Shown here in pieces: positions 1-64,000 of a stretch of DNA of 64,000 nt. The stretch is taken from positions 36,427 through 100,426 of the forward strand of contig JAJPJQ010000037.1 in the NCBI GenBank assembly GCA_021324155.1. The letters run 5' to 3'. Position numbers and translations under genes: made by a program. How positions within the stretch are numbered: the first letter of the stretch is position 1; each line of letters starts with the position of its first letter. This DNA is from Pseudomonadota bacterium. Lineage in GTDB: Bacteria; Desulfobacterota; Binatia; UBA9968. The notes below the pieces were generated by a model that did no database searches, was not told the origin of the DNA, and saw nothing but the letters and a program-made list of their open reading frames with translations.

Positions 1-7
1 TTTCGGC

Positions 8-736
8 ATGAAGCAGATCACGACCGGCATGACGGACGAAAAGGGCGAGTACAATCCCAACCGCGGCCACTTGAGCGACGGCGTCATGGGCCTCGCGCTG
101 CTGCAGCGGCACGCGGGCATCCGCTCCGGCCTCGATCACTTCGGCTTCGAGGTCGAGTCGGGGCAGACCGTCATGGAGCGGCTCAAGAAATATCCCGAAG
201 TGCGCGTCACGAGCAGCCTCGAGCATGTGCCGTTCGCCGTCATGCGCATCCAGGACCCCGCCGGCACGCACATGGACGTCTCGCAGCAGGGCGTCGCCAA
301 GGTGCGCGAAGGCTATCTGGAAAAAGGCTGGGAGCAGCCGCGCCACCTGCATCATGTCGCGATCCGCACGGCGAAGCCGGCGTATCTCGCGCAATTCTAC
401 CAGGACGTCTTCGAGCTCCGTCCCGTGGAAAGCGGCGACGCCAGCGGACAGGTTTGCGTCAGCGACGGGAAAGTCTCCATCGTGATCATGCCCACGGAAA
501 ATAAATCCTACCGCTCGATGACCGAGGGACTCGACCATATCGGCTTCAAAGTCGACGCGCTCCGGAAAGCCGACGACGATCTTAGAAGTCTCGCGAGCCA
601 TCATCCGGAGTCGAAGCCGAAGCAGATCGACCTCGGCCGCTTCGGTCCGACGACGCTCGCCGAGATCGACGCCTGCATGCTCGGGCGGCGCTCGCTCGCC
701 GATCCCGACGGCGTGCTGATGGATCTCGTCGAATAA
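8..736 (+). CDS. VOC (glyoxalase/bleomycin-resistance/dioxygenase) family protein with two tandem VOC domains; possibly 5'-partial at the window edge
   Basis: ORF translation has two repeated beta-alpha-beta-beta-beta glyoxalase-like modules (HFGFEV...; HIGFKV...). The frame is open to nt 2, so the true start may lie upstream. Confidence 0.55.
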   Translation: MKQITTGMTDEKGEYNPNRGHLSDGVMGLALLQRHAGIRSGLDHFGFEVESGQTVMERLKKYPEVRVTSSLEHVPFAVMRIQDPAGTHMDVSQQGVAKVREGYLEKGWEQPRHLHHVAIRTAKPAYLAQFYQDVFELRPVESGDASGQVCVSDGKVSIVIMPTENKSYRSMTEGLDHIGFKVDALRKADDDLRSLASHHPESKPKQIDLGRFGPTTLAEIDACMLGRRSLADPDGVLMDLVE

Positions 737-1707
737 TGCGGCCTGTCCGCATTCTCGTCTCCATTCTATTCGCGCTCGCCGCGTTCGTTGCGCTTCCGCC
801 AGCGTCCGGCGCGCAAGACAAAAAGATCACGCTCGGCCTCACGACGCGCACGGGCAGCAACTCGCTGCCGTTCGTCATCGCCGAAGAGAAAGGCTTTTTT
901 AAAGGCGAAGGCCTCAACGCCGTGGTGGTCGTCATGCAGAACCAGGTCGTGGTCACCGGCGTCGCGAGCAAAAACGTCGATTACGGCGGCACGTTCTCAA
1001 ACTTCGTCGGCGCCGCCATCGCCGGCCTGCCGGTCAAGATCGTCATGTCGGTCATGGACGGCTCCGACCACGTCCTCGTCACCGCGCCGGGAATCAAACG
1101 CGTCGAAGACCTCAAAGGAAAAATCGTCGGGATCAGCAGCTTCGGCGGCACGCCGCACAGCGAAGTGATCACGATCTTGAGGAAGCACGGCATGACCGAG
1201 AAAGACGTCACCTTCCTCCAGATCGGCGGCAGCTCGGCGCGCTACCAATCGTTGGAGGCCGGAAACATCCAGGCTGCGATGCTCGTGCCGCCGTTCAACA
1301 AGATTGGCCGCCAAAAAGGCTTCAACGAGATCGTCTCTTTCAACGACGTGCTGAAAATTCCGCTCGGCGGCCTCGCGACGCACATCGATAAGACGAAAGA
1401 ATCGCCCGGCGAGATCGTCAAGATGATTCGCGCGCTCATCAAGAGCGTCGATTACATTCACAACCGCAAGGCCGACATTCTTGCCCTGATGGAAAAAAGC
1501 TGGGGCGTGAAAGATACCGAGGTGCGCGAGGCGATGTACCGCGATCTCGTCGGACTCTACAGCCGGAACGGCGTCGCGCCCGACGATGTAATGAAGAATG
1601 TCATCCAGTTAGTCCAGGAAGGCCGGAAGACCAAGACCGCCGCGACGATCTCGGACGTCGCGGATTGGTCGTACGCGAAGAAAGCGAGCGAGGAGCTCAA
1701 GCGCTAG
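736..1707 (+). CDS. ABC transporter substrate-binding protein, NMT1/THI5-like (NitT/TauT family), secreted
   Basis: N-terminal signal peptide (LFALAAFVALPPASGA). SsuA/NMT1-like fold motifs; paralogous to the ORFs at 1711-2688, 4367-5362 and 10849-11826. Confidence 0.7.
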   Translation: MRPVRILVSILFALAAFVALPPASGAQDKKITLGLTTRTGSNSLPFVIAEEKGFFKGEGLNAVVVVMQNQVVVTGVASKNVDYGGTFSNFVGAAIAGLPVKIVMSVMDGSDHVLVTAPGIKRVEDLKGKIVGISSFGGTPHSEVITILRKHGMTEKDVTFLQIGGSSARYQSLEAGNIQAAMLVPPFNKIGRQKGFNEIVSFNDVLKIPLGGLATHIDKTKESPGEIVKMIRALIKSVDYIHNRKADILALMEKSWGVKDTEVREAMYRDLVGLYSRNGVAPDDVMKNVIQLVQEGRKTKTAATISDVADWSYAKKASEELKR

Positions 1708-1710
1708 AAC

Positions 1711-2688
1711 TCAGCCGCCCAGGCTTTTAAAGAATCCTTCCCGCTCCAACTCATCCATCAACGACGAATCGACGAATTCCTCCGGCTTGCGGCCGCGGAG
1801 CTCGGGGCTCGTCTCGGCGTAAAAATCGACCGTATCCTTGATTCCCTGCATGTCGACGCGCGGCGGGAAGGAAAAGCGCGGCGCGAAATAATTATAGGTC
1901 TCTGTCAGGATCTCGCGGTCTTCGAGACGCATACGCCGCGCGAAGATATTGATGATACGCTCGCGGTCGGTTTTTACGACCTTGACCGCCTCGGCATATG
2001 CCTTGAGAAATCGCTTGACGATATCGCGATTCTCCTTGAGATAGCCGCGCCGGACATAAAGCGTCGACTGCGAAAATCTCGCATGCATGTCGCCCATATC
2101 CGCCAGCACGCGAAAGCCGGCCTTCACCGCCATGTTCAGATGCGGCGGCGAGAGAATCGTCGCGTCGAGGCTGCCGACGGTGAGTCCTAGCAGGCGCGTC
2201 GGCGCGTCGCCGCCGATCGTGACGTTCACCTCCTGCTGCTTGATGCCCCACTCCTTGAGCGCGAGCTGCATCGCGATATCGTTCGAGCCGCCGAAATTCA
2301 GGATGCCGAGCCGCTTGCCGCGGAGGTCCTTCGGCGAGCGGATCTCCGGCTTCACGACGACGGCGTAAGGAAATTTGTTGTACGATGCGGCGAGAATGGT
2401 CACATCCGACCCGCGCGCATAGGCCTGCAGCGGCGCTGTGCCCGAGCCGGTCGCGAACTGCGTGCTGCCGCCGAGCAGCGCCGCGACCGAGCGCGCGCCG
2501 CCGGTGATCATGACGAGATCGACATTGAGTCCGTATTTATCGAAGAGCTTGAGATCTTTCGCCACCCACGACGCGCTCTGAAAACCGGAGACGCCGCCGA
2601 AATCGGCGACGAGTCTCTCGGCGGCGTGCGAGAGCGGCGGAATCAGGATAAGGAACAGGATCAGGCCTAAGCGAAACTGTGCGGTCAT
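1711..2688 (-). CDS. ABC transporter substrate-binding protein, NMT1/THI5-like
   Basis: Signal peptide (LILFLILIPPLSHAAE); paralog of the other NMT1-like SBPs (KDLRGKRLGI..., FGGSNDIAM...). Confidence 0.7.
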   Translation of the reverse strand: MTAQFRLGLILFLILIPPLSHAAERLVADFGGVSGFQSASWVAKDLKLFDKYGLNVDLVMITGGARSVAALLGGSTQFATGSGTAPLQAYARGSDVTILAASYNKFPYAVVVKPEIRSPKDLRGKRLGILNFGGSNDIAMQLALKEWGIKQQEVNVTIGGDAPTRLLGLTVGSLDATILSPPHLNMAVKAGFRVLADMGDMHARFSQSTLYVRRGYLKENRDIVKRFLKAYAEAVKVVKTDRERIINIFARRMRLEDREILTETYNYFAPRFSFPPRVDMQGIKDTVDFYAETSPELRGRKPEEFVDSSLMDELEREGFFKSLGG

Positions 2689-2763
2689 AAATAATATTCT
2701 TTCTTGTACGGGTGGTTCGCGACCGCGCCTACTTGGGGGAAATTAAATCCTGCGCGTCGCTCC

Positions 2764-3456
2764 TTATGTCTTCCAGCCTTTCACCGAAATATCGATCCCG
2801 TTCCCTTCCGGATCGTGGATGCGGTATTCCGCGTACGGGATGCGGTCCGGCCGCTTCGCGCCGCGCCGGACGCCGGCGCCTTCGGCGCGGTCGCGGATCT
2901 CTTCGATGTCCTGGATGTGAAAGCCGAAGTGGTTGTAGCCGTTCTTTTCCTCGCCGACGCGCTGATAGAGCAGCGCGACGTTGAAGTAGCCGTCGGAGAC
3001 GAAAATCGAGGAACGGTCCGAATAGGCGACTTCCTTCATTCCCAAGGCGTCCTGATAAAAATCCGACAGCCGCTTGGGATCGGCAGTATAGAGCGCGATG
3101 TGTTTTATCGGGAAAGGACTCTTCTCCGTCGTCGCGCCGAACCCTTCGTGGTTGAGATCGATGAGATTGCCGTCCGGGTCGGCTATACGTTTCTCGCTAT
3201 ACGGCGCGGCGCCTTTTTCGTGGCGCGGCGCTTTCGCCGCGACGCCGTCGACGTCCTCGACGCGGAAGCCGCTGGCATCGAAACCGTTTTTCCGCTCGCC
3301 GCTGTCTTTGAGCAGCCCGAGCGTGAAAACGCCGTCGGAGAGCCGGATCAGGCTGTCGTCTTCCGAGACGGTTTTCACTTCGAAGACGCGCCGATAAAAA
3401 TCGGCCAGACGGCGCGGCTCCTTCGCCTTGATCGTCAAACAGCGGAGCTGGGACAT
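2764..3456 (-). CDS. VOC family protein (tandem glyoxalase-like domains)
   Basis: Start placed at the internal Met MSQLRCL, preceded by GGAAAGGGGGGG (RBS-like). Two VOC modules (HIALYT...; NHFGFHIQD...). Confidence 0.65.
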   Translation of the reverse strand: MSQLRCLTIKAKEPRRLADFYRRVFEVKTVSEDDSLIRLSDGVFTLGLLKDSGERKNGFDASGFRVEDVDGVAAKAPRHEKGAAPYSEKRIADPDGNLIDLNHEGFGATTEKSPFPIKHIALYTADPKRLSDFYQDALGMKEVAYSDRSSIFVSDGYFNVALLYQRVGEEKNGYNHFGFHIQDIEEIRDRAEGAGVRRGAKRPDRIPYAEYRIHDPEGNGIDISVKGWKT

Positions 3457-3581
3457 AGTCAACCCCCCCTTTCCTAACGCGAACTTTATTTGAACGGCGG
3501 GCCCGCTGCAATAGCGCCTTGACAGCGGCGGCGAAGCATACGATATGTCTCGTGAGTAGCGCCGCATTCGGAGGTGATCCC

Positions 3582-4370
3582 ATGAGCGACAAGCCAAGAA
3601 TCGCCACCGGCCTGGGCAAGGCCGAGCTCCATCGCATCCTGGTCCGTGGGCATGACCTCACCGAAGAGCTTGTCGGCAAGATCACTTTCAGCGATATGGC
3701 CTATCTCATGCTCGCCGGCAAAATGCCGACGGATGGGCAGCGCCGCATGGTCGACGCGCTGCTGACGATCCTGGTCGAGCACGGCATGGTCTCGAGCGTC
3801 ATCTCGGCGCGGCTCACTTATCACACCGCGCCGGAATCGATCCAGGCGGCGGTCGCGGCTTCGATTCTCGGCGCCGGCAGCGTCCATCTGGGATCTTCCG
3901 AATGGTGCGCGCGCATGCTGCAGCAGGCGCTGCCGCCAGGCATCCATAATGCCGACCTCAACGCCGTCGCCGCGGCGGTCGCGAAGGACTACGACGAGCG
4001 CAAACAGCGCATCCCCGGCATCGGTCACCGCACGCACGCCGAAGGCGACCCGCGCGCCGCGCGCCTGTTTCAAATCGCGCGCGAGACGGAAGTCTACGGC
4101 CGTTACTGCGAGCTTTTACAGAAGGTCACCCAGGCCGCCGAAGCGCGGCGCGGCCGCAGCCTACCGGTGAACGTCACCGGCGCGATCGCCGCCGTCGCAT
4201 CCGATCTGGGTCTACCGTGGCAATTGTCTAAGACGTTCGCGCTCGTCGGCCGCACGCTCGGCGCGATGGCGCACATCGGCGAGGAGATCCGCAATCCGAT
4301 GGCCGGCCAGATCGACGCCGCGATCAAGTCTGCGCTTGTTTACGAGCTCGACGAAAAGGAGAAAAAATGA
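3582..4370 (+). CDS. Citrate synthase family small protein (citryl-CoA lyase-like)
   Basis: Motif IPGIGHRTHAEGDPRA resembles the citrate synthase catalytic signature GFGHRVYK..DPRA. Length about 260 aa is typical of stand-alone citryl-CoA lyase-type proteins. Start at MSDKPR with an upstream GGAGGTG. Confidence 0.55.
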   Translation: MSDKPRIATGLGKAELHRILVRGHDLTEELVGKITFSDMAYLMLAGKMPTDGQRRMVDALLTILVEHGMVSSVISARLTYHTAPESIQAAVAASILGAGSVHLGSSEWCARMLQQALPPGIHNADLNAVAAAVAKDYDERKQRIPGIGHRTHAEGDPRAARLFQIARETEVYGRYCELLQKVTQAAEARRGRSLPVNVTGAIAAVASDLGLPWQLSKTFALVGRTLGAMAHIGEEIRNPMAGQIDAAIKSALVYELDEKEKK

Positions 4371-5362
4371 TCGCCCGCGTTCTCGCTGCGCTCGCGGCTG
4401 CTGTCTTGTTGCAAATGGCGCCGACCCGCGCCGACGCGCAGCCGCTGAAGAAGCTCAACCTCTCGTACACTGCGACCAGTCCCTATCAGGCGGTCGTCAT
4501 CATCGCGCAGCAGGCAGGACTCTTCAAGAAATACGGCCTCGACGTCACGCTGATTTTCATGGCTGGAGGGTCGCTCGGCATTTCGGCGATGATGAGCGGC
4601 GAAGTGCCGATCACGCAGGCGGACGGCTCGGCGTCCGTGGGCGCTAGCGCCGCCGGGGTCGATGTCGTCATCTTCGGCAGCTTCTTGAACACGTTTCCGT
4701 ACAGCCTCGTCTCGCTGCCCGAGATAAAGACCGTCGAGCAACTGAAAGGAACAAAGATTGCGATCAGCCGTTTCGGCAGCGCGACCGACCTGAGCGTCAA
4801 GATGGCCCTCGCCAAAGTCGGACTGAACCCGGACAACGTAACGCTGCTGCAAGTCGGCGCGCAGACCGCGCGCGCGGCGGCGCTGCAATCCAAAAACGTC
4901 CAGGCGACGATCATCACGCCGCCGTTCACGCTGACCGCGCGGAAGCTCGGCTACAACACCCTGATCGACATGGCTCAGCTCAATATTCCATACCAGCTGA
5001 CCGCGCTCGTGGGCTCGCGCGCCTATCTCAAAACGCACCGCGACATCATTTTGTCCTTGATGCGCGCGTCGTCCGAAGCGATCCATTTCTACAAGACGCA
5101 AAAAGAAGCGAGCGTCAAAATCTTGAGCAAATATCTCCAGACGACCGATCGCGAGGCGCTCGAGGAGACCTACCGCGAGGTGAGCCTCAAAGCGGTTCCC
5201 GACAAACCCTATCCAACGCTCGCGGGCGTGCAGACGATCTTGGACGAGCTCTCGGCGAAAAATCCGAAGCTTAAGTCCGCGAAACCCGAAGATTATGTCG
5301 ACATGAGCTTCGTCAAAGAGCTCGACGACGAGAAATTTTTCGACCGCTTGTACAAGCGCTGA
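4367..5362 (+). CDS. ABC transporter substrate-binding protein, NMT1/THI5-like
   Basis: Signal peptide; paralog of the other three SBPs. Start overlaps the upstream stop (ATGA), suggesting translational coupling with the citrate-synthase-like gene. Confidence 0.7.
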   Translation: MIARVLAALAAAVLLQMAPTRADAQPLKKLNLSYTATSPYQAVVIIAQQAGLFKKYGLDVTLIFMAGGSLGISAMMSGEVPITQADGSASVGASAAGVDVVIFGSFLNTFPYSLVSLPEIKTVEQLKGTKIAISRFGSATDLSVKMALAKVGLNPDNVTLLQVGAQTARAAALQSKNVQATIITPPFTLTARKLGYNTLIDMAQLNIPYQLTALVGSRAYLKTHRDIILSLMRASSEAIHFYKTQKEASVKILSKYLQTTDREALEETYREVSLKAVPDKPYPTLAGVQTILDELSAKNPKLKSAKPEDYVDMSFVKELDDEKFFDRLYKR

Positions 5363-5377
5363 CTTTTTTTCCAGCCG

Positions 5378-6325
5378 GTGCACGACTTCGTACGACTCTT
5401 CGCCTTTTGCGCTGCGGCCGCGGCTATCGTCGCCGGCTGGGTGTCGCCTGCCGTCGCGTTGGCACTCGGCCTTTTCTTCGGCCTGGGTCCGGGAAATCCG
5501 GCCCCGCGCGTCACCGCCAAATCGCGTTTACTGCTGCAGATATCGGTAGTCGGGCTGGGATTCGGGCTGAATATCGCCATGATCTTGAAAGCCGGCATGG
5601 TCGGCCTGCACGTTACCGCTATAAGCATTGCTGTCATTATGATCGCGGGCTGGTATCTCGGACGCCTGCTGCGCATCGACGGCAGCACTACGCTGCTGGT
5701 CTCGGCAGGGACATCGATCTGCGGCGGCAGCGCGATCGCCGCCGTCGGGAGCGCCATCGAGGCCGACGCCCGCGCGATGTCGATCGCGCTGGCGATTGTG
5801 TTTTCTCTTAACGCCGTCGGGCTGTTCATTTTCCCTTTGCTCGGACATTTCATGGGCCTCAGCCAGAGCGCTTTCGGCCTGTGGGCCGCCGTCGCTATTC
5901 ATGACACGAGCTCGGTGGTCGGAGCCGCCGCGAAATACGGCGACGAGGCGCTGGCCGTCGCGACGACGGTGAAACTCGTCCGTACGTTATGGATACTCCC
6001 GCTGGCGCTCGCTTTAGGGCTGATTAAGCGCCGCAGAGCCGCGCTGGTCGGCTTCCCGTGGTTCATCGTCTTCTTCGTGCTTGCAGCCGGCGTGCGCTCG
6101 CTTTGGCCGGAGCATGAAACGGCGTATCTGTTCATCAAGCGTGCGGCGGTAACCGGATTGACGCTTTCACTTTTTCTTATCGGCGCCGGATTGTCACGAC
6201 AATCGTTGAAAGTTGCCGGCGCGCAGCCGTTCATCCTTGGCGTTGCGCTCTGGATCGGCGCCGCATTCCTCGGCTTGCTCGCTGTTTGGATGTTCGAGTC
6301 CCATTTAGGGGCGATTGCCGGTTGA
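5378..6325 (+). CDS. YeiH/UPF0324 family putative sulfate-exporter-type membrane protein
   Basis: About 10 predicted TM helices. Gly-rich motifs (SAGTSICGGSAIAAVG) typical of the YeiH / Cons_hypoth698 family. Confidence 0.55.
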   Translation: MHDFVRLFAFCAAAAAIVAGWVSPAVALALGLFFGLGPGNPAPRVTAKSRLLLQISVVGLGFGLNIAMILKAGMVGLHVTAISIAVIMIAGWYLGRLLRIDGSTTLLVSAGTSICGGSAIAAVGSAIEADARAMSIALAIVFSLNAVGLFIFPLLGHFMGLSQSAFGLWAAVAIHDTSSVVGAAAKYGDEALAVATTVKLVRTLWILPLALALGLIKRRRAALVGFPWFIVFFVLAAGVRSLWPEHETAYLFIKRAAVTGLTLSLFLIGAGLSRQSLKVAGAQPFILGVALWIGAAFLGLLAVWMFESHLGAIAG

Positions 6326-6374
6326 AGCTGTCGGCTAACCCATATAGCATCGCGATGACATTACGGAGGACAAC

Positions 6375-6668
6375 ATGACTATCAAACAATCGATCTGGAT
6401 CTTCACCGTAGGCGCGCTGCTGATGCTCTCAGGGATTCGCGTTCCGCGCGTCGCTGCGCAGGACGCGAAGTCTCTATCGCAGGCGTACCAGGAAATTTTC
6501 GAGCGCAGCGCTAAGGAGAAAAAAGGTCTCAATATTTATGTGCGCGGACAAAGCATCGGCGCCGTCTTCGCCAAAATGATCGGCAACGACGCGATCGAAG
6601 TGCGCAATCAGACCTACGGCCGCATCGTGATCCGTCTGGACAGCATCGATGCGGTAGCGATTAACTGA
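6375..6668 (+). CDS. Small secreted hypothetical protein
   Basis: 97 aa with an N-terminal signal peptide (IWIFTVGALLMLSG...AAQD). No recognisable domain. Confidence 0.4.
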   Translation: MTIKQSIWIFTVGALLMLSGIRVPRVAAQDAKSLSQAYQEIFERSAKEKKGLNIYVRGQSIGAVFAKMIGNDAIEVRNQTYGRIVIRLDSIDAVAIN

Positions 6669-6694
6669 CTGATGTACTGTCGGTGAGTCTTTAA

Positions 6695-6982
6695 ATGCAG
6701 ATTCTCGCCCTACTTCTCGTCGCAGTTTTAACGGGAGCCGCAGCCGCGGCGGATTCGCCGAAGCCGCGCGACGACGTCGCGAAGATGATCATGATCATGG
6801 ACGGCCCGCGGGGCAAAGACTGCACGGAGCGGAAGATCGTCAAGACCGACGTCGTCGAAGCCGCGCAGGACAAAACGCCGGCCGTCGAGCGCTGGACGCT
6901 CGACCGTTGCGGCAAAAGCGTCAATTACCTGGTCAAATACTCCAAGGGCGGAAAAACTTTCGACGTGCAGCTGGAAAAATAA
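6695..6982 (+). CDS. Small secreted hypothetical protein
   Basis: 95 aa, signal peptide (ILALLLVAVLTGAAAAAD). No recognisable domain. Confidence 0.4.
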   Translation: MQILALLLVAVLTGAAAAADSPKPRDDVAKMIMIMDGPRGKDCTERKIVKTDVVEAAQDKTPAVERWTLDRCGKSVNYLVKYSKGGKTFDVQLEK

Positions 6983-6992
6983 ACGTACTAGA

Positions 6993-8630
6993 GTGGTTTC
7001 CGCTTACCTTCGGCCTTCTTATCGAAAGTCGGTCCTCATTTCCCTCATTCTGATCGGCGCCGCGTTGCGCCTGTGGCAGTACGCGGCGAACGCCTCGCTG
7101 TGGCTCGACGAGATCGCGGTCGCCCAAAATATTCTGGAGCGGCCTCTCGGCGAGCTGCTCACGGCTCCGCTCGCGTATGCGCAGGTTGCGCCGAAAGGCT
7201 TTTTGCTGGCCGAGAAAGCTGCCGTCGCGCTTTTCGGCCCGAGCGAATACGCGCTGCGGCTGTTTCCCCTGCTTTGTTCTCTGGGGGCGCTGTTGGCGTT
7301 CAGGCGCGTCGCCGAACGCGCGCTCACGGGGTTCGCAGCGACTGTCGCCGTCGCGTTATTCGCCGCGGCCATACCGTTAATATTTTATGCCGCGCAAACG
7401 AAGCAGTACTCGACCGACGTGCTCATCGCCGTGCTCCTGCTCTGGCTTGCGCTCGACCTCGACGCCGGCGCCGTTTTGTCCGCGCCGCGAGCCGTAGGCG
7501 CTGCCCTGGCCGGCGCGGTGGCGCCGTGGTTCTCGCATTCCGCTGTTTTTGTGCTCGCCGGTATGGGTATATCTCTCGCGGCGCAGAGCCGCCGGCTCGA
7601 TGTCCGCTCGCTGCGGCGTCTCTATATCGTCGTGGCCGTCTGGACCGTCTCGGCTCTGTGCGCCGTCGGTATCGAGTTATCGACGGCGTCGCCGCAAACG
7701 CGCGAATACATGCAGTGGTTCTGGGCGCCCGCCATGCTGCCGTCCGATGCGCTGCACATGCTCTGGCCTTTGCTCCGATTGAGGGACTTGCTCGGCCAGA
7801 GAGGTCTCGGCGCCCTCGGATACCCCGCCTCGATCTTATATATGTCGCTCGCCGTCTTCGGTCTCGCGCTGCTTTCTTGCCGCAGGCTCCGCGTCGCGCT
7901 GTTCCTCATATTACCCACGGCTCTAACCGTCGCCGCTTCGGCCGTGCGCCAATATCCCTTCGCCGATCGTTTGATACTTTTTCTCGTGCCGGGTTTTTTA
8001 CTCGCGATCGCCGAAGCTATCGAATGGACCCGCGCGCGCGCGGCAAAATTCTCTCCTGTCGCTGCCGTCGCGATGCTGGTCGCACTTGCGGGTCCCGCGC
8101 TCTACGCGCTCGCGACGAAGCCGCCGGTCTACCGACTCCAGGATATGAAGCCTGTGCTCGCTTACCTGCAGGAGCGGCGCCGTCCCAGCGACGCGGTGTA
8201 CGTGCATTATCGTGGCGCCCCGTCGATTCTTTTTTACGGCGCGCGCTATGGCCTGCGCCCGAGCGACTACACGATCGGCGGCTGCTATCTCGGCGATACG
8301 CGGCGCTACCTCGAAGACATCGACAAGTTTCGAGGCTCGCCGCGTCTGTGGATCATTGCCGCGGACGTCGCGCCGATTCGTTCCCAGCCCCAAGAAATGG
8401 TCCGTTACTTGGACGCGATCGGCGTACGCAGCGATTTCTTTCTCGTGCCAACTCGCACCCCGAGCGGCTATGCCATCACTCCCGCCGCCGTCTATCTATA
8501 CGATCTGAGCGACCCCCAGCGCCTTGCGAAAGCCGACGCAAGCTCGTTCCCTGTTATAGGCAAAGATCACGGGCCTTCATGGACCCGCTGCCACGAGGGA
8601 CCGATCACCGTCGATCCTGCGCGCCGCTAG
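6993..8630 (+). CDS. GT-C fold membrane glycosyltransferase-like protein (PMT/ArnT-like) with C-terminal soluble domain
   Basis: More than 10 TM helices. Acidic DE motif (SLWLDEIAVAQN) in the first extracytoplasmic loop right after TM1, as in GT39/GT83 enzymes. About 200-aa C-terminal non-membrane domain. Confidence 0.45.
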   Translation: MVSAYLRPSYRKSVLISLILIGAALRLWQYAANASLWLDEIAVAQNILERPLGELLTAPLAYAQVAPKGFLLAEKAAVALFGPSEYALRLFPLLCSLGALLAFRRVAERALTGFAATVAVALFAAAIPLIFYAAQTKQYSTDVLIAVLLLWLALDLDAGAVLSAPRAVGAALAGAVAPWFSHSAVFVLAGMGISLAAQSRRLDVRSLRRLYIVVAVWTVSALCAVGIELSTASPQTREYMQWFWAPAMLPSDALHMLWPLLRLRDLLGQRGLGALGYPASILYMSLAVFGLALLSCRRLRVALFLILPTALTVAASAVRQYPFADRLILFLVPGFLLAIAEAIEWTRARAAKFSPVAAVAMLVALAGPALYALATKPPVYRLQDMKPVLAYLQERRRPSDAVYVHYRGAPSILFYGARYGLRPSDYTIGGCYLGDTRRYLEDIDKFRGSPRLWIIAADVAPIRSQPQEMVRYLDAIGVRSDFFLVPTRTPSGYAITPAAVYLYDLSDPQRLAKADASSFPVIGKDHGPSWTRCHEGPITVDPARR

Positions 8631-8668
8631 CCATGTTGTGATGGCGCTGCAGGAACGCAGTCGCCGCC

Positions 8669-8697
8669 TTGACTTCCCGCCTCCCCTTTCATATCTC
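8669..8697 (+). promoter_or_regulatory. Putative sigma70-like promoter for the hydantoinase-like operon (TTGACT-N17-TATCTC)
   Basis: TTGACT at 8669-8674, 17-nt spacer, TATCTC at 8692-8697, then GAGAGGA RBS and ATG at 8729. Confidence 0.3.
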
Positions 8698-8728
8698 TGC
8701 TTGAAAGCACTCACGAGAGGAAAACAGA

Positions 8729-10840
8729 ATGGCGGCGCGTGAGCAATACATCATCGGCATCGACACCGGCGGGACGTTCACCGACGCCGTCGTCATGAGC
8801 GAAGCCGGCCAGGTCTGGACCGCAAAGGCGTCGACGACGCCGGACGACTTCTCGCGCGGCGTCATGGACGCGCTCACCGAAGCGGCGAAGACCGTCGGCG
8901 TCGACCGTAAAGAGCTGTTGAATCGCACGACGCTCTTCAAGCATGGCAGCACCGTCGCGACAAATGCGCTCATCACACACAGCGGCGTCAAAGTCGGCTT
9001 CATCACCACCATGGGATTCGAGGACACGACCGAGATCATGCGCGCGATCGGGCGGGTCGACGGCCTCTCGGAAGACGACATTCGCCACGTCACCTGGGTG
9101 ACGAAGCCCGATCCGATCGTCCCGCGCGAGCTCATCATCGGCGTGCGCGAGCGCGTCGACTATCGCGGCGAAGTCGTCGTGCCGCTGAACCGCGAGGACG
9201 TCATGGATGCGATTCGCCGGCTGATCCAGGACGAGAGAGTCGAGGCGATCGCCGTAAGCCTGCTCCACGCCTGGGCGAATCCGAAGCACGAGGAAGAGAT
9301 TCGCAGCCTCGCCGTGGAAGCCGATCCATCGCGCAAGGTGTACTGGTCGTTCGGCAGCGCGCTGTCTCAAGTCGCCGGCGAGTACGCGCGCGCCAACACG
9401 GCGATCATCAACAGCTACTTAGGCCCGACCGTCGAGCGCTATCTCAAGGGCCTCGACGAGAAACTCCGCGCCGGGGGATTGAAAGAGCCGCTGCTCGTGA
9501 TGCAGGGCAACGGCGGTGTCGCGCACCGCGAGCAGGTCTCCGCGATCGCGAATCTCCAATCCGGACCGGCCGGCGGCATGATCGCTTCCGCGCATGTCGC
9601 GGCGCTGCTCAAGCATAAGAACGTCATCACGACCGACATGGGCGGCACAAGCTTCGATGTCGGTCTCATTACCGAGGGCTACTGGCGCTACGCGCCGGAG
9701 CCGATCGTCGAGCGCTTTCGCGTTCTCCAGCCGATCATCGATATCGAGTCGATCGGCGCGGGCGGCGGCACGATCGCGCGCGTCGAGCCGGAGACCGGCC
9801 GTCTGCTCGTCGGCCCGAAAAGCGCCGGCGCAAGCCCCGGCCCGGTCTGCTACGATGCGGGCGGCGAGGAAGTCACCGTCACCGACGCGGATCTCGTCCT
9901 CGGCGTGATCGATCCGAATTATTTCCTCGGCGGCAAAAAGCTCCTGAACAAAGAGAACGCCATCAAAGCCGTCGAGGAAAAAATCGCGCGCCCGCTGAAG
10001 CTGAAGGCGCACGAGGCCGCCGCCGGCGTGGTCGAGATCGTCAACAGCAAAATGGCCGATCTCATCCGCCGCCAGGTCGTGCGCACCGGCTACCTTCCCG
10101 AAGAATTCGTCATCTACGCATTCGGCGGCGCCGGAGCGGTGCACGCCGCCGGCTTCGCCGCCGATTTGGGCGTCAAGGAGATTTATATTTTCGCGACTTC
10201 GCCCGTCTTCTCCGCCTTCGGCGCGGCGGCGGCCGACGTCATCCGCACGCGCGTGATGACGTGCCAGTATATCCTTCCGGCCGACCCGCGCGCCGTCAAC
10301 GAGCGGCTCGCGGCGATCGAGTCGGAGATGAAAGAGATCATGAAGGGCGAGGGTTTTGCCGCCGGCGAAACGGAGTTCCGCCGCTTCTTTACAATTCGTT
10401 ACCGGCGCCAGACCGCCGGCGTCGAGCTGCCGATCGTCTGGGACCGCTTCAATAGCGAGCGCATGCAAGAGATCGTGAAGCTATTCGAGAAAAAATACGA
10501 GGAGCTTTACGGTACCGGCGCCGGCTACACGAAGGCGGGCATCGAGATCAGCGCGATCCGCGTCGACGCGGTGGGACGCGTCGCCAAGCCGCGCCTGAAG
10601 ATCCAGCGTGGGAAGTCCGCGAATGCCGGCGCGGCCAAAAAAGGCCGCCGGAAAATTTTCTTCACGCGCCCTGAGCGGCGGTTTATCGACACCGACGTTT
10701 ACGACTACATGCGCCTGTCTCCCGGCGCGCGCATCAAGGGACCGGCGGTCGTCGAGCTTCCATTCACGACCGTGCTCGTGCCGCCCGGGTTTCAAGTGAG
10801 CGTCGATTCGTATCAAAACTTGGTCATGAAGGTCGGCTGA
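8729..10840 (+). CDS. Hydantoinase A / oxoprolinase / acetone carboxylase beta-subunit family protein
   Basis: N-terminus GIDTGGTFTDAV is the ASKHA-fold signature of the HyuA / acetone carboxylase beta family. 703 aa. Confidence 0.85.
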   Translation: MAAREQYIIGIDTGGTFTDAVVMSEAGQVWTAKASTTPDDFSRGVMDALTEAAKTVGVDRKELLNRTTLFKHGSTVATNALITHSGVKVGFITTMGFEDTTEIMRAIGRVDGLSEDDIRHVTWVTKPDPIVPRELIIGVRERVDYRGEVVVPLNREDVMDAIRRLIQDERVEAIAVSLLHAWANPKHEEEIRSLAVEADPSRKVYWSFGSALSQVAGEYARANTAIINSYLGPTVERYLKGLDEKLRAGGLKEPLLVMQGNGGVAHREQVSAIANLQSGPAGGMIASAHVAALLKHKNVITTDMGGTSFDVGLITEGYWRYAPEPIVERFRVLQPIIDIESIGAGGGTIARVEPETGRLLVGPKSAGASPGPVCYDAGGEEVTVTDADLVLGVIDPNYFLGGKKLLNKENAIKAVEEKIARPLKLKAHEAAAGVVEIVNSKMADLIRRQVVRTGYLPEEFVIYAFGGAGAVHAAGFAADLGVKEIYIFATSPVFSAFGAAAADVIRTRVMTCQYILPADPRAVNERLAAIESEMKEIMKGEGFAAGETEFRRFFTIRYRRQTAGVELPIVWDRFNSERMQEIVKLFEKKYEELYGTGAGYTKAGIEISAIRVDAVGRVAKPRLKIQRGKSANAGAAKKGRRKIFFTRPERRFIDTDVYDYMRLSPGARIKGPAVVELPFTTVLVPPGFQVSVDSYQNLVMKVG

Positions 10841-10848
10841 AGGAAGCG

Positions 10849-11826
10849 ATGAGACGCGTTCGCATTTTTTCGCTGATCGTCATTTTCGCTGGAGCCATAT
10901 TGTTGTGCGCCGCGCGCACGGACGCCGAACCGGTACGCATCGCCGTCGGGACGGCGAGCGTCGCATCGCTGCCGACTTGGGTCGCTCAGGACGGCGGCTA
11001 TTTCACGCGCGAGGGCATCCAGTCCGAATTGATCTACATCCGCGGTGGCCCGCAGACGCTCTCGGCACTCGTCGGCGGCGACGTGCCTTTCGCGCAGGTG
11101 TACAGCCAGCCTGTCCTGGCCGCGCGTATCACGGGCGCCGATACCGTGATCGTCGCCGGCCTCATCAATACGCCGCTGTTTTCCATCGTCACCGTGAAAG
11201 ATATCGGCAAGCCGGAAGAATTGCGCGGCAAGAAAATCGGCATCAGCACCTTCGGCTCCGCCACCGACCTCGCGGCGCGCCTCGCGCTCAAGAAATGGGG
11301 CCTCAAGCCGGAGACCGAAGTAACGATCCTGCAGATGCGGGGCGTGCCAGAGATTCTGCCGGCGATGGTCTCGGGCGCGATTCACGGCGGCGTGCTGTCG
11401 CCGCCGACCAACATGATGGCGGTGAAGGCCGGTTTCAGGGAGCTCGCTTATCTACCGCAAGCCGGCATCTCGTTCCAGCACACGACGCTCACCACGACGC
11501 GAAGATATCTGGAAAAAAATCGCCCGACCGCTCTCAAGGTTCTGAACGCCTACAAGGGGGCGATCGAGAGGATTAAAAGCGACAAGGCGTTCGCGTCGAA
11601 GACGCTGGCCAAGTATATGCTGACGAACGACGCCGAAGTGCTCGACTACAGCTACACCGTCTCCGCGCCGCTCTTTAAGCCGCTTCCCTATCCGACGCTC
11701 GACGGCATCCGCGCGACGCTCGATTTCATCGCCGAGCGCGAGCCGAAGGCGCGCCAGGCGGAGCCGAAAGACTTCGTCGATGTCTCGCTCCTCGAGGAGA
11801 TCGAGAAGGCGGGACGTAAAAAATAG
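10849..11826 (+). CDS. ABC transporter substrate-binding protein, NMT1/THI5-like, embedded in the hydantoinase-like operon
   Basis: Signal peptide (IFSLIVIFAGAILLCAARTDA). Paralog of the three upstream SBPs; sits between the HyuA-like and HyuB-like genes with 8 bp and 13 bp spacers. Confidence 0.7.
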   Translation: MRRVRIFSLIVIFAGAILLCAARTDAEPVRIAVGTASVASLPTWVAQDGGYFTREGIQSELIYIRGGPQTLSALVGGDVPFAQVYSQPVLAARITGADTVIVAGLINTPLFSIVTVKDIGKPEELRGKKIGISTFGSATDLAARLALKKWGLKPETEVTILQMRGVPEILPAMVSGAIHGGVLSPPTNMMAVKAGFRELAYLPQAGISFQHTTLTTTRRYLEKNRPTALKVLNAYKGAIERIKSDKAFASKTLAKYMLTNDAEVLDYSYTVSAPLFKPLPYPTLDGIRATLDFIAEREPKARQAEPKDFVDVSLLEEIEKAGRKK

Positions 11827-11839
11827 TCCGAGGATTTTC

Positions 11840-14059
11840 ATGAAAGCGATCGATCCCATTCGCTTCGAGATGTTCTTCCACCGCCTGTGGGCGATCGGCG
11901 AGGAAGGCCGCATGACGCTCCAGCGCGTCACCGCCTCGCCCATCGTCTCGCAAGGCGGCGAGTGCATGAGCTCGTTCTACGACGAGAAGGGCGACATGGT
12001 GCTCGCCTGCTCCGGCCACCTGCGCTTCGCCGCGGCGACGTCGGACGCGATCAAATATTTGATCGACGGCTTCGGCGCCACGCCGGGCTTTCACGACGGC
12101 GACCAGATCTTCTTCAACGACCCGTACGTCGCCGGCTCGCACACGTACGACATGATGGTGATCAAGCCGATCTTCCACAGAAAGAAGCTGATCGCATGGA
12201 CCGCGACCAGCACGCACACCGCCGATACCGGCGGGCTGTTGCGCGGCGCCGCGGAAGAGATTTATCACGAAGGAATCTGCATACCCTGTTTGAAGATCGT
12301 CGAGCGCGGTGAGTTTCGCGAAGACGTCTTTCGCACCCTCACCGGCCAGTGCCGCGATCCGCAGTACGTCGGCCTCGATTTGAAGGCGATGATCGCCGGC
12401 AACAACGTCTGCGCGCGACGCTATCTCGGATTGGTGGAAAAGTTCGGCGCGGATTTCGTGGCCGCCGCGGGTCAGAAGATGATCCGCGACTCCGAAGCCA
12501 AGGCGCGCGCGAAGCTGCGCTCGATGCCCGACGGCGTCTGGGTGACGCGCCAATACGTCACCACGCTCGACCGCAAGTCGCGCAAGTCGGTCGCGCAGCA
12601 GCTTTTCCTCACGATGACGAAGAAAGGCGACGAGCTGCATCTCGATTTTACCGGCACGAGTCCGCAGACCGACACCGACCACAATTCGACGCTGCCGAGC
12701 ACCGTCGCGCATATCGCGCTCGCGCTCACCAACACGCTTTTCTGGGACGTGCCGTGGAGCGACGGCAAAATGCGGCCGGTAACGATTACCGTGCCGGAGG
12801 GCACGATCCTCAACTGCAAGTATCCCGCCGCGTGCGGCGCCGGACCGCGCATCGGCAACGTGCTCGTCTCGACGACCTGCGAGGCCGCGGCGAAAATGAT
12901 TTTCGCATCAGGCCGCAGCGAGGACGTCAATGCATCGACCACAGGTAATTTGGAGTTCGTCGGCGGCCCCGGCTACTTTTACGGCGGCCGCACGCGCGAA
13001 GGCATCCGCGTCGCGCAGGGACTCTACGACATCCACGGTGCGGGCATGGGCGCCGCGCCCTATCGCGACGGCGTCAACACCGGCGGCCACATGAATATTC
13101 CGTCGGCCGGCATCAGCGACGTCGAGCGCATCGAGATGCAGTATCCGTTTTTATACTTCACGCGTGGGCATAACCGCGACGGCAGCGGTTTCGGAAAATA
13201 CCGTGGCGGATTGGGCAGTTATCGTATTTATCTTATCTATGGCTCGAAGGACTGCTCGGTCGACTACAAGCCCTACGGCGGCATCGCGCAGGGCGGCTTC
13301 GGCCTCTTCGGCGGCTATCCGACCGGCATCGGCGCGATGCGCGTCATGACCGAAGCGGGCGTCGACATGGTCGATAAAGTAAAGCAGGGAAAATATCCCG
13401 ACGCGTCATCGATGCGCGCCGGCGATTGGGGCAAGCCGTTTCATCCGCAGGGCGTGCCGGAGCGTATCGCCCTGCCGGAAGGAAGTTTACTTGTCGACTA
13501 TGTCGCCGGCGGCGGCGGTTTCGGCGATCCGCTGGATCGCGCGCCCGAGGCGGTGCTGAAAGATTTCGGCCGCGGCTGGGTCAGCCGAGAGACGGCGGAA
13601 GGAATTTACGGCGTCGTCATTGCCGCCGATGGCAAAAAACTGGACAGCGACGCGACGGCGCGCAAGCGCGAGCACATCCGCCGCGCGCGCCGCGACGAGG
13701 CGAGAGCCGAGGCTGGAAAAACCAGCGCCTTCAACGGCGACGGGAAAAAAGACTTAAAGACGCTGCTCAAATTCCACGCGGCGCTGGAAACCGCCGGCGA
13801 CAGGAAGAACGCCGTCGTGCGCTGCTCGCGCTGCGGCCATGCCTTCTGCTCGGTCAAGGAAAATTACAAGCTCTACGCGCTGCATCGCGTCGTGCACCTG
13901 AAAGACTTCATGCCGAACGCGCTGCCGACGGGCGAGCCGTACATCGGCGAGTATCATTATTATTTCTGCCCCGGCTGCGCGACACAGCTTCAGGTCGACC
14001 TCTTCTGCCCGCCGCTCGGCGGCGAGCCGATTCTCTGGGACATACGGATCGCGTCATGA
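11840..14059 (+). CDS. Hydantoinase B / oxoprolinase / acetone carboxylase alpha-subunit family protein with C-terminal AcxC-like zinc-ribbon (gamma-subunit-like) domain
   Basis: HyuB-family core. The C-terminal about 90 aa carries CSRCGHAFC...YKLYALH...YFCPGCATQL, matching my recollection of the Cys4 Zn-ribbon pattern of acetone carboxylase gamma subunits. Start set at MKAIDP (11840). Confidence 0.8.
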   Translation: MKAIDPIRFEMFFHRLWAIGEEGRMTLQRVTASPIVSQGGECMSSFYDEKGDMVLACSGHLRFAAATSDAIKYLIDGFGATPGFHDGDQIFFNDPYVAGSHTYDMMVIKPIFHRKKLIAWTATSTHTADTGGLLRGAAEEIYHEGICIPCLKIVERGEFREDVFRTLTGQCRDPQYVGLDLKAMIAGNNVCARRYLGLVEKFGADFVAAAGQKMIRDSEAKARAKLRSMPDGVWVTRQYVTTLDRKSRKSVAQQLFLTMTKKGDELHLDFTGTSPQTDTDHNSTLPSTVAHIALALTNTLFWDVPWSDGKMRPVTITVPEGTILNCKYPAACGAGPRIGNVLVSTTCEAAAKMIFASGRSEDVNASTTGNLEFVGGPGYFYGGRTREGIRVAQGLYDIHGAGMGAAPYRDGVNTGGHMNIPSAGISDVERIEMQYPFLYFTRGHNRDGSGFGKYRGGLGSYRIYLIYGSKDCSVDYKPYGGIAQGGFGLFGGYPTGIGAMRVMTEAGVDMVDKVKQGKYPDASSMRAGDWGKPFHPQGVPERIALPEGSLLVDYVAGGGGFGDPLDRAPEAVLKDFGRGWVSRETAEGIYGVVIAADGKKLDSDATARKREHIRRARRDEARAEAGKTSAFNGDGKKDLKTLLKFHAALETAGDRKNAVVRCSRCGHAFCSVKENYKLYALHRVVHLKDFMPNALPTGEPYIGEYHYYFCPGCATQLQVDLFCPPLGGEPILWDIRIAS

Positions 14060-15249
14060 GTCTTCGAGGCAAAGCCGCCGTAGTCGGCATCGGCGAAACG
14101 CCGGTCGATCGGCTAGGCAGAAAGCCGGGCGAGCCGAAGAAATCGACCGCCGAGTATCTCGCTTGGGCCGCGCGCCTCGCGATGGAAGACGCCGGGCTCA
14201 GCAAGCGCGATTTCGACGGCCAGGGGCTCGCCGCGATCTACACGACCAATCACTCCCAGCCGTTCTGGCCCGAAGAGGCGGCGAATATCCTCGGGCTCGC
14301 CCCCGCCGTCTCGCTCGCTGGTGGCAACGGCGGCGCGAGCGCGGTGTCGCTGCTCGGCCACGCGGCGGCGATGATCGACGCCAGCGTCGTCGATCTCGTG
14401 CTCGTCCTCGCCGCGGCGGCGCCTTTCAGCGAGCACGGCCGCACGCGCGCCGAACCCGGCGACACGCGCGACTTCGAGATGCCCTACGGCGTCATGGGGC
14501 CGAACTGCAAGATCTCATTCGTGATGAGCCGCTATATGTACGAGTCCGGTATGACCGTCGACCATTTCGGCAAGATCGCCGTCACCGGCCGTTATCACGC
14601 GACGCTCAATCCAGAGGCATATTTGAGGAAACCGCTGACGCTGGAAGAATATCGCAGCGCGCGCCTCATCTCCGACCCAATCCGGCTCTATGACTGCGTG
14701 CTGCCCGCCAACGGCGGGAAGGCGTACATCATGGCCTCGCCCGCTCGCGCCCGCACACTCAAGAAGCCGCCGGTTTATCTGCTCGGCTGGGGCGAGCGCA
14801 ACAACGCGAGCGCCGGCCCGCGCGCGCACGCGAACCCACTGATCACCGGTATCCGCGAGTCCGGTCAGGCGGCCTTCGCGATGGCCGGCGTGACGCACAA
14901 GGACGTCGACCTGCTCGCGCTCTACGACGACTACATTCCCATCGTCATGCTGCAGATCGAAGACCTCGGCTTCTGTAAGAAAAACGATCGGGAGTTTTTC
15001 GAGCGCACGGACTTCACGTTCAAAGGCGACCTGCCGATCCAGACCGGCGGCGGCATGATCAACTGCGGTCAGCCTTCCACGGCCGGCGGCATGCTGCACG
15101 TGCTCGAGACGGTGCGGCAGCTCCGTGGCGAAGGCGGCGCGCGCCAAGTGGAAGGCGCGAAGATCGGTCTCGCGACCGGCCTCGGCGCCGTCAACTACGG
15201 AAAAAATTTCGGCTGCACTGCGGCCGCGATTTTGGCGAAAGAGCTATAA
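14056..15249 (+). CDS. Thiolase-like (SCP-x / non-specific lipid-transfer-type) protein
   Basis: About 397 aa with the thiolase fold. Start ATG overlaps the upstream TGA (ATGA). Typical partner of DUF35 proteins. Confidence 0.7.
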   Translation: MSLRGKAAVVGIGETPVDRLGRKPGEPKKSTAEYLAWAARLAMEDAGLSKRDFDGQGLAAIYTTNHSQPFWPEEAANILGLAPAVSLAGGNGGASAVSLLGHAAAMIDASVVDLVLVLAAAAPFSEHGRTRAEPGDTRDFEMPYGVMGPNCKISFVMSRYMYESGMTVDHFGKIAVTGRYHATLNPEAYLRKPLTLEEYRSARLISDPIRLYDCVLPANGGKAYIMASPARARTLKKPPVYLLGWGERNNASAGPRAHANPLITGIRESGQAAFAMAGVTHKDVDLLALYDDYIPIVMLQIEDLGFCKKNDREFFERTDFTFKGDLPIQTGGGMINCGQPSTAGGMLHVLETVRQLRGEGGARQVEGAKIGLATGLGAVNYGKNFGCTAAAILAKEL

Positions 15250-15252
15250 ATC

Positions 15253-15681
15253 ATGGCAGAAGCCGTCAAAGAAATTCCCAAGCCGCTGCCCGAAATCACG
15301 TCGGTGACCAAGCCTTTCTGGGACGCGGCGGCCGAAGGTAAGCTGCGCATGCAGAAATGCGCCGCGTGCGGCGCTTGGGTCTGGTGTCCGCGTCCACAAT
15401 GCGGCGAGTGCGGCAGCGAGAAGCTCGTATGGACGGAGCTCAGCGGCCGCGGCGAAGTCTTCGCGTTCACCGTCATCCGCGAGGTCGTCGGGCGCGCGCT
15501 CCGCGGCTTCGAGAAGGATATCCCTTACGTGACCGCCTGGATCGATCTCGAAGAGGGCCCGCGGATCTGCAGCAACATCGTCGGCTGCCCCATCGAGCAG
15601 GTAAAGATCGGCTTGCCCCTCCAAGTGCTGTTCGAGGACGCCGGCCGGGGAATCTTCCTGCCCAAATTTAAGCCGCGCTAA
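15253..15681 (+). CDS. DUF35 OB-fold / rubredoxin-like Zn-ribbon protein
   Basis: Motif CAACGAWVWCPRPQCGECGS (Cys4 Zn ribbon) followed by an OB-fold region. Classical partner of SCP-x thiolases. Confidence 0.75.
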   Translation: MAEAVKEIPKPLPEITSVTKPFWDAAAEGKLRMQKCAACGAWVWCPRPQCGECGSEKLVWTELSGRGEVFAFTVIREVVGRALRGFEKDIPYVTAWIDLEEGPRICSNIVGCPIEQVKIGLPLQVLFEDAGRGIFLPKFKPR

Positions 15682-15758
15682 TATTTTCTGCTCCGCGTTG
15701 TAATCCCGTCAAAGCCGGGTATATTCTAATTGCCGCATTCTTCTTCCCGGAGGATTCT

Positions 15759-16304
15759 ATGAGGCTTTTTTTTGCCGCAGCCGCAGCCACATTGGTTTTC
15801 TCGTGGAGCATCGCGTCCGCGCAAGCGCCGAGCAACGTCATCAAGAACGGCTCTACCGTGGCCCTTGAATACACGCTTACGAGCGAGGATGGGCAGTTCA
15901 CGGAGTCCAACAAGGGCAAGGAGCCTCTGCGTTACGTCGACGGCCGCGACCAGATCATTCCCGGGCTGGAAAGAGCGCTCGAAGGCCTCCCTGCCGGAGC
16001 GGAGAAGAAAGTAACCGTGAAGCCGGAAGACGGCTACGGTCAGGTCGATCCGAAGAATTTTCAGGAAGTGCCGAAGGAAGCGGTGCCGCCCGACTCTCTC
16101 CACGTCGGCACGACGCTCGTCGCGCAAAACGCCCAGGGACAGCAGTTTCCCGTGCGCATCCACGAGATCAAGGAAAAAACCGTCGTCATGGACATGAACC
16201 ATCCGCTTGCAGGCAAAACGCTCGTTTTCGACGTGAAAATCCTCGACGTAAAGCAGCCGGAAGACCAGACGGCTTCCCCGCCAACCAATTCCCCGCGACA
16301 GTAA
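15759..16304 (+). CDS. FKBP-type peptidyl-prolyl cis-trans isomerase (secreted)
   Basis: Signal peptide, then an FKBP domain (GSTVALEYTLT...DGQ.F.....PL.YV.G...IPGLE.AL.G...G). Confidence 0.75.
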   Translation: MRLFFAAAAATLVFSWSIASAQAPSNVIKNGSTVALEYTLTSEDGQFTESNKGKEPLRYVDGRDQIIPGLERALEGLPAGAEKKVTVKPEDGYGQVDPKNFQEVPKEAVPPDSLHVGTTLVAQNAQGQQFPVRIHEIKEKTVVMDMNHPLAGKTLVFDVKILDVKQPEDQTASPPTNSPRQ

Positions 16305-17053
16305 TGACGCTCGAGGAATTCGCCGATCGTTTAAGAAAAACCCGCGAGATAGTTTTTTTCACCGGCGCCGGCATCAGCACGGAGTCCGGCGTGCCGGACT
16401 TCCGCAGCCCCGGCGGTATCTGGACCAAATACCAACCGGTCTATTACGACGAATTCGTCTCGAGCGAGGCGGCTCGCGCGCGCTATTGGAAAATGAAGAA
16501 CGAGACGCACGAGCTCTATAAGGACGTGCGGCCCAACGTCGGCCATTACGCGATCGCGGCGTTCGAGAAACGCGAGCGGCTACTCGGCCTCATTACGCAG
16601 AACGTCGACGGACTGCACGGCCTCGCCGGCGTGTCGCCGGGAAAGATGGTCGAGCTGCACGGCACGGACCGCAAGGTCACCTGCCTCGATTGCGGCAAAG
16701 AATTCGAGCCGGAGCCGATCTACGCCCGGCTGAAGGACGGCGCGATCCCGGGTCCATGCGCGTGCGGAGGACTGCTCAAGCCGGCGACGATCTCGTTCGG
16801 GCAAGCGATGCCGCAGGACGCGATGCGCCGCGCGGCGCAATGGAGCGAGACAGCGGAGATTTTCGTCGTCGTCGGCTCTTCACTCGCGGTGCAGCCCGCG
16901 GCGTCGTTTCCCGTCGTCGCGAAGCGCAGCGGCGCGCTGCTCGCGATTGTCAACCGCGAGGCCACGCCTCTCGACGATTTAGCCGATTACAACTACCGCG
17001 GCGCAATCGGCGAATTCTTCACGACGCTGAATCCGCTGCTCGCCGACGGATAA
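16304..17053 (+). CDS. cobB: NAD-dependent protein deacylase, Sir2 family
   Basis: GAGIS(T)ESGVPDFR motif, QNVDGLH, and Zn-binding CxxC...CxC (CLDCG...CACGG). Start overlaps the FKBP stop (TAATG). Confidence 0.8.
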   Translation: MTLEEFADRLRKTREIVFFTGAGISTESGVPDFRSPGGIWTKYQPVYYDEFVSSEAARARYWKMKNETHELYKDVRPNVGHYAIAAFEKRERLLGLITQNVDGLHGLAGVSPGKMVELHGTDRKVTCLDCGKEFEPEPIYARLKDGAIPGPCACGGLLKPATISFGQAMPQDAMRRAAQWSETAEIFVVVGSSLAVQPAASFPVVAKRSGALLAIVNREATPLDDLADYNYRGAIGEFFTTLNPLLADG

Positions 17054-17061
17054 AGCGCTCG

Positions 17062-17343
17062 TCACGGACGCGGATAGACGTCGGCACCGTCCGGCGCTTT
17101 GTTTTCGACACCGTGCCATTATTGGCAAATGAATAATTTCCCGCATTGTCCACGCGGCCGCCGCGCATGCTCGGCTTGTTGCCGGTGATCCTGCTGTTGG
17201 TCAAGCGTAGACGTGCCGCCGTCATTTTCGACCCCACCGCCATCTCTCGCGGAATTTCCAGAAATAGCTCTACCCGGATTGATGTAGAGGCCGGCGCGGT
17301 AGTTGTAAATACCGCCGCCGGAACCCTGCGCTTTGTTTCTCAA
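17062..17343 (-). pseudogene. Frameshifted C-terminal remnant of a sixth CSLREA/beta-helix paralog
   Basis: Minus-strand frames give ...GGGIYNYRAGLYINPGRAISGNSARDGGGVENDGG..., ...SRITGNKPSMRGGRVDNAGNYSFANNGTVSKTK and, in a third frame, NKAPDGADVYPRP*. These match the C-termini of the intact paralogs (NKAPNGADVYP*). At least two frameshifts, and no N-terminal part. Confidence 0.55.
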
Positions 17344-17389
17344 GCCTAAAGCCTCGACTTCTCTTCCAGCATTATAATAAACTTGTCGC

Positions 17390-18652
17390 GTGCCTCGGCG
17401 ATTTTACTACGGGTACATCATCCTCTTTCTCTGCTTCGTCAATACGATGTTCGCGCGCGGCGCTGTCGCGTCGTTCAGCGTCTTCTATGTCGCGCTCCTA
17501 GAAGACTTTCACTGGTCGCATGCCGTCGGTGCGAGCGTCGTTTCGTTGAACTCGCTCGTCTATGCTTCCGTGTCGCCAGGGGTCGGATACCTCTTCGACC
17601 GACTCGGACCGCGGGCGCTGATGCCGCTCGCCGGACTATTGATGGGGCTCGGCTTCGTTTTATCCGGCTTCGGTCATTCGCTATGGGAGCTGTATCTCTT
17701 CTACGGGATTCTCGCAGCCGTCGGTCAGGGCGGCCTGGGCTTCGTCACGCAAAGCGCGCTGCTGTCCGCGTGGTTCGTGCGCCGCCGCGCGACCGCGATC
17801 GGTCTCGCGAGCGCGGGACAGGGCTTCGGCATCATCGCGCTCGTGCCGCTCGCGCAATTTTGGATCGCGCGCGCCGGCTGGCGCACGGCGTTCATGCTCG
17901 TCGGCGCTTTCATCCTCCTCGCGGTGATTCCGCTGAACGCGATCTTTCAGCGGCGCACGCCGGCGCTCGTCGGGCAACTCCCCGACGGCGCGGGCGCTGC
18001 CGTCGACGATCCGAACTACCGCGGCGGCGCCGTTGCGGGGCCCGAGTGGACGCTCGGCGCGGCACTTCGCTCCGCGCCTTTCTGGACAATCGCCTGCGGA
18101 CATCTCGCGCTCGGCACGGCCCTGTTCATCATCTATACCCATTTCGTCGCGCATCTCGTCGAGCAGGGTTTTGAGAAGTTGACAGCCGCGTTCCTGTTCG
18201 GAATCGTCGGATTCATGCGAGTCGTCGGGACGTTCGTCTGGGGCTATGCCTCGGACGTCCTCGGAAGAGCGCCGGCTTACGGTCTCTCGATTCTCGTCGC
18301 GGCGGCGGGCATTCTCGCGATCGCGGCGATCGGCGCGGGAATGCCTCCCTGGCTGGCATACGCCGCCGCGGTCGTCTACGGCCTCGGCCACAGCGCCGGC
18401 AATCCGACCTATGGCGCGGTGATCGGCGATATTTTCGCCGGCAAGAACATCGGCACGATCTTCGGTTTTCTGGAAATCACTTTCGGCATCGGCATGGCGA
18501 TTGGCTCGTGGGCGGGCGGCGCGATCTTCGACGTGAGCGGCTCGTATCGCGCGGCGTTCATGCTGAGCCTCGCGTGCTTCGTTCTATCCTTCGTTGCGAT
18601 TCAGGCGACCGCGGGCTGGCGGCGTAAGAATGCGCCGGCGATCGGATCTTGA
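17390..18652 (+). CDS. MFS transporter (OFA-like)
   Basis: 12 predicted TM helices; MFS motifs (LFDRLGPRA, GLGFVLSG). Confidence 0.75.
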   Translation: MPRRFYYGYIILFLCFVNTMFARGAVASFSVFYVALLEDFHWSHAVGASVVSLNSLVYASVSPGVGYLFDRLGPRALMPLAGLLMGLGFVLSGFGHSLWELYLFYGILAAVGQGGLGFVTQSALLSAWFVRRRATAIGLASAGQGFGIIALVPLAQFWIARAGWRTAFMLVGAFILLAVIPLNAIFQRRTPALVGQLPDGAGAAVDDPNYRGGAVAGPEWTLGAALRSAPFWTIACGHLALGTALFIIYTHFVAHLVEQGFEKLTAAFLFGIVGFMRVVGTFVWGYASDVLGRAPAYGLSILVAAAGILAIAAIGAGMPPWLAYAAAVVYGLGHSAGNPTYGAVIGDIFAGKNIGTIFGFLEITFGIGMAIGSWAGGAIFDVSGSYRAAFMLSLACFVLSFVAIQATAGWRRKNAPAIGS

Positions 18653-19978
18653 TTAGGGGTATACGTCGGCGCCGTTCGGCGCCTTGTTCTTCGCGATCGT
18701 GCTGTTGGACGGAACGAAGGTTGCGCCGGCGTTGTTGAAGACGCCGCCGCCGCGGTCCGCAGCTTTATTGCCGCTGACGACGCTGTCGGCAAGCTTGAAA
18801 TAGCCGTGGATATTCGCGACTCCGCCCGCGTAAACGCCGGCGCCGTTCTTCGTCAGCATGGTGTCGTAGATGTAAAGCCGGCCGATCGCCGCTCCGCTGC
18901 CGTAGTTTTCGACGCCGCCGCCGTACATCGCGCTGTTGCCGGTAATGACGCTGTTGAAAATTTTCGCCGTGCCGTAAACGTTGTCGATACCGGCGGCGGC
19001 GCGCGACGCACGATTCTTGGCGATGGTGCTGTGCTCGATGCGCAGATAACCGTCGTAATTGGCGATTGCCCCGCCTTCGCTCGACGCGGTATTGCCCGAG
19101 AGCGTGCTATCCACGATACGAATGTACTGGTAGCTGAATAGCGCGCCGCCGACCTCCGCTTCATTCTTACTGATGACGCTATCGCGAATCAGGAGAGCGG
19201 CCGCCGGGCCGCGGCTGTAGATGGCGCCGCCGTTAGCTGCGGTGTTGCCGGAGATCGTCGATGAATTGACGGCGAGGCTGCCGTAATTAAGAATCGCGCC
19301 GCCTGTGGTCGCCGAGCCGCCGCTCAGCGTCACATCTTCCAGCGTCAGATCCCCCGACACCGCGACCGCGAGCAACCGGAACGCCGGCGCTTTCTTCGAC
19401 CGAATAATCTTCGCGTGATTGCCGGCGATGGTGATAGCGCTCGCGACGATCGGGAGACCCGTCGCGCCGGCGTAGTCGGTGTAAGCCTGCGCCAGCTGCT
19501 GCGTTCCCTTGGGCAAAACGATGATGTCAGCGCCGCTGCCGGCGGCGCAGTCGGAGTACGTCGCCGCATCGTCGTTAGCGTTGACGATCGCCTCGGCCAG
19601 CGAGCAATGGCCGTCGCCATCGACGACCGCCGGGATCTTTGCGGTAACGGTAATGGTCGCCGCTTCGCCGGTTTGCGCAATCGCGCACAGCAGTGCCGCG
19701 GCCGCGATTGAGCGCGAGAGCTTGCGCAGCACATGGCGGCGCCCCTGCCGCGGCAACAAATCATCGATGTGCCGCGCGCGAACGAGCCGCCGTTCGAGCG
19801 ATCGGCGCATGCCGTGCGGCAATCGCCGAAGGACGGGATACCAGAACGCAAAGCGAGGCAGCAACTCGCCGCGGCGGACGGTCAACGCCGCGGCGAGCTC
19901 AGGCGCGTCGCTGAATTGCGCGAGTCCGGAGTTCCACGCGGCGACGATTCTCTCGTCCCGCTTGAGTCCCGCTACCAC
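18653..19978 (-). CDS. CSLREA-domain / right-handed parallel beta-helix repeat surface protein, paralog P1, with conserved N-terminal cytoplasmic-type domain and internal signal anchor
   Basis: CSLAEAIVNAN (CSLREA-type motif) follows the hydrophobic segment IAAAALLCAIAQTGEAAT. Pectate-lyase-like repeats (GGAI.N.G...S.ISGN.A). C-terminus ...GADVYP*. Confidence 0.7.
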   Translation of the reverse strand: MVAGLKRDERIVAAWNSGLAQFSDAPELAAALTVRRGELLPRFAFWYPVLRRLPHGMRRSLERRLVRARHIDDLLPRQGRRHVLRKLSRSIAAAALLCAIAQTGEAATITVTAKIPAVVDGDGHCSLAEAIVNANDDAATYSDCAAGSGADIIVLPKGTQQLAQAYTDYAGATGLPIVASAITIAGNHAKIIRSKKAPAFRLLAVAVSGDLTLEDVTLSGGSATTGGAILNYGSLAVNSSTISGNTAANGGAIYSRGPAAALLIRDSVISKNEAEVGGALFSYQYIRIVDSTLSGNTASSEGGAIANYDGYLRIEHSTIAKNRASRAAAGIDNVYGTAKIFNSVITGNSAMYGGGVENYGSGAAIGRLYIYDTMLTKNGAGVYAGGVANIHGYFKLADSVVSGNKAADRGGGVFNNAGATFVPSNSTIAKNKAPNGADVYP

Positions 19979-20045
19979 ACCGCACCTCCGCTGGGCGCCT
20001 TTGACGTGCGGTGCAAACGCCGCGACAAAGACACGCAGGCGCTTA

Positions 20046-21374
20046 TCATGAGCCGTATACGTCCGCTCCGGTTGGCGCTTTATTGCGTGTCACGACACCG
20101 CCGTCGGTGAAAACGCCCGTCCCTGACGTATCGACACCGCCGCCGTACGTCGTAGCGGTGTTTTTCGTAATCGTCCCGCTCGTCAAAGCGAAGGAGCCCC
20201 GATTCGAGACGCCGCCGCCGGCATCGCTGCGATTTCCGGAGATGGTGCTGCCGGTAACCGTGAGGCTATCGCCGTCGCCGTTGTAAATACCGCCGCCTCT
20301 GCCCGACGCGCTGTTTTTCGTGATCGTCGTGTCGGAAATCACGGTCACGCCGTAGACGGCGATGCCGCCGCCCTTCGACGCGCTGTTACCGGTAATGACG
20401 CTGCCGGTGATCGTGTCGTGCGCCGTCGTAGAAAGCAGACCGCCGCCGAACGACGGATTGCCGTGGTACGGCACGGCTTTATTTTTCGACAGCGTGCTAT
20501 TCGTCATGGTGAACGTGCCGCTGTAATTCGTCACGCCGCCGCCGTAGTTCGCGACGTTATTTGTGATCACGCTGTCGCTCACGCTAAGACTCCCGTAAAG
20601 GATGAAAACGGCCCCTCCTTCGAACGCCACATTCCCGGAGATGGTACTGTGGATGATCGTGACACTGCCGTAATCGTCAATCGCGCCGCCGCGCAGCCGT
20701 CCGTTGGCGTCGCCGCCGCTGAGCGTGACATCTTGAAGTGTAAGATCGCCGGATGCGCTGACCGCCATCAGGCGGAACGGCTCAGCTTTTTTGCTGCGGA
20801 CGATTTTCGCGCCGTTTCCCTGGATTGTGATCTTCGTATTGATCACCGGGAGGCCGGTCTTGCCCAAGTCGTCGTTGTCGGCGGCCGTGATCGTGATCGT
20901 TCCTTTGGGCAGAACGATCGTATCGTCGCCGGTTCCCGCCTCGCAGTCGCCGAACGTAGCGCCGCCATTGTTGGCGTTGACGATCGCCTCCGCGAGCGAG
21001 CATTTGCCGTCGCCGTCGTTGATTTCCGCCGGCGTCTTCGGCGTCACGTTGATCGTCGCCGCCTGACCGGCTCCCTGCGTCAGCGCGAGCAGCAGCGCCG
21101 CGCCGGCGAGAGAGGTCGCGAGCCGCATCTGCCACGCTGGAAGAGCGGCGCGCCGGCAGCGGCGTACGAGCTTTCGCTCGAACGCGCGCCGCGCACCGCG
21201 CGGCAGCGCGCGCAAGCGCGCGTAATAATCGGCGAAGCGCGGCAAAAGCTTTGCGCCTTCCTGTGCGACGATGTCGTTGAATCCCGGCACATTCGCCAGC
21301 TCTCCCACTTGAGAATCCCAAGCGGCGACGATCGTATCGTCCAATGAAACGGCATATGCCTGAAAATAGTTCAT
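20046..21374 (-). CDS. CSLREA-domain / parallel beta-helix repeat protein, paralog P2
   Basis: Same architecture: N-domain (AAWDS...LPRFADYYARLRALPRGARRAFERKL), h-region MRLATSLAGAALLLALTQGAGQAAT, CSLAEAIVNAN, beta-helix repeats, C-terminus ...GADVYGS*. Confidence 0.7.
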   Translation of the reverse strand: MNYFQAYAVSLDDTIVAAWDSQVGELANVPGFNDIVAQEGAKLLPRFADYYARLRALPRGARRAFERKLVRRCRRAALPAWQMRLATSLAGAALLLALTQGAGQAATINVTPKTPAEINDGDGKCSLAEAIVNANNGGATFGDCEAGTGDDTIVLPKGTITITAADNDDLGKTGLPVINTKITIQGNGAKIVRSKKAEPFRLMAVSASGDLTLQDVTLSGGDANGRLRGGAIDDYGSVTIIHSTISGNVAFEGGAVFILYGSLSVSDSVITNNVANYGGGVTNYSGTFTMTNSTLSKNKAVPYHGNPSFGGGLLSTTAHDTITGSVITGNSASKGGGIAVYGVTVISDTTITKNSASGRGGGIYNGDGDSLTVTGSTISGNRSDAGGGVSNRGSFALTSGTITKNTATTYGGGVDTSGTGVFTDGGVVTRNKAPTGADVYGS

Positions 21375-21652
21375 AAATGATGATCCTCCAGGCCCAGAAT
21401 CCTTTGGATGAGGATTTTCGGCCCAGCGTCGATAATGCCGTTGGGATCGGTTTGCGACAATCAGGTCGTTACCTGCTTGGCGCCGAAGTTTTTACGTAAA
21501 ACAGAGGGATTAGAAGGGCGGGTTATGCGATTTATATCGGGTGAGATACTGATTTGATTTTTAACGAAAAATTAACGGCCGGCAGCTGAACCAGGAATTC
21601 TCGTTCTTATCGGCTACGGCGAAGCGAAGCGCGCAGAGAAAGACGGTAGCAA

Positions 21653-23200
21653 TCACGGGTAAACGTCGGCATGCGCCGCCGCGGTATTGCCGCTGATAGT
21701 GCTGTTATTAATCTGCAACGTAGCATCAGGCGGTGGCAGATTATAAATACCGCCGGCGACGAACAGAGCCGTGTTTCCGGTTACCGAGCTGCCGTTTAGA
21801 TAAATGTAGCTCGAATTATGGATACCGCCGCCCTTGCCGCCGTAATTGGACTGGGAGTAGGCAACATACTTGCCTTCGGCCGTGTTGGTTCCGTTAATCG
21901 TGCTGCTGTTGATCGTAAGACCGCCGTGATTGTTAATCCCGCCGCCGTAGCCGCCGACGTAATATGTTTTGTTGTTGTACACACTTGGTGAGACGGTTGC
22001 ATGATTACCCGAAACGGTGCTGCTGGTAATTACGGCGTCGGCCTGATCATCATTGAACAACCCGCCGCCGTAATTCGCGTTGCTATTCGAGATCGTAATG
22101 CTGGTGGCGATTAGGGTATGGGCGTTATGCAAACTGCCGCCTTTAAATGCGCTGTTTCCCGTTAAGGTGCTGCTCCCGATCGAAAGCCGTCCGTAAGGAA
22201 CGCCGATCGCGATGCCGCCGCCGTTCCTCGCCGCGGTGTTGGTCGAGATCGTGCTGTTCGTGATCGTCGCACTGTAAGCGTTGTCGATGCCGCCGCCGTC
22301 ATAATTCGCATGATTGCCGGTAATCGTGCTGTTGTTCGTGACCGTGAGATTGCCGATATTGTAGATGCCGCCGCCGTAATCAGCGGTGCTGTTGCTGACA
22401 TTACTGTGATTGAGGCTCAGATTCCCAGAGTTGAAGATGGCGCCGCCGATCGGCGCCGTCCCCGAGATCACACTATCGACAATGGAGACGCTGCCGGCAT
22501 TGTAGATCGCGCCGCCGTTATAGACAGAAGATGATCCCTGTACCGTGACGTTCTGCAACGTCAGGCTGCCCCCATCGTTGACAAAAAAGATACTATTACC
22601 CGTGATCCTGCCGCCTGTGCCCGGAGGTGGCGGAGGTTGGCCTTTTTTCGGCTTTTTGGCCGCAACTCCTTGAATTGTGATATTTCCGCTGATGGGCGGC
22701 AAATAGCTTGCGCTTATACTTGCGTTTTTCGGCAGCGCGATGATCGTGGGACCAGGCGAGGCTTGGCAGCCACTGTAACTATAAGATTTCTTCGTGACCG
22801 GGTATCCCGTAGTGTTCGCGTATTCGGCAGCATAGATCGCGTTATACAGCGAGCACTTTGTGCTGAGCTTGATGGGCTTCGGACCCTTAGCTTCTGAAAT
22901 CGTTTGTCCGAGCGCGATCAACAACGCCGCGCCGGCAATCGAATACGCGAGTCTGCGCCGCCAGTCGGCGGGAATTGCCGCGTCTTCAGAGCGCGCGAGG
23001 TTGCGTTGCAGCGCGCGGCGCACGGTCCGCGGCAGCGCGCGGATTTCGTTGTATGAGGTGGTGAATCGCTGGAACAACTCCTGGCCCTGCTCTGCCAGGA
23101 TTTGCTCGATCCAGGGTGTTTTGATACGGCGGAGCTCTGAATCCCAAGCGGTGACGACCGACTCGTCCGCAGGAAGCGGACACGGAGAGAGATAATTCAT
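21653..23200 (-). CDS. Parallel beta-helix repeat protein, divergent paralog P3 (degenerate CSL motif, Pro/Lys-rich linker)
   Basis: N-domain conserved (VTAWDSE...FQRFTTSYNEIRALPRTVRRALQRNL); TM-like LAYSIAGAALLIALGQ; KCSLYNAIYAAEYAN. Long N-x-T/S-rich beta-helix repeats; C-terminus ...AHADVYP*. Confidence 0.6.
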   Translation of the reverse strand: MNYLSPCPLPADESVVTAWDSELRRIKTPWIEQILAEQGQELFQRFTTSYNEIRALPRTVRRALQRNLARSEDAAIPADWRRRLAYSIAGAALLIALGQTISEAKGPKPIKLSTKCSLYNAIYAAEYANTTGYPVTKKSYSYSGCQASPGPTIIALPKNASISASYLPPISGNITIQGVAAKKPKKGQPPPPPGTGGRITGNSIFFVNDGGSLTLQNVTVQGSSSVYNGGAIYNAGSVSIVDSVISGTAPIGGAIFNSGNLSLNHSNVSNSTADYGGGIYNIGNLTVTNNSTITGNHANYDGGGIDNAYSATITNSTISTNTAARNGGGIAIGVPYGRLSIGSSTLTGNSAFKGGSLHNAHTLIATSITISNSNANYGGGLFNDDQADAVITSSTVSGNHATVSPSVYNNKTYYVGGYGGGINNHGGLTINSSTINGTNTAEGKYVAYSQSNYGGKGGGIHNSSYIYLNGSSVTGNTALFVAGGIYNLPPPDATLQINNSTISGNTAAAHADVYP

Positions 23201-23212
23201 CCGACCTGTTAC

Positions 23213-25561
23213 TTACTGCCTTGCGCTCGCGCCGCGCAAAGCATCGGCAACGCGTTGGATTACGCCGGACCAGTTGCCGGCCTCGCTTTGCCGGAAAAGA
23301 CTCATCGTCGGATACCACGGAGTGGTCTCTCCGGTCAATCCCCAACGCCAGTCGGCGGCGTCGCTGAGCAGCGTCCATGCAGGCTTTCCCAGCGCTCCGG
23401 CCATGTGGGCTACCGAAGTATCGACGGCGATGACGAGGTCGAGCTGGTCGATGAGGATCGCGAGGTCGCCGAAGTCGCCGAGCAAAGGATCGAGATCGTG
23501 GACCTTTACGTCCGACGGCAGCTCGCTCAAGTCTTTGGCGCGCTCGCCCTTTTGCAGGCTGAAAAAATCCGCACCTGATACGCGCAAGATGGGAAGAAAG
23601 TCTTTCAAAGCGCACGAGCGCTGGCGGTCGGTGCGGTTAATCGGGCTGCCCGCCCACGCGATGCCGATCTTTGGGCGCGGCGAAGGGGCCAGGACGAGCG
23701 CCGGATTTTCTTTCCGGCGGCGGAGCGCCGCAGCGTCGAGGTAAGGAACCGCCGAAGGGATCGTCTCCGGCGTCGTGCCGAAAACGTACGGCAGGCTCAA
23801 CATCGGCAGATGCGTATCGAAGTCGCCGACTTTGATTTCGCCGGGCTCGCGAATATGCGCGACGCCGGGGATCGTGGCGAACACCGCGCTCAGATCGGGG
23901 CGGCAGGCGAGGACGACTCTCTTGCAGCGCTCGGCCGCCATTGGCAGATAGCGCGCGAACTGGATCGCGTCGCCCGCGCCCTGCTCGTTATAAACGAGCA
24001 GAGTCTTTTCCGGCGCCGGCTTTCCGTCCCACGGTGGATGCGGCGAGCGCACCGCCGGGAACTGCGGCAGCTTTCGGCGCGACTCGTATTCGGCGAGGCC
24101 GCGCGTATAGTCGCCAACCTGAAGCAGGCACATGCCGAGGTTCATACGCGCTTGCGGATAATTGGGCTGGAGTTCGAGGGCGCGCTCGTACGCGGCGATC
24201 GCCTTTTGCGGCTCGCGCCGGCGCGCGAAAGCGAAGCCGAGGCTATTGTAAGCCTCGGCGCGCTCGGGCTCCGCCGCGACAACCTGCTCAAGCTCGGTGA
24301 CGGCGTCGGCATACTTGCCGGCGTCGCCCAGCGCGACACCGAGGTTGAAGCGCGCGTTGGGAAATTCCGGCTGGAGCGCGACACATTGCCGGTAGGCCGC
24401 GACCGCCTCTTCGATCTTGCCTTTCGAATACAGCTCGTTGCCGCGCTGAAAGTGAAACCCCGGCGAGCGCTCCAGCTCTTCGGGGCTCGGCAGATGCACG
24501 TCCGCGAGCGCCTCGTCGGGCAGAACGTAGGATTGCGCGAGCCGCGGATCGGTCCATTCGAGCATCTCCGGAAACCGGATGCCCTGAAGCGCCTGCACGG
24601 CGAAGATCTCCTGCACGCCGGCCTCGAAGCGGAGAAAGCCAACCGTCTGGCCGTTCTCGATATTGACGATCCAAACGCCGCACGTGCGCTCTTTCAGCCG
24701 CTGCACCAGCGGAATGCCGCTGAAAACCGCGCTCTCGCGCACCTGCGAGAGACCGATGAAGGCGAGCGGGCCGATGAAGTCGATGCCACGCGTGAAGCCC
24801 GGCACCTGCGCCACGGCGCGCCACGTTCGCGATTCGAGATCAATCTCCGCCAGCGTCCCCTCGCCCGATTCGAGCACCCAGAGCTTGTCGCGATACCAGC
24901 GCGGTGAGTGCGGCATGGAAAGGCCGCGCAGCAGAATCTCGTTCGTCTCGATGTCCATCAAAAGGCCGCCGCGGGCTTTATTCGCGCGCCACCCGCCGGC
25001 CGTGTCGGTCTCGCCGAGAGCGGTGACATACTTCGGCCGGCCGTCCACCATCGCGAGGCCGTTCAAGTGACAGCGGTCCTCCGGCGCGAGCGCGCTCACG
25101 AACGGCGGGCGCCAGCGTGGATGAAAGCTGTGATCGACATCGAGCGTACAGAGGCAGCAGAAACGCGTGTTCACGACCCAGAGCTCGTTCTTCGCGTCCC
25201 ACGCGAGCTCATGGATGTCGATGTCCCCCGTGACGTGAATGCGCCGCGGCAGATAACAGGCGTCGTGCTTTCCCGGCGGGTCCAGCTTTTGCGCGACCGC
25301 CGGCATATTGCGGTATTCCCAGACCGTATTCGCGCCGCCGATCGTGAGGCGGTTGTGGTCGGCGGCGATCCCCATCGGCTTGGCGAACGTACGGAAGTGC
25401 GTGTTGAGGGCGCCGCCGTCGTTGCGCACGACGATCGTCTTTCCCGCCTGGTAGGTGGAAACGACGAGACTGATCTGCAGCCGCTCGAAAAGCGCTGGAA
25501 GATTCGCCGTATGGACGCTGCGGAGGGGTGCGTCCTCGGTGGTCTCTGGTGCTTGAGCCAT
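23213..25561 (-). CDS. Multidomain glycosyltransferase: N-terminal about 330-aa conserved domain (tentatively TIGR03032-like) + TPR repeats + C-terminal glycosyltransferase family 9 (heptosyltransferase-like) domain
   Basis: Central TPR repeats (AYRQCVALQP...NLGVALGD...AYNSLGFAF...). C-terminal GT9 signature (IGIAWAGSP...DLVIAVDTSVAHMAGALGKPAWTLL). 12 bp from the P3 start and 53 bp from the P4 stop, so embedded in the array. Confidence 0.7.
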   Translation of the reverse strand: MAQAPETTEDAPLRSVHTANLPALFERLQISLVVSTYQAGKTIVVRNDGGALNTHFRTFAKPMGIAADHNRLTIGGANTVWEYRNMPAVAQKLDPPGKHDACYLPRRIHVTGDIDIHELAWDAKNELWVVNTRFCCLCTLDVDHSFHPRWRPPFVSALAPEDRCHLNGLAMVDGRPKYVTALGETDTAGGWRANKARGGLLMDIETNEILLRGLSMPHSPRWYRDKLWVLESGEGTLAEIDLESRTWRAVAQVPGFTRGIDFIGPLAFIGLSQVRESAVFSGIPLVQRLKERTCGVWIVNIENGQTVGFLRFEAGVQEIFAVQALQGIRFPEMLEWTDPRLAQSYVLPDEALADVHLPSPEELERSPGFHFQRGNELYSKGKIEEAVAAYRQCVALQPEFPNARFNLGVALGDAGKYADAVTELEQVVAAEPERAEAYNSLGFAFARRREPQKAIAAYERALELQPNYPQARMNLGMCLLQVGDYTRGLAEYESRRKLPQFPAVRSPHPPWDGKPAPEKTLLVYNEQGAGDAIQFARYLPMAAERCKRVVLACRPDLSAVFATIPGVAHIREPGEIKVGDFDTHLPMLSLPYVFGTTPETIPSAVPYLDAAALRRRKENPALVLAPSPRPKIGIAWAGSPINRTDRQRSCALKDFLPILRVSGADFFSLQKGERAKDLSELPSDVKVHDLDPLLGDFGDLAILIDQLDLVIAVDTSVAHMAGALGKPAWTLLSDAADWRWGLTGETTPWYPTMSLFRQSEAGNWSGVIQRVADALRGASARQ

Positions 25562-25614
25562 AGCGCTATAAATTGCGCTATCGAAGCCCCGCTGTCAACG
25601 TATTTGCTGCGGGA

Positions 25615-27183
25615 TCAGAATTCGAACGAGCCGACGTCGCAGCTCGTCCCCTGCGGGCGCGTAACGCCCCGCTGATCTTTCGGCGCGCAATCCGCGTCGG
25701 CCGGCGACGCGTCGATCGCCGGGCTGCCGGACACCAGCGCATGCGTTTTGGTCGGGCCGCCATTATAGGCGAGCGGCATCAAGATGCTGGCGATGCCTAC
25801 GTTCGGGACAATGTCGGTCGGACCGGGTGAAAATCCTTTCACCCCGTCGCCGCCGCCGGCGCCGAACACATTGTAGTTATTTCGATATACGTTGCCGGAG
25901 AAGCGGTCGATTTCATCCGCGAAAGAAGCGGAATTGCCGGAGATCAAGCTGCGCGTCAAGGTGAGATCGTTGACCACGGTGAAGATGCCGCCGCCGTCGC
26001 GCGCGGAGTTCTTGGAGATCGTGCTGTTCGAGATCGTCATCGTCGAGCGATTGTAGATGCCGCCGCCGGTGAGGGCCGTATTGCCGGAGATCGTGCTGTT
26101 GATGATGTCGGTCGTACCCGAGCGGTCGAAGATGCCGCCGCCGTAACCGAAAAATCCCGTGTCGTTGCTCGACAGCGTGCTGTAGGCAACGAGCACGCCG
26201 CTGTCGCGATGATGCAGCCCCGCGCCGTCGCGGCCGGAGAAATTTTTCGTGACCGTGCTGTATTCGATATCCAGGCTGCCCGCGCGATCGTAGACGCCGC
26301 CGCCATCGATGAAAGCGCGATTGCTTTTGATCGTGCTGTAGTTCACCGTGACTGCGGCGTTGTAATTGTATAAGCCGCCGCCGTAGTCGGCGAAATTCCC
26401 GGAAACGACGCTGTTGTCGACCGTCGCTTCCGCGGCGGAGCCGTTGAAGATGCCGCCGCCCAAATGCGCCCGCCCGTTCGTCACCGTCGCGTCGGTAAGC
26501 GTGAGCGTGCCGTAGTTGAAGATAGCGCCGCCGAACTTCTCCGATCCGCCGCTGACCGTCACGTTGTCGAGCGTGAGATCGCCGGTGCTCTTCACGGCGA
26601 AGAGGCGAAAGCCGAACTTGCCGACGATCTTTGCGCCGTTGCCGGAGATCGTGATGTCGCTGGTGATCGCGGGCAGGCCGTTTTTACCGTAATATTTGCT
26701 AAAGCTCTTCGTCACCTTGATCGTGCCGAGCGCCGGCAGATCGATAACATCCGCGCCCGAGCCGGCGCTGCAGTCGGCATGCGTGGCGGCGTCGTTGTTC
26801 GCGTTGACGATCGCCTCGATAAGGGTGCAGAGCCCGTCGCCGTCTTTGACTTTGGTAGTAAGCGTATTGACGGTAATCGTCGCGGCGGACGCGGCGCTCT
26901 GCGCGAGCGCGATCAGGAGAGCCGCACCGGCGGCGGAAGTTGCGAGCTTCGCTTTCCACGACGGCGCGGAGCTCGCCAGCCGCCGCAGCAGCGCGCGCCG
27001 GGCACCGCGCGGCAGGCGTTGAAGGTTGCCGTAGGCCGCGGCAAAGCGCGCGAACAGCTCTCCGCCGGGTACGGAAAGCGCATCAGCGACCGCGGGCTCG
27101 TCAATAAATCGGCTGATTTCAGAATCCCACGCGGCGAGAACCGCTTCGTCGGCGGAAAAGGCGTAAGGACGGAGGTAATCCAT
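25615..27183 (-). CDS. CSLREA / choice-of-anchor-Q-type parallel beta-helix repeat protein, paralog P4
   Basis: Start at MDYLRP (GAGGAAG RBS). N-domain (AAWDSEI...FARFAAAYGNLQRLPRGARRALLRRL); TM-like KLATSAAGAALLIALAQSAASAAT; CTLIEAIVNAN. C-terminal LAYNGGPTKTHAL.SGSPAIDA...CDVGSFEF*. Confidence 0.7.
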   Translation of the reverse strand: MDYLRPYAFSADEAVLAAWDSEISRFIDEPAVADALSVPGGELFARFAAAYGNLQRLPRGARRALLRRLASSAPSWKAKLATSAAGAALLIALAQSAASAATITVNTLTTKVKDGDGLCTLIEAIVNANNDAATHADCSAGSGADVIDLPALGTIKVTKSFSKYYGKNGLPAITSDITISGNGAKIVGKFGFRLFAVKSTGDLTLDNVTVSGGSEKFGGAIFNYGTLTLTDATVTNGRAHLGGGIFNGSAAEATVDNSVVSGNFADYGGGLYNYNAAVTVNYSTIKSNRAFIDGGGVYDRAGSLDIEYSTVTKNFSGRDGAGLHHRDSGVLVAYSTLSSNDTGFFGYGGGIFDRSGTTDIINSTISGNTALTGGGIYNRSTMTISNSTISKNSARDGGGIFTVVNDLTLTRSLISGNSASFADEIDRFSGNVYRNNYNVFGAGGGDGVKGFSPGPTDIVPNVGIASILMPLAYNGGPTKTHALVSGSPAIDASPADADCAPKDQRGVTRPQGTSCDVGSFEF

Positions 27184-27308
27184 GGTGCTTCCTCGCATTC
27201 CGGGCCTTGCCGCGGGGATCAAGTAGTGTTCGAGACCAGGTAAAGACCCTAAATCGGTAAATCGCGGCAAAAATTTAGACGCGGGGGAAGAAAAAAAGTT
27301 TACAAGGT

Positions 27309-28943
27309 TTATTTCTCGAAGGCGCCGATGTCGCACGCAGCGCCCTGCGGGCGTGCGATTCCGCGCTGATCCTCGGAAGGACAATCAGGGCCTACAGGCG
27401 CTGCGTCGATCGCCGGACTGCCGGGCACAAGCGCGTGTGTGGGCGTCGGTCCGCCGTTGTCGGCGAGGGGGCCGAGAATTTTCGTGATGGTCGTTCCCGT
27501 CGGAGGGATAATGTCGGACGCTCCAGGTGTGAAGCCGATCACCCCGGCATTACCGTTAGTGCCGAACAAGTTGTGATTGTCGACGGTGATCCCAGTGCCA
27601 TTATGCTTAACTTCCGCAGCTGAGCCCTTGTTGCCTGATACGAGCGTCCGCTTAATGGTCATATCGCCGCGATTATAGACCCCGCCGGCGATCTTTCCCT
27701 TATTGCCCGTAATCGTGCTGTTACTTAGAGTTAAAGACGCGCCATAAATACCTCCCGCATATTTCGCGCTGTTACCTGAGATCGTGCTGTTTTCGATAAC
27801 ACCCGGGGCAGCTCCACTTGAGATCCCGCCGCCGCCAGGCCCTGCTTTGTTCGCTATCACTGTACTGTTCTCGACCGTCAGAGTGCAATTGAAGCTCTGG
27901 ATGCCACCACCATCAAAATGAGCCGAGTTCGATGAAATAATACTGTTACTTATGTTAGTGGTGCAGTACGGTTCGTGATAATTGAAAGCGTTAGCTAATA
28001 CGCCGCCGCCGTGTTCAGCAGCGATGTTTTTCGATATCGTTGTGTTATCGACCTCAAGCAGGCCGTTGTTATACAAAGCGCCGCGATTTGCTCGATTTCC
28101 GCTCACCGAACTGTGTTGAACTGACGCTGTACCGTCCTCATGATTGAAAATCGCCGAACCGAGTCTGGCTAGATTCCCCGAAAGCACGCTGTTTTCGATC
28201 GTGACATCGCCGCGGTTATAGATGCCTCCACCATAATTGGCTATGTTGATATTGATTGTGCTGTCTTCAATCGTCACGGCGCCATAATTAAGAATCGCTC
28301 CGCCTTTAACTTGAGCGCCGCCGCTCAGAGTAATGTGATCTAAGGTCAGATCACCCGAGGTCGTGACGGTAATAAGACGAATCGGAGTCTTGCTCTTCTT
28401 CACGGTAATTCGCGCGCCGTTGCCCTGAATGATGATTTGACTCGTTATCACCGGCAGGCGCGAGCCATATACCGTATCGTAAATCCCGGTCACGGCGTGA
28501 ACGCTTGCGGCAGGAAGCGCTATGGTATCTGTTCCGCTCCCCGGCAAACAGTCCGCATGTGTCGCCGCGTCGTTGTTCGCATTGATGATCGCCTCCACGA
28601 GCGAGCAGAGACCGTCACCGGCGATCTTCGGAATGTTCGTGTTGACGGTGATCGTCGCCGCCGGAGCCGCTTGCGCGAGCGCGAGTAGCAGCGCCGCGCC
28701 CGCGATGGACGCGGCGAGCCTTTGTGTGGCGGCGGCAGAAACATTGAGGCCGCATGAGCACGCGAGCTTTCGCTGCAGCGCACGGCGCGCGCCGCGCGGC
28801 AGGGATCTAATTTTGGCGTACGCGGCGGCGAAGCGCGGAAAAATCTCTTGCTCGCCGCCCAACGGCGGCGCATGCCGGACGGATTCCCACGCTGCGAGAA
28901 GATTGTCGTCTACCGGGAAAGAGAGCGGTTGAGAATAATACAC
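27309..28943 (-). CDS. CSLREA / choice-of-anchor-Q-type parallel beta-helix repeat protein, paralog P5 (first gene of the array, GTG start)
   Basis: N-domain (AAWES...FPRFAAAYAKIRSLPRGARRALQRKL); TM-like LAASIAGAALLLALAQAAPAAT; CSLVEAIINAN. C-terminal LADNGGPTPTHALVPGSPAIDAAP...CDIGAFEK*. GGAGG RBS 7 nt upstream of GTG. Confidence 0.7.
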   Translation of the reverse strand: MYYSQPLSFPVDDNLLAAWESVRHAPPLGGEQEIFPRFAAAYAKIRSLPRGARRALQRKLACSCGLNVSAAATQRLAASIAGAALLLALAQAAPAATITVNTNIPKIAGDGLCSLVEAIINANNDAATHADCLPGSGTDTIALPAASVHAVTGIYDTVYGSRLPVITSQIIIQGNGARITVKKSKTPIRLITVTTSGDLTLDHITLSGGAQVKGGAILNYGAVTIEDSTININIANYGGGIYNRGDVTIENSVLSGNLARLGSAIFNHEDGTASVQHSSVSGNRANRGALYNNGLLEVDNTTISKNIAAEHGGGVLANAFNYHEPYCTTNISNSIISSNSAHFDGGGIQSFNCTLTVENSTVIANKAGPGGGGISSGAAPGVIENSTISGNSAKYAGGIYGASLTLSNSTITGNKGKIAGGVYNRGDMTIKRTLVSGNKGSAAEVKHNGTGITVDNHNLFGTNGNAGVIGFTPGASDIIPPTGTTITKILGPLADNGGPTPTHALVPGSPAIDAAPVGPDCPSEDQRGIARPQGAACDIGAFEK

Positions 28944-28980
28944 GCGCAGCCTCCACGGTTTAGAGTCGCCAAATCGACCC

Positions 28981-29010
28981 TATATAGCAAAGGCTAACGT
29001 GAAGAGTCAA
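28981..29010 (-). promoter_or_regulatory. Putative sigma70-like promoter of the beta-helix array (minus strand: TTGACT-N18-TATATA)
   Basis: Plus-strand agtcaa at 29005-29010 and tatata at 28981-28986 read as TTGACT-N18-TATATA on the minus strand. This sits about 38 nt upstream of the P5 GTG. Confidence 0.35.
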
Positions 29011-29044
29011 ATTACGAATAGGTGAAATGGCAGGCGTGTACCAA

Positions 29045-29995
29045 TCAGTTTTTGAGCAGGATTTTGCGCGCGCCGCGTTGCCCCGCACGCCTTACGCCGG
29101 CGACGCCGTCGGTAAGGCAGTAAATCTTCTCGATCATCGGCGTTACGGAGATCTTTTTCCGCGCCAGCGCTTCCAGCGCCGGCGGGAAGACGCCGCAGCG
29201 CGAGCCAACAACGGTAATCTCGTTGATGACGAGCGGCGCGAGAGAGAGGTTGTGCGCGCCGGCGACGGTGCTCTTGAGCACGAGCGTGCCGCGCGGACGC
29301 ATGGCGGCCAGCGCGGCCTCTAGGCCTAAGGTCGATCCGGTCGCCTCGACGACGATGTCGAACAATTTGGCCTTCCAGTCGGCGAGCAAAACCGTGCGCA
29401 CGCCGGCGCCCTTCGCCAGCTTAAGCTTATCGGCGTGTTTTCCCACGAGCGTCACGCGCGCACCGGTGACGCTGAGCACCTGGGCGCAGAGAATGCCCAG
29501 CTTCCCGTCGCCCAGGACCAGAACCTCGCGCGTGAAGTCTACTTCGACCTGCTCCAATATCTCGAATGCCGCGGCCAGCGGCTCGGCGAAGACCGCCTCT
29601 TCGTCCGAAATAGTTTCCGGGACGGGATGTAAATTGCGCGCGGGGATCGCCAGCAGCTCCGCGAAGCACCCGTCGGCGTTGAGAATCCCCATGACGCGCC
29701 GCTTGGCGCAATGGCGCGCGAGGCCGCGCCGGCATGATTCGCAGAAGCCGCAGCCGAAATTGATCTCGCCGACGACGCGCTTGCCCGAGAGCGCGGGCGC
29801 GCCTTTAACGACCTCGCCGACGAATTCATGGCCGGGAACGCCGCGAAAGCCCATGTAGCCTTGGAAAATCTGCAGGTCGGTCGAGCAGATGCCCGCGAGC
29901 CGAACGCGCACGACGGCTTCGCCGCCCGTCGTCTTGGGCTCGGGATGATTTTCTCGGAACTTGAGGTCGCCGCCGTCCCAGTAGAGCGCTCTCAT
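29045..29995 (-). CDS. Zinc-dependent alcohol dehydrogenase (MDR superfamily)
   Basis: Catalytic Zn motif GHEFVGEV, structural Zn Cys cluster (CGFCESCRRGLARHC), Rossmann region (LVLGDGKLG). Confidence 0.8.
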   Translation of the reverse strand: MRALYWDGGDLKFRENHPEPKTTGGEAVVRVRLAGICSTDLQIFQGYMGFRGVPGHEFVGEVVKGAPALSGKRVVGEINFGCGFCESCRRGLARHCAKRRVMGILNADGCFAELLAIPARNLHPVPETISDEEAVFAEPLAAAFEILEQVEVDFTREVLVLGDGKLGILCAQVLSVTGARVTLVGKHADKLKLAKGAGVRTVLLADWKAKLFDIVVEATGSTLGLEAALAAMRPRGTLVLKSTVAGAHNLSLAPLVINEITVVGSRCGVFPPALEALARKKISVTPMIEKIYCLTDGVAGVRRAGQRGARKILLKN

Positions 29996-29996
29996 G

Positions 29997-30845
29997 TTAC
30001 GAGCGCGACCATTTGGTTCGGAGCCGCGGCAGCTCTTCGCCGTCGACGGTGATCACCGCCTCGCGCTCCTGGAAGAAGCAGACGAGGTCTTTGATCTTCG
30101 GACATTCTGGAATGGTATCGCGATAGCTCCAGGCAAGGTCGGGAAAAATTTGGCCGCCGGCTTTAACGGACCAATACGACGCGATGCCTTTGTACGGGCA
30201 GCGCGAGGCGGTATCGCTCACGATCAATAACTCGCGGCGGATGTCGTCGAGCGGAATATAGTAGCGCACCGGATGGCCGGTCTCGAAGACAAGCGTCGGC
30301 CGGCGCGTGTCGGCGACCGTCTCGCCGGCGACGGAGATTTGCACGCGGCGCGCGCTCCGGATCGCGTCGACACGTTTGTAGGGATCGCGCGCATGGACGA
30401 AAATCTCCTCGTCTTCTTCGTACCAGCCGTCCATCGCGCTCCACTCGAAGGCGAAATGATTCTTGATCGCCGCGCACGCCGGCGGCGGATCGGCATAGCT
30501 CCACGCCGCGTTTTCGGCGGTCTTCGAATTCGCCCGCAGCGTCCAATGCACCGCCTCGCCTTTATGCTCGTCGGGTGTCCGGCGCCCGGACGGCCGCATG
30601 AATTCCATGCGCACATCTTGTTGCGGGAAATAGTAGACTGGAAGACATTTCGCTTCGCGGAGCAGCACCGCGCGCTTGCTGTCGGCGAACGTCTCGCCGG
30701 CGAAGACGACGCGCACGCGCCGCGGGCTTACCTCGGCATGGATCCAGTGGCCGGAGGCATCCTGGGCTTTCGGCCACTCGGGGACGAGCGAATCCACGGA
30801 CACGGTATCGAGGATTTTCGCGCGCTCCGCCATAAAATCCTTCAC
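29997..30845 (-). CDS. Tandem DUF427 domain protein
   Basis: Two repeated modules (RVRVVFAGETFADSKRAVLL...YYFP; RVQISVAGETVADTRRPTLVFE...YYIP) typical of DUF427. Confidence 0.6.
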   Translation of the reverse strand: MKDFMAERAKILDTVSVDSLVPEWPKAQDASGHWIHAEVSPRRVRVVFAGETFADSKRAVLLREAKCLPVYYFPQQDVRMEFMRPSGRRTPDEHKGEAVHWTLRANSKTAENAAWSYADPPPACAAIKNHFAFEWSAMDGWYEEDEEIFVHARDPYKRVDAIRSARRVQISVAGETVADTRRPTLVFETGHPVRYYIPLDDIRRELLIVSDTASRCPYKGIASYWSVKAGGQIFPDLAWSYRDTIPECPKIKDLVCFFQEREAVITVDGEELPRLRTKWSRS

Positions 30846-30891
30846 TACAGGAGCGCTGGGGAAAAATCTAGCGGGCCGGCGTTCCGGACAA

Positions 30892-33111
30892 TCACGCGCC
30901 GCGGAGCGCCGTCAATATCTTCTCCGCCGTGATCGGCAGCGAGTTGATGCGCACGCCGATCGCGTCCTCGACTGCATTCGCGATCGCCGCCGCTACGGGA
31001 ATATTCGACGTCTCGCCGATCGGCATGCTGTTATAAGGACCGGCGCCCTTCGGCTTCTCGACGATCGCCGTCTTGAACTCGGGGACATCCTTGACCGTGG
31101 GAATTTTGTAATCGCCGAAGTGCGCGGTCGTCACCTTGCCGTCGGAGATCATCAGATGCTCCATCAGGCCGTAGCCGATGCCCATCATCGCGGCGCCCTC
31201 GATCTGCCCCTGGTGCATGAGCGGATTGATCACGGTGCCGGTGTTGTGCGCCGTCGTGAACTTCCGGAGCTTCACCTGCCCAGTCTCGGGGTCGACTTCG
31301 ACTTCCGCGACCTGCGCGCACATCGACGCTTCGTGGATCTTCGATGTGTCGCTATAGGTCGCCTCGACGGCGATTGCGCCGCCGTTTGTTTTCGCCAACT
31401 CGGCGTAGCTCACGCGCTTGCCGCCGCGCTTCGCCTGCGCGGCGCCGTCGGCGAGGATAATTTCGTCCGCGCCGACGCCGAGGCGAGACGCCGCGGCCTG
31501 CTTCAGCGCGTCGGCCGCCTTCATCACCGCTTGATAGCCGGCGTTGCCGTAGACGCGCGTCGCGCGGCTGGCACCGACGCCGGTGTCGGGCTTGCCGGTT
31601 TTGGTGTCGAGCGTGTCGGTCTTGATCTGGCTCAGCGGGATTTGCAGCTCTTCGCCGACGATCTCGCACAGCAGCGTGTACGTTCCGGCGCCCTGATCGA
31701 GCATCGCCGAGGAGATCGTGACGACGCCGTCCTGGTCGATCTTGATACCGACGGTACCTGAGCCGCCGTTCGGCGTCCATTGCACGAGCGCGACGCCGCG
31801 TCCGACGTTCTTCGCCTTGGCTTTGTTGTAGCCCGCTTCCTTTAGCGCGAGGTCGAGCGTCTCGTCGGTCTTGATATAGGAGATTTTCTCACCCGTGGGG
31901 TCGGTGTCGCCGTCATGCATGAGATTTTTGCGGCGGAAGGCGATCCGGTCCATGCCGAGCTTTTTCGCGACGAGGTCCATCTGGCTCTCGTTGGCGAAAA
32001 ATCCCTGCGGGTCGCCGGGCGCGCGCATGTGTCCGCATGGAATCTTGTTGGTGTAGACCATGTGCTCTTCGATGAAGACGTTCGGAATGTTGTACGGGCC
32101 GGCGGATGCGTGCGGACCGTTCAGGTAGGCGTTCGGCTTGAACGCGCCGTATGCGCCGCTGTCGAAGACGAAGTCCATGTGGTGCGCGACGATCTTGCCG
32201 TCTTTTTTGACGCCGGTCTTGACGCGCACGACGGAGGCATGGCGCGGATTGCCGGCGACGAACTCCTCGTCGTAATCCATCACGAGCTTCACCGGCCGGC
32301 CGGCCTTCTTCGACATGACGTAGACGAGCGCCACGTCCATGAAATCGCCCTTGCCGCCGAAGTCGCCGCCGATGTAGCACGGATGGACGACGAGCTTCTC
32401 CGGGCTGAGCTTCAGCGCGTTCGCGACCTGCTCGCGGATCGCGTACGGCACCTTGCTGCACGCCCAGATCTCCGCCGAGCCGTCCGCCGCCGTGCTGACG
32501 ACACACGAATGCGGTTCGATGTACGCGTGGTGCACCTGGTTGGTGTAAAAGGTATTCTCGACGACGATATCCGCCTGCCGGAAGCCATCCTCGACTTCGC
32601 CCTTCTTCCACGTGACGTAGATGAAATCGTTCGACGGTGCGTCGAGCTTTTTGGGGAGACCTTTATAGCCTTGCACGTCGGGATGGAGAATCGGCGCCGA
32701 GGGCTCCATCGCCTTGAGCGGATCGAGCACCGGGTCCATCTCCTCGTATTCAACGTCGATGAGGCCGGCCGCCTCTTCAGCGATGTCCTCGGTGTCGGCG
32801 GCAACAGCGGCGACCTTCTCGCCGATGAACCGCACGACGCCGTCGGCGAGGATCGGCATATCGTAGAGCCTGCGCCCGATCCGCAAACCCGTCGTATCCT
32901 CGCCGGTCACGACGGCGCGCACGCCGGGAAGATTTTGCGCGCGGCTGGTATCGATGCGCTTGATGCGCGCGTAAGGAACCGGGCTGCGGAGAATTTTTCC
33001 CCAGAGCATGCCGGGAAGGACCACGTCGACCGCATACATCGCCTTGCCGGAGACTTTGTATTCGCCTTCGACGCGGGGCGTCGGATTGCCTACGACTTTT
33101 TTTCGCGCCAT
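30892..33111 (-). CDS. Molybdopterin-dependent hydroxylase large (MoCo-binding) subunit, xanthine dehydrogenase/aldehyde oxidase/CoxL family
   Basis: 739 aa; N-terminus MARKKVVGNPTPRVEGEYKVSGKAMYAVD is typical of XDH/CoxL large subunits. No FeS or FAD subunit genes in the window. Confidence 0.8.
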   Translation of the reverse strand: MARKKVVGNPTPRVEGEYKVSGKAMYAVDVVLPGMLWGKILRSPVPYARIKRIDTSRAQNLPGVRAVVTGEDTTGLRIGRRLYDMPILADGVVRFIGEKVAAVAADTEDIAEEAAGLIDVEYEEMDPVLDPLKAMEPSAPILHPDVQGYKGLPKKLDAPSNDFIYVTWKKGEVEDGFRQADIVVENTFYTNQVHHAYIEPHSCVVSTAADGSAEIWACSKVPYAIREQVANALKLSPEKLVVHPCYIGGDFGGKGDFMDVALVYVMSKKAGRPVKLVMDYDEEFVAGNPRHASVVRVKTGVKKDGKIVAHHMDFVFDSGAYGAFKPNAYLNGPHASAGPYNIPNVFIEEHMVYTNKIPCGHMRAPGDPQGFFANESQMDLVAKKLGMDRIAFRRKNLMHDGDTDPTGEKISYIKTDETLDLALKEAGYNKAKAKNVGRGVALVQWTPNGGSGTVGIKIDQDGVVTISSAMLDQGAGTYTLLCEIVGEELQIPLSQIKTDTLDTKTGKPDTGVGASRATRVYGNAGYQAVMKAADALKQAAASRLGVGADEIILADGAAQAKRGGKRVSYAELAKTNGGAIAVEATYSDTSKIHEASMCAQVAEVEVDPETGQVKLRKFTTAHNTGTVINPLMHQGQIEGAAMMGIGYGLMEHLMISDGKVTTAHFGDYKIPTVKDVPEFKTAIVEKPKGAGPYNSMPIGETSNIPVAAAIANAVEDAIGVRINSLPITAEKILTALRGA

Positions 33112-33136
33112 CGCCTCACCCTCTGTGAAAAGATAT

Positions 33137-33212
33137 TGGCTCCCCGGGAGGGACTCGAACCCCCGACCTAGTGATTAACAGTCACCCGCTCTACCGACTG
33201 AGCTACCGGGGA
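33137..33212 (-). tRNA. tRNA-Asn (anticodon GTT)
   Basis: Manual fold: 7-bp acceptor stem (UCCCCGG/CCGGGGA); D-arm GCUCAGUCGGUAGAGC; anticodon loop CUGUUAA (GUU); T-loop GGTTCGAGTCC; discriminator G plus encoded CCA. 76 nt. Confidence 0.85.
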
Positions 33213-33229
33213 ATATTTAGGTCTATATT

Positions 33230-33267
33230 CACTTGCGCATCCCGGAAGAACCCCCGGGGCGCAAGTG
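33230..33267. repeat. Perfect 9-bp inverted repeat (cacttgcgc / gcgcaagtg) with nested cccgg/ccggg stem; structured element between Mut7-C gene end and the tRNA-Asn 5' flank
   Basis: Seen directly at 33230-33238 and 33259-33267; the 20-nt loop contains a second short palindrome. Confidence 0.5.
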
Positions 33268-33322
33268 TCAATTTAATTAGCATACGCCCCGTGCAAATGC
33301 CACTTTCCGCATTAAAAAACCG

Positions 33323-33775
33323 CTATTTTCGCCCGAGCGACTCCAGCTCCGCCTGCATCCGCTCCTGATGCGTTGCCGGCCAATAGATGCGCCGACACGT
33401 CGCACAAAATGAGAATTTCTCCTGCGTCGCAAAGACATACGCTGGCACCTTGTCTTCGATCCCGCTTTTCGCGACCGATTGCAAAAGCGTATTGCATTCG
33501 GCGCAGCGCGTGAATGCGTCCTTCAGCGGATCCAGCCCGAACTCCTCGATTACTTGCTCCAACTGCTCGCGAAAGTGATCGCTCCGGATCATTAAATACG
33601 GCGGCGGATTTCGCTTCGCCACCGCGCGGTCGCGCGTGAGGATCAGCCTTTCCTGCTGCCGCGCCGCACGCAGGAGTCCGGCGCCGGAAAGCTCGGGGCC
33701 GTAGGCGACGTCCTGCCCCATAATCCTGAGCCAGCGCGCAAGGCGCCCCAGCATTTTGTCAGCGACAAAGCGCAT
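33323..33775 (-). CDS. Mut7-C RNase domain protein (PIN-like + Zn-ribbon)
   Basis: N-terminus MRFVADKMLGRLARWLRIMGQDV and C-terminal CxxC...CxxC (CAECN...CATCRRIYW) match the Mut7-C/DUF82 family. Confidence 0.65.
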   Translation of the reverse strand: MRFVADKMLGRLARWLRIMGQDVAYGPELSGAGLLRAARQQERLILTRDRAVAKRNPPPYLMIRSDHFREQLEQVIEEFGLDPLKDAFTRCAECNTLLQSVAKSGIEDKVPAYVFATQEKFSFCATCRRIYWPATHQERMQAELESLGRK

Positions 33776-33853
33776 ACGAGATTGAGATTATAATCACATT
33801 TCCGCGAATGCCATCCGTTCCAAAATCGTCTGGAGTGTGCAAGATTCAAGCGC

Positions 33854-34522
33854 ATGCAGCTAGTACACACGATCTTCGAGCCCGCCGGCGACGGGCCGCA
33901 TCCGACGATTTTCGCGCTTCACGGCTGGGGCGCCAACGCGCAGGACCTGCTCGGCCTCGCGCCTTATCTTGCGGGCGGACGCTTTCTCGTGATCTGCCCG
34001 CAGGGGCCGCTCGAGGTTCCGCTCGGAGCGCACGCCGTCGGTTACGGCTGGTTTCCGCTTACGACGGGAAGGCCACCGGACATGTCGGCGATCGTCTCCG
34101 CGCGCGACGAGCTGCGCGCCTTCCTCGACTCGGCGCTCGAGCGTTACCCGATCGATCGCAAAAAGGTGGTCGCGCTCGGCTTCAGCCAGGGCGGCGTGAT
34201 GGCCTACGGCCTCGCGCTTGCCGAGCCGGCGCGCTTCGCCGGTATGGCGGTGCTGAGCTCGTGGCTGCCGAAGGAATTGTTGAGCGCTTTTGCGCAAGGC
34301 GAATCGAAGCCGCTGCCGCCGATTCTTGTCCAGCACGGATCTCTCGACGAGCTTGTCGAGATCGGCCGCGCGCGCGATTCCATCGAGACGCTTCGCAGCC
34401 TGAAGGCGCAGGTCACCTATCGCGAATACGACATGGCGCACGAGATCAGCCCGAAGAGCCTCGGCGACTTGACGGCATGGCTCGAGGAGAAAGTTCTCTC
34501 GCCACTGATCGTCGCGCCGTAA
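33854..34522 (+). CDS. Alpha/beta hydrolase, phospholipase/carboxylesterase family
   Basis: GFSQGG nucleophile elbow (Ser), downstream Asp/His (QHGSLDELV...DMAHEI). About 220 aa, typical of this family. Confidence 0.7.
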   Translation: MQLVHTIFEPAGDGPHPTIFALHGWGANAQDLLGLAPYLAGGRFLVICPQGPLEVPLGAHAVGYGWFPLTTGRPPDMSAIVSARDELRAFLDSALERYPIDRKKVVALGFSQGGVMAYGLALAEPARFAGMAVLSSWLPKELLSAFAQGESKPLPPILVQHGSLDELVEIGRARDSIETLRSLKAQVTYREYDMAHEISPKSLGDLTAWLEEKVLSPLIVAP

Positions 34523-34533
34523 CGAGCAGCTTC

Positions 34534-35403
34534 ATGAAATTCGGCGTCATTTTTCCGCAGACCGAGATCGGCAGCGATCCCGCGGCGGTGCGCGATTACA
34601 GCCAGGCGGCCGAGAGCCTCGGCTACGAACATCTCGTCGTCTACGATCACGTGATCGGCGCTAACCCGGCGAGCCGTAAGGGATGGACGCCGCCGTACAC
34701 CCACATGGATAATTTTCATGAGCCATTCGTGCTCTTCGGCTACCTCGCCGCCGTGACCGGGAAGATCGAGCTTACGACGGGCATCGTCATCCTGCCGCAG
34801 CGGCAGACGGTGCTCGTCGCGAAGCAGGCGGCGGAAGTCGACGTGCTGAGCAACGGACGGTTGCGTCTCGGCGTCGGGATCGGCTGGAATCCGGTCGAGT
34901 ACGAGGCGCTGAGCGAGAATTTCAACGACCGCGGCAAGCGCTCGGAAGAGCAGATCGAGGTCTTGCGGCTGCTCTGGACGAAGGAGCTCGTGACCTTCAA
35001 AGGCCGTTGGCACACGATCACCGACGCGGGCATCAAGCCGCTGCCGGTGCAGCGGCCGATCCCGATCTGGTTCGGCGGCAACGCCGAGCGGGTGCTGAAA
35101 CGCGTCGGGCTTCTCGGCGACGGCTGGTTTCCGCTCGCGGAGCCCGGAGAGAAAGTGCGCGCGATGATCGAAAAAGTAAAAGGCTACGCCAAAGAAGCCG
35201 GGCGCGACCCGACGACGATCGGCATCGAAGGACGCGTCAGCGTCGCCGGCGGCGACCCGGATAAATGGCGCGCCGCGGTGTCGGCGTGGAAGGCGCTCGG
35301 GGCGACGCACCTGTCGGTGAATACGATGAAAGCGGGGTTATCAGGAGCCGCCGGGCACGTTGACGCGATTCGGCGATTCCGTGCCGCGATTGCCGGCCTG
35401 TAG
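34534..35403 (+). CDS. LLM class F420-dependent oxidoreductase (luciferase-like monooxygenase family)
   Basis: N-terminus MKFGVIFPQTEIGSDPAAVRDYSQAAESLGYEHLVVYDH is characteristic of the TIGR03619-type F420-dependent LLM family. Start set at 34534. Confidence 0.7.
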   Translation: MKFGVIFPQTEIGSDPAAVRDYSQAAESLGYEHLVVYDHVIGANPASRKGWTPPYTHMDNFHEPFVLFGYLAAVTGKIELTTGIVILPQRQTVLVAKQAAEVDVLSNGRLRLGVGIGWNPVEYEALSENFNDRGKRSEEQIEVLRLLWTKELVTFKGRWHTITDAGIKPLPVQRPIPIWFGGNAERVLKRVGLLGDGWFPLAEPGEKVRAMIEKVKGYAKEAGRDPTTIGIEGRVSVAGGDPDKWRAAVSAWKALGATHLSVNTMKAGLSGAAGHVDAIRRFRAAIAGL

Positions 35404-36483
35404 GAGTTTCTCCTCCAAATTGCGCGCCAGCATCTTCACGTCGCCGTAGGGGTCGCCGCGTCTTTTGACCGAGTCTTTGATCGACGCAATCGAGCGCGCC
35501 AGGTTTTTCCCGTTTAGCTGGTAGACCGTCTCGAAGAGATCCAAATCCTTGAAGTAAAGCATGTAGTGCATGAGGACGGCGTTGTTGAGCTGTACCTTGG
35601 CGAAACTGCGATAATGGTGGTTCGGCCGGTCGGCGATCTGCTCCACCCAATTTTTTTGCGCGCGGGCGAAAACTTGCTCGCGCAGGCGGAGCTTCTCGGC
35701 GTCGGGAATATTCTTCGCGTATAGCTCCTCCACCGAAGCGGCCACGTCGCCGAGATAGCGCGAGAACTCGATCTGCTCCTCCCATTCCTCAATGGCGCGC
35801 AGGTGCTCGGGACTGCCCTCGCCCCAGCGATCGCGGAAGAACTGTATCGCCGCCTGGGCGCCGACGAAGTTCGCGAGGCTCTCGTTGAACTCTCCAGCGC
35901 TCCCGACATATAGCGTGTTGTGAAACAACTCGTGAAAGATGATATCCGCGAGCGTCACCTTGTCGTAACGCAATAGATGCGCGAGCAGCGGGTCGTCGAA
36001 CCATCCCAGCGTGCTGAACGCGGGCGAGGTGCGGATATAGGTGTCGTAGCCGTTCTTCTCGAACTTCTTCGCCTCGGCGAGAGCGTCGTCCTGCGAGAAG
36101 TATCCCTTGTAAGGAACGTCGCCGATGACCAGGAACCACCACATGTGCGGCTTCAGCTCGGTCTTCGGCGCAGCCATAAGGACGTAGCTCAGGTTCTGCC
36201 GGTCGACGAAAGAATAGCTCGAATAACTGCCTCTGACGTTGAACTTGAGATGATCGCGGGCGTACTCGCGCACGGCGAGGACGAGCTTGAACTGATCGCG
36301 GGTCTTGGGGTCGAGATCGGGCTTCTTAAGGGCTTCCTCGATCGGCTCGCGGCGCCAGAGGATCTTTCCTTCCTCATACGCCGCGCGCATGACATACGCG
36401 GGAGAGCAGCCGGAAATAGCCACGGCTATAAGAAGGCAGGCGGCGATAAGCAGTCGCCTACCCGGGGTAAAGCTCAGAAACAT
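35341..36483 (-). CDS. Predicted zinc aminopeptidase lipoprotein (HExxH; Aminopep/PF10023-like)
   Basis: Lipobox (AISGCS) after a signal peptide; HELFHNTLY Zn-binding motif. The 3' end overlaps the convergent LLM gene by about 60 nt. Confidence 0.5.
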   Translation of the reverse strand: MFLSFTPGRRLLIAACLLIAVAISGCSPAYVMRAAYEEGKILWRREPIEEALKKPDLDPKTRDQFKLVLAVREYARDHLKFNVRGSYSSYSFVDRQNLSYVLMAAPKTELKPHMWWFLVIGDVPYKGYFSQDDALAEAKKFEKNGYDTYIRTSPAFSTLGWFDDPLLAHLLRYDKVTLADIIFHELFHNTLYVGSAGEFNESLANFVGAQAAIQFFRDRWGEGSPEHLRAIEEWEEQIEFSRYLGDVAASVEELYAKNIPDAEKLRLREQVFARAQKNWVEQIADRPNHHYRSFAKVQLNNAVLMHYMLYFKDLDLFETVYQLNGKNLARSIASIKDSVKRRGDPYGDVKMLARNLEEKLLQAGNRGTESPNRVNVPGGS

Positions 36484-36633
36484 GGCGCGAATTGAGAGAT
36501 TAACACAAAGAAACAGAGAAATGCAAAGGAGAAAAAACAATTTTATTGAAGGATGAACAGCTACAAAAGCGAAGCGGTAATATCAAGGAAAATATGACAA
36601 GATGAACCGATTGCGGCTGCTAACGATCGTCCT

Positions 36634-38511
36634 TTACAGCTTCGCCGCCGTGTCGTCGTCGACCGGCTTCGGCGCCTCGTCCGTGGCGTACTGGAGCTGG
36701 TAGAGCTTGTAGTAAATCCCCTGCTTCTGCATCAGCTCGGCGTGCGTGCCCATCTCGCGGATCTCGCCGTGGTGGAAGACGATGATGCGGTCGGCGTTGC
36801 GGATCGTCGAGAGGCGGTGCGCGATGACGAGGCAGGTGCGTCCTTCCATGACTTTCTCGAGCGCGTCCTGGATCAAAAGCTCGGTCTCGGTGGCGACGCT
36901 TGACGTCGCTTCGTCGAGCACGAGAATCTCGGGCTGAAAGACGAGCACGCGCGCCAGCGACAACAGCTGCCGCTGACCGGTGGAAAAATTGCTGCCGCGC
37001 TCGCGCACATGCGCGCCGAGGCCGTCGGAATGGCGGCTGAGGACGCGCTCGACATTCGCGCAGCGTACCGCCTCCGCGATGCATTCGTCGGAGACGCCGC
37101 TCTCGCCGAGCGTCAGGTTCGTCCGCACGTCGCCGGAAAAAAGAAACACGTCCTGGAGCACGACGCCGATGTGGCGGCGGAGCGCGGATAAATCCCAGTC
37201 GCGCACGTCGACGCCGCTTACTTTGATCGAGCCTCCCTGGATGTCATAGAAGCGGCTGAGCAGCTTGATCGTCGTTGTCTTGCCGGATCCGGTCGCGCCG
37301 ACGATCGCCACGCGCTCGCCCGGCTGCACGGTGAACGAAACGCCCTTCAGCACCGGAGTGTCCGGTTTATACGAGAACCATACGTTCTCGAAGCGCACTT
37401 CGCCGGTGAACGGCTTCGGCACTATGGGCTTCGGCGGATTATCGATGGCGATCGGCGTGTCGAGCAGCTGGAAGATGCGCTCGGCCGACGACATGGCGGA
37501 CTGCATGACCGTGTATTTCTGGCTGAAGTCGCGCAGCGGCACAAAGAAGCGGTTGATATACTCCTTGAACGCGACGATGGTGCCGATGCCGATCGCGCCG
37601 GCGAGCGCCTCGCCGCCGCCGTACCACAACAACAGCGCGAGGCTCACCGAACCGGCCGCTTCGACCATCGAGTACAACGCGGCCTCGTAAACGTTCGAGA
37701 GCTGGTTCGCGTCGCGGTGCGCCGCGTTGAGCTCGTCGAATTCGCGGTAGCTCTTTTCCTCGCGGGTGAAAAGCTGGATCACCGCCATGCCCGAGATCGC
37801 CTCGCCGAGGTAGCCGTTGATGCGCGCGATGCGCTCGCGGATCAGCCGGTAGGTCCGGCGCGCCTTGTGGCGGAAGAAATTGATCGCAAAGAACATCGGC
37901 GGGATCAGCGCGAGCGACACGAGCGCAAGCGTCACGTTGATGTAGAGCATGATCGCCACGATCCACACGAGCATGACGAAGTCCGAGAGGACCGTCATGG
38001 CTCCCGCCGCGAACATCTCTTGCAGCACGTCGACGTCGCTCGTCATGCGCGTCACCAGCCGCCCGACGGGATTCCTGTCGAAGTAGCTCATCGGCAGCTT
38101 CTGCACGTGCGCAAAGATCGCGACGCGCATATCGGCGAGCGACCGCTGCGCCACGAGCATGGTGAGATAATAATGCGCGTAGCCCGAGACCGCCTCCCCG
38201 AGGACCGCGACCATCAGAAGAGCGGCGATGCCGAGTAGTCCACGGAGATCGCCGCCGGCCATGTAGCGGTCGATGGCGATTTTCATGAGATAAGGCTGCG
38301 CGAGGCCGCAGACCTGCAGCAGCGGCAGGAGCAGCAGCGCGCTGAAGAAAAGCCGCTTGTATGGAACGAGGAAGCGCCACAACCGGCGGATGAGCCGGAT
38401 GTCATACGCCTTGCCGTACTCTTCTTCCGGCTGCTGGTCGGGCGCCGGACGGAACGCGCTCTGCTTTCCGTTCCGCGCCGCGCCGTTGGTAGGTTCGATG
38501 GGATTCGCCAT
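36634..38511 (-). CDS. ABC transporter ATP-binding/permease fusion protein (type I exporter half-transporter, MsbA-like)
   Basis: 6-TM domain plus NBD with Walker A GATGSGKTT, signature FSTGQRQ, Walker B ILVLDEATS. Confidence 0.8.
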   Translation of the reverse strand: MANPIEPTNGAARNGKQSAFRPAPDQQPEEEYGKAYDIRLIRRLWRFLVPYKRLFFSALLLLPLLQVCGLAQPYLMKIAIDRYMAGGDLRGLLGIAALLMVAVLGEAVSGYAHYYLTMLVAQRSLADMRVAIFAHVQKLPMSYFDRNPVGRLVTRMTSDVDVLQEMFAAGAMTVLSDFVMLVWIVAIMLYINVTLALVSLALIPPMFFAINFFRHKARRTYRLIRERIARINGYLGEAISGMAVIQLFTREEKSYREFDELNAAHRDANQLSNVYEAALYSMVEAAGSVSLALLLWYGGGEALAGAIGIGTIVAFKEYINRFFVPLRDFSQKYTVMQSAMSSAERIFQLLDTPIAIDNPPKPIVPKPFTGEVRFENVWFSYKPDTPVLKGVSFTVQPGERVAIVGATGSGKTTTIKLLSRFYDIQGGSIKVSGVDVRDWDLSALRRHIGVVLQDVFLFSGDVRTNLTLGESGVSDECIAEAVRCANVERVLSRHSDGLGAHVRERGSNFSTGQRQLLSLARVLVFQPEILVLDEATSSVATETELLIQDALEKVMEGRTCLVIAHRLSTIRNADRIIVFHHGEIREMGTHAELMQKQGIYYKLYQLQYATDEAPKPVDDDTAAKL

Positions 38512-38516
38512 GCCGA

Positions 38517-40259
38517 TTAGTCGATATGCTCCAATTCTTCCGTGAGCTGCTGCTGGCGATAGAGGTCGGCGTAAAGGCCGCCGCGAGCGACGAGATCCTG
38601 GTGCGTGCCGCGCTCAATGACGCGTCCTTCGTCGAGGACCAGGATCTCGTCGGCTTCCTTCACCGCCGATATCCGGTGCGAGATGATGACGCAGGTCTTC
38701 TCGTCGATGGCGGATCTCAGGCCGCGGAGAATCACATCCTCGGTCTCGGCGTCGACGCTGGACAGGCAGTCGTCGAGCACGAGAAAGGGCGCGTCCGCGA
38801 CGAGGGCGCGCGCGAGCGTCGCGCGCTGCTTCTGCCCGCCGGAGAGGGTGATGCCGCGCTCGCCGACGATCGTTTGAAGACCCTCGGGAAAGATCGCGAC
38901 GTCGCGGTCGAGGCGCGTCGTCTGCACGGCCGCCTCGATCTCTTCGTCGGACACCTCGTCGCGGCTGAAAGCCAAGTTGCGCGCGAGCGATGTCGAGAAG
39001 AGAAACGGGTCCTGCGGCACATAGCCGATCACTTTCCGGAGCTCTCCGAGCGAAAGCGAGCGCACGTCGCGGCCGCCGATGCGGACCTCGCCGGACGACA
39101 CGTCGTAGAGCCGCGGGATCAGCTGCGCGAGCGTGCTCTTCCCCGCGCCGGTGCGGCCGACGATTCCGAGCGTGCGGCCGCGCGGTACGACGACGTCGAT
39201 GTCCTTGATGATTGCCTCGCCGTTGACCTTGCCGTCGTGCGCGAACGAGACGTTTCTGAACTCGATGCCTTGCTTTCCATTGCCGACAGCCTGCGCCACG
39301 GCGGGGCTCGCGATCGCCGGCTCGATCTTGAATATCTCCTCGAGCCGCTCCATCGCCGCCCGGCCGCGCTCGATGAGCGACAGCATCCAGCCGAACGCCG
39401 CCGTCGGCCACGCGAGCACGTGGAGGTAAGCGATGAAAGCGACAATGTCGGCAATCAAGAGATCGCCGCGTATCACGCGCCACCCGCCGTAACCGACGAC
39501 GAGCAGGATCATCATGCCGGCGAGCGCCTGCATGACAGGCCCGAGCAGGCCGCGCAGGCGCGCGAGCTCCATGTTCTTGTCCTGGAAGTCCCGGTTCAGC
39601 TCGACGAAGTCGCGGATCTGGTTGGCTTCCTGGGTATAGGCTTTGACGACGTGCATGCCGCTCAAGTTCTCCTGGATGTGCGAGCTCAGCTCCGCCATCT
39701 GCCGCTGTACGCTGAGAGAGCTCTTGAGGATCCGCCCGCGGAAGCGGCGCACGGCATACATCAGCAGCGGACACGGAAGCAGCGCGACGAGCGTCAGGCG
39801 CACGTCGATCGAGAACATGAGAACGATGCCATAGAGATAGTATGCCGGCGCGTTGACAAAATTGAGAATGCCCGGGCCGAGGAGCGAGCGCACGGCGGAG
39901 ATGTCGTTGATCACGCGCGACATGAGGTCGCCGGTGCGCTGCGCATGGTAGAAACCGACCGGCAGTTTCTCCAGATGGGCGAAGAGATCGTTTCTAATGT
40001 CGTACTCGATGTCGCGCCCGGCGTTGAAGATAAAGGCGCGGGAAAAAGTGCGGATGACGCCTTGCGCGACGCCCGCGACGGCGATCAGCGCCGCATAATA
40101 GCGCACGTCCCAGAGACTGCCGCCCTGCTCGATGACCTTGACCGCCCCGCGCATGAGCCACGGGATCCACATGACGAGCGATACCGTGCCAAGCAAGCAG
40201 AGCGCGCCGAGGACATAGCGCCGCCAGTAGCGCAGCACGTAAGTCCACAGCCTTCCCAT
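38517..40259 (-). CDS. ABC transporter ATP-binding/permease fusion protein (heterodimer partner)
   Basis: 6-TM domain plus NBD (GRTGAGKST, LSGGQKQR, LVLDDCLSSVD). 5-bp spacer to the downstream paralog, so likely a heterodimeric exporter. Confidence 0.8.
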   Translation of the reverse strand: MGRLWTYVLRYWRRYVLGALCLLGTVSLVMWIPWLMRGAVKVIEQGGSLWDVRYYAALIAVAGVAQGVIRTFSRAFIFNAGRDIEYDIRNDLFAHLEKLPVGFYHAQRTGDLMSRVINDISAVRSLLGPGILNFVNAPAYYLYGIVLMFSIDVRLTLVALLPCPLLMYAVRRFRGRILKSSLSVQRQMAELSSHIQENLSGMHVVKAYTQEANQIRDFVELNRDFQDKNMELARLRGLLGPVMQALAGMMILLVVGYGGWRVIRGDLLIADIVAFIAYLHVLAWPTAAFGWMLSLIERGRAAMERLEEIFKIEPAIASPAVAQAVGNGKQGIEFRNVSFAHDGKVNGEAIIKDIDVVVPRGRTLGIVGRTGAGKSTLAQLIPRLYDVSSGEVRIGGRDVRSLSLGELRKVIGYVPQDPFLFSTSLARNLAFSRDEVSDEEIEAAVQTTRLDRDVAIFPEGLQTIVGERGITLSGGQKQRATLARALVADAPFLVLDDCLSSVDAETEDVILRGLRSAIDEKTCVIISHRISAVKEADEILVLDEGRVIERGTHQDLVARGGLYADLYRQQQLTEELEHID

Positions 40260-40345
40260 AGAAGAAATTTATACGCTACAGGGGGAATGTTCGCAAGGAA
40301 AACGGCGCGAATGCCGCGAAAAATCGAGGAAAATACGCCAATTGC

Positions 40346-41416
40346 TTGATCGCGTGTGCGCGCTGTTGTAGCCTGGCGTTTGTGCGAAGCGACAAGGACG
40401 CGCGTATCCGACGCGCGCTTCTCGGCTGGTACGACCGCGCGCGGCGCGAGCTGCCGTGGCGTACCACTCGCGACCCCTACGCGATCTGGGTCGCCGAGAC
40501 GATGCTCCAGCAGACCCAGGTTAAAACCGTTCTTCCCTACTACTATCGCTTCCTCGCCGCTTTTCCCTCGGTCATCGATCTCGACCGTGCGCGCCGCGAC
40601 AAGGTGCTGGCGCTCTGGTCGGGACTCGGCTATTACCGCCGCCCGACGAATTTGAAAAAAGCGGCGCGCGAAATCGTGCTGCGCCATGGCGGCCGCCTGC
40701 CGCGCGATTTCGCGGCGCTCCGCGAGCTGCCCGGCGTCGGCGACTACACTGCAGGCGCGGTAATGAGCATCGCGTTCGGCGCGCGCTATCCCGCGCTCGA
40801 CGCGAACGCGCGGCGCGTGCTCTCGCGCATCTACGGCCTGAGCGACAACGCGCGGCTGCGGGCGCTTGCGGCGCGTGTCGTGCCCGCGTCACGCCCGGGC
40901 GATTTCAATCAGGCGCTGATGGATTTGGGCGCGACGGTATGCCCGGCGCGGAATCCACGGTGCGCTGATTGCCCGGTCGGAGCCCATTGCGCCGCGTCGC
41001 ATGCCGGCCCCATCGCAAAGACCGCGGCCAAACCGCCGCCGCGTAAAGTCGAATGGCCGCTGGCGATCGTCGCGAAGAACGGCAGAATCCTTCTACGCCG
41101 CCGCCACCGGCACGGCCTTCTCGCCGGCATGTGGGAAATTCCCGGAGGCGAGAAAAAGCCGCGCGAGCGGGCAACGGCGGCGCTCGCGCGCGAGCTCGCC
41201 GCGGTCGGGGCGCGCGTCGCATCGGCAACGATGCTGGGAATTGTCCGGCACAGCATCACCAACCGCAGCATACGCGCTCCGGTATACTTCTGCGCGCTCG
41301 CGGGCGATCCATCCGGCGGATTGCGCGGCTGGCGCTGGTTTGCGCTCGACGCGCTCAAAAAGCTTCCGATTTCCGCGCTCAGCGTCAAAGCGGCGCGGCT
41401 CGCACCGCAGGCATGA
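40346..41416 (+). CDS. mutY: A/G-specific adenine DNA glycosylase
   Basis: HhH-GPD motifs (LPGVGDYTAGAV), 4Fe-4S Cys cluster (CPARNPRCADCPVGAHC), C-terminal NUDIX-like domain. Confidence 0.8.
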   Translation: MIACARCCSLAFVRSDKDARIRRALLGWYDRARRELPWRTTRDPYAIWVAETMLQQTQVKTVLPYYYRFLAAFPSVIDLDRARRDKVLALWSGLGYYRRPTNLKKAAREIVLRHGGRLPRDFAALRELPGVGDYTAGAVMSIAFGARYPALDANARRVLSRIYGLSDNARLRALAARVVPASRPGDFNQALMDLGATVCPARNPRCADCPVGAHCAASHAGPIAKTAAKPPPRKVEWPLAIVAKNGRILLRRRHRHGLLAGMWEIPGGEKKPRERATAALARELAAVGARVASATMLGIVRHSITNRSIRAPVYFCALAGDPSGGLRGWRWFALDALKKLPISALSVKAARLAPQA

Positions 41417-42186
41417 GGCGCGTCGTCGTCAAAGGCGTTTTCGCCGCGCTCGTCGTCGGCTTCATCGTCTACGAGTATTTGAGCTTCCCCGACGTGTCGG
41501 CGCTCAAAAAGAAAAATCCGCGCACGACGGCGCTGATGGAGCTGCGCGACGAGCAGTACCGCAGCCGCGGCACGCGCTTGCAGCGTCAGCAGGTCTGGGT
41601 ACCGTACGATTCCGTCTCGGAGCATCTCAAGAAAGCGATCCTGCTCAGCGAGGACGCGGCGTTCTTCAGCCACAACGGCGTCGATTTCTACGAGCTCAAG
41701 GAAGCCGTGAAGCGGGACTGGCAAAAACGCGAATTCGCGCGCGGCGGCAGCACGATCACGATGCAGCTGGCGCGAAATCTCTATCTCAACCCGTCGAAAA
41801 ACCCGCTGAGAAAATTACGCGAAATGATCATTGCCTTCCAGCTCGAGCGCGCGCTCAGCAAACGCCGGATTTTCGAGCTGTATCTCAATGTCGTCGAATG
41901 GGGACGCGGCATTTACGGCGCCGAGGCGGCGTCGCGCTATTATTTATCGAAGCCGGTCTCGGCGCTCGATCCAGCGGACGCGGCGACGCTCGCCGCGCTT
42001 TTGCCGAGCCCGCTGAATCCGCGCGAGAAGGGCCTGCTGTACCGGAGGAATCTGATTCTTAAGCGGATGGCGGCGACAAACCACATCAGTGGCGCCGAGG
42101 CCGACCGCCAGAGCCGCCGTCCGCTGTTTTATCGCGGCGAGGAGCCGCCCCCGCCTCCGGAGGAAGAAAAATCCCTTTTCGACTAG
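41413..42186 (+). CDS. mtgA: Monofunctional biosynthetic peptidoglycan transglycosylase
   Basis: GT51 motifs (EDAAFFSHNGVD, GGSTITMQLARN, RKLREMIIAFQLE). Start overlaps the mutY stop. Confidence 0.8.
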   Translation: MRRVVVKGVFAALVVGFIVYEYLSFPDVSALKKKNPRTTALMELRDEQYRSRGTRLQRQQVWVPYDSVSEHLKKAILLSEDAAFFSHNGVDFYELKEAVKRDWQKREFARGGSTITMQLARNLYLNPSKNPLRKLREMIIAFQLERALSKRRIFELYLNVVEWGRGIYGAEAASRYYLSKPVSALDPADAATLAALLPSPLNPREKGLLYRRNLILKRMAATNHISGAEADRQSRRPLFYRGEEPPPPPEEEKSLFD

Positions 42187-42262
42187 CGAGCGTAATATCT
42201 ATGGGATGCTGCGTTTGGCATGCTCAGGCCGCGTGGTAATATAAGACCTTCGGGAGAGGCTT

Positions 42263-43222
42263 ATGCTGATCAAAAAACCTGCGGATATTAAATCGTCCGC
42301 TATCACGTCCAAAGAGCTCTTCTTGAGCCGCCGGGGCTTTCTTGTGCAGGCGGCGATCGCCGGCGCCGCCGTCGCCGGGCTCGCCGCGCCGGATTTCTTA
42401 TTGCCCTCGGAGGTCCACGCAGGCGAGAAGCTCGCCAAGGTGCAGAAAAGCAAGCTCAGCATCGACGAGAAGCAGACACCGCTGAAGGACATCACGACCT
42501 ATAATAATTTCTACGAGTTCGGCACGGATAAATACTCGCCGGCTCAGTATGCGAAATCGCTCATGCCGCGGCCGTGGACCGTCGCGGTCGAAGGCGAGAT
42601 CAACAAGCCCAAACGCTACGACATAGATGAGCTGATGAAGCTCGCGCCGCTCGAGGAGCGCATCTACCGCATGCGCTGCGTCGAGGGCTGGTCGATGGTG
42701 ATCCCGTGGATCGGCTTTCCTTTGAACGCGCTCATCAAGCGCGCAGAGCCCACCGGCAAGGCAAAGTTCGTCGAGTTCACGACGCTGCTCGATCCCAAGC
42801 AGATGCCCGAGCAGCGGAGCCGGATGATTCTCGATTGGCCCTACATCGAGGGACTGCGCATAGACGAGGCGAATCATCCGCTGGCGATCCTGGGCGTCGG
42901 CCTCTACGGCGAGACCCTGCCGAACCAGAACGGCGCGCCGATTCGCATCGTCGTGCCGTGGAAGTACGGCTTCAAGAGCATTAAGTCGATCGTCAAGATC
43001 CGCTTTGTCGAGCAGCAGCCGATGACGACCTGGATGAAGGCCGGTCCCACGGAGTACGGCTTTTATTCGAACGTCAACCCCGAGGTCGATCACCCGCGCT
43101 GGAGCCAGGCGACCGAGCGGCGCATCGGCGAGTTCCTCAAACGCAAGACTCTCCCGTTCAACGGCTACGGCGACCAGGTCGCGTCGCTGTACTCGGGCAT
43201 GGACCTCCGCAAATACTTCTGA
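42263..43222 (+). CDS. msrP: Protein-methionine-sulfoxide reductase catalytic subunit MsrP (YedY-like molybdoenzyme)
   Basis: Tat signal ([15 protein letters not shown]); MoCo-binding sulfite-oxidase-fold motifs ([24 protein letters not shown]). Confidence 0.85.
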
Positions 43223-43246
43223 AGAAAAATGTTTACATTTTGAATT

Positions 43247-43891
43247 ATGAGTTTTGAATTCACCATTCAAAATTTAAAATTCAAAATTGCGAAGGCGGCG
43301 GTTTTCGCCGCCTGCTTGACGCCGCTTTACTGCCTCGCCTACTTCGCGTTCACGGACAACCTCGGCGCGAACCCGATCGAAGTGATCACCCACTGGACTG
43401 GCGACGCGACGATCATTTTTCTCCTGATCACGCTGGCTGTCACGCCGCTCAGAAAAACCACCGGCTGGAACGACGCCGTCAAGTTCCGCCGCCTGCTGGG
43501 ACTCTTCGCGTTTTTTTACGCCTGCCTCCATTTCATGACCTACGTTTGGCTCGATCAGTTCTTCGATTTCCGCGGCATTGTCAAAGACGTCGCCAAGCGG
43601 CCGTTCATTACGGTCGGTTTCGCGAGCTTCATCCTATTGATCCCGCTCGCGCTCACGTCCACGGCGGCGATGGTGCGCCGCCTGGGAAAGCGCTGGCAGC
43701 AGCTCCATCGGCTCGTCTACTTCGCAGCCGCAGGCGGCGTGATACACTACTGGTGGCTCGTAAAAAAGGACATCCGCTGGCCGCTTGCGTTCGGCGTCGT
43801 GCTCGCGCTCCTGCTCGCGTTTCGCGCCGCGGTGCGCTGGAGCGCGCGCCAGCCTTCGCGTCCGTTCGCGGCGGCAGCCGAGAAGCAATGA
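43247..43891 (+). CDS. msrQ: Protein-methionine-sulfoxide reductase heme-binding subunit MsrQ (YedZ-like)
   Basis: 6 TM helices with conserved His (THWTGD, LHFMTY, IHYWW) of the YedZ family. Confidence 0.8.
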   Translation: MSFEFTIQNLKFKIAKAAVFAACLTPLYCLAYFAFTDNLGANPIEVITHWTGDATIIFLLITLAVTPLRKTTGWNDAVKFRRLLGLFAFFYACLHFMTYVWLDQFFDFRGIVKDVAKRPFITVGFASFILLIPLALTSTAAMVRRLGKRWQQLHRLVYFAAAGGVIHYWWLVKKDIRWPLAFGVVLALLLAFRAAVRWSARQPSRPFAAAAEKQ

Positions 43892-44745
43892 ACGATATCG
43901 TCTACCGCCATAACCGCGTCACGCGCGCGACGCACTGGGTCAACGCCGTCGCGCTCATGGTGCTTTTCATGAGCGGCCTCATGATCTTCAACGCCTACCC
44001 GCATCTCCACTGGGGCAGCAAGGCAGAGCCGGCCGAAGCGTTCTTCTCGATTTACGCCTCGGGCGAGGACGGTGAAGTGCGATCCTACACCGAACTTTAC
44101 GGACGGCGCTACGACACGACCGGCGTTCTGGGCACGCAGAACACGGACATGGGGCCGCTGCCGCGCGCGTTCCCGAGCTGGATCACGATCCCGGGCTTCT
44201 ATTGCCTCGCGTGCGGTCGCCGCTGGCATTTTTTCTTCGCCTGGCTATTCGTGCTGAACGGCCTATTCTACTTCATATATAATCGCGCGACCGGCCACGT
44301 CTCGCAGTTCATCCTGCGACCGCGCGACGTGCCGAAGCTGCTGCCGATGGCGCTCTATTATCTACACTTGCGCAAGACCTCGCCGCAGGACGGCGAGTAC
44401 AATCCGCTGCAAAAGCTCGCCTACACGTCGGTATTTTTCGTTCTCACGCCGCTCGTCATGATGACGGGGCTGGCGATGTCGCCGCAAATGGGCGTCGCAT
44501 TCAACTGGCTCCCCGCGATCTTCGGCGGACGCCAGTCTGCGCGCAGCGTCCACTTCATCCTGGCGTTCGCCTTCGCGCTTTTTACGCTTGGCCACGTCAT
44601 GATGGTGATCACGACGGGCATGATCAACAACATGCGCAGCATGGTGAGCGGCTGGTACCGCGAAAAGTTCCACGTAGCCACGGCGGTCGAAGCGCCCGTG
44701 CCGCGCGCGGAGAATGGAGGCGCCGATGACAAAGAGCGGCCCTGA
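43888..44745 (+). CDS. Di-heme cytochrome b (Ni/Fe-hydrogenase b-type / PF01292-like) membrane subunit
   Basis: N-terminus VYRHNRVTRATHWVNAV... and TM-embedded His residues. Start overlaps the msrQ stop (ATGA). Confidence 0.6.
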   Translation: MNDIVYRHNRVTRATHWVNAVALMVLFMSGLMIFNAYPHLHWGSKAEPAEAFFSIYASGEDGEVRSYTELYGRRYDTTGVLGTQNTDMGPLPRAFPSWITIPGFYCLACGRRWHFFFAWLFVLNGLFYFIYNRATGHVSQFILRPRDVPKLLPMALYYLHLRKTSPQDGEYNPLQKLAYTSVFFVLTPLVMMTGLAMSPQMGVAFNWLPAIFGGRQSARSVHFILAFAFALFTLGHVMMVITTGMINNMRSMVSGWYREKFHVATAVEAPVPRAENGGADDKERP

Positions 44746-45511
44746 GATCACGCGGAGAAAAATTCTTACCGGCGCGCTCTACGGCGCGGCGCTGCTCGGC
44801 CTCTCCGGCTGCGATAAGCTCTTCGATCGCCTTCAGCAAAGCCGCAGAATCGGTGCGCTCCTCGACTCCGCCGAAAGCGCGAGCCGCCGGTTTCTGCGCC
44901 TCCTCACCGGCCGGCGCAGGCTGGCACAGGAATTCGAGGAAAAAGATATCTCGCGCTACTTCAAGCCCAACGGCAACCCGCCGCCGCTCGAAAACGAATA
45001 CATGGCCGACGCCAAGGCTGGCTGGCCGAACTGGCGGCTGGAGATCGGCGGCATGGTCGAGCGGCCGACGCGCTTGACGCTCGAGGAGCTGAAGGGAGTG
45101 CCCGCGCGCACGCAGATCACCCGCCATGACTGCGTCGAGGGCTGGAGCGCCATCGCGAAATGGAAGGGCGTGCCGCTCGCGCGCATCATTGCGCGCGTCA
45201 TCCCCGCGCCCGCCGCGCGCTACGTCGTCTTTCATTGCATGGACCGCGACGACAACGGCGAGCTCTATTACGAGAGCATCGACATGCGCGACGCGCGCCA
45301 CCCGCAGACGATCCTCGCCTACGAGATGAACGGTGTCCCGCTGCCGGTCGAGCACGGTGCGCCCCTTCGCCTCCGCGTCGAGACGCAGCTCGGCTACAAG
45401 ATGGCGAAATACATCCGGCGCATCGAATTCGTCGCCGACCTGAAAACAATCCCACGCGGCAAAGGCGGCTATTGGGAAGACCGCGGCTACGAGTGGTACG
45501 CGGGTATATGA
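44714..45511 (+). CDS. Sulfite-oxidase-family molybdopterin oxidoreductase catalytic subunit (second YedY-like)
   Basis: Tat-like RRKILTG; MoCo domain motifs (HDCVEGWSAI, PLRLRVETQLGYKMAKY). Overlaps the cytochrome b gene 3' end. Confidence 0.7.
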   Translation: MEAPMTKSGPEITRRKILTGALYGAALLGLSGCDKLFDRLQQSRRIGALLDSAESASRRFLRLLTGRRRLAQEFEEKDISRYFKPNGNPPPLENEYMADAKAGWPNWRLEIGGMVERPTRLTLEELKGVPARTQITRHDCVEGWSAIAKWKGVPLARIIARVIPAPAARYVVFHCMDRDDNGELYYESIDMRDARHPQTILAYEMNGVPLPVEHGAPLRLRVETQLGYKMAKYIRRIEFVADLKTIPRGKGGYWEDRGYEWYAGI

Positions 45512-46803
45512 CTCTACCGCGATTTAAGCCTGAGCGGCCGTCTGGCTATTTTCCAACAGTCGTCTTTTTCCTGCTGCTCGCTATCCCGGCAGCTGCGCTC
45601 GGGCAGCCGGACGACCGGCTGCGTTCTCTCGCCGCGGACGAAAGCGCGACGCTGCTGGACACTCTGAAGGAGCTGGTCTCAATCGAGTCGGGCAGCCGCG
45701 ACCTCGAGGGTCTGGACCGGCTGGGCGCGCTCGTGGCCGCGCGGCTCGGCGCGCTCGGCGGAAGCCCCGAGGTCGTCGAGCCGCACGAAGTATACCGGAT
45801 GGAAGATACGCCGGAGAAAATCGGCAAGCTCGTGCGCGCAACCTTCGCCGGAGACGGTGCGAAAAAGATTCTCCTGCTGGCGCACATGGACACAGTGTAC
45901 TCGCGCGGCATGGGCGCCGAGCAGCCGTTCCGCGTCGACGGCGGACGCGCCTACGGCCTCGGCATCGCAGACGACAAGCAGGGCATCGCCGTGATCATAC
46001 ACGCGCTCACGCTTTTGAAGCGTATGAATTTCCGCGGTTACGGCGCGCTTACCGTGGTCGTCAACGGCGACGAGGAGATCAGCTCGCCGGCCTCGCGCGC
46101 GCTGATCACGCGGTTAGCCGCCGAGCACGACGCTGTCTTTTCCTTCGAATGCAGCTACGCCGACTCGGACAAAGTAGCGCTCGCGACCAGCGGCATAGGC
46201 TCGATCACGCTCACCGTCGAGGGGCGCGCCTCACATTCCGGTATGACGCCGGAAGCCGGCGTCAACGCGCTCTACGAGTTGGCGCACCAGGTGCTGCAGA
46301 CGCGCGACCTCTCCGATGCCGCGACCGGCCTCAAGCTCAACTGGACGCTGGCGAGCGCCGGCACGGCGCGCAACATGATTCCTCCGACCGCGCACGCGAC
46401 CGCCGACGTGCGCGTGCTCCGCGTCGCTGACTACGACGCGATCGAGCGCCGCGTGCTCGAGCGTATACAGAATCGGCTCCTGCCCGAAACGAAGGTCGAG
46501 ATGAAGTTCGAGCGGCGCCGGCCGCCGCTCGAAGCCAACCCCGCATCGCGAGCGCTCGCCGCACATGCTGCGCGCGTTTACCGCGAGCTCGGGCGCGAGT
46601 TGATCGTCGACGACATCCCCGAAGGCGGCGGCACCGACGCCGCTTTCGCTGCGCTCGAAACCAAGGCGCCGGTCCTCGAACGTATGGGGCTGCAAGGCTA
46701 CGGATCGCATTCGGCGAATGCGGAGTACGTCCTGCTCGATTCGATCGCGCCGCGCCTCTATCTAATCGCCCGCCTGATCATGGAACTCTCCCAAGAACGC
46801 TGA
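45508..46803 (+). CDS. M20 family metallopeptidase (carboxypeptidase G2-like), secreted
   Basis: Signal peptide. Metal-binding motifs HMDTV, GIADDKQG, GDEEISS, and C-terminal GGGTDA..H.A.E. Confidence 0.75.
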   Translation: MTLPRFKPERPSGYFPTVVFFLLLAIPAAALGQPDDRLRSLAADESATLLDTLKELVSIESGSRDLEGLDRLGALVAARLGALGGSPEVVEPHEVYRMEDTPEKIGKLVRATFAGDGAKKILLLAHMDTVYSRGMGAEQPFRVDGGRAYGLGIADDKQGIAVIIHALTLLKRMNFRGYGALTVVVNGDEEISSPASRALITRLAAEHDAVFSFECSYADSDKVALATSGIGSITLTVEGRASHSGMTPEAGVNALYELAHQVLQTRDLSDAATGLKLNWTLASAGTARNMIPPTAHATADVRVLRVADYDAIERRVLERIQNRLLPETKVEMKFERRRPPLEANPASRALAAHAARVYRELGRELIVDDIPEGGGTDAAFAALETKAPVLERMGLQGYGSHSANAEYVLLDSIAPRLYLIARLIMELSQER

Positions 46804-46921
46804 CGGCGCGACTGCGCACGCGCTGCTCAGTTTTTATTTCCGCCGTTGTCGATTTCGCCATCCGCCGAACGATTATATATTGTAGGCGGCACATCCGATT
46901 GATTCACGAGGAGGGAAACTC

Positions 46922-47281
46922 ATGCGTTACGTCGATGGATATGTGGTCCCGGTCCCAAAGAAAAACCTTGAGGCATACCGGCGCATGGCGCAGAAGGCGG
47001 GCAAAGTCTGGCGCGAGCACGGCGCGCTCGAATACATCGAATGCGCGGCTGACGACGTCAAGCCCGGCAAGCGCACGTCGTTCCCGCAGAGCGTCAAGCT
47101 CAAGCCTGGCGAGACTGTCGTCTTCGCCTACGTCGTGTACAAGTCGCGCGCGCACCGCGATCGCGTAAACGCAAAAGTGATGAAGGACCCGCGCCTCGCC
47201 TCGATGATGAACATCAAGGCGCTCCCCTTCGACGCCAAGCGCATGTTCTGGGGCGGCTTCAAGACGATCGTGGAATTGTAG
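46922..47281 (+). CDS. DUF1428 family protein
   Basis: 119 aa; MRYVDGYVVPVPKKNLEAYRRMA... is typical of DUF1428. Confidence 0.7.
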   Translation: MRYVDGYVVPVPKKNLEAYRRMAQKAGKVWREHGALEYIECAADDVKPGKRTSFPQSVKLKPGETVVFAYVVYKSRAHRDRVNAKVMKDPRLASMMNIKALPFDAKRMFWGGFKTIVEL

Positions 47282-47294
47282 AGAACTTCGCAGG

Positions 47295-49109
47295 TTACTG
47301 CTGCGCTTGCCGCGCGCGTGCGGCGGCGAGCGCGCGCTCGATCTCCGGAGTGCCAGGCCTTAGCTCCAGCCCACGGGCGAAATATTCCGCGGCGTGCTGC
47401 GCGTCACCGGTCTTCAACATCAGCATGCCGAGGTTGTAGTACGCCAGCGCATGTCCCGGATTGAGCTGGATTGCCGCCGTAAAATGCTCGCGCGGAGCTT
47501 CGACCTCACCGTTCGCTGCGAGGAGAAACCCGAGATTATTATGCGCGTCGGCGTTTCTCGGATCGAGCTTTAGAGTCTCGCGGTACTCGGCGATCGCCTG
47601 TTCTTTTTGACCTCTTTTCAAAAGCTGCGTCGCGAGGGAGAAGTGTGCGGCGGCCGAGCCGGGAAAGAGACGCACGGCGCGGCGATAATTTTCGATCGCT
47701 CCCGATGCATCGCCGCGCTTTTCCAGAATACGTCCAATGCTGAGATACGCGGAAGCGTAAGAGGGATTGAGCTGCTTCGACGCTTCGAATGCCCGCAGCG
47801 CGTCGTCGGTCTTGCCGGCCGCCAGCAGCGCCGATCCGAGATAATGATGGGCGAGATGCGAGCGCGGCTCGAAGGAAGCCGCCCGCTGCCATAGAGCGAC
47901 GGGATCGTTCCATAGCTCAGCCTGTCTCCAGGTAAGCGCGGCGAAAAGCACGACGATCACCGCCGCAGCCGAGATCGCCGCTACCGCCGCGCGCCGATAG
48001 AGATAAATCACCGCCCCTCCCGCGAGCAACGCAGCGGCCGGAGCCGCAAGGTAATCGTAGCGGTCGGCCGCGAGCTGAGGCCCGTTTTGCAGCAGGCCGG
48101 AGGTCGGCAAAAGCAGCGCTCCGTGCCACAGCCATGCGGCGAGCGCCCACGGCGCGCGGCGGCGGCAGATGACGAGCACGACCGTGAGCGCTACCGCCGC
48201 GACAACACTCCAGAGAAAGCGCGGATCGGAAAATCCGACAACGGGCGGCAACGGATAAAGCGGCGCGAGACCGAAAGGCGCGACCGTCTTCGAAAGATAG
48301 AAAATCAGCCCGTACGCGGTGAGCGCGAGCCGCTGCACGATCGTGTATTCCGACAGGCCGAAAAGCAGTCCGCCGTAATATTTGCCGTACAACGCGAGCA
48401 CGCCGGCCGCGAAGGAGAGCGCGAAGAACGGCAGCTTTTCAACCCACGCGCGCCGGCTGGCGAGACGCCGGAGCGGATACCAGTCGAGGACGACGAGCCC
48501 GAGCGGCAGCGCGAGCACGGCGCCTTTGCCGAGCAGCGCCAGCCCATAAGAGAAGCAGGCCGAAGCGATCAGGCGGACGTAACGTCCTCGATTGTTTTCC
48601 CGCGCCGCGCTCACGTATGCAAGTAAAGTCAGCATGGCGAAAAATCCCGCGACGACTTCGCCGCGCGCCGATGCCCACGCAACCGGCTCCACCCGCACCG
48701 GATGAGCGGCAAAGAAAAGCGCGGCGACGAACGCCGCCGCGCGCACCGTCGCGTCCTCGGTGCCGCAAGCGGCTGCCAGCAGGCGCACCGCGACGAAATA
48801 GAAGACAGCCGCGGCCGCCGCGTGAAACGCCAGGCTGGTTAGATGGTAACCAACCGGATGCATTCCCCAGAACACATAGTCCGCTCCGAGCGTCATCCAG
48901 GTGAGCGGCAGGTACATGCTGTCGAGAAAGGTCGTAAACATCCATCGCAGCTCCGCCGGGCCGAGACCGCGGTAGTACGGATTATTGAGAATATTTTCGG
49001 GATCGTCCCACAGGCTGAAGCCGCTCCTGAGGGCGGGAAAAAACGCGATGAAAGTAATCCCTGCGACGAGCAGCGCAAGGAAACCGGAACGAACTTTGTG
49101 GATCATCAC
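47295..49109 (-). CDS. TMTC-like membrane protein: N-terminal GT-C/PMT_2-like multi-TM domain + C-terminal TPR repeats (putative protein O-mannosyltransferase-like)
   Basis: LWDD motif after TM1 (FSLWDDPENI); about 10 TM helices; 4-5 C-terminal TPR repeats (AHHYLGSALL, AYLSIGRIL, AHFSLATQL, AHNNLGFLL, AYYNLGMLM). Confidence 0.6.
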   Translation of the reverse strand: MMIHKVRSGFLALLVAGITFIAFFPALRSGFSLWDDPENILNNPYYRGLGPAELRWMFTTFLDSMYLPLTWMTLGADYVFWGMHPVGYHLTSLAFHAAAAAVFYFVAVRLLAAACGTEDATVRAAAFVAALFFAAHPVRVEPVAWASARGEVVAGFFAMLTLLAYVSAARENNRGRYVRLIASACFSYGLALLGKGAVLALPLGLVVLDWYPLRRLASRRAWVEKLPFFALSFAAGVLALYGKYYGGLLFGLSEYTIVQRLALTAYGLIFYLSKTVAPFGLAPLYPLPPVVGFSDPRFLWSVVAAVALTVVLVICRRRAPWALAAWLWHGALLLPTSGLLQNGPQLAADRYDYLAAPAAALLAGGAVIYLYRRAAVAAISAAAVIVVLFAALTWRQAELWNDPVALWQRAASFEPRSHLAHHYLGSALLAAGKTDDALRAFEASKQLNPSYASAYLSIGRILEKRGDASGAIENYRRAVRLFPGSAAAHFSLATQLLKRGQKEQAIAEYRETLKLDPRNADAHNNLGFLLAANGEVEAPREHFTAAIQLNPGHALAYYNLGMLMLKTGDAQHAAEYFARGLELRPGTPEIERALAAARARQAQQ

Positions 49110-49329
49110 CGAGGTGAGACGCGGGCTTTAGCCGGCGCGGGTCGCCGGCCATCGACCGGAACGGTATTTGAGGCGGTCCTCGAAGCTACGCCCATGAAGA
49201 CGAAAGACAATACAGATCGACGTCTATGCCGTCAAGATGTGATCCACCCTGCGTCGGCGGGATTGTGGTAACGAGGAGATGTTGGAAAATTTATTTGACG
49301 CCGCGCCTTAAGCGTTCGCAGCGCGCGCA

Positions 49330-50575
49330 TCAGCTCTGAACGACTTCGACGCCGGCGGCGCCGACCTTCAGCCACCCGGCGGCGGTCAGGAGTAGTTTCT
49401 TGAACTCCTCCTGCTTAGCGTTCGGCAGATCCAGCACGCGTAATAGATCAATCGTGCGCAGAATCACGATATGGTCCTGGCCCGCCTTGGCGCACTCGCG
49501 GCTCTCGACACGCTGGTCCTTTTTCGCGAGACTCTCTGCGGCCGTGAACGTGTTGACGATTAAAACCGACGGATAATCGTCGGGCAGCTCCGACTCCTCG
49601 CGGCGCAGTCGAAGCTTGGTCAAATGCTCGCGCTTGACGTTTTCCGCCGTGCTCTTGATCTCGCCGATGGCGACGCGCTTTCCGCCCTGCGCGAGATAAA
49701 AATGCGGCCCGTCGCCGTTGCGCGAGGCGTCGATGTTGAGCTCGAGGTATTTTTCGAACCACGCGGGCAGGCGGTGTAAAGTCGCCGAATTTTTTCTTAA
49801 TTTTCAGGAGCTGTGCGTTGAGCGCCTCCAGCTCCTTGACGATCGGCTGCTCCTCGGCGAAATGAAACTCCTCGACGTATGCCGGAATGTCGGTGGTTTT
49901 GGCTCTGACGTAATTCAAGCAGCCGTCCGCCAGGTCGGCGAAAAAGTCCAGCTCGAGCGCCTGGGGCTGCGCCGGGACGACGATCAGCATGCCGCGGCCT
50001 TGCTTTCGCGCCACCGCCGCCGCGCGCCCGTCTTTTCTCAGACGGGCGACGACGTCGATCTCGCCGGCGCCGTTCTGCGGCAGGTTGAATCCGACCGAAG
50101 TGAAGCCGTGATTTTTTAGGAAATGGTCGAAGTACGGATTGACCTTGGTGAACTCGTTGCTCAGCTCCGTGGGATTGAAGCCGATCGAAAAGTCCTCCGC
50201 CAGCACCTTGTAGCCGAGGGATTTCTGCGCCGCGCTGCCGACCACCTGCGTGTCGCGCACCGCGCCGTTCTCGATGAAGCAGAAGCTGACGCCCTGCTCC
50301 AATGCCATACGCACGTTCGAGAGCATCTGCAGATTGCTCGCTTCATAGGTTGCCGAGCCCGCCGTCTGGGCCAGCATCGGATTCGCGGTGGCGATCACCA
50401 AATCAGGCAGCTGCGCCAGGCCCTTGAGCTGCAGATCGGCCTCCAGGGGCAGCACCGAAAACCGCTTGCCCTTATGCTCGCGGTCGAGCGCGTCGGCCTT
50501 TACCCCGAATCTTTCGACGCCATACAGGCAGACTTGCGGCTGCATACGGCCGCAACGGAGCAAGTATTGTGCCAC
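49330..50575 (-). pseudogene. Hypothetical about 400-aa protein split by a frameshift in an A6/T6 homopolymer (49790-49795)
   Basis: Upstream frame reads ...EALNAQLLKIKKK, then becomes an Arg-rich out-of-frame tail. The adjacent frame continues plausibly (...NSATLHRLPAWFEKYLELNIDASRNGDGPHFYLAQGGKRVAIGEIKSTAENVKREH...). Deleting one A fuses the frames. Confidence 0.5.
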
Positions 50576-50712
50576 GCATGCGCTAATTCAGCATCCTAAG
50601 GATATTCCGAGAACTTTACTGCAGTCACTCAACCTGGCCTGTGCACTTTTATGTTGCGACCCTCGGACTTTGTCGAATTTTGTAATTAAAGTCGCCGGCC
50701 TAGGCGCGGCGC

Positions 50713-51591
50713 CTACGCTCGGCGTAGCGGCCGAATTCCCATCTCCTCCGGGTCCGGCAGGCTTCGGGCCTCGGGCTGCACGCCGCAATAGCCCTCAAAC
50801 GTCATCACCTCCGGGTCGCGCATCTCGTCGGCATACTTCTGGTAAAATGAGCCCGGGTTTTTCTCGAGCTGGTAGACGCGGACGCCCCGGTCCTTCTTCA
50901 TCGCCTTCACGTGAAAGAACGCGAAGCCGGCGAACGACTTGATCAGCGCGCCCGTGCGCAGGATCTCGAAGCGCGGGCTGTGCTTGAAATTGTGCGCGCG
51001 GCCGGCCGGCCAAAAGCCGGCGTCCCATCGGCTTCCAGCGCGCGGATGCGACTTGAGGACGAAAACGCGGCCGTCCCGGTCGACAAGATTCACGCCGGTA
51101 AACCACCAGAAGCCGCCGAACCACGGCGACGTCCAGCGATGTAGCGGCGATGTCCGCGCGCGCCGGAGACGCTCGATCAGCGCGCCGAACGGCCGCGGCG
51201 CGGCGATCATGTCGCCGTCCCACTTCGCGCACACGCGTCGCGTCGCCTTGCTGAGCGCGAAATTATAATAGTGCACCAGGCTATTCGGGTGATCGCCGGG
51301 CAGCCGCCGGTGCATGTCGCTCCCCTGCGGAAAAACCTCCGGCACGTAATGGTATGCCTTCACGCGCTTAGGCTCCGCCGCGGCGAAGCGGGCGACGATC
51401 TCCGGCGTGGCGTCCGTGCAGCCGTTGTAGACGACCACGATCTCGTCGAAAAACGGCGCGATGGATTCGAGCGCGCGCTCGGCGAAATCCTCCTCGTTCC
51501 TCAGCCGCACGATCGCCGACAGCCCCGGCTTCTTCCCCGTGCGGTCGAAGTCCTCTGGCTTAAACGTCGGCTTCTCGACGACCTCCACCAT
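50713..51591 (-). CDS. Glycosyltransferase family 2-like (GT-A fold) protein
   Basis: LSAIVRLRNEEDF...IVVVYNGCTDAT resembles the N-terminal GT2 nucleotide-sugar-binding region. A DxD-like motif is visible (WDGDM). Confidence 0.45.
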   Translation of the reverse strand: MVEVVEKPTFKPEDFDRTGKKPGLSAIVRLRNEEDFAERALESIAPFFDEIVVVYNGCTDATPEIVARFAAAEPKRVKAYHYVPEVFPQGSDMHRRLPGDHPNSLVHYYNFALSKATRRVCAKWDGDMIAAPRPFGALIERLRRARTSPLHRWTSPWFGGFWWFTGVNLVDRDGRVFVLKSHPRAGSRWDAGFWPAGRAHNFKHSPRFEILRTGALIKSFAGFAFFHVKAMKKDRGVRVYQLEKNPGSFYQKYADEMRDPEVMTFEGYCGVQPEARSLPDPEEMGIRPLRRA

Positions 51592-51710
51592 GCGGGCATC
51601 ATTAGCCGGACTTCACGGTCAAAGTCCAACGCGGCGCGCGGCATTTCTCGATTGACAAAACCGGCCCGGCCGCGGTAAACGCTCGCGCAGAGAGCGCGAC
51701 CGTTTTTTCC

Positions 51711-52883
51711 TTGCATTCAATGAAGCTCACCGCGGGAGCGCGCCGCTGGCAGTACTGGGCCGGCGTCGCCGTTTTCATCGTCATCGGAATGCTTTTTTCC
51801 GATTGGGCGGCGCGGCAGGATTTCTGGCCTGCGGCCCGCTATTTCACCTATCAGTTTTTAACCGGGCTGAGCTGGCGCAAAGCGATTCCGCAAAACACCG
51901 TGGTCGTCCTCGTCGACGACGACGAATACTGGCGCGGCGAGCCCGCGCGCCGCGTGCCGATCAAGCGGACGTATCTCGCGAAGCTCGTCCGCGCGATCGA
52001 TGCCGCCGACCCGGCGGTCATCGCGGTCGACTTCGACCTCTCCTCGCCGCTGCCGGACGGCAGCATCGTCGAGCATCCCGACTACGCCGAGGAAACGCGA
52101 ACGCTGCTGCATACGATTCGCGAGCTCGCGGCGCGGCGCAAGATCGTGCTCGCGCAGACGATCAAGTTCGACGCCAATCGCGAATACGTCCTCGCCTCGG
52201 ACATCTACGGCGGCTTCGACTTCGGCGCCGCCGCGCCCAACGTCCGCAAAGGCTACATCGCGCTGCCGTACGAGGTGAGCCGGGTGCCGCTCGCGCTGCC
52301 GCTCGCCGGCGGCGGCAGCGTCGATTCCTTCGCGCTCGCGATCGTGAAGGCCTACAACGCCGATGCGCTCCAGCGCCTGCCGCACGGCTCTTCGCATTTC
52401 CCGCTCGGCGGCTTCATCGAGGCGAACAAATTTCACACGGTCGCCGCGGGCGCCGTGCTGAAAGGCGATCCCGCCGCGCTCGCGCTGCTCGCGCACCGCG
52501 CGGTGATCCTCGGCGCGGGCTGGCACCGTCTCGCGTACGGCGCCGGCGCGCCGGTCGATCTGCATTTCAGTCCCGTCGGCGAGGTCGCGGGCGCGCTGCT
52601 GCATGCGAATTTTGTCGAAGCGATCGTCGACGGCCGCATCTTCTCGCCCGCGGGCGAGAAGTCCTTGAAGGCGCTGGAGTTCTTCCTCGCGCTCGGCGGG
52701 GCGTTCCTCTTCGCGCTGCGCATGCGCGCGCGGCGCAAATGGGGCATCGTCGCCGGCGCGACTGCGATATTATTCGTCGGCAGCTATATCGCGCTGCAGA
52801 ACCTCGGCGTGTTTTTCGAGAGCTTTCTCCCGATCGTCTTCGTCTGGCTGCACGCATTCGCGCACCGAATCGTATTCGAATGA
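51711..52883 (+). CDS. CHASE2 sensor-domain membrane protein without output domain
   Basis: N-terminal TM, about 300-aa periplasmic CHASE2-like region (VVLVDDDEYW..., AVDFDLSSP), three C-terminal TM helices, then the protein ends. Confidence 0.65.
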   Translation: MHSMKLTAGARRWQYWAGVAVFIVIGMLFSDWAARQDFWPAARYFTYQFLTGLSWRKAIPQNTVVVLVDDDEYWRGEPARRVPIKRTYLAKLVRAIDAADPAVIAVDFDLSSPLPDGSIVEHPDYAEETRTLLHTIRELAARRKIVLAQTIKFDANREYVLASDIYGGFDFGAAAPNVRKGYIALPYEVSRVPLALPLAGGGSVDSFALAIVKAYNADALQRLPHGSSHFPLGGFIEANKFHTVAAGAVLKGDPAALALLAHRAVILGAGWHRLAYGAGAPVDLHFSPVGEVAGALLHANFVEAIVDGRIFSPAGEKSLKALEFFLALGGAFLFALRMRARRKWGIVAGATAILFVGSYIALQNLGVFFESFLPIVFVWLHAFAHRIVFE

Positions 52884-52907
52884 ACGGAAGTTTTTCGGAG
52901 GTGGAAA

Positions 52908-53330
52908 ATGAAGCGAGTCTTCTACGCGCTCGGCCTGCTCGCCTGCTGTTTCCATAGCGCTCTCAACGCCGGCGAAGTCGATCCCGAAAAGCGCGGCGGC
53001 ACGGCGAATCAAGAGCAGCGCAGCGGCAGCGCCGCCGGCAGCGCGGCCAGCGGCGGCGCAGTCGGCGCGCCGCCTCAAAGCGACGGCCGCGGCGGCGTTC
53101 ATCTCCCGGAGATGCAGCGCGCCCGCGAAAAAGCGGTCAAGCAATTCATCGGGACGGTGGTCAAGAAGTCGGGCGGCGAAATAAAAATCAAGACCGGCGA
53201 TGCGGAAAAAACCGTCATCACCGACTTCAAGACCAAGGGCATCGACAACGCCAAGAACGGGGCTAAAGTCGCCGTCCGCTACTACGAAGACGACGGCAAG
53301 CTCCGCGCGGCGGAAATCGCGCCGCGCTGA
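52908..53330 (+). CDS. Secreted hypothetical protein
   Basis: Signal peptide (VFYALGLLACCFHSALNA), low-complexity Gly/Ser linker, and a small C-terminal beta-rich region. Confidence 0.4.
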   Translation: MKRVFYALGLLACCFHSALNAGEVDPEKRGGTANQEQRSGSAAGSAASGGAVGAPPQSDGRGGVHLPEMQRAREKAVKQFIGTVVKKSGGEIKIKTGDAEKTVITDFKTKGIDNAKNGAKVAVRYYEDDGKLRAAEIAPR

Positions 53331-53663
53331 CCCGCAGCGAGCTCCCAAGGCTGAGTCCACACTGCCGAAGGCCGGTGTAGGGCTCTTCCGCGATGCCGAC
53401 GGGGCGAGAAAACGATATATCCGCCGCCGCCAGGATGAACCTGAATCGCATTCGCATCAACCAAAATCTCCGCCGATCTGTCGCAGAATGTCGCGGTGTG
53501 ACGCACAATTTTAGCCCTTGTGCTTCTCCCCTTTGCCCGGAGGAGAATAGATAGGGCTCTCATACTTCGACGTTTCGAGAATTCTCGAAACCTGGAAACT
53601 TCGCTCCAGGGAATTGATTTTTTCGCGCGGCGTCCCGCGCCGCGCCGTGCGGGACGCCGAACC

Positions 53664-54347
53664 CTAAATCACGACGGCCGGACGGATATGCAGTCCGATC
53701 TCCGGATCGACGCCGTACAAAGTGATGGGACCGTTCATGCCGGGGAGCCGATGCCGGTCCAGTCGCGTGAATCGTTTGGCGAATTCGCTCCTGTGCCTTT
53801 TCGCCAGGCCGGATATCGCCTCGCGATAAACCAGCTGGGTACAGATAATCGGATAGGTATGATCTTTGGTCGCCTCCTGAACGCGATGCGCCAGGTTGAT
53901 CGCGTGTCCGAGCAAACCGATTCCCGACGATTTGTTCCCGGGTTCGTAAACCGGCCGATAATCGAACTTGCTGACCGGTCCGAGATGGATGCCTATCCCG
54001 TAGCCCAGCGGAGCGAGGGATTGTGTGTCGAGGTGCTGCCGCGCGGCCTTATTGTAGCGGCGAAAGATCTGCCGCGCGCCGACCGCCACGCGCGAGGCGA
54101 CCAGCAAGCCTTGCAGGCACTTCTCTTTGCCGTAAAAAACCGCGACGAAACCGTCGCCGGTATGAATCACGTACGTCTTGTTCTTAAAGGCATATCCGCG
54201 GTCGCTGGACTTGATTTCTCTATCGAGACAGTCGAAGACCGCGCCGACGACGTCGAATATCTTTTTGCTTTCATTCCGGTTCCCGCCCGCGAGCTGTGAG
54301 ACGTGGGCGCTGAAATTTCTAATGTCGAAGCTAACGATGGCGCTCAT
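53664..54347 (-). CDS. Stand-alone class III adenylate/guanylate cyclase catalytic domain protein
   Basis: MSAIVSFDIRNFSAHV...GDGFVAVF...GIHLGPV: metal-binding Asp, the transition-state region, and the typical N-terminal start of CYC catalytic domains. No sensor domain or TM. Confidence 0.7.
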   Translation of the reverse strand: MSAIVSFDIRNFSAHVSQLAGGNRNESKKIFDVVGAVFDCLDREIKSSDRGYAFKNKTYVIHTGDGFVAVFYGKEKCLQGLLVASRVAVGARQIFRRYNKAARQHLDTQSLAPLGYGIGIHLGPVSKFDYRPVYEPGNKSSGIGLLGHAINLAHRVQEATKDHTYPIICTQLVYREAISGLAKRHRSEFAKRFTRLDRHRLPGMNGPITLYGVDPEIGLHIRPAVVI

Positions 54348-54548
54348 TCAATCCCCGTCCGGCAGGCTGGAAGACGTGCGGCCATTCTCGCGCAGAGCGA
54401 AATGCATAGTCGCGGCACGCTATAACGGTATTCGGGATCTAGTCAAACGGTAAGAATAGAAAGTCCGATCCGAAGCATCGCCTCGCCCGACGTCCACCCT
54501 TCCACCATCCGTCAAAACCTCTATACCGAAAGCAGGGAGGACCACCCT

Positions 54549-55253
54549 ATGACATTCGCCCGGCGCATCGTCGTCGCAGCGTTCTTCGTCCTCGTCGTCG
54601 CCGCCGGCGCGGAGGCCCAGGTCGGCGTCCATATCGGCATCAATCTGCCCGCATACCCGCGGCTCACCGTGATCCCCGGCTATCCCGTCTACTACGCGCC
54701 GGACGTGCGCGGGAACTATTTTTTCTACGACGGGCTCTATTGGGTCTTCAACGTGGACGACGGCTATTGGTATTCGAGCTCGTGGTACAACGGCCCGTGG
54801 GTCGTCGTCGAGCCGGACGACGTGCCGCAGCCGCTCCTCGTCGTCCCCTACCGCTACTATCGCGTGCGCCCGCGCTACTGGAGCGGCTGGGCGCTCGACC
54901 GCCCGCCGCGCTGGGGCGACTACTGGGGGCCGCGATGGTACGAGCGCCACCGCGACTGGGACCGCTGGGACCGCAGGGCCAAGCATCCCGCCGCGCCGCT
55001 GCCGAGCTATCAAAGGCGCTACTCGGGCAACCGCTACCCGGCGCCGTCCGAGCACGCCACGATTCACAACGGTCAATATAAATATCGGCCTCGCGACGAC
55101 CGCGTCCGCGAGTCGCAGTCGAAGATCGTCGAGCGCGAGTCCCGCGGCGGCGAGAAAGCGAGCGGCCGCGCCGAGTTCATCGAGAAAAAAGGCGGGGGCG
55201 GACCGCCGCAGAAACGCGGGCGCGAGGAAAGACCGGGCAAAGGGCGCGATTAG
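54549..55253 (+). CDS. Secreted Trp/Tyr/Pro/Arg-rich hypothetical protein
   Basis: Signal peptide (AAFFVLVVAAGAEAQ); W/Y-rich region (YFFYDGLYWVF, YWYSSSWYNGPWVVV); charged low-complexity C-terminus. Confidence 0.45.
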   Translation: MTFARRIVVAAFFVLVVAAGAEAQVGVHIGINLPAYPRLTVIPGYPVYYAPDVRGNYFFYDGLYWVFNVDDGYWYSSSWYNGPWVVVEPDDVPQPLLVVPYRYYRVRPRYWSGWALDRPPRWGDYWGPRWYERHRDWDRWDRRAKHPAAPLPSYQRRYSGNRYPAPSEHATIHNGQYKYRPRDDRVRESQSKIVERESRGGEKASGRAEFIEKKGGGGPPQKRGREERPGKGRD

Positions 55254-55282
55254 AGATTAAGGAAGCGCGAACACAGTCGACC

Positions 55283-55318
55283 GGGGCCGGAAAGAGAAAT
55301 CTTTCCGGCCCTTTTATT
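55283..55318 (+). terminator. Rho-independent terminator (GC-rich 9-10 bp stem, then TTTTATTTT)
   Basis: ggggccggaaagagaaatctttccggccc followed by ttttatttt, immediately downstream of the 54549-55253 CDS. Confidence 0.6.
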
Positions 55319-55473
55319 TTGCGCGAGCTTCGCCCGCCTGCAAAACCGGCCTGCGACATTCACAGCGGGGCGGGGGCGGGGAGTTAAAAGATTGGAGAGA
55401 TTAGAAAGTCTGACCCGAGGGCTTACCCTTTTCGTTCCTGGACGGCCGGGAAATACAGCGGTAGCATAGCGTC

Positions 55474-56067
55474 ATGCAAGCGCACGAGATCGGCCAAATT
55501 ACTTTCGTCGGGTCTCAGATCGACGATCCAGAAATTCTTCCACGCCTGCCGCAGGACTTGGCGGCGCTGCTCAGGGAGACGAACGGCTTCGTTCTTTTTC
55601 ATGGCGGCTTGCACGTGCGCGGCGCCGTGCGCTTGCCGGCGTGGCATTCGCTCCGCCAGGTTATGGAAGGCGAAGATGCGCTGCACACGCTTTATCCTTC
55701 GGTAGCGTCAATCGACATCCCTTTCGCAGAGGACTGCATGGGAGATCAATTCTTACTCAGAGAAGATTCCGTATGGTGCCTGCGCACCGAGACCGGAGAA
55801 TTAGAAAAAACAGCGAATAGTCTGACCGAGTTCTGGGCCGCGATAGCGACAGATGCCTGTGGGGCGCTCAAGTTCAATCCGAATCTGCGCCTACAGCCGG
55901 GGCAGCTGCTGCTCGCCTATCCGCCTTTCTGCACGAAAGAATCCGCAAACGGCACAAGTCTCAAACCCGTACCGGCTTTGCAGCTCATTCACTTTCACGC
56001 CGATCTCGCCAAGCAAATAGCCCAGCTCCCGAAAGGCGCACAGTTCAAGATCGAGGTCGGGGATTAA
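55474..56067 (+). CDS. SMI1/KNR4 (SUKH-1 superfamily) protein, putative toxin-immunity protein
   Basis: Size and motif pattern (LP.DL..LL...NGF.LF.GGL...G......F.......D.FL...DGS) fit the SUKH-1 fold family. Confidence 0.55.
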   Translation: MQAHEIGQITFVGSQIDDPEILPRLPQDLAALLRETNGFVLFHGGLHVRGAVRLPAWHSLRQVMEGEDALHTLYPSVASIDIPFAEDCMGDQFLLREDSVWCLRTETGELEKTANSLTEFWAAIATDACGALKFNPNLRLQPGQLLLAYPPFCTKESANGTSLKPVPALQLIHFHADLAKQIAQLPKGAQFKIEVGD

Positions 56068-56239
56068 AACCGCGGAGTCGGAAGATTGCAGGGCCGGGAT
56101 TTCAACGATTCGAGACCCGACCGAAAAATTAATACTTCCACGTTTCCAGAATTCCGGAAAGCTGGAAACTTCACCCAGGCCCGAAAAATGTCTACTTTTG
56201 AACAGAAACATTCCGGCCGAACATGCAAATACGCATTAT

Positions 56240-56542
56240 ATGAGCACCGGCATATGGACCTTGGAATGTCAGACCTGCGGGCACAGCTTCGAGCTGAAAC
56301 TTAAAGCCGAGTTCGAAACCGTGATCGACTCGGTCATGAGCCGCGCCTGCACGGGCTGTAAAAAGGTTCCGATCGAACGCCCCAAGACCGACTGGCACCA
56401 CATCATGCGTTATCGCCATCCCGCGGGGGGGGGGGGCGTGCTAGATTCTGAGCAGGCGCAGACGGAAAAGACTCCCGGCCTCTCTCACCACCACGGCATA
56501 ACCGTCACCGCATACCCGCGCCCGTTCATGCACTGCACGTAA
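56240..56542 (+). CDS. Small Zn-ribbon-like hypothetical protein whose C-terminus depends on a G12 homopolymer
   Basis: CQTCGH...CTGCKK (two CxxC pairs), then the GGGG-encoding poly-G. The downstream reading overlaps a convergent lipoprotein ORF. Confidence 0.3.
   Translation: MSTGIWTLECQTCGHSFELKLKAEFETVIDSVMSRACTGCKKVPIERPKTDWHHIMRYRHPAGGGGVLDSEQAQTEKTPGLSHHHGITVTAYPRPFMHCT
56425..56436. repeat. Homopolymeric G12 tract inside a coding region
   Basis: Directly seen: ccgc gggggggggggg cgtg. Confidence 0.9.
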
Positions 56543-56730
56543 AGACTCCGCATGGCGGCGTCGCCGCCCCTCGCCCGCGGAAACGCCATTCTCACCTCGC
56601 GCTCGCACTCGTAACTGGCGCGGTCGTAATCCACCTGCGATCTTCCGGCGGGCATGGGGGATTCCGTCGACTCCGTCTGGGCGCAGCCGGCGAGCAAGAC
56701 CAGAAAACATAGCCGAAGGCATTTTTTCAT
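56485..56730 (-). CDS. Small hypothetical lipoprotein
   Basis: MKKCLRLCFLVLLAGCAQTE is a lipoprotein signal peptide with lipobox LAGC. Confidence 0.4.
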   Translation of the reverse strand: MKKCLRLCFLVLLAGCAQTESTESPMPAGRSQVDYDRASYECEREVRMAFPRARGGDAAMRSLYVQCMNGRGYAVTVMPWW

Positions 56731-56931
56731 AATCGTGACCGACACTCGCCGGCGCTAAGCAATATAGCGGATCGATGCGCGAACGCGAAGCCGCCCCCGT
56801 CCTCGCGCCTGTCGGCTGTCGCCTCTCGCCTCACGCCTGCCCTGAGCTAAGTCGAAGGGCGGGATCGGATCAGGCTAGGTTAGGAGCGGACGCGGGATGA
56901 AAAAGTCAAGATTCAAGACTTGACCCCGAAT

Positions 56932-57141
56932 CTACTTCTTTAACCGCTCGAACAATGTTTCCCAGCGCATGTTGCCGAGACGCGTAGCGCCCTTCCTTCC
57001 GGTATAGGCGGCGAGCCCGGCGCGGTTGATTTCGACGCGACCGAGGTACTTACCCCCTTTTGTGTACGCCCACACAGTCAGACCGCGCAGGTTGAGTTCC
57101 ACTTCCTCGTGCAGCTTCAGGTATCCCATCCGCTTTTTCAT
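56932..57141 (-). CDS. Small hypothetical protein (69 aa)
   Basis: ORF MKKRMGYLKLHEEVELNLRGLTVWAYTKGGKYLGRVEINRAGLAAYTG..., just downstream of the GmrSD-like gene. Confidence 0.3.
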   Translation of the reverse strand: MKKRMGYLKLHEEVELNLRGLTVWAYTKGGKYLGRVEINRAGLAAYTGRKGATRLGNMRWETLFERLKK

Positions 57142-57203
57142 GTACTTCTCCTTTTGATGTGGAGTTGTTCTCGATCCTAGTCTCCTCTGTAGGCCATCGG
57201 TTT

Positions 57204-58595
57204 TCAGTTTTTTGCGCCGAGTTTGCGGTTGTGCGTCCGGCACAACAGTTGTGCGTTCTCGACGTCGGTTTGGCCACCCTTGCTGTGTGGTAATACATGA
57301 TCGGCCTCGTATTCGGACCAAGATACACGGCAATCCGGTTCTGGCTTTCCCGCCTTAATGCACGCTTGGCACAACCCATTGTCGCGTCTGTAAATCAGAA
57401 TCCGGTCCGCCTCACTGAAAGCCCGCCTCGAATCTTTGACGATGATCTTGACGCCTTTTTCCTTTGCGAACTCAAAGAATAGCTGGCGGATGATTCTGTG
57501 CCGTGCCTCCACTTCATTGCTCGTCTGCTGCCGACTATCCGAGAACGCAACGATGTCGCGGTCGTCTTCCGACTTCTTTTTCCAACGCTGATGAAAGGCT
57601 ATGACGAAGTCGTGAAACAACTTCTTTTCCGCTTGGCCCCAGACGTAGTGGGTTGCCAAGTGGCGGAGTAGCAAATAGACGGAAAGGATGAAGTATTCAA
57701 TGCGCAACTCCTTGATTGCTCCGTTGCTGTCGTCGCGCATCGGATCATCTTTGAATACTTCATAGAGAGCATTCATGTTGTGCAGCACAGACTTCGCGTG
57801 CGCTTGTTTCTCGAACGACAGATTCCCAATCCCATCTGCAACTTGGTACTTGTCGATGTAATCTGTAACGTCGCCGTCCTGGATGTTCGCTGGACCATTC
57901 GCTTGTTCCAGGATGAGGAAACGCGTGAGGATGGCCAAGTGCTGCATGCGGTCATTCCCTCGGTCGATGACCGTGAAGAATTTGTGCTTATCCTTATTGC
58001 TATCCACGGGCGTGTACTTTTCGTAGTCAAACGTGATGTCGTCCGCGTACTTGACCACGAAGTTCCGGCTTAAGCTGGAGAGCCGCGCGTGTGCCTTCTC
58101 CATGTACGTAAGGTCCTCACCTTGCTGCAGACGCCAGAAGATGTCCGCTGCGACGCTCTGGTGCTGGGGGTTCCTGGGGTCTTCAATGCCCTTTACAATG
58201 TCGGCGTTATACTTCAACTCTTTATCCACAAACTTGCGCACATCTGCCGATAGCTTCGAGTACGTCTTGCCCGGCAATGACGGATAGACATCCTTGAGCG
58301 TGTTCGGCAAGGCAAGTTCGTCCGTGAGGAAGTCCTGGGCGGTGGTGATGCGTTGTTGGCCGTCGATAACTTCCTTGACGGTGCGCTCTTCGTCCAACCG
58401 AACCAGCCGGATAACGATACGTGGGATGTAGTAGCGACGGAAAAGGCTGTCAAGAAGCGCCTGTTGCTTCTTTCGACTCCAGACGCTTTTGCGCTGGTAC
58501 GGCGGACGAACTACGTACTCATCCTTGTAGTCAGCGAAATCCTTGATCGCGATCGCGTCAAAACCAACGTCGTATGCGGTTCGCGGATTGAACAT
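57204..58595 (-). CDS. GmrSD-family type IV restriction endonuclease-like protein (N-terminal DUF262/ParB-like + C-terminal DUF1524/HNH)
   Basis: DUF262 signature (VRPPYQRKSVW...IDGQQRITT). C-terminal His-Me finger (ADHVLPHSKGGQTDVENAQLLCRTHNRKLG). Confidence 0.75.
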   Translation of the reverse strand: MFNPRTAYDVGFDAIAIKDFADYKDEYVVRPPYQRKSVWSRKKQQALLDSLFRRYYIPRIVIRLVRLDEERTVKEVIDGQQRITTAQDFLTDELALPNTLKDVYPSLPGKTYSKLSADVRKFVDKELKYNADIVKGIEDPRNPQHQSVAADIFWRLQQGEDLTYMEKAHARLSSLSRNFVVKYADDITFDYEKYTPVDSNKDKHKFFTVIDRGNDRMQHLAILTRFLILEQANGPANIQDGDVTDYIDKYQVADGIGNLSFEKQAHAKSVLHNMNALYEVFKDDPMRDDSNGAIKELRIEYFILSVYLLLRHLATHYVWGQAEKKLFHDFVIAFHQRWKKKSEDDRDIVAFSDSRQQTSNEVEARHRIIRQLFFEFAKEKGVKIIVKDSRRAFSEADRILIYRRDNGLCQACIKAGKPEPDCRVSWSEYEADHVLPHSKGGQTDVENAQLLCRTHNRKLGAKN

Positions 58596-58662
58596 ATAAC
58601 CTATCCCTCCTCACCCCTCCTCATCCTCGTTGTCGCGGCCGAGGCAGTATCGTGTGCGTGGT

Positions 58663-60156
58663 TTAGCTCTCACTCTTGGTCAGCTTCCCGGCAATCTTAG
58701 AAAACAGCTGGAAGGCGGTTTCCAGTTCGTCCGCTATTTCAGCAGCAAGCACGTCGGGAGCTGGCAGCGAGTCGGTGTCGGTAAGGCTTTGGTCTTTGAT
58801 CCAGAACAAGTCGAGGCTTAGTTTGTCGCGCTTGAGAATCTCATCGTAGCTGTAGCAGCGCCAACGGCCATCCGGGTTCTCTTCGCTCCAGGTTTCTTTT
58901 CGGTCGTGAATTTTCCCGGGTTGATAGCACGCGACAAACTCCTCGAAGTCCTTTCGCGTGATAGGCGCTTGCTTTTGCGTAAAGTGTTTGTTTGTCCGCA
59001 GATCATAGACCCAAAGGTTTTCGGTCCACGGCTCGGGTCGGCCTTCCCTTTTGTCGAAGAAGAGCACGTTAGCCTTGACGCCGGGCGAATACCAGATGCC
59101 GGTGGGCAGACGCAGCAGAGTATGGACGTTGCATTTTCCCAGGAGGTTTTTGCGAATCTTCTCACCTGCGCCGCCCTCGAAAAGCACGTTGTCCGGGACA
59201 ACAACCGCAGCGCGTCCGTCTATTTTCAGGAGCGAGAACATATGCTGCAGGAAATTGAGTTGCTTGTTGCTGGTGGAAGTCCAGAAATCTTCCCGCACTA
59301 TGACCTGGTCGTCTTTTTCCGTGTCGCCTTCCTCGTTCACAAAAAGCAGACTCTGGCTTTTACCGAAGGGCGGATTGGCCAGAATCATCGTGTATTCCTT
59401 GCTCCATGGCGCGGCGAGGCTGTCATGACCCGAGTGGACGACGACCTTGTCACCGCCAATGCCGTGCAGGTAGAGGTTCATCGCGCACATGCGGGCGACC
59501 TTGGGCGATAGCTCCATGCCCTCAACTAATTCCTCACGAAGCGCCCGCTTCTCTTCCGCGTTCAGCTCCTTAACGAACTTGTCGAGCACGTAGTTGTAAG
59601 CGGTGAAAAGGAAGCCGCCCGTGCCGGCGGCAGGGTCGCAGATGCGGTCTTGGGGTGTGGGCTGCATCACTTCGACCATCGCCTGGATGACGGCGCGAGT
59701 CGTGAAATATTGGCCCGCGCCCTTGGTTGATTCAGACGCGGACCGCTGGAGCAGCTCCTCGTAAATCGTGCCCTTCACGTCAACCGGCAGGCTCAACCAG
59801 TCCTCTTTATCAATAAGGTTGACGATGAGCTGTTTCAGCAGCGCCGGGTTATGTATGTCGCAGCGGGCGCCCTTGAAGATGACGCCCAACAGGCCGGGCT
59901 TAAGCGCAAGCTTCTCGATGGATTCGCTGTACTGTTTTTCCAACGCGGCGCCGTCGAGCTTGAGCAGCGCTTTCCAGCCGAGATCCGGTGGCACGATGGG
60001 CGGCTTGTTGTGCGGCGGCTCAGTTAGCTGGTCCGCCATCTTGAGGAAGAGCAGCATCGTGAGTTGCTCGACATATTCCACACAGCTCAATCCGGCCTGC
60101 TGTAAGACTCCGGCGTAGCTCCATGCCCGTTTCCCGATTTGCGATGCGTCGATCAT
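58663..60156 (-). CDS. hsdM: Type I restriction-modification system DNA methyltransferase subunit
   Basis: N6-adenine MTase motifs: AdoMet binding DPAAGTGGFL, catalytic NPPFG. Confidence 0.9.
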   Translation of the reverse strand: MIDASQIGKRAWSYAGVLQQAGLSCVEYVEQLTMLLFLKMADQLTEPPHNKPPIVPPDLGWKALLKLDGAALEKQYSESIEKLALKPGLLGVIFKGARCDIHNPALLKQLIVNLIDKEDWLSLPVDVKGTIYEELLQRSASESTKGAGQYFTTRAVIQAMVEVMQPTPQDRICDPAAGTGGFLFTAYNYVLDKFVKELNAEEKRALREELVEGMELSPKVARMCAMNLYLHGIGGDKVVVHSGHDSLAAPWSKEYTMILANPPFGKSQSLLFVNEEGDTEKDDQVIVREDFWTSTSNKQLNFLQHMFSLLKIDGRAAVVVPDNVLFEGGAGEKIRKNLLGKCNVHTLLRLPTGIWYSPGVKANVLFFDKREGRPEPWTENLWVYDLRTNKHFTQKQAPITRKDFEEFVACYQPGKIHDRKETWSEENPDGRWRCYSYDEILKRDKLSLDLFWIKDQSLTDTDSLPAPDVLAAEIADELETAFQLFSKIAGKLTKSES

Positions 60157-60166
60157 GAAAGTCTCT

Positions 60167-61717
60167 CTAGGTTTTTACAGTAACGCGTCGGCGCGGTGTC
60201 CTGGTTCTCTTGACGGTCTGTTTGATAGCGGCAGCCTTCCGAGCGCGCTCCTCACGTTCAGCGGCTATCCGTTTGAGCAACTCGCTGGCGGGTTCGTCGT
60301 TGGGGTCCTGCGGGACGAGTTTACCGGTGAACGCATGGCGCAGAATGGATTGGCGCAATGCTTGTGAGCTCTCTAATTTTGCTTCCAGGTCTGCTTCGAG
60401 ATGTTCAATCACCGAGAACTGATCTTCGAGAGATTCGGCAAGCTGCTCCTGTTCCGCTTCTGGTGGAAGCGGTAAAACCAACGGTTCGAGAACACCCAGG
60501 CTGATATTGTGCTGTCCAGCCGACGTAGCAGCGCGAGTTTCGATCCACTGCCGAACCAGTGAACTGTCCCAAAGAAAGGAAATCCACTTCAGAAGGGGTG
60601 ATAATGGGATTAGACGCAGGCGAATAAGATATGATGCGAAAGAAAACCTCCCATTGGGCTTCTCGCGAACAACTGCACCACGCCCGATCAAGGTTCGGCT
60701 TCCGTTGGTCCTCACAACCAACAAATCGCCAGTATCCACTAGTTCTCTATCGGATTCTCTATATTTGGGTGATGCGTACTTAATTTTTTCGAGGTTCAGC
60801 TTGCCTCCAATAATGTTCGGAATCCGAAGTACTGGAAGTCCCTTATTGATTTCACTGCACTTCTGCGATGTGCCGTAGCCGGACGCCCAAGCGAGTTGGT
60901 CGAGCGACGCCCAACACCATCCATCCGGTAACGTCGGTAGGTTCGTGGTATCCGGGTCGATGGGCTCTTGGTATTTGGCCTTCCAGTTTTTCGGCGGCTC
61001 CTTGCCCGCGGCCTTGAACTTTTCGAGCTGGGATTCTTCCCAGCGGCGGCGGCGCTCAGCGAGGATGCGGGTGAGAGGCGCGGTGGCGGGTTCGATGTCG
61101 GGATGTTCGTCGCGCCAATCTGCGGTCAATGCGCCTTCTACCGCCGCCTTTAGCACGGCCGCCCGATAGTGTTTCAGCTTCGCTCGCGCCCGCTCTAACG
61201 CCACCACACCCGCGTCAAGATCGGAGAGGAGTTCGTCGAGCGTGTCAGCGATGCGGGTTTGCTCGGAGGAAGGTGCAATTGGAATGGGAAACGTTCGAAC
61301 GACCTTCCCGGATATTGCTTTGAAAGTTGTCCCTGTACCCCTGTTATCCAGCTCTGCGGCAAAACGTCGAAGAGCATATAAGAGGTATTTTAGATTGACG
61401 CCATGTTCGGGGTGAACCGCTGACAAACCGCGACCGATGCAGGACTTTGCTGGTGCAAGATTAGTTGGTCCGACTGGGGCTCGAACACAAAGCAAGATAT
61501 CATTCTTCTCAGCAATCTTACCCGGGCGCGAACACCAGATTCGTGCATCAGGATAGAGATTGCCGAAGTCTGCTTTACCTTGGAAAAATGGCAAACCGTC
61601 GCCTGTGGAATTGTAAGTTGATGACGGTGGCGATTGCCCCATGACGATCGTCGAGATCTCGGATAGCTCGCATGTCACCCACCCATCAGGCAGTTGTTGC
61701 CCGTTTACCTCAGTCAT
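60167..61717 (-). CDS. hsdS: Type I restriction-modification system specificity subunit
   Basis: Two target-recognition domains separated and followed by conserved coiled-coil spacer regions (LP.GW....L..I). Confidence 0.85.
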   Translation of the reverse strand: MTEVNGQQLPDGWVTCELSEISTIVMGQSPPSSTYNSTGDGLPFFQGKADFGNLYPDARIWCSRPGKIAEKNDILLCVRAPVGPTNLAPAKSCIGRGLSAVHPEHGVNLKYLLYALRRFAAELDNRGTGTTFKAISGKVVRTFPIPIAPSSEQTRIADTLDELLSDLDAGVVALERARAKLKHYRAAVLKAAVEGALTADWRDEHPDIEPATAPLTRILAERRRRWEESQLEKFKAAGKEPPKNWKAKYQEPIDPDTTNLPTLPDGWCWASLDQLAWASGYGTSQKCSEINKGLPVLRIPNIIGGKLNLEKIKYASPKYRESDRELVDTGDLLVVRTNGSRTLIGRGAVVREKPNGRFSFASYLIRLRLIPLSPLLKWISFLWDSSLVRQWIETRAATSAGQHNISLGVLEPLVLPLPPEAEQEQLAESLEDQFSVIEHLEADLEAKLESSQALRQSILRHAFTGKLVPQDPNDEPASELLKRIAAEREERARKAAAIKQTVKRTRTPRRRVTVKT

Positions 61718-64000
61718 GCCGCTAGCCGTTCATTCAACTCCACGAGGAGCGGTTGGAGCTTGTCGCCAAAAAGAGCGTAGGCTTTGCCGAGGCTACCTTG
61801 TTGGCCGAACCAGCCGTCTTCAAAGTCTTCGGCCCGAATTGCCAGACTGGTAGCGATGTGCTCGGCCATGCGGTCGAGCCATTCGCGCTGCTCGGGTGTA
61901 AACGTTTTTGCAGCGTCGCGCTCGGCAAGCCACGCGGCGTAACGCGCCCGTACTTCTTCGGCGTAGGGTTTAAGCATGAGATCGGGGACGAGCGCATGGC
62001 GAACAAGAGTGACGAGGTCAGCGAGTTGTGATCCGCCAATGCCCGCGACCTTCTCAGTCTCAACGGCCTGGAAGGCGCGCCAAAGCTGAGTCGGGGTCGC
62101 CGCAAGCGGCGGTGTGGAGATAGCGTTTTTCAACTGGTGGAGATCCTTGAGTGATAGCTTGAGCGGTTTGGTGCCGGAGTAGAGAACTTGCAGCGCGGTG
62201 AGTTCGTCTTTATGGGCGGCGATCCAGGCGCGGAAGTCCTTCACCTTGGCTTGCGCCTTGTCAACGGCGGATGCGTCAAATCCTGAGTAGAGCACGTCAT
62301 CGATTGTGTGGCGGTCAATAGTCTGCTCGTTCTGTGCGCGGATTTCGATGATGCGGCGACGGAATACGGCCTTTAGAAACGGTGTGACGGCCCCCTGCGC
62401 GAGTTCATCGCCGGCCTGTTTGACTTGTTCCTCAGTCGGCTGCGCAACGCCGAATTTCTTTCGGGCGGTGGCAATCTGGGCATCAGGGTCGCAGGCACGC
62501 ATTAGATCGCCCGCGAGACTGGGAAAGGATTTGCCCCCGGCAAGTTCGCGCAGTTCACTTAACTGTTCGGTAGTGAATTCGCGTTGCATGCGCGCGAGGC
62601 GCCCTGCCAGCGTGGTAAGCGCGTCCGGATCGGTGCCGCCCTGGGCTATGTATTCGAGCAGTTCTGGTAGCGTTGCGGAAGGCTTGCGGTTGAGCGTATG
62701 GGAATCCGTCTTGTCCTGCTCGCAGACACCGACGGCATCCACCACGATGAAGCGCTCCTTGGCCTTGGCGCTGGGAGTAACGACCTTGAGCTTGTCCGGT
62801 GAAATAACACGTACGCCGCGCCCCTTCATCTGCTCGAAGAAGCCGGCCGACTTCACGTTGCGTAAAAAGAAGACGCATTCGATGGGCTTGACGTCGGTCC
62901 CGGTCGAAATCATGTCCACCGTAACCGCGATGCGCGGATAGTAGCCGGTGCGGAAGTTGGTGAGAATTTCGTCGGGCGAGAGCTTGGAGGTCTTCAGCCA
63001 CTCGGTGACTTCAGACTCGGTTCCGTCATCGTTCTTCACCTTCTTTACGACGCGAGTGAATCCCGTGCGGTATGTAATCTTTTCGCAAAACTCGTTTCTC
63101 TCGGCGAACTCGTCACGGATCATGCGAACAATGTCGTCGGCATGAGAGTCGTCTTTAGCAAAGATAAGCGTCTTCGGGACCTCTTTGCGGTCCGGGTAAG
63201 CATCCGGCAGTACTTTGTCGCGGAACTCCCGGATGACGGTGCGAATCTGGCTTTCGGAGACGACATCCGCGTTTAGTTGGTTGGCGGTGTAGGTAAGGTC
63301 TTGCGTGAGTAGCTCGATTCGCTCGGCGCGGGTCAGTTTGTGGCGCTTGTCCACATACACACCTGAGTCATCGGCGACAATGGTCGCGCCGCCCTCGGTG
63401 ATGCGGGTACGGATGCGGTAAACATCGAAGTCCACGTTGACGCCGTCGGTAACTGCTTCGTCGTGGCCGTACTGCATGACGAGGTTTTGCTTGAAAAAGC
63501 CGATGGTCTTCCCGGCGGGTGTAGCGGTAAGGCCGATAAGGAACGCATCGAAATAAAGAAGCACCTGCGCCCACAATTCGTAGATGGAACGGTGGCACTC
63601 GTCTACGATGACGAAATCGAAGAACTCCGGCGGGATGCCCGCATTGTAAACCACATCGGGCGGATCGCCCTTCCACGGTTTGGCGGAATCGAAGCCGGAG
63701 CCTTCCTCGTTTTCCGCGTCGAACTCGACTTCACCCTTCAACATGGAGTAGAGGCGCTGGATAGTGGTTATGACGACCTTGGAGGCGGGATTGATGGAAT
63801 TGCTCTTGAGCCGCTGGACGGTATAGAGCGTAGGGAATTTGCGCGTGTCGTCCGGCGGAGTGTAATTGGCAAACTCGTCCTCGGTCTGCTTGCCGAGATT
63901 GCCGCGATCCACGAGGAAAAGAATGCGCTTCGCGCCGCCGAACTTCAGCAGGCGATAGGCGCTACTGACGGCGGTGAAGGTCTTGCCGGAGCCGGTCGCC
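61714..64000 (-). CDS. hsdR: Type I restriction enzyme endonuclease subunit, 5'-partial (continues beyond the window end)
   Basis: SF2 helicase motifs. Walker A TGSGKT is encoded at 63979-63996 in frame upstream of the tabulated ORF start, with DEAD-box-like VIVDECHRS. The stop overlaps the hsdS start. Confidence 0.85.
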   Translation of the reverse strand, partial: ATGSGKTFTAVSSAYRLLKFGGAKRILFLVDRGNLGKQTEDEFANYTPPDDTRKFPTLYTVQRLKSNSINPASKVVITTIQRLYSMLKGEVEFDAENEEGSGFDSAKPWKGDPPDVVYNAGIPPEFFDFVIVDECHRSIYELWAQVLLYFDAFLIGLTATPAGKTIGFFKQNLVMQYGHDEAVTDGVNVDFDVYRIRTRITEGGATIVADDSGVYVDKRHKLTRAERIELLTQDLTYTANQLNADVVSESQIRTVIREFRDKVLPDAYPDRKEVPKTLIFAKDDSHADDIVRMIRDEFAERNEFCEKITYRTGFTRVVKKVKNDDGTESEVTEWLKTSKLSPDEILTNFRTGYYPRIAVTVDMISTGTDVKPIECVFFLRNVKSAGFFEQMKGRGVRVISPDKLKVVTPSAKAKERFIVVDAVGVCEQDKTDSHTLNRKPSATLPELLEYIAQGGTDPDALTTLAGRLARMQREFTTEQLSELRELAGGKSFPSLAGDLMRACDPDAQIATARKKFGVAQPTEEQVKQAGDELAQGAVTPFLKAVFRRRIIEIRAQNEQTIDRHTIDDVLYSGFDASAVDKAQAKVKDFRAWIAAHKDELTALQVLYSGTKPLKLSLKDLHQLKNAISTPPLAATPTQLWRAFQAVETEKVAGIGGSQLADLVTLVRHALVPDLMLKPYAEEVRARYAAWLAERDAAKTFTPEQREWLDRMAEHIATSLAIRAEDFEDGWFGQQGSLGKAYALFGDKLQPLLVELNERLAA

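Follow-up and report, generated by a model that had tools for sequence, protein, structure and literature searches.

The stretch of DNA analysed here (64,000 nt, hereafter the window), from an uncultured soil bacterium of Candidatus Binatia, contains five tightly packed genes on the + strand (Table 1) that read as one putative operon encoding an ATP-dependent enzyme of the acetone-carboxylase/hydantoinase family. In the sequence, the gene for the HyuA-like protein is separated by 8 nt from that for an NMT1-family substrate-binding protein (SBP), which is followed after 13 nt by the gene for a HyuB-like protein fused to a gamma domain (HyuB::gamma). The stop codon of the latter overlaps the start of a thiolase-like gene as ATGA, and 3 nt further a DUF35 gene begins, and the translational coupling proposed in the initial annotation is borne out, with the thiolase-like/DUF35 pair coupled to the enzyme genes. 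The gene positions given there hold as well, except for the HyuA start, which is the ATG at 8729 rather than 8669. The order of the enzyme genes matches acxA-acxB-acxC, and HyuB::gamma has 739 aa also in the public gene call.

Table 1. Genes and domains of the locus and its surroundings, in window coordinates.
Feature	Position	Strand	Basis
HyuA-like alpha (ATP-binding) subunit, 703 aa	8729-10840	+	Pfam, translation
NMT1-family periplasmic-type binding protein, 325 aa	10849-11826	+	Pfam NMT1, NMT1_2
HyuB-like beta fused to AcxC-like gamma, 739 aa	11840-14059	+	PF02538 + PF08882
Gamma (Acetone_carb_G) domain, aa 656-736	13805-14047	+	Pfam, phmmer, cysteine alignment, Foldseek
Thiolase-fold protein (ThlL), 397 aa	14056-15249	+	Pfam Thiolase_C_1, PDB matches
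DUF35 protein (Cys4 zinc ribbon + OB fold), 142 aa	15253-15681	+	zf-ChsH2 + OB_ChsH2_C
Citryl-CoA-lyase-like protein, 262 aa	3582-4370	+	NCBIfam NF004868, 6hxp_A match
FKBP isomerase	15759-16304	+	
Sir2/CobB deacylase	16304-17053	+	
Monocarboxylate-type MFS transporter	17447-18652	+	

The alpha subunit matches the Pfam families Hydant_A_N, Hydantoinase_A and Hydant_A_C (E 1e-26 to 1e-86), and three ATP motifs (DTGGTFTD, DMGGTS, GASPGP) can be read in its translation, as can RERVDYRG, the fingerprint of beta contact (PMC5214803, PMC8453981). Its best solved relative is Apc-alpha (5l9w_B, 420 bits), followed by CapA (363), AcxA (362) and NMHase (328). The best NCBIfam model is that of the caprolactamase CapA (545 bits), with ApcC at 454 bits, both under cut-off.

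The beta core (Hydantoinase_B over aa 5-564, E 2e-106) is likewise closest to Apc among solved structures (ApcD, 5l9w_A, 229 bits; NMHase 185, AcxB 172, CapB 148), and the top Foldseek matches of the AlphaFold model of HyuB::gamma are 5l9w_A and 5m45_A. Metal ligands equivalent to E89, H150, D153 and H175 of AcxB are retained. Identity to all four characterised references is 26-29%. In every one of 100 bootstraps, neighbour-joining quartets group the window protein with ApcD/AcxB and keep it apart from NMHase/CapB; clustering with the N-methylhydantoinases and oxoprolinases is not observed. Neither alpha nor beta reaches any NCBIfam equivalog cut-off (for the Apc models, 253 and 454 bits, far short of 1500). 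Judging from these sequence comparisons, the beta core forms a third, deep lineage, with the carboxylases ApcD and AcxB on one side and the lactamases NMHase and CapB on the other, and the earlier assignment to the carboxylases by family is not supported, given that beta falls outside the Acx and Apc branches and distant fused relatives occur in amidohydrolase-type contexts.

In overall design, the system resembles AcxABC of Xanthobacter autotrophicus (5M45, 5SVB), with a single ATP subunit of HyuA type, a single metal subunit of HyuB type, a gamma that binds Zn through four cysteines, the same A-B-C order, and conservation of the E/H/D/H metal ligands and the four Zn cysteines. It differs in the fusion of gamma to beta, the SBP gene between A and B, and the absence of the N-terminal extension (~50 aa) and insertions of AcxB (beta part of ~620 vs 776 aa, 26% identity). 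With ApcABCDE of Aromatoleum aromaticum (5L9W), it shares a comparable beta length with a C-terminal arm, a short gamma without the N-terminal extension seen in Acx, and the alpha fingerprint R/KERiDsxG; the second alpha' subunit, the epsilon subunit and the benzoylacetate-CoA ligase of that system are missing from the window, and gamma is not separate.

The identity of the gamma domain proposed in the initial annotation is confirmed by several lines of evidence. The Acetone_carb_G match scores 31.6 bits (gathering score, 21), phmmer aligns the domain with AcxC (5m45_C) at E 1e-5, and the AcxC Zn ligands C74, C76, C124 and C127 (PMC5543143) align with C662, C665, C710 and C713, which are invariant in 31 homologues, although the Zn motif is CxxC...CxxC as opposed to CxC...CxxC in Acx. 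The AlphaFold model also matches the separate gamma chains 5m45_C (Foldseek E 9e-4, prob 1.0) and 5l9w_C (prob 0.99). More than 100 close protein clusters have the fusion, as do 80 genome loci of Binatia type; of the 131 nearest full-length representatives at 50% identity, 71-96 carry it. It is genuine, but also the dominant architecture among the nearest database relatives; the suggestion that it is undescribed fails in the sense of rarity, but our literature search found no paper describing it. Joining gamma to the C-terminus of beta is structurally natural, since the C-terminal arm of the Apc beta subunit wraps around gamma (PMC5214803). The gamma domain probably plays a structural role, as in Acx and Apc. 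Distant fused-gamma relatives in two loci (L090, L091) adjoin genes for amidohydrolase, isochorismatase, CN_hydrolase and DHO_dh, and therefore gamma is not a proven marker of carboxylation. The fused relative in L090 also adjoins a beta-keto-acid cleavage enzyme, a point in favour of ketone carboxylation.

The amidohydrolase-type contexts are compatible with alpha/beta::gamma acting as an ATP-dependent hydrolase of lactams or cyclic amides, of the same type as hydantoinase, oxoprolinase and caprolactamase, with a merely structural gamma and a downstream pair that serves a different step or pathway. Such an enzyme would phosphorylate the amide carbonyl and then hydrolyse it. The alpha/beta folds, ATP motifs and metal site are indeed shared with CapAB (6YRA), N-methylhydantoinase (7HK5) and oxoprolinase; CapA is the best model for alpha, the alpha subunit is single as in Hyd enzymes, beta is 27% identical to NMHase and CapB, a value close to that for the carboxylases, and no motif tells Apc, Acx and Hyd apart according to those who solved the Apc structure. 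However, none of these lactamases possesses a gamma subunit, which is reported to be absent from all known Hyd enzymes (PMC5214803), and the quartets separate the window beta from NMHase and CapB. Furthermore, the 10 kb flanking the enzyme genes on each side contain no amidohydrolase, aminotransferase or other nitrogen-metabolism gene, and the genes that recur nearby encode enzymes for C-C chemistry on CoA esters. A lactam hydrolase appears unlikely.

The downstream thiolase-fold protein (ThlL) matches only Thiolase_C_1 in Pfam and, among solved structures, is closest to 4u4e (199 bits), CtSal (9myr_A, 192) and TcLtp2 (6ok1_A, 142). It has neither the nucleophilic Cys (the segment reads GGNGGAS) nor the GHP histidine (GQP), and YDDY replaces HDCF; all three losses are invariant across 120 homologues, in which GG(N/T)GGAS, Y290-D-D-Y293 and N-C337-G-Q-P are (near-)invariant. 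The catalytic-base Tyr of the YDxY/F motif is retained (YDCY and YDHF in Sal/Ltp2) and does not vary among the 120 homologues, and a Gln occupies the position of Sal Gln352. The acid residues Cys304 of Sal and Tyr344 of Ltp2 are not conserved (Asp292 and Thr342 in the window), and the proton-donor position, Cys in Sal and Tyr in Ltp2, is taken by Asp292. Among solved structures, the DUF35 protein is also most similar to partner subunits of aldolases, 9myr_B (E 2e-20) and 6ok1_B (E 1e-16), with scores exceeding those of the DUF35 protein of the archaeal thiolase/HMGCS complex, PhlB and BbsA. From its sequence, the pair thus looks like a C-C-cleaving aldolase resembling the steroid retro-aldolases Sal-Shy(DUF35) (9MYR) and Ltp2-ChsH2(DUF35) (6OK1). 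In those systems, the partner DUF35 is the tail of a MaoC hydratase, whereas here it stands alone, with no hydratase able to make a beta-hydroxyacyl-CoA and no steroid-degradation genes encoded nearby; the identity is ~30-35% at most.

The initial annotation identified this protein as an SCP-x-type thiolase and envisaged carboxylation of a ketone or lactam followed by thiolytic processing. Spelled out for a ketone, this model would comprise carboxylation to a beta-keto acid, conversion to the CoA ester and thiolysis by the pair, as in BbsAB. Such logic is known from the conversion of acetone via acetoacetate and acetoacetyl-CoA into two acetyl-CoA, and from the succession of Apc and benzoylacetate-CoA ligase (PMC5214803); the pair has weak matches to BbsB (94 bits) and BbsA (24 bits), and an orthologue of the pair (70%, locus L092) adjoins a family III CoA-transferase. 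BbsAB and the archaeal thiolase/HMGCS/DUF35 complex indeed combine an SCP-x-type thiolase-fold protein with DUF35, but in both of these the thiolase subunit retains its catalytic Cys and His, and the matches to BbsAB and to the archaeal complex (6esq, 62 and 49 bits) are much weaker than those to the aldolases. Because the catalytic Cys and His are absent, with YDDY in place of HDCF as in Sal/Ltp2, and the best matches are retro-aldolases with DUF35, neither thiolytic processing nor the SCP-x identity is supported. The main ORFs of the window include no CoA ligase, as already stated in the initial annotation, and no CoA-transferase. Altogether, the thiolytic route is highly improbable.

The linkage of ThlL-DUF35 to the enzyme varies across genomes. 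Of the 16 well-flanked loci of the window's clade, 9 have the pair no more than 10 kb from the enzyme and 7 lack it over this distance; none of the 19 loci of the sister (73-75%) clade has it there. In the window and nine other species, ThlL is the same-strand neighbour of HyuB::gamma at a distance of -4 to 681 nt, and in five further species the two are 1.4-7.3 kb apart. The pair is not an independent transcription unit in the window but is one in many related genomes. It is conceivable, albeit on the doubtful side, that HyuA/HyuB::gamma and ThlL-DUF35 are independent two-gene modules with unrelated substrates that abut by chance in one Binatia sub-lineage, in which case the substrate of the Hyu enzyme could be a CoA thioester, as for the IaaCE lactamase. 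Apart from the loci that lack the pair, including many closer ones, ThlL-DUF35 is co-located with the FKBP, Sir2 and MFS genes (L005, L008, L009, L011, L017, L018, L051, L063 and L065) and stays with them, not with the Hyu genes, where NMT1 genes intervene; ThlL orthologues elsewhere are paired with a CoA-transferase and an SDR, or with an FAD oxidoreductase, and orphan HyuB::gamma paralogues are coupled to CoA-transferase, NMO or ECH. Conversely, the ATGA overlap occurs in three species, with spacers of 11-25 nt in five more, and the pair remains within 10 kb even after insertions.

Moreover, in the sister clade, a second, analogous lyase-family gene neighbours the enzyme in place of ThlL-DUF35, namely that of the citryl-CoA-lyase-like protein, which is linked to HyuA/HyuB::gamma in ~28 species, either upstream or immediately downstream. 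This protein scores 295 bits with NF004868 (cut-off 193) and matches 6hxp_A (E 3e-44). The NVD motif of citrate synthases is NVT, followed by Gly in 27 of 27 linked orthologues and 120 of 120 nearest homologues (NVTG); its lyase activity is uncertain because Thr sits at the canonical Asp position. This neighbour is a member of a second, unrelated family of beta-hydroxyacyl-CoA lyases.

We tentatively propose, as a possible rather than a probable function, that the enzyme is a carboxylase that activates ketones with ATP and is supplied with its carbonyl substrate by a beta-hydroxyacyl-CoA lyase. Cleavage of a beta-hydroxyacyl-CoA by the ThlL/DUF35 complex would yield an acyl-CoA together with a free ketone or aldehyde, a step that the citryl-CoA-lyase-like protein may perform in the sister genomes. 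The alpha subunit would then enol-phosphorylate this ketone or aldehyde at the expense of ATP. Both the window system and Acx have a single ATP subunit, which implies sequential activation of both substrates, so that the lone alpha would also activate bicarbonate, as in acetone carboxylase. The E-H-D-H metal site of beta would join the activated carbonyl compound and bicarbonate to a beta-keto acid, and this carboxylation could pull the aldol cleavage forward and bring the carbon back into metabolism.

The NMT1 protein between alpha and beta (NMT1, E 9e-21; also NMT1_2) has an N-terminus that resembles a signal peptide and shows only remote similarity to TauA (43 bits). No ABC permease or transporter membrane genes are found beside it. 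Orthologous insertions (65-83% identity) are present in ~20 of the 58 orthologous loci. Together with the MFS transporter, this periplasmic protein suggests that a small organic acid or a precursor is taken up.

The locus comprises five genes that run in one direction and, as the junctions read directly show, leave almost no gaps between them; the domain names assigned to them in the initial annotation are all confirmed by Pfam and NCBIfam. The window matches a stretch of a 506-kb contig from a soil metagenome without any difference and, judged by its closest relatives, derives from a Candidatus Binatia bacterium. The subunits follow the gene order of acetone carboxylase (Acx), with HyuA (alpha), an inserted binding protein (SBP) and then HyuB (beta), which carries gamma at its end as a fusion. 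A scan of 3-19 kb gave promoter and terminator counts not above those of shuffled sequence and thus cannot delimit the operon; the only Rfam match in the whole window is a tRNA. Three other regions considered as Hyu paralogues were rejected: one encodes a CHASE2 protein and an unknown, another two ABC exporters, and the third, a 739-aa ORF, a molybdenum hydroxylase.

Coordinates of genes and segments in the window and, in locus-own numbering, in related loci
Locus	Feature	Coordinates	Strand	Remarks
Window	NMT1-family gene	736-1707		
Window	NMT1-family gene	1711-2688	-	
Window	CitS, citrate-synthase family	3582-4370		
Window	NMT1-family gene	4367-5362		
Window	HyuA-like alpha	8729-10840	+	703 aa; junction read from sequence
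Window	NMT1-family binding protein (SBP)	10849-11826	+	325 aa; 8 nt after HyuA
Window	HyuB::gamma	11840-14059	+	739 aa; 13 nt after SBP; public gene call has same start
Window	Thiolase-fold protein (ThlL)	14056-15249	+	397 aa; 4-nt ATGA overlap with HyuB::gamma
Window	DUF35 protein	15253-15681	+	142 aa; 3 nt after ThlL
Window	Molybdenum hydroxylase	30892-33111		
Window	tRNA	33140-33212		
Window	Two ABC exporters	36634-40259		
Window	CHASE2 protein and an unknown	51711-53330		
Window	Segment of lower G+C	56000-64000		
Window	HsdM	58663-60156	-	
Window	HsdR-like	61714-63912	-	
L011	Second HyuB::gamma	1187-3379		
L015	Second HyuB::gamma	4183-6345		
L016	Second HyuB::gamma	4545-6737		
L060	Second HyuB::gamma	4542-6737		
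L066	Second HyuB::gamma	4394-6586		
L072	Orphan HyuB::gamma	9962-12214		
L080	Orphan HyuB::gamma	9962-12205		
L085	Orphan HyuB::gamma	10001-12235		
L086	Orphan HyuB::gamma	4283-6511		
L087	Amdase genes near an orphan HyuB::gamma	3695-5944		Chloroflexota-type contig
L089	HyuA-HyuB-gamma triple fusion	8001-12293		P0154, 1430 aa
L090	HyuA, HyuB::gamma, BKACE	2240-7707		34% identity
L092	Amdase gene	13211-13942		

The fusion of an AcxC-type Cys4 domain to the C-terminus of the HyuB-like subunit, as proposed initially, is real. Pfam Acetone_carb_G (PF08882) covers residues 656-736 (31.6 bits; gathering score 21), and the same region aligns with AcxC in structure 5M45 (E 1e-5). The Zn ligands of AcxC, Cys74, Cys76, Cys124 and Cys127 (PMC5543143), correspond to C662, C665, C710 and C713, all invariant across 31 homologues (66-96% identity). 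The AlphaFold model of the fusion is of mediocre quality (mean pLDDT 64, with low values where glycines abound; block means of ~55-89 in the gamma region) and was used for fold-level matching only. Its first Foldseek matches in the PDB are the beta chains of acetophenone carboxylase (Apc) and Acx, and the only other credible ones come from gamma as a chain of its own, in 5m45_C (E 9e-4, prob 1.0) and in 5l9w_C (prob 0.99). A fusion at this end of beta is structurally natural because Apc beta embraces gamma with its C-terminal arm, and the role of gamma would be structural. For structural and biocatalytic studies, the fusion offers a form of ketone carboxylase that is naturally reduced to two polypeptides.

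Fusion of gamma to beta is common; the partners encoded with it here are lineage-restricted. A word-indexed search returned 615 homologues, the best 120 of which (66-96% identity) almost all combine PF02538 with PF08882. When one genome was scanned for each species, 179 loci emerged, the best 80 of them nearly all from Binatia-type MAGs; several complete genomes among these 80 encode three or more HyuB::gamma paralogues each. Searched exhaustively with HMMER, 1.84 billion representatives at 50% identity yielded 11,486 matches; among the top 150, 131 reach a length of 600 aa or more, with a gamma-domain HMM match in 71 and the C-terminal Cys4 pattern in 96 of these 131. Relatives from all these searches outscore every characterised enzyme against the window protein, no fewer than 150 clusters (50% identity) being nearer to it than any studied enzyme, and gamma is fused to beta in most of the nearest members of its branch. 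The initial view that the fusion, together with this partner set, looks undescribed is not supported if it is meant in the sense of a rare fusion, considering its frequency in the 50%-identity representatives and Binatia-type loci. No published account of the fused architecture was found in the literature searched, and nothing relevant emerged on DUF35 in connection with hydantoinase or acetone carboxylase, on Binatota in connection with acetone carboxylase, or on Acetone_carb_G. The branch to which the enzyme belongs is very large and uncharacterised; it has expanded in Binatia, a lineage that is abundant in soil and groundwater but uncultured. The HMMER representatives also include a single polypeptide that joins HyuA, HyuB and gamma, encoded next to genes for an SDR, an aldehyde dehydrogenase and an IclR regulator.

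Among solved relatives, alpha is most similar to Apc-alpha (420 bits), followed by the caprolactamase subunit CapA (363), AcxA (362) and N-methylhydantoinase (NMHase; 328), and beta to ApcD (229 bits, 29% identity), followed by NMHase (185, 27%), AcxB (172, 26%) and CapB (148, 27%). The window subunits approach none of the NCBIfam equivalog cut-offs, either for Apc (ApcC 454 and ApcD 253 bits against 1500) or for the lactamase (CapA 545 and CapB 189 bits against 1000). In a neighbor-joining analysis of a 455-column beta core (134 sequences, 100 bootstraps), the quartets that unite the window protein with ApcD, or with AcxB, against NMHase and CapB are both recovered in 100/100 bootstraps, and the clustering with NMHase/oxoprolinase that would have contradicted the initial annotation is not seen. 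Assignment to the ketone carboxylases by family is not supported: window beta lies apart from the lactamases but outside the ApcD-AcxB pair, whose members are closer to each other than it is to either. Given this pairing and the split from the lactamases, window beta represents a deep lineage of its own, the third, which lies between the pair of carboxylases and that of lactamases. The ATP motifs DTGGTFTD, DMGGTS and GASPGP, taken from PMC8453981, are intact in HyuA, and the E/H/D/H metal ligands of beta align with E89, H150, D153 and H175 of AcxB, as in the superfamily at large. These residues are conserved family-wide (PMC8453981, PMC5214803), so that their inspection is uninformative with regard to the choice between carboxylase and lactamase. 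An ATP-dependent dehydratase of Sterolibacterium, considered as a family member, was dropped because its paper mentions no hydantoinase or carboxylase homology.

The known systems differ from this one in several respects. Acx beta is a long subunit (~720-776 aa) extended at both its N- and C-termini, whereas the beta part here has ~620 aa, its alignment beginning at AcxB residue 52, and falls outside the Acx branch. Apc employs two HyuA-like subunits (alpha and alpha'), whereas tblastn detects one HyuA homologue in the 64 kb, and orthologous loci likewise contain only one. Apc also has an epsilon subunit and a linked benzoylacetate-CoA ligase; among the main ORFs of the window, neither a further Apc-like gene nor a CoA ligase was found. 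The ATP-dependent hydantoinases, oxoprolinases and caprolactamases are alpha/beta enzymes that lack gamma (PMC5214803), in contrast to the enzyme encoded here. The published criteria of gene order and presence of gamma would put it among the ketone carboxylases; having a single alpha subunit, it would then be Acx-like, of the sequential type. This classing is weakened by the contexts of two distant fused relatives, one (L091) surrounded by GntR regulator, isochorismatase and amidohydrolase genes and the other (L090) found in a row of HyuA, HyuB::gamma and BKACE (beta-keto-acid cleavage enzyme) genes, in a cluster that also includes DHO-dehydrogenase-like and CN-hydrolase genes. The published view of gamma as a carboxylase marker is called into question by fused relatives with amidohydrolase neighbors. 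With these contexts and the near-equal identity of beta to lactamases and carboxylases on one side, and the gamma domain and the bootstrap split on the other, a lactamase-type hydrolase appears unlikely. The BKACE neighbor would fit a beta-keto-acid product.

ThlL, initially taken for an SCP-x-type thiolase, is not a thiolase. In a residue-level structure alignment, the nucleophilic Cys is missing (GGNGGAS against AACASGG of the genuine thiolase 7YVY), GQP replaces the GHP histidine, and YDDY stands in place of HDCF of SCP2-thiolase. All three differences are invariant or nearly so in 120 ThlL homologues, and Pfam recognizes only Thiolase_C_1. With Cys, HDCF and GHP His all absent, thiolytic processing is not supported, and the scheme put forward originally, in which carboxylation is followed by thiolysis, is very unlikely; its AcxC-type fusion and the absence of a CoA ligase from the window stand. 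The best characterised matches of ThlL are CtSal (9MYR; 192 bits; YDCY) and TcLtp2 (6OK1; 142 bits; YDHF), both of them retro-aldolases that act on steroid side chains. In Sal and Ltp2, the first Tyr of the YDxF/Y motif is the catalytic base (PMC12329534), and Y290 of ThlL, which aligns with Ltp2 Y294 and Sal Y302, is invariant in the 120 homologues. The catalytic acids differ: Asp292 occupies the position of Sal Cys304 and Thr342 that of Ltp2 Tyr344, with a conserved Cys337 near these positions. Because the proton donors are not conserved, ThlL is denoted here Sal/Ltp2-like rather than a member of that group. The closest solved relatives of the DUF35 protein are the DUF35 domains of the Sal and Ltp2 partners, Shy and ChsH2 (E 2e-20 and 1e-16), archaeal, PhlB and BbsA proteins scoring lower. 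In those partners, a MaoC hydratase normally carries DUF35 at its C-terminus, whereas here it stands alone, with no MaoC hydratase gene nearby.

The window proteins were compared with 80 species loci using tblastn. HyuA lies directly upstream of every HyuB::gamma orthologue of 73-100% identity with enough flank, and the SBP between the two is an orthologous insertion in ~20 of the loci. The ThlL-DUF35 pair is encoded on the same strand, -4 to 681 nt from HyuB::gamma, in 9 species besides the window and 1.4-7.3 kb downstream, with extra NMT1 genes in between, in 5 more. Within the window's clade (at least 76% identity), the pair occurs within 10 kb in 9/16 loci whose downstream sequence extends for 8 kb or more; in the sister clade (73-75% identity) it is found in 0/19, and a short citrate-synthase-family gene is located immediately downstream. 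The same gene, the citryl-CoA-lyase-like CitS, is present 3.7-8 kb upstream in 8 window-clade loci and 5.1 kb upstream in the window itself. CitS scores 295 bits against the citryl-CoA-lyase subfamily model NF004868 (cut-off 193) and is similar to the Hydrogenobacter enzyme 6HXP (E 3e-44); it retains both His residues and reads NVTG where the Hydrogenobacter protein reads NVDG, the Thr being present in 27/27 Hyu-linked orthologues (L004-L059) and 120/120 nearest database homologues. In citrate synthase, the Asp of NVD(G) is the general base. What this residue does in ACLY is disputed (PMC10115795). In differing arrangements, then, the Hyu pair is linked to members of two unrelated families; the known enzymes of both cleave beta-hydroxyacyl-CoAs, giving an acyl-CoA and a carbonyl compound.

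This double linkage is the main basis of the mechanism that we consider the most likely, and propose tentatively, namely aldol-type cleavage followed by ATP-dependent ketone carboxylation. Acetone carboxylase itself carries out bicarbonate- and ATP-dependent carboxylation of acetone, converting ATP to AMP and 2 Pi. In the proposed pathway, the thiolase-fold/DUF35 complex would cleave a beta-hydroxyacyl-CoA, alpha would enol-phosphorylate the released ketone at the expense of ATP, and the beta metal site would carboxylate it, as happens in acetone carboxylase, to yield a beta-keto acid. A small organic acid as substrate or precursor is suggested by the periplasmic NMT1 protein and a downstream monocarboxylate-type MFS transporter. 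The window encodes no hydratase, CoA ligase or CoA-transferase, and ThlL-DUF35 orthologues elsewhere adjoin a family III CoA-transferase and an SDR (L092) or an FAD oxidoreductase (L094). In view of these other associations and the sister clade devoid of the pair, set against its recurrence next to HyuB::gamma, it is possible, if doubtful, that the modules are independent and their adjacency circumstantial, with a Hyu substrate that might be a CoA-thioester. Highly improbable, when taken jointly, are two further ideas. Under the first, the Hyu enzyme would generate enolates rather than carboxylate, passing an ATP-made enol phosphate of a ketone or keto-acyl-CoA to the Cys-less ThlL-DUF35 and the Asp-to-Thr citrate-synthase-like protein, each minus its nucleophile-creating residue, for an ATP-powered aldol- or Claisen-type C-C bond formation with phosphate leaving. 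Under the second, orphan beta::gamma paralogues might use the single alpha of the genome in trans, one kinase serving many catalytic subunits. If the retro-aldolase-type link of the favored cleavage-carboxylation pathway is functional, it would constitute a new way to remove or salvage the ketones that the degradation of branched or cyclic acyl-CoAs releases, with no need for CoA ligase or biotin. The alpha/beta::gamma system, its function predicted from sequence, is a worthwhile biochemical target.

The first 12 kb of the window contain four NMT1-family genes, one of them translationally coupled to the CitS gene and another located between HyuA and HyuB; no ABC permease or ATPase gene adjoins any of the four. 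In related loci, as many as five genes of this family surround the Hyu pair, so the region is an NMT1 insertion hot-spot. The SBP shows only remote resemblance, to TauA, by which to predict a ligand.

The Binatia genomes with at least three HyuB::gamma paralogues each (54-70% identical to the window protein; L064, L067-L086) encode most of these as orphans, with HyuA absent within 10 kb on either side. A family III CoA-transferase gene starts 4 nt downstream of the L080 orphan, a nitronate-monooxygenase-like gene overlaps the start of that in L072, and a TAXI-TRAP transporter is next downstream in L086. Five species have a second HyuB::gamma paralogue (54-65% identity) directly upstream of HyuA, yielding the arrangement beta::gamma2 - alpha - (SBP) - beta::gamma1, in which two catalytic subunits flank one ATPase subunit. 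Three copies of Amdase (arylmalonate-decarboxylase-family) genes are found near the L087 orphan, and in another Binatia genome (L092) an Amdase gene, together with one for a UbiD-family decarboxylase, lies near a ThlL-DUF35 pair. Four loci with 77-91% identity and Binatia-type synteny carry labels of other phyla, namely Verrucomicrobiia (L005, DATJFG010000044.1), Pseudolabrys (L026), Udaeobacter (L029) and Chloroflexota (L051), and are probably mis-binned contigs of soil MAGs rather than products of horizontal transfer. Finally, G+C drops from ~0.62 to 0.55 in the last segment of the window, where type I restriction-modification genes are encoded; this segment may be an acquired island.

Follow-up and report, generated by a model that had tools for sequence, protein, structure and literature searches.

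Between cobB and a neighbouring MFS transporter gene, the window analysed here (a stretch of 64,000 nucleotides, whose numbering is used throughout) carries what is very probably the non-functional relic of a sixth PMP-repeat beta-helix gene, most of which was removed in bulk by a deletion. Taken jointly with the full gain-and-loss account of the locus, this reading of 17062–17339 is given a probability of about 0.9. The relic, psi-P0, consists of the last 91 codons (405–495) of a gene here called P0, followed by its TGA stop at 17064–17062. It lies in the 336-bp gap between the cobB stop codon at 17053 and the GTG start codon of the MFS gene at 17390. An intact P0 is present at the orthologous locus of a related soil genome, here called L004. 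The features of the window that surround the relic are as follows.

16304–17053, plus strand: cobB, encoding a SIR2-family deacylase (PF02146); convergent with psi-P0
17062–17339, minus strand: psi-P0, the pseudogene remnant, identified from its translations, its similarity to the paralogs and its orthologous alignment to L004 4489–4763
17340–17389, plus strand: conserved MFS upstream element, outside the remnant and the right-hand bound of the deletion
17390–18652, plus strand: MFS transporter gene (PF07690), convergent with P1; before the deletion it would have been divergent from P0
18653–19978, minus strand: P1, intact paralog of 441 aa with Chlam_PMP repeats
20046–21374, minus strand: P2, intact paralog of 442 aa, the closest in-window paralog to the remnant
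21653–23200, minus strand: P3, intact paralog of 515 aa
25615–27183, minus strand: P4, intact paralog of 522 aa from the ATG at 27183
27309–28943, minus strand: P5, intact paralog of 544 aa with Beta_helix and choice-of-anchor Q domains

Some of these boundaries depend on the choice of start codon. The longest ORF for P4 (25615–27384, minus strand) begins with TTG, encodes 589 aa and overlaps P5 by 76 bp; the ATG at 27183 (522 aa, MDYLRPYAF...) is used by the gene callers and by the orthologue in the related locus L005. Callers also differ on the MFS gene, which is started at 17447 (401 aa) in the ENA and Logan contigs and at 17390 in the NCBI contig. The product from the GTG at 17390 is 420 aa long, and this start is favoured by the conservation of VPRRFYYGY... 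/ MRPRLYYGY... across MFS orthologues. At its other end, the MFS gene (last base 18652) converges on the P1 ORF (ending at 18653) with zero intergenic bases, which leaves no room for a separate terminator. A minus-strand gene within the array (23213–25561), flanked by P3 and P4, encodes a 782-aa protein in which a DUF4915 domain (438 bits) is combined with TPR repeats and a C-terminus that weakly resembles heptosyltransferases (Glyco_transf_9). The protein is also conserved in L005, and may be a candidate modifier or helper of the beta-helix proteins.

An earlier note on this DNA had described a dead sixth beta-helix paralog in the cobB–MFS gap, and the similarity behind that description is real and far above chance. 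In a translated alignment (tblastn) of P1–P5 against 16250–18652, significant matches are found and are confined to the gap, the best having E = 6.7e-7 (P2) with the frames uncorrected. Once the frames are corrected, the peptide matches P2 with 47% identity (E = 1e-17) and P1 with 44% identity (E = 6e-15), each over 89 aa (blastp with composition-based statistics), and both alignments are colinear at the C-terminal ends, as the earlier note had it. The motifs GGGIYN and NKAP.GADVYP are common to the remnant and P1–P3. The minus strand of 17054–17389 does hold all three peptides that had been quoted, but they occupy two reading frames rather than the three claimed. Frame A encodes ...RNKAQGSGGGIYNYRAGLYINPGRAISGNSARDGGGVENDGGTSTL... 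and, further along, ...ENKAPDGADVYPRP up to the stop, and frame B encodes the intervening ...RLRLTNSRITGNKPSMRGGRVDNAGNYSFANNGTVSKTK...; the first and third peptides thus share a frame, and the reading path runs from A to B and back to A through two mutually compensating 1-bp frameshifts.

Annotation gives no sign of a gene here. None of the three annotated assemblies places a gene call in the gap, and the two 74-aa ORFs left in the remnant are likewise called by no annotation. The 91-aa remnant alone has no Pfam match at E <= 0.01 and none in NCBIfam. When the frame-corrected 109-aa peptide was used as the query of a word-indexed protein search, no match reached E <= 1e-3, a result attributable to the shortness of the query and its divergence from everything except the C-termini of its orthologues. 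Repairing both frameshifts restores an ORF of 91 codons that still has no start codon, no N-terminal region and no upstream region; only 50 bp separate the end of the remnant from the MFS start.

The genomes closest to the window are Candidatus Binatia soil MAGs, and it is among these that an intact sixth paralog, which the earlier note had suggested might be seen at the orthologous locus, is found. In MAG SMAG_U3751 (Candidatus Binatia, soil; locus L004), whose cobB product is 95% identical in amino acid sequence to that of the window, P0 is an intact 495-aa ORF at 4489–5976, lying between cobB and the MFS gene; it converges with cobB, and it is situated upstream of the MFS gene and points away from it. 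A second intact orthologue, P0002, is 85% identical to L004 P0 at the protein level and occurs on a contig of JGI metagenome 3300041967 in the context MFS–P0–SIR2–FKBP, with the same neighbours as L004 P0.

Comparison with L004 delimits the lost part of the gene exactly. Two blastn blocks join the loci, one aligning L004 1–4763 to window 12595–17339 (89%, a continuous alignment of 4,775 bp) and the other aligning L004 6186–6839 to window 17338–17992 (92%), so the window is without L004 4764–6185. The deletion therefore amounts to 1,422 bp, comprising P0 codons 1–404, start codon included, and 209 bp upstream of P0. The deleted stretch contains the sole promoter-like site found there, on the L004 minus strand at 6127–6100. 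Within the 91 surviving codons there are exactly three indels relative to L004, namely one added base, one lost base and one added codon. The remnant is thus orthologous to L004 P0, and its 5' loss is a single simple deletion. The earlier note had called the segment a frameshifted, 5'-truncated pseudogene, and both the truncation and the two frameshifts can be placed to within a few bases:

17338–17339: deletion junction, a TC common to both L004 flanks, located from the 2-nt overlap of the blastn blocks and base-by-base comparison; with TC at both L004 breakpoints, this is a 2-bp microhomology junction
17203–17204, minus strand: frameshift 1, from frame A to frame B, an extra T (window CGCTTGACC, L004 CGCTGACC)
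17105–17107, minus strand: frameshift 2, from frame B to frame A, one base lost (window GTGTCGAAAAC, L004 GTGTCGGGAAAC)

The C-terminal tail of the living gene has a history of its own. The tail of L004 P0, NKAKTDQDISYNP (L004 4489–4530, minus strand), is atypical and AT-rich. The family consensus NKAP.G.DV.P is kept both by the dead copy in the window and by P0002, and it was therefore the tail of the living L004 gene that changed.

On its right-hand side, the deletion ends about 14 bp to the left of a conserved element upstream of the MFS gene. This element, CCTCGACTT ... ATTATAnTAAACT ... GTG, is about 41–50 bp long, lies directly upstream of the MFS start and is conserved in the window, L004, L005, L006, L021, L029, L022 and L023; in the spacer of L022 (9939–10000), a part of it, TCGACTTCCGGC, is present as a tandem copy. 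A string search finds TATAAT at 17373–17378, 11 nt before the GTG at 17390, and there is no obvious Shine-Dalgarno sequence. A sigma-70 two-hexamer scan gave no full promoter match for the MFS gene. We infer that the element acts as the promoter of the MFS gene, and the arrangement suggests a leaderless or near-leaderless transcript.

The surviving codons have changed faster than their surroundings. Nucleotide identity to L004 is 79.7% for the remnant and 91–93% for the flanking genes. The pairwise dN/dS of the remnant against L004 is 0.28–0.31. The ratio is about 0.105 when the 91 C-terminal codons of P1 and P2 are compared between the window and L005/L006, and 0.07–0.09 for cobB and the MFS gene (window versus L004); a value of 0.3 is elevated yet far under 1, and these measures of constraint rest on a small sample of 79–91 codons. 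In a three-way C-terminal alignment of 79 columns, from which the divergent tail was excluded, the remnant has 14 private amino acid changes, L004 has 1 and P0002 has 2, although the remnant branch may include an internal branch if the genome of P0002 is nearer to L004 than the window is. Changes in the remnant fall at conserved repeat positions, where GGGVDN has become GGRVDN, NKA has become NKP, and PSTISGN has become PGRAISGN.

The amount of change also gives a rough indication of when decay began. The Jukes–Cantor distance between the remnant and L004 is about 0.24, of which about 0.05 would be expected on the constrained L004 branch, by a rough and indirect partition; on the same partition, the remaining remnant branch would be near or above the per-branch synonymous divergence of its neighbours, about 0.15. 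The fragment has thus probably been drifting through most of the time since the window and L004 split. Homology to an intact gene, a disabled frame and relaxed constraint, the features by which a pseudogene is recognised, are all found in this segment, and the remnant, presumably no longer expressed, is an ordinary, textbook bacterial pseudogene relic.

How P0 came to lie at this junction is a separate question, addressed here by comparison across relatives. One genome scan and one metagenome scan yielded 13 loci with both cobB and the MFS gene, 11 of which, including the window, were placed in a neighbour-joining tree built from cobB and the first 123 MFS residues. The resulting topology is ((window, L004), (L005, L006, L021, L029)), L022, L023, (L024, L028), L025, with bootstrap values of 200/200 both for the window–L004 pair and for that pair joined to the L005 group. 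In each of the eight more distant relatives with the order cobB then MFS (L005, L006, L021, L029, L022, L023, L024 and L028), the MFS gene starts only about 50–90 bp past the cobB stop, and no trace of P0 is found between the two genes. The order is reversed, MFS then cobB, in L025–L027.

On this distribution, the direct adjacency of cobB and MFS most likely came first and P0 arrived later. A single gain of P0 in the ancestor of the window and L004, followed by one partial loss in the window, is the account regarded as probable, since by parsimony over the 11 loci it is preferred to at least four complete, scarless losses. The sequence of events would begin with the insertion of P0 into an older, direct cobB–MFS junction. 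In the common ancestor of the window genome and L004, P0 stood between the two genes, convergent with cobB and divergent from MFS. In the window lineage, a single illegitimate deletion, some 1.4 kb long, then joined two TC dinucleotides. It removed everything upstream of P0, the start codon and N-terminal region of the gene and about 80% of the beta-helix, and its right-hand end falls shortly before the conserved element upstream of MFS. The 91 codons left behind, without promoter or start codon, have since drifted, acquiring one extra base, losing another, gaining one codon and accumulating many amino acid replacements. The locus would thus preserve a single gain and a later partial loss in a family of paralogs with rapid turnover.

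It may be, alternatively, that P0 is ancestral at this junction and has been completely lost several times, the window having been caught mid-loss. This is rather unlikely, but several observations are in its favour. P0 is as diverged from P1–P5 (41–46% identity) as these are from each other, as would be expected of an old paralog and not of a fresh local duplicate. Bacterial genomes are biased toward deletion. Arrival on a mobile element was sought in L004 4400–6300 and rejected, as this interval has no flanking direct or inverted repeats beyond the internal periodicity of the beta-helix, and the surroundings of P0 there show no scars of insertion. Nor was a donor found: orthologues aside, nothing in a collection of 5.8 billion proteins is more than 49% identical to P0. 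Set against this, an ancestral P0 requires at least four independent losses, each complete and scarless (in the L005 group, L022, L023 and L024/L028), and L022 and L023 have the same short spacer, CGCAC...TCCTCGAC.

A variant of the ancestral-P0 account, raised in the earlier note, held that the MFS region had interrupted or replaced part of a longer ancestral array. This has to be given up: both L004 and the P0002 contig have the MFS gene beside an intact P0, so that the transporter did not truncate it, the truncation is the 1,422-bp deletion, and the direct cobB–MFS adjacency in all eight of the more distant relatives also runs counter to an interruption. Whether P0 was gained once or lost repeatedly, the MFS gene was a neighbour of the intact gene beforehand. 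The broader claim that the array is dynamic is borne out, as it differs between close relatives. Gain of P0 followed by partial loss revises the direction of events: the transporter did not break the array, and the sixth paralog is most likely a newcomer.

Retention of the remnant for some function, whether as a donor cassette for gene conversion, as a terminator or insulator of cobB, or as a short ORF or phase-variable gene, is very improbable. That it seems to have survived for about as long as the window and L004 have been separate would fit such a role, as would the two remaining 74-aa ORFs and a terminator-like hairpin with a T-rich tail on the plus strand at 17079–17096, 26 nt past the cobB stop. 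However, exact matches to the paralogs reach 18 bp at most (P2) and do not exceed 12 bp in the other four, lengths insufficient for efficient homologous recombination, and no trace of gene conversion between the remnant and P1–P5, in the form of long near-identical tracts or mosaics, was found. The hairpin (-18.7 kcal/mol) has z = -0.22 against shuffled sequences, and relatives without the remnant have no hairpin at this position; a role as the cobB terminator was rejected. Phase variation was rejected as well, as the frameshift sites, TT (17203–17204) and G/AAAA (17105–17107), contain no long repeat tract and the 5' four-fifths of the gene is gone. An Rfam scan of 16800–17600 gave only chance-level matches, and a promoter scan found no promoter-like site for the remnant. 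The absence of a gene call in any of the three annotations and a substitution pattern that looks like drift also speak against function. There is an equally slim chance that the fragment serves as a recombination substrate for P1–P5, or that paralog turnover at the cobB–MFS junction reflects adaptive cell-surface variation; if so, soil Binatia would vary PMP-like surface proteins much as Chlamydia varies its Pmp arrays, in a free-living, uncultured phylum.

A sequencing or assembly artefact, in which the frameshifts are erroneous and the real genome carries an intact gene, can be given hardly any weight. The two frameshifts do cancel, +1 being followed by -1 about 100 nt later, and one of them adjoins a short run of A, which speaks for an artefact. 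Yet the verdict of truncation does not depend on them, as the repaired ORF still has only 91 codons and lacks a start, an N-terminus and an upstream region, with the MFS start codon 50 bp away. The cobB product and the surrounding DNA are found, 100% identical across the region, on three contigs: a k141-named ENA contig of 506 kb (ERZ27279688), a Logan contig (SRR5581483) and an NCBI contig (GCA_037025685.1), although these assemblies may share reads. The excess of substitutions in the remnant is also not expected from errors, and an assembly error is thus an unlikely source of the remnant. That the fragment is a decayed copy of P1 or P2, that the 3' end of one of these was partially duplicated in recent times, or that Gly-rich, high-GC sequence produces the likeness by chance, is scarcely credible despite the motifs common to it and P1–P3: amino acid identity of only 44–47% to P1 and P2 compares with about 80% nucleotide identity to the syntenic, colinear 3' end of L004 P0, an alignment that refutes these readings, and the low E values against P2 and P1 were obtained with composition-based statistics.

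For annotation, the consequence is that a 336-bp "intergenic" gap consists of a pseudogene fragment and an MFS upstream element. The locus provides a clean, datable case, with one deletion at a 2-bp microhomology, two frameshifts and what appears to be roughly neutral drift, and it documents the gain and loss of a member of a fast-evolving surface-repeat family among related, uncultured soil Binatia. Existing knowledge of pseudogenes or of beta-helix proteins is not changed by it.

The parent family is related to several known groups of proteins. PF02415 PMP repeats are detected in P0 (53 bits), P1 (29.3) and P2 (25.1), the cut-off being 20.6, and neither the PF07548 middle domain nor the PF03797 autotransporter beta-barrel is present in P0, P1, P2 or P5. 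A choice-of-anchor Q domain (NF041518) is found in P5 only among the proteins scanned, at 89 bits against a cut-off of 25 bits. P0, P1, P2 and the remnant are without it, their C-termini reading NKAP.GADVYP. Rhombotarget A (TIGR04212) is a weak relative, with scores of 19–39 bits that are far under the cut-off of 295. All paralogs have a CSL.EAI motif and beta-helix repeats in common. They also have, in P1–P5 and L004 P0 alike, a conserved N-terminal region of about 70–100 aa (MNYF.AY...D..VAAWDS...; L.PRF...Y..L..LPR.ARR.LQRKLA) that precedes a hydrophobic segment (AGAALLLALAQ) and the CSL.EAI motif. This region has no Pfam or NCBIfam match; so long a conserved extension before an apparent signal or anchor is unusual.

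The closest published parallel is with the Pmp proteins of Chlamydia, in which PmpG has undergone paralog expansion, frameshifts and pseudogenisation (PMC6740158). Like these, the Binatia array has PF02415 repeats, tandem paralogs, variable copy number and frameshifted or truncated members. Pmps are, however, defined by the PF07548 middle domain and the PF03797 barrel (PMC6740158), both of which the Binatia proteins lack, and the Binatia host is a free-living soil organism. Many frameshifts of the chlamydial PmpG arrays lie in poly-G/C tracts, where they act as switches, whereas those of the Binatia remnant lie outside such tracts, which points to decay and not to phase variation.

A second likeness is to the beta-helix proteins of the choice-of-anchor Q or CSLREA type, through the domain of P5 and through the CSL.EAI motif and repeats of all the paralogs. 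P0, P1, P2 and the remnant differ from these proteins in their NKAP.GADVYP ends.

The nearest match to psi-P0 itself is with the bacterial pseudogene relics that Mira, Ochman and Moran are said to have described in 2001, which are reportedly made by deletion and then eroded under a deletional bias. Like such relics, psi-P0 is truncated, promoterless and frameshifted; a close relative retains the intact parent gene, the fragment evolves more quickly than the genes around it, and other relatives lack it entirely. Nothing essential sets it apart from them, save that its parent gene itself appears to be recent at the site.

Follow-up and report, generated by a model that had tools for sequence, protein, structure and literature searches.

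Does an enzyme encoded inside a tandem array of beta-helix protein genes act on the products of its neighbours? The question is raised by a six-gene cluster on the minus strand at 18653-28943 of the window, that is, of the whole 64-kb stretch of DNA analysed. The ORF listing bears out the five tandem paralogs with an embedded 782-aa gene described by the first-pass annotation, whose distances of 12 bp (to P3) and 53 bp (to P4) around that gene proved exact by the ORF coordinates. The genes, in order of transcription, and the features within and beside them are:

27309-28943, minus strand: P5, 544 aa, first gene of the array
27315-27476, minus strand: choice-of-anchor Q domain (NF041518) of P5, aa 490-543, 89.1 bits, cut-off 25
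25615-27183, minus strand: P4, 522 aa
25618-25782, minus strand: choice-of-anchor Q domain (NF041518) of P4, aa 468-522, 77.3 bits, cut-off 25
23213-25561, minus strand: 782-aa enzyme gene, DUF4915 + TPR + GT9-fold
24551-25516, minus strand: six-bladed beta-propeller DUF4915/TIGR03032 of the 782-aa protein, aa 16-337, PF16261 and TIGR03032 matches
24071-24484, minus strand: four TPR motifs of the 782-aa protein, aa 360-497
23216-24034, minus strand: compact GT9-fold GT-B domain of the 782-aa protein, aa 510-782, with a G-D531 loop and D714-T-S-V-A-H719
21653-23200, minus strand: P3, 515 aa
20046-21374, minus strand: P2, 442 aa
18653-19978, minus strand: P1, 441 aa, last gene of the array, GTG start
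17022-17403, minus strand: frameshifted relic of a sixth paralog, 3′ part, between the SIR2 and MFS genes

The beta-helix paralogs and their N-terminal module

The remaining intergenic gaps measure 125 bp (P5-P4), 278 bp (P3-P2) and 67 bp (P2-P1). P1 and the MFS transporter gene are convergent, and the end coordinate first given for the array, 29010, lies 67 bp past the start of P5. P4 starts at MDYLRPY, as does the database protein P0173 (522 aa); a 589-aa ORF from an upstream TTG was rejected, since it overlaps P5 and P0173 begins at MDYLRPY. P5 is 100% identical to P0121, which is encoded on a JGI contig of 529,848 bp. Two overlapping frames of the relic match consecutive stretches of the paralog profile (positions 369-409 and 406-448), and related contigs carry intact paralogs at its position. 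No nucleotide-sugar or heptose-biosynthesis genes were seen in the 64-kb window, and no LPS genes around the 782-aa gene.

P1-P5 are true paralogs, as pairwise alignments run from end to end at 38-50% identity. Their beta-helix nature, as first annotated, is supported by Pfam matches of P5 to Beta_helix (PF13229; 37.5 bits against a cut-off of 25.9) and of P1 and P2 to Chlam_PMP repeats (PF02415; 29.3 and 25.1 bits, cut-off 20.6), and by the NCBI name of their homologs, "right-handed parallel beta-helix repeat-containing protein". P4 scores 17.9 bits in this Pfam test, below cut-off, and P3 has no Pfam beta-helix or Chlam_PMP match; both are homologous to the other paralogs along their full length. 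The assignment to the CSLREA family did not hold: TIGR04214 (CSLREA_Nterm) reaches at best 13.2 bits in P2 and 7.9 bits in P4 against a cut-off of 25, and finds no match in P1, P3 or P5. Judged by its residues, the cysteine motif of the paralogs (G-x-C-S-L-x-E-A-I-x-N-A-N) is CSLREA-like at the motif level only, and in P3 the motif is divergent (TKCSLYNAIYAA).

The architecture of P5, shared by P4, runs from an N-terminal module (N-module; aa 1-~75) through a hydrophobic h-region (aa ~76-97) ending in AxA and the CSLREA-like motif to the beta-helix repeats and a choice-of-anchor Q domain. In that family, one of several kinds of C-terminal sorting signal usually comes after the domain; in P5 and P4 it forms the end of the protein (…CDIGAFEK, then stop), with no C-terminal anchor after it. 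P1-P3 lack the domain and stop right after the last repeat. The beta-helix of P2 is shorter, and P3 is the fast-evolving member: it shares 61% identity with its positional ortholog, compared with 95% for the enzyme. Pfam and NCBIfam searches returned no autotransporter beta-barrel domain and no carbohydrate-active family in the paralogs. Rhombotarget A (TIGR04212) scored 19-42 bits against an equivalog cut-off of 295, with neither a C-terminal TM segment nor a GlyGly tail, and N-x-S/T sequons are not enriched in the paralogs, P3 excepted.

The N-module common to P1-P5 is conserved, positively charged and 75-90 aa long, with the consensus AAW...LFPRFAxxYxxLRxLPRGxRRALQRxLA; in P1 its N-terminal end is divergent. 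Pfam and NCBIfam hold no model for it, and among 120 listed database relatives of P5 all but one, truncated at the N-terminus, bear it. The hydrophobic segment that follows is short and A/L/G-rich (mean Kyte-Doolittle 1.4-1.8), with small residues at -3/-1 (AxA|ATITV). Such a stretch resembles a cleavable signal peptide, here with an exceptionally extended N-region, rather than the membrane anchor of the first-pass annotation. From sequence, the first ~100 residues of the paralogs look like a single, unusually long signal peptide, the alternative being an N-in signal anchor. The R-R pair of the module is invariant (LPRxxRRALQR); the distance from it to the h-region is 6-9 residues in Chloroflexota proteins and 15-35 residues in Binatia proteins, P1-P5 included, where the spacing comprises an internal duplication of ALQRxLAxS.

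Domain composition of the 782-aa enzyme

Described at first as a TPR-GT9 enzyme, the 782-aa protein does contain TPR motifs and a GT9-type domain, and its largest and best-scoring domain, DUF4915, had been omitted. PF16261 (DUF4915) matches at 438.2 bits (cut-off 35) over profile positions 2-316 of 316, and TIGR03032 at 419.3 bits (cut-off 251.5). Across phyla, DUF4915 sequences are 65-90% identical, and dozens of their His, Cys, Asp, Arg and Glu residues do not vary. Structure comparison places the domain among YWTD/NHL/lactonase/arylsulfotransferase-like folds, a fold class that does not separate a binding domain from an enzyme. We found no mention of DUF4915 or TIGR03032 in the literature. 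Since it lacks a signal peptide, the 782-aa protein is cytoplasmic, like Aah/TibC.

The GT9 assignment of the C-terminal domain is remote. PF01075 (GT9) gives a marginal match of 23.1 bits against a gathering threshold of 22, covering 45 residues (aa 697-741; profile positions 174-218 of 247), and many orthologs carry the same precomputed match. The isolated domain was modelled at pLDDT 89, and its Foldseek matches in the PDB at ranks 1-26 and 28-31 are WaaF, a Veillonella GT9 protein, TibC or WaaC (E 3e-8 to 3e-5, TMq 0.54-0.65); the nearest solved folds of the GT-B domain are 1psw, 2gt1, 2h1h and 6dfe. The profile match just over cut-off and the top structural matches, which include the protein heptosyltransferase TibC, together support a GT9-like domain. 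PDB chains gave no sequence match to the domain even with a profile, and HMMER detected no likeness to any GT9 chain of the PDB.

D531 of the G-D loop and D714 and H719 of D714-T-S-V-A-H719 are conserved in 36 homologs, and so is the D-T-S-x-x-H sugar-binding motif. With hhalign, D714-T-S-x-x-H falls on D261-T-G-x-x-H of WaaC at a probability of 72%, the N-lobe lying outside the alignment; we take Asp13 in the G-D loop and Asp261 in D-T-G-x-x-H of WaaC to be its catalytic and sugar-binding residues.

Membership of several other families was rejected. Scores for the LPS heptosyltransferase I/II/III equivalogs (25.7 against 185.3 bits for TIGR02193, 19.6 against 170.2 for TIGR02201, 18 against 467 for RfaQ) speak against an LPS-core heptosyltransferase, the case that the first-pass annotation had held against its own proposal. 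Membership of the Aah/TibC (BAHT) family is precluded by the propeller and TPRs that precede the catalytic domain and by a cysteine content of 3 without CxxC. GT41 is precluded by the absence of a PF13844 match; although SPINDLY/OGT are the best whole-chain fold matches of the 782-aa protein, the likeness is architectural only. On its predicted motifs and fold, the 782-aa enzyme looks active and protein-directed.

Recurrence in Binatia, Chloroflexota and Cyanobacteria

The neighbourhood recurs in many other assemblies, where the enzyme gene again stands beside beta-helix paralogs. In Candidatus Binatia the cassette occupies one syntenic site with 1-7 paralogs: Binatia-type assemblies place the fusion gene among 1-5 N-module genes, and a related contig, which ends before any enzyme gene appears, has 7 paralogs there. 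All Binatia cassette loci share their flanks (ADH/DUF427/MoCo-dehydrogenase and MFS/SIR2/FKBP). Because the site is single, these loci carry the weight of one observation, and the linkage there could be simple inheritance; the independent cases are only Chloroflexota and Binatia locus L001, which lies at another chromosomal site, 2 kb from a degraded N-module paralog.

Enzyme-paralog gaps of 10-16 bp occur in several arrangements, with the paralog upstream or downstream. The N-module served as seed for 34 metagenome contigs. In 16 of them an enzyme gene or fragment is directly adjacent, and a single locus (L071/L072) has >2.5 kb on both sides and no enzyme gene; the gene is present in 16 of ~18 informative contigs. 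N-module genes far from any DUF4915 gene occur at L044, L045/46 and L071.

At three non-syntenic Chloroflexota loci, DUF4915 is a stand-alone protein, 70-76% identical and without TPR or GT, and 1-3 beta-helix genes lie within 75-130 bp downstream. The N-modules encoded there align to those of Binatia with small terminal gaps only; L-P and the R-R pair are conserved and, in almost every case, AAW and Y too. Since DUF4915 stands beside N-module genes without a GT at these loci, the conserved genetic partner is DUF4915 and not GT9, and the view of the GT9 enzyme as the dedicated partner of the beta-helix proteins is not sustained. A PqqD/RRE-like gene adjoins DUF4915 in two Chloroflexota loci.

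Cyanobacteria carry the full fusion (55% identical) in ~17 loci, none of which has an N-module or beta-helix gene within 10 kb. An enzyme conserved apart from beta-helix neighbours, which the first-pass annotation had named as evidence that would count against it, is therefore found in part of the family. More distant DUF4915 genes adjoin housekeeping genes, and the enzyme family has a much wider distribution than the N-module family. DUF4915 is also fused to sulfotransferase, Asp/Asn hydroxylase, GNAT, GT2 and GT41 domains, DUF4915+TPR+GT41 (P0341) being a sister architecture, and this variety suggests that the propeller is a common module bearing different modifying chemistries. Such partners do not prove a protein acceptor, because lipids and glycans are substrates of GT9 enzymes, LpxO-type hydroxylases and sulfotransferases as well.

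Proposed pre-export modification, its alternatives and related systems

Gene order, domain content, fold assignments, conserved motifs and the DUF4915/N-module pair in two phyla are observed. Because this pairing recurs in a second phylum, the locus probably represents an undescribed surface-protein-modifying system; our literature search found no account of one. Our main reading, tentative and held at a probability of about 0.45, is that the 782-aa enzyme modifies exported beta-helix pre-proteins in the cytoplasm before export, probably by glycosylation. Tight same-strand packing on both sides of the enzyme gene (12 and 53 bp) is consistent with this reading.

As to physical interaction, acceptor, sugar and the fate of the N-module, we infer the following course. 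Each paralog would be made as a pre-protein whose N-module stays on the cytoplasmic side, and the propeller, possibly with the TPRs, would dock on or process that module. The GT9-type domain would then transfer a sugar to Ser/Thr-rich beta-helix repeats before Sec export. This sugar may be heptose from ADP-heptose, by analogy with Aah/TibC acting on AIDA-I/TibA and, likewise, HMW1C on HMW1. Lineages with a stand-alone or otherwise fused DUF4915 would keep the docking or processing step and differ in chemistry. A broader idea, which we regard as speculative, is that DUF4915/TIGR03032 forms the core of an unrecognised cytoplasmic pre-export system, its propeller reading or processing the N-module leader with interchangeable chemistries attached. 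If true, this would be leader-guided tailoring of large secreted proteins, resembling RiPP leader logic, and the propeller would carry GT9-like or GT41 glycosyltransferases (through TPRs), sulfotransferases, Asp/Asn hydroxylases and acetyltransferases.

The enzyme might instead decorate some envelope constituent other than protein (LPS/lipid A core, glycolipid or exopolysaccharide), with the beta-helix proteins serving as envelope or glycan-binding or -processing proteins of the same surface-remodelling locus and not as substrates. GT9 enzymes are classically LPS-core heptosyltransferases, with WaaF and WaaC as nearest folds here, and the sulfotransferase, Asp/Asn-hydroxylase, GT2 and GNAT partners all serve glycan or lipid decoration, the lipid-A hydroxylase LpxO being a member of the Asp/Asn-hydroxylase family. 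The cyanobacterial fusions without beta-helix neighbours and the unenriched sequons also agree with such an acceptor, as does the beta-helix itself, since right-handed beta-helices are common among polysaccharide lyases and epimerases; the paralogs, however, combine PMP-like repeats with choice-of-anchor Q and match no carbohydrate-active family. The TPRs, the GT41 variant P0341 and the SPY/OGT whole-chain folds indicate protein acceptors, and the LPS heptosyltransferase equivalog scores stay far under cut-off. Moreover, the DUF4915/N-module pair recurs in Chloroflexota, which are generally considered to lack LPS, and a linkage that tracks the N-terminal module of the neighbours would be left unexplained. 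We consider a non-protein acceptor unlikely.

It is also improbable, in our judgement, that enzyme and paralogs have no functional link and that a fast-evolving tandem surface-protein family merely nucleated around a conserved housekeeping-like gene through inherited synteny and chance. Such a history would suit the shared Binatia flanks, the paralog number of 1 to 7 with a relic copy, the wider spread of the enzyme family and the very different evolutionary regimes of P5/P3 orthologs (53-61% identity) and enzyme (95%), but it sits poorly with the non-syntenic recurrence at three Chloroflexota loci (another DUF4915 architecture, the same N-module) and at the second Binatia site L001, with the short enzyme-paralog gaps in several arrangements and with the enzyme gene in most informative contigs. 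Least credible to us is DUF4915 as a cytoplasmic chaperone or proof-reader that holds the N-module of an unusual export signal, possibly Tat-type, with TPR-GT9 as an add-on. Tat signals place S/T-R-R-x-F-L-K directly before a weakly hydrophobic h-region, followed by AxA. The Chloroflexota proteins, with stand-alone DUF4915, approach this arrangement in their invariant R-R close before a weakly hydrophobic A/G-rich h-region, and AxA cleavage motifs are present, yet the longer Binatia spacing, that of P1-P5 included, misfits a Tat signal, and the invariant residues and cross-phylum identity of DUF4915 look more like those of an enzyme.

The proposed modification of pre-proteins before export shares features with several known systems. 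As in exosortase/PEP-CTERM and rhombosortase/GlyGly-CTERM pairs and in choice-of-anchor domains, all delineated by comparative genomics, a short terminal module marks many paralogous surface proteins, some clustered with one partner gene and others dispersed, and the passenger is similar to rhombotarget A/CSLREA proteins, two members ending in choice-of-anchor Q. Unlike those sorting-signal pairs, which use a C-terminal TM anchor and a membrane protease or transpeptidase, the present pair has a tag at the N-terminus that faces the cytoplasm and a soluble propeller as partner; neither GlyGly-CTERM nor PEP-CTERM is present, with TIGR04212 and TIGR04214 below cut-off. The ESPR of autotransporters and two-partner-secretion proteins, which spans ~25 residues with another motif, is likewise a conserved N-terminal extension before an ordinary Sec-type h-region and AxA on large beta-helix passengers; the module described here is longer (75-90 residues), unrelated in sequence and genetically linked to DUF4915.

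Among glycosyltransferases, WaaC/WaaF/WaaQ share the nearest solved folds, the D-T/S-G/S-x-x-H motif and the N-lobe G-D loop, whereas the present domain is fused to TPR + DUF4915 and scores 18-26 bits against NCBIfam cut-offs of 170-467. GT41 enzymes (OGT, plant SPINDLY, bacterial XcOGT/TtOGT) and HMW1C, which modifies a beta-helix adhesin of its own operon, likewise have a TPR array preceding a cytoplasmic protein-glycosylating GT-B domain. Unlike GT41, the 782-aa enzyme has a smaller catalytic domain, of ~270 aa, that is nearest GT9 and lacks PF13844, and an extra N-terminal propeller. [quoted passage not shown] Although the enzyme described here has the DUF4915 propeller and TPRs as recognition modules and a catalytic domain with 3 Cys and no CxxC, and although P1-P5 have no autotransporter beta-barrel and bear a long N-terminal module, it resembles Aah/TibC as a cytoplasmic GT-B protein of GT9-like fold, with TibC among its best structural matches, encoded beside repetitive beta-helix surface proteins.

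Array layout and anatomy of the paralogs

The open reading frame listing placed six consecutive minus-strand genes at 18653-28943, confirming the coordinates and the 12-bp and 53-bp gaps reported in the first-pass annotation:

27309-28943, minus: P5, first in transcription order
25615-27183, minus: P4; true start MDYLRPY, as in P0173, a 522-aa database protein (the longer ORF overlaps P5)
23213-25561, minus: 782-aa enzyme
21653-23200, minus: P3
20046-21374, minus: P2
18653-19978, minus: P1, last in transcription order

Successive intergenic gaps measure 125, 53, 12, 278 and 67 bp. The enzyme gene had been called almost certainly co-transcribed with its neighbours, which agrees with this tight spacing, but scans of 18-30 kb for consensus promoters (4 versus 3.2±1.8 in shuffles) and terminators (20 versus 13.8±3.7) did not exceed expectation and gave no added support; co-transcription is therefore suggested by spacing only. 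On the upstream side, the same strand encodes a zinc alcohol dehydrogenase, a DUF427 protein and a molybdopterin dehydrogenase, with tRNA-Asn beyond them; on the downstream side, a convergent MFS transporter gene is followed by SIR2 and FKBP genes. A 529,848-bp JGI contig encodes a protein 100% identical to P5, and the enzyme gene is ~95% identical to its counterpart in the Candidatus Binatia MAG L005.

Further features were observed in the window. The relic matches consecutive positions of the paralog profile in two frames (369-409 and 406-448), and a related contig carries two intact paralogs in its place. The islet (GC 0.55 versus 0.62 elsewhere in the window) is probably a horizontally acquired defence islet.

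17022-17403, minus: frameshifted relic between the SIR2 and MFS genes, derived from the 3' end of a sixth beta-helix paralog
57204-63912, minus: low-GC islet, comprising the next four genes
61714-63912, minus: HsdR-like gene, type I restriction-modification system
60167-61717, minus: HsdS gene, same system
58663-60156, minus: HsdM gene, same system
57204-58595, minus: GmrSD_N+HNH nuclease gene
47295-49109, minus: 604-aa protein whose C-terminal part (aa ~407-596) is a TPR block and whose N-terminal 400 aa have no Pfam match
6993-8630, plus, and 49448-50575, minus: ORFs without a Pfam match

P1 to P5 align end to end at 38-50% identity and share a single architecture. A conserved N-terminal module of 75-90 residues with net positive charge (N-module; consensus M-N-Y-F-x-P-Y…D-E-x-I-x-A-A-W-D-S…L-F-P-R-F-A-x-x-Y-x-x-L-R-x-L-P-R-G-x-R-R-A-L-Q-R-x-L-A) precedes a brief hydrophobic segment rich in A, L and G (…S-I-A-G-A-A-L-L-L-A-L-A-Q…; average Kyte-Doolittle value 1.4-1.8 in a 19-residue span). 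Small amino acids then occupy positions -3 and -1, ahead of A-T-I-T-V. The remainder carries a Cys motif (G-x-C-S-L-x-E-A-I-x-N-A-N…D-C-x-A-G-S-G) and Ser/Thr-rich repeats of the form G-G-A-I…N-S-T-I-S-G-N-x-A. Judged from sequence, a signal anchor would explain this anatomy no better than a cleavable signal peptide whose N-region is unusually long, so the description of these proteins as membrane-anchored is not established.

Pfam matches above cut-off were Beta_helix for P5 and Chlam_PMP repeats for P1 and for P2; with these models P4 scored below cut-off and P3 gave no match. Choice-of-anchor Q (NF041518) ends only P5 (89 bits) and P4 (77 bits) among the five, in which no autotransporter barrel or C-terminal sorting signal was found. 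No NCBIfam or Pfam model matches the N-module, and the CSLREA model (TIGR04214; cut-off 25 bits) gave 13.2 and 7.9 bits at best; the label CSLREA/beta-helix therefore describes resemblance, not family membership. Rhombotarget A was likewise rejected, with scores far below cut-off. N-x-S/T sequons in the mature parts were not enriched over 2,000 shuffles in P1, P2, P4 and P5, with P3 as the exception (19 versus 9.5±2.6), so HMW1C-type N-glycosylation of N-x-S/T is unsupported.

Binatia N-modules (the window paralogs, P0177, P0192 and others) also show an internal duplication of the ALQRxLAxS segment, which puts 15-35 residues between the invariant R-R and the hydrophobic region. Chloroflexota N-modules lack this duplication and look closer to a twin-arginine signal.

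Comparison with positional orthologs in L005, the closest genome, revealed uneven divergence:

Identity of window proteins to their L005 orthologs
Enzyme: 95%
Flanking genes: 86-97%
P4: 90%
P2: 84%
P1: 83%
P3: 61%
P5: 53%

Paralog copy number varies from 1 to 7 across loci, and the array behaves as a diversifying surface-protein family beside a strongly constrained enzyme. The relative conservation of N-module and passenger was mixed, being clear only in P3 (N-module 87%, passenger 47-64%). The identities suggest that the passengers of P5 and P3 may have undergone diversifying selection or replacement.

A three-domain enzyme of GT9 fold

The enzyme encoded between P4 and P3 comprises a DUF4915 (TIGR03032, PF16261) propeller, TPRs and a GT-B domain; its earlier description as TPR-GT9 was right about the latter two and missed the first, whose coding region we used for comparisons with relatives:

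24527-25561, minus: DUF4915 part of the enzyme gene

Residues 360-497 form eight helices, equivalent to four TPRs, and residues 510-782 a compact GT-B domain (pLDDT 89 when modelled alone). A Foldseek search of the PDB with the isolated GT-B domain returned GT9 structures at ranks 1-26 and 28-31 throughout, among them WaaF (1psw), Veillonella GT9 (3tov), TibC (4rap/4rb4) and WaaC (2gt1/2h1h/6dfe). In sequence this kinship is remote: the Pfam GT9 match reaches 23.1 bits against a cut-off of 22 over just 45 residues, and PDB sequence searches with the two end domains, singly and with a 14-sequence profile, yielded nothing usable, neither query finding any PDB chain for the GT-B domain. Conserved GT9 motifs are present: G-D531 sits in the first beta-alpha loop of this domain, and hhalign pairs D714-T-S-V-A-H719 with D261-T-G-L-S-H of WaaC, the pairing being a lead only.

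The whole chain most resembles the TPR + GT-B protein glycosyltransferases SPINDLY and OGT; GT41 membership was nevertheless rejected, there being no GT41 Pfam match. Scores against LPS heptosyltransferase equivalogs (18-26 bits versus cut-offs of 170-467) also excluded that assignment. The bacterial autotransporter heptosyltransferases (BAHT) Aah/TibC are defined by a beta-barrel, a thumb and a four-Cys iron finger (PMC4358343). The GT-B domain has none of these, with three Cys and no CxxC; the enzyme thus falls outside the BAHT group and belongs to a separate family of GT9 fold. Because its N-terminus contains no hydrophobic segment, it should be cytoplasmic.

Distribution of DUF4915 and N-module proteins

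Relatives of the fusion number more than 4,000. The best 120 (65-91% identical over full length) were contributed by MAGs with the labels Binatia, 'Deltaproteobacteria', Gammaproteobacteria or Chromatiales, and they carry the sole name 'TIGR03032 family protein'. We scanned 42 loci with paralog-built HMMs (N-module; CSLREA-like region) and the three enzyme domains. At the Binatia-type loci (L003-L009, L020, L043), one to five same-strand N-module genes flank the fusion upstream and/or downstream, often 10-16 bp from it, and seven paralogs occupy this site in a related contig that ends before the enzyme gene would show. The ADH/DUF427/MoCo-dehydrogenase and MFS/SIR2/FKBP flanks are common to every one of these loci, which therefore represent a single orthologous site and are treated as a single observation. 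In another Binatia genome (L001, GCA_016197285) the fusion occupies a separate location, and a degraded N-module/RTX paralog lies 2 kb from it on the opposite strand. Three loci with the cassette and these flanks (L006, L008, L020; enzyme 76-84% identical) lie in MAGs labelled Verrucomicrobiia and Syntrophobacteraceae, probably a result of mislabelled bins or of contigs placed in the wrong bin.

Three Chloroflexota/Anaerolineales loci (L028-L030), non-syntenic with the window, encode DUF4915 on its own, in a protein of ~395 aa that has neither TPR nor GT and shares 70-76% identity with the window domain. One to three beta-helix genes come next, within 75-130 bp, and the majority have the N-module (…AAWQQQL…NPFLFQLLLKQ…LAYFYAQLASLPRRNRRALQRALATSLIGAAMLLAL…ASITV…CTLDEAITNAN), which aligns with the Binatia form with small terminal gaps only; L-P is invariant, as is the R-R pair, and AAW and Y are nearly so. 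Neighbouring N-modules are far more diverged than the propeller is between L028-L030 and 24527-25561, a contrast that points to the propeller gene being either extremely constrained or laterally transferred. In two of these loci the DUF4915 gene is immediately preceded by a 159-aa ORF (L028:9276-9755 and L030:9330-9794; 75% conserved between them; absent in L029 and all Binatia loci), which combines a PqqD domain (PF05402, 29.1 bits; RiPP leader-recognition fold), a Cys-rich tail and a canonical twin-arginine motif (MTRRDFLRAGAVGAAV).

Cyanobacteria (Okeania, Dapis and others) contribute ~17 loci with full fusions, 50-58% identical, without any N-module or beta-helix gene within 10 kb; the enzyme is thus conserved without beta-helix neighbours there, in contrast to the Binatia-type loci. 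At L034, a cyanobacterial locus with DUF4915 only, a divergent RTX beta-helix protein is encoded, and more distant DUF4915-only genes (Bacteroidota and others) adjoin unrelated genes (PriA, aconitase) or other surface proteins. Among the latter, large FG-GAP/cadherin or T9SS-tailed proteins were seen at L041 and L040. The recurrence across phyla is therefore of DUF4915 with N-module proteins, not of GT9 with beta-helix, the pairing first proposed.

In the reverse direction, all but one of the 120 P5 relatives listed, that one with a truncated N-terminus, have the N-module, with varied C-terminal additions (He_PIG, Flg_new_2, FG-GAP, choice-of-anchor Q). A metagenome scan seeded with the N-module alone, from close sequences and hence biased toward Binatia-type ones, found 34 contigs; the fusion gene or a fragment adjoins the N-module gene in 16, and of the 18 without it just the L071/L072 locus has >2.5 kb of flank on both sides. 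An N-module profile against a 5.8-billion protein set recovered only short fragments (53-128 aa) without taxonomic information. N-module genes also occur alone (L044; L045/L046), L045 coming from the same assembly as the fusion-bearing L009. Such an arrangement, one partner gene with tagged proteins partly adjacent and partly dispersed, is known from dedicated sorting/processing systems.

With the propeller as its sole query, an exhaustive HMMER search gave 4,130 cluster representatives, with DUF4915/TIGR03032 identity of 65-90% across phyla; the domain has invariant His, Cys, Asp and Arg residues. Fusion partners were classified for the best 150 (P0287-P0436) by local searches anchored on Pfam scans:

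Partners among the best 150 of 4,130 DUF4915 representatives
No recognised partner: 61 (about 40% stand alone)
Sulfotransfer_3: 44, of which 17 also have an Asp/Asn beta-hydroxylase domain
Hydroxylase domain only: 8
TPR + GT9-like domain: 17, of which three also have GT2
TPR + GT41: about 9
GNAT: 3

By these assignments, the propeller is a recurrent module joined to varied group-transfer enzymes. No general substrate emerged from the neighbourhoods of a sulfotransferase fusion (P0296), a GT2 fusion (P0291) and a GT41 fusion (P0341), which held housekeeping genes or a Big_5/FG-GAP protein without N-module. The latter, a 642-aa surface-type protein (L049:9999-11927), lies 500 bp downstream of P0341, a DUF4915+TPR+GT41 protein.

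A candidate pre-export tailoring pathway

We propose, at a probability of roughly 0.45, that the paralogs are made with a long, cytoplasm-facing, leader-like N-module and then exported, and that the cytoplasmic DUF4915-TPR-GT9 protein would act on them before export. The propeller would be the element tied to the N-module, while the GT9-type domain would supply glycosyl transfer, as Aah/TibC do on AIDA-I/TibA and HMW1C on HMW1. The first-pass idea of surface proteins with a dedicated glycosyltransferase thus survives in outline, with emphasis shifted to DUF4915 and the N-module and with an enzyme that is not a BAHT.

Several fusion partners belong to protein-modifying families; this pointer to protein modification is suggestive rather than decisive because several of those families have lipid or glycan substrates as well. 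A non-protein acceptor (LPS, glycolipid or EPS) would suit the latter activities and the GT9 fold shared with WaaC and WaaF, but the low LPS-equivalog scores and the adjoining tagged proteins make us think it unlikely. Inherited synteny with no functional link between enzyme and paralogs would agree with the single orthologous Binatia site; set against the non-syntenic Chloroflexota pairs, it too seems improbable. A third alternative, in which DUF4915 would serve as chaperone or proof-reader of an unusual export signal, possibly a Tat-like one, we regard as very unlikely.

Our literature search found no mention of DUF4915 or TIGR03032, and, on CSLREA proteins, nothing beyond their description in Acinetobacter as putative substrates of type II secretion; the N-module and its DUF4915 partner are the undescribed components of the cassette. 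That they define a new leader-guided tailoring system is conceivable though doubtful. For the large DUF4915/TIGR03032 family, the locus offers a first concrete candidate substrate, the adjoining N-module-tagged beta-helix proteins, and a candidate chemistry, a GT9-fold glycosyltransferase. If the proposed pathway is true, the N-module would be a new extended pre-sequence on secreted proteins, and the recurrent DUF4915 fusions with sulfotransferase, hydroxylase, GT41 and GNAT would be explained.

Cytoplasmic adhesin glycosylation is known from a few pathogens (AIDA-I/TibA, HMW1) and would then extend to abundant uncultured soil lineages (Binatia, Chloroflexota). The adjacency of a cytoplasmic glycosyltransferase and beta-helix surface proteins matches the arrangement of Aah/TibC with AIDA-I/TibA; unlike those systems, the cassette described here has an N-module and a DUF4915 partner.
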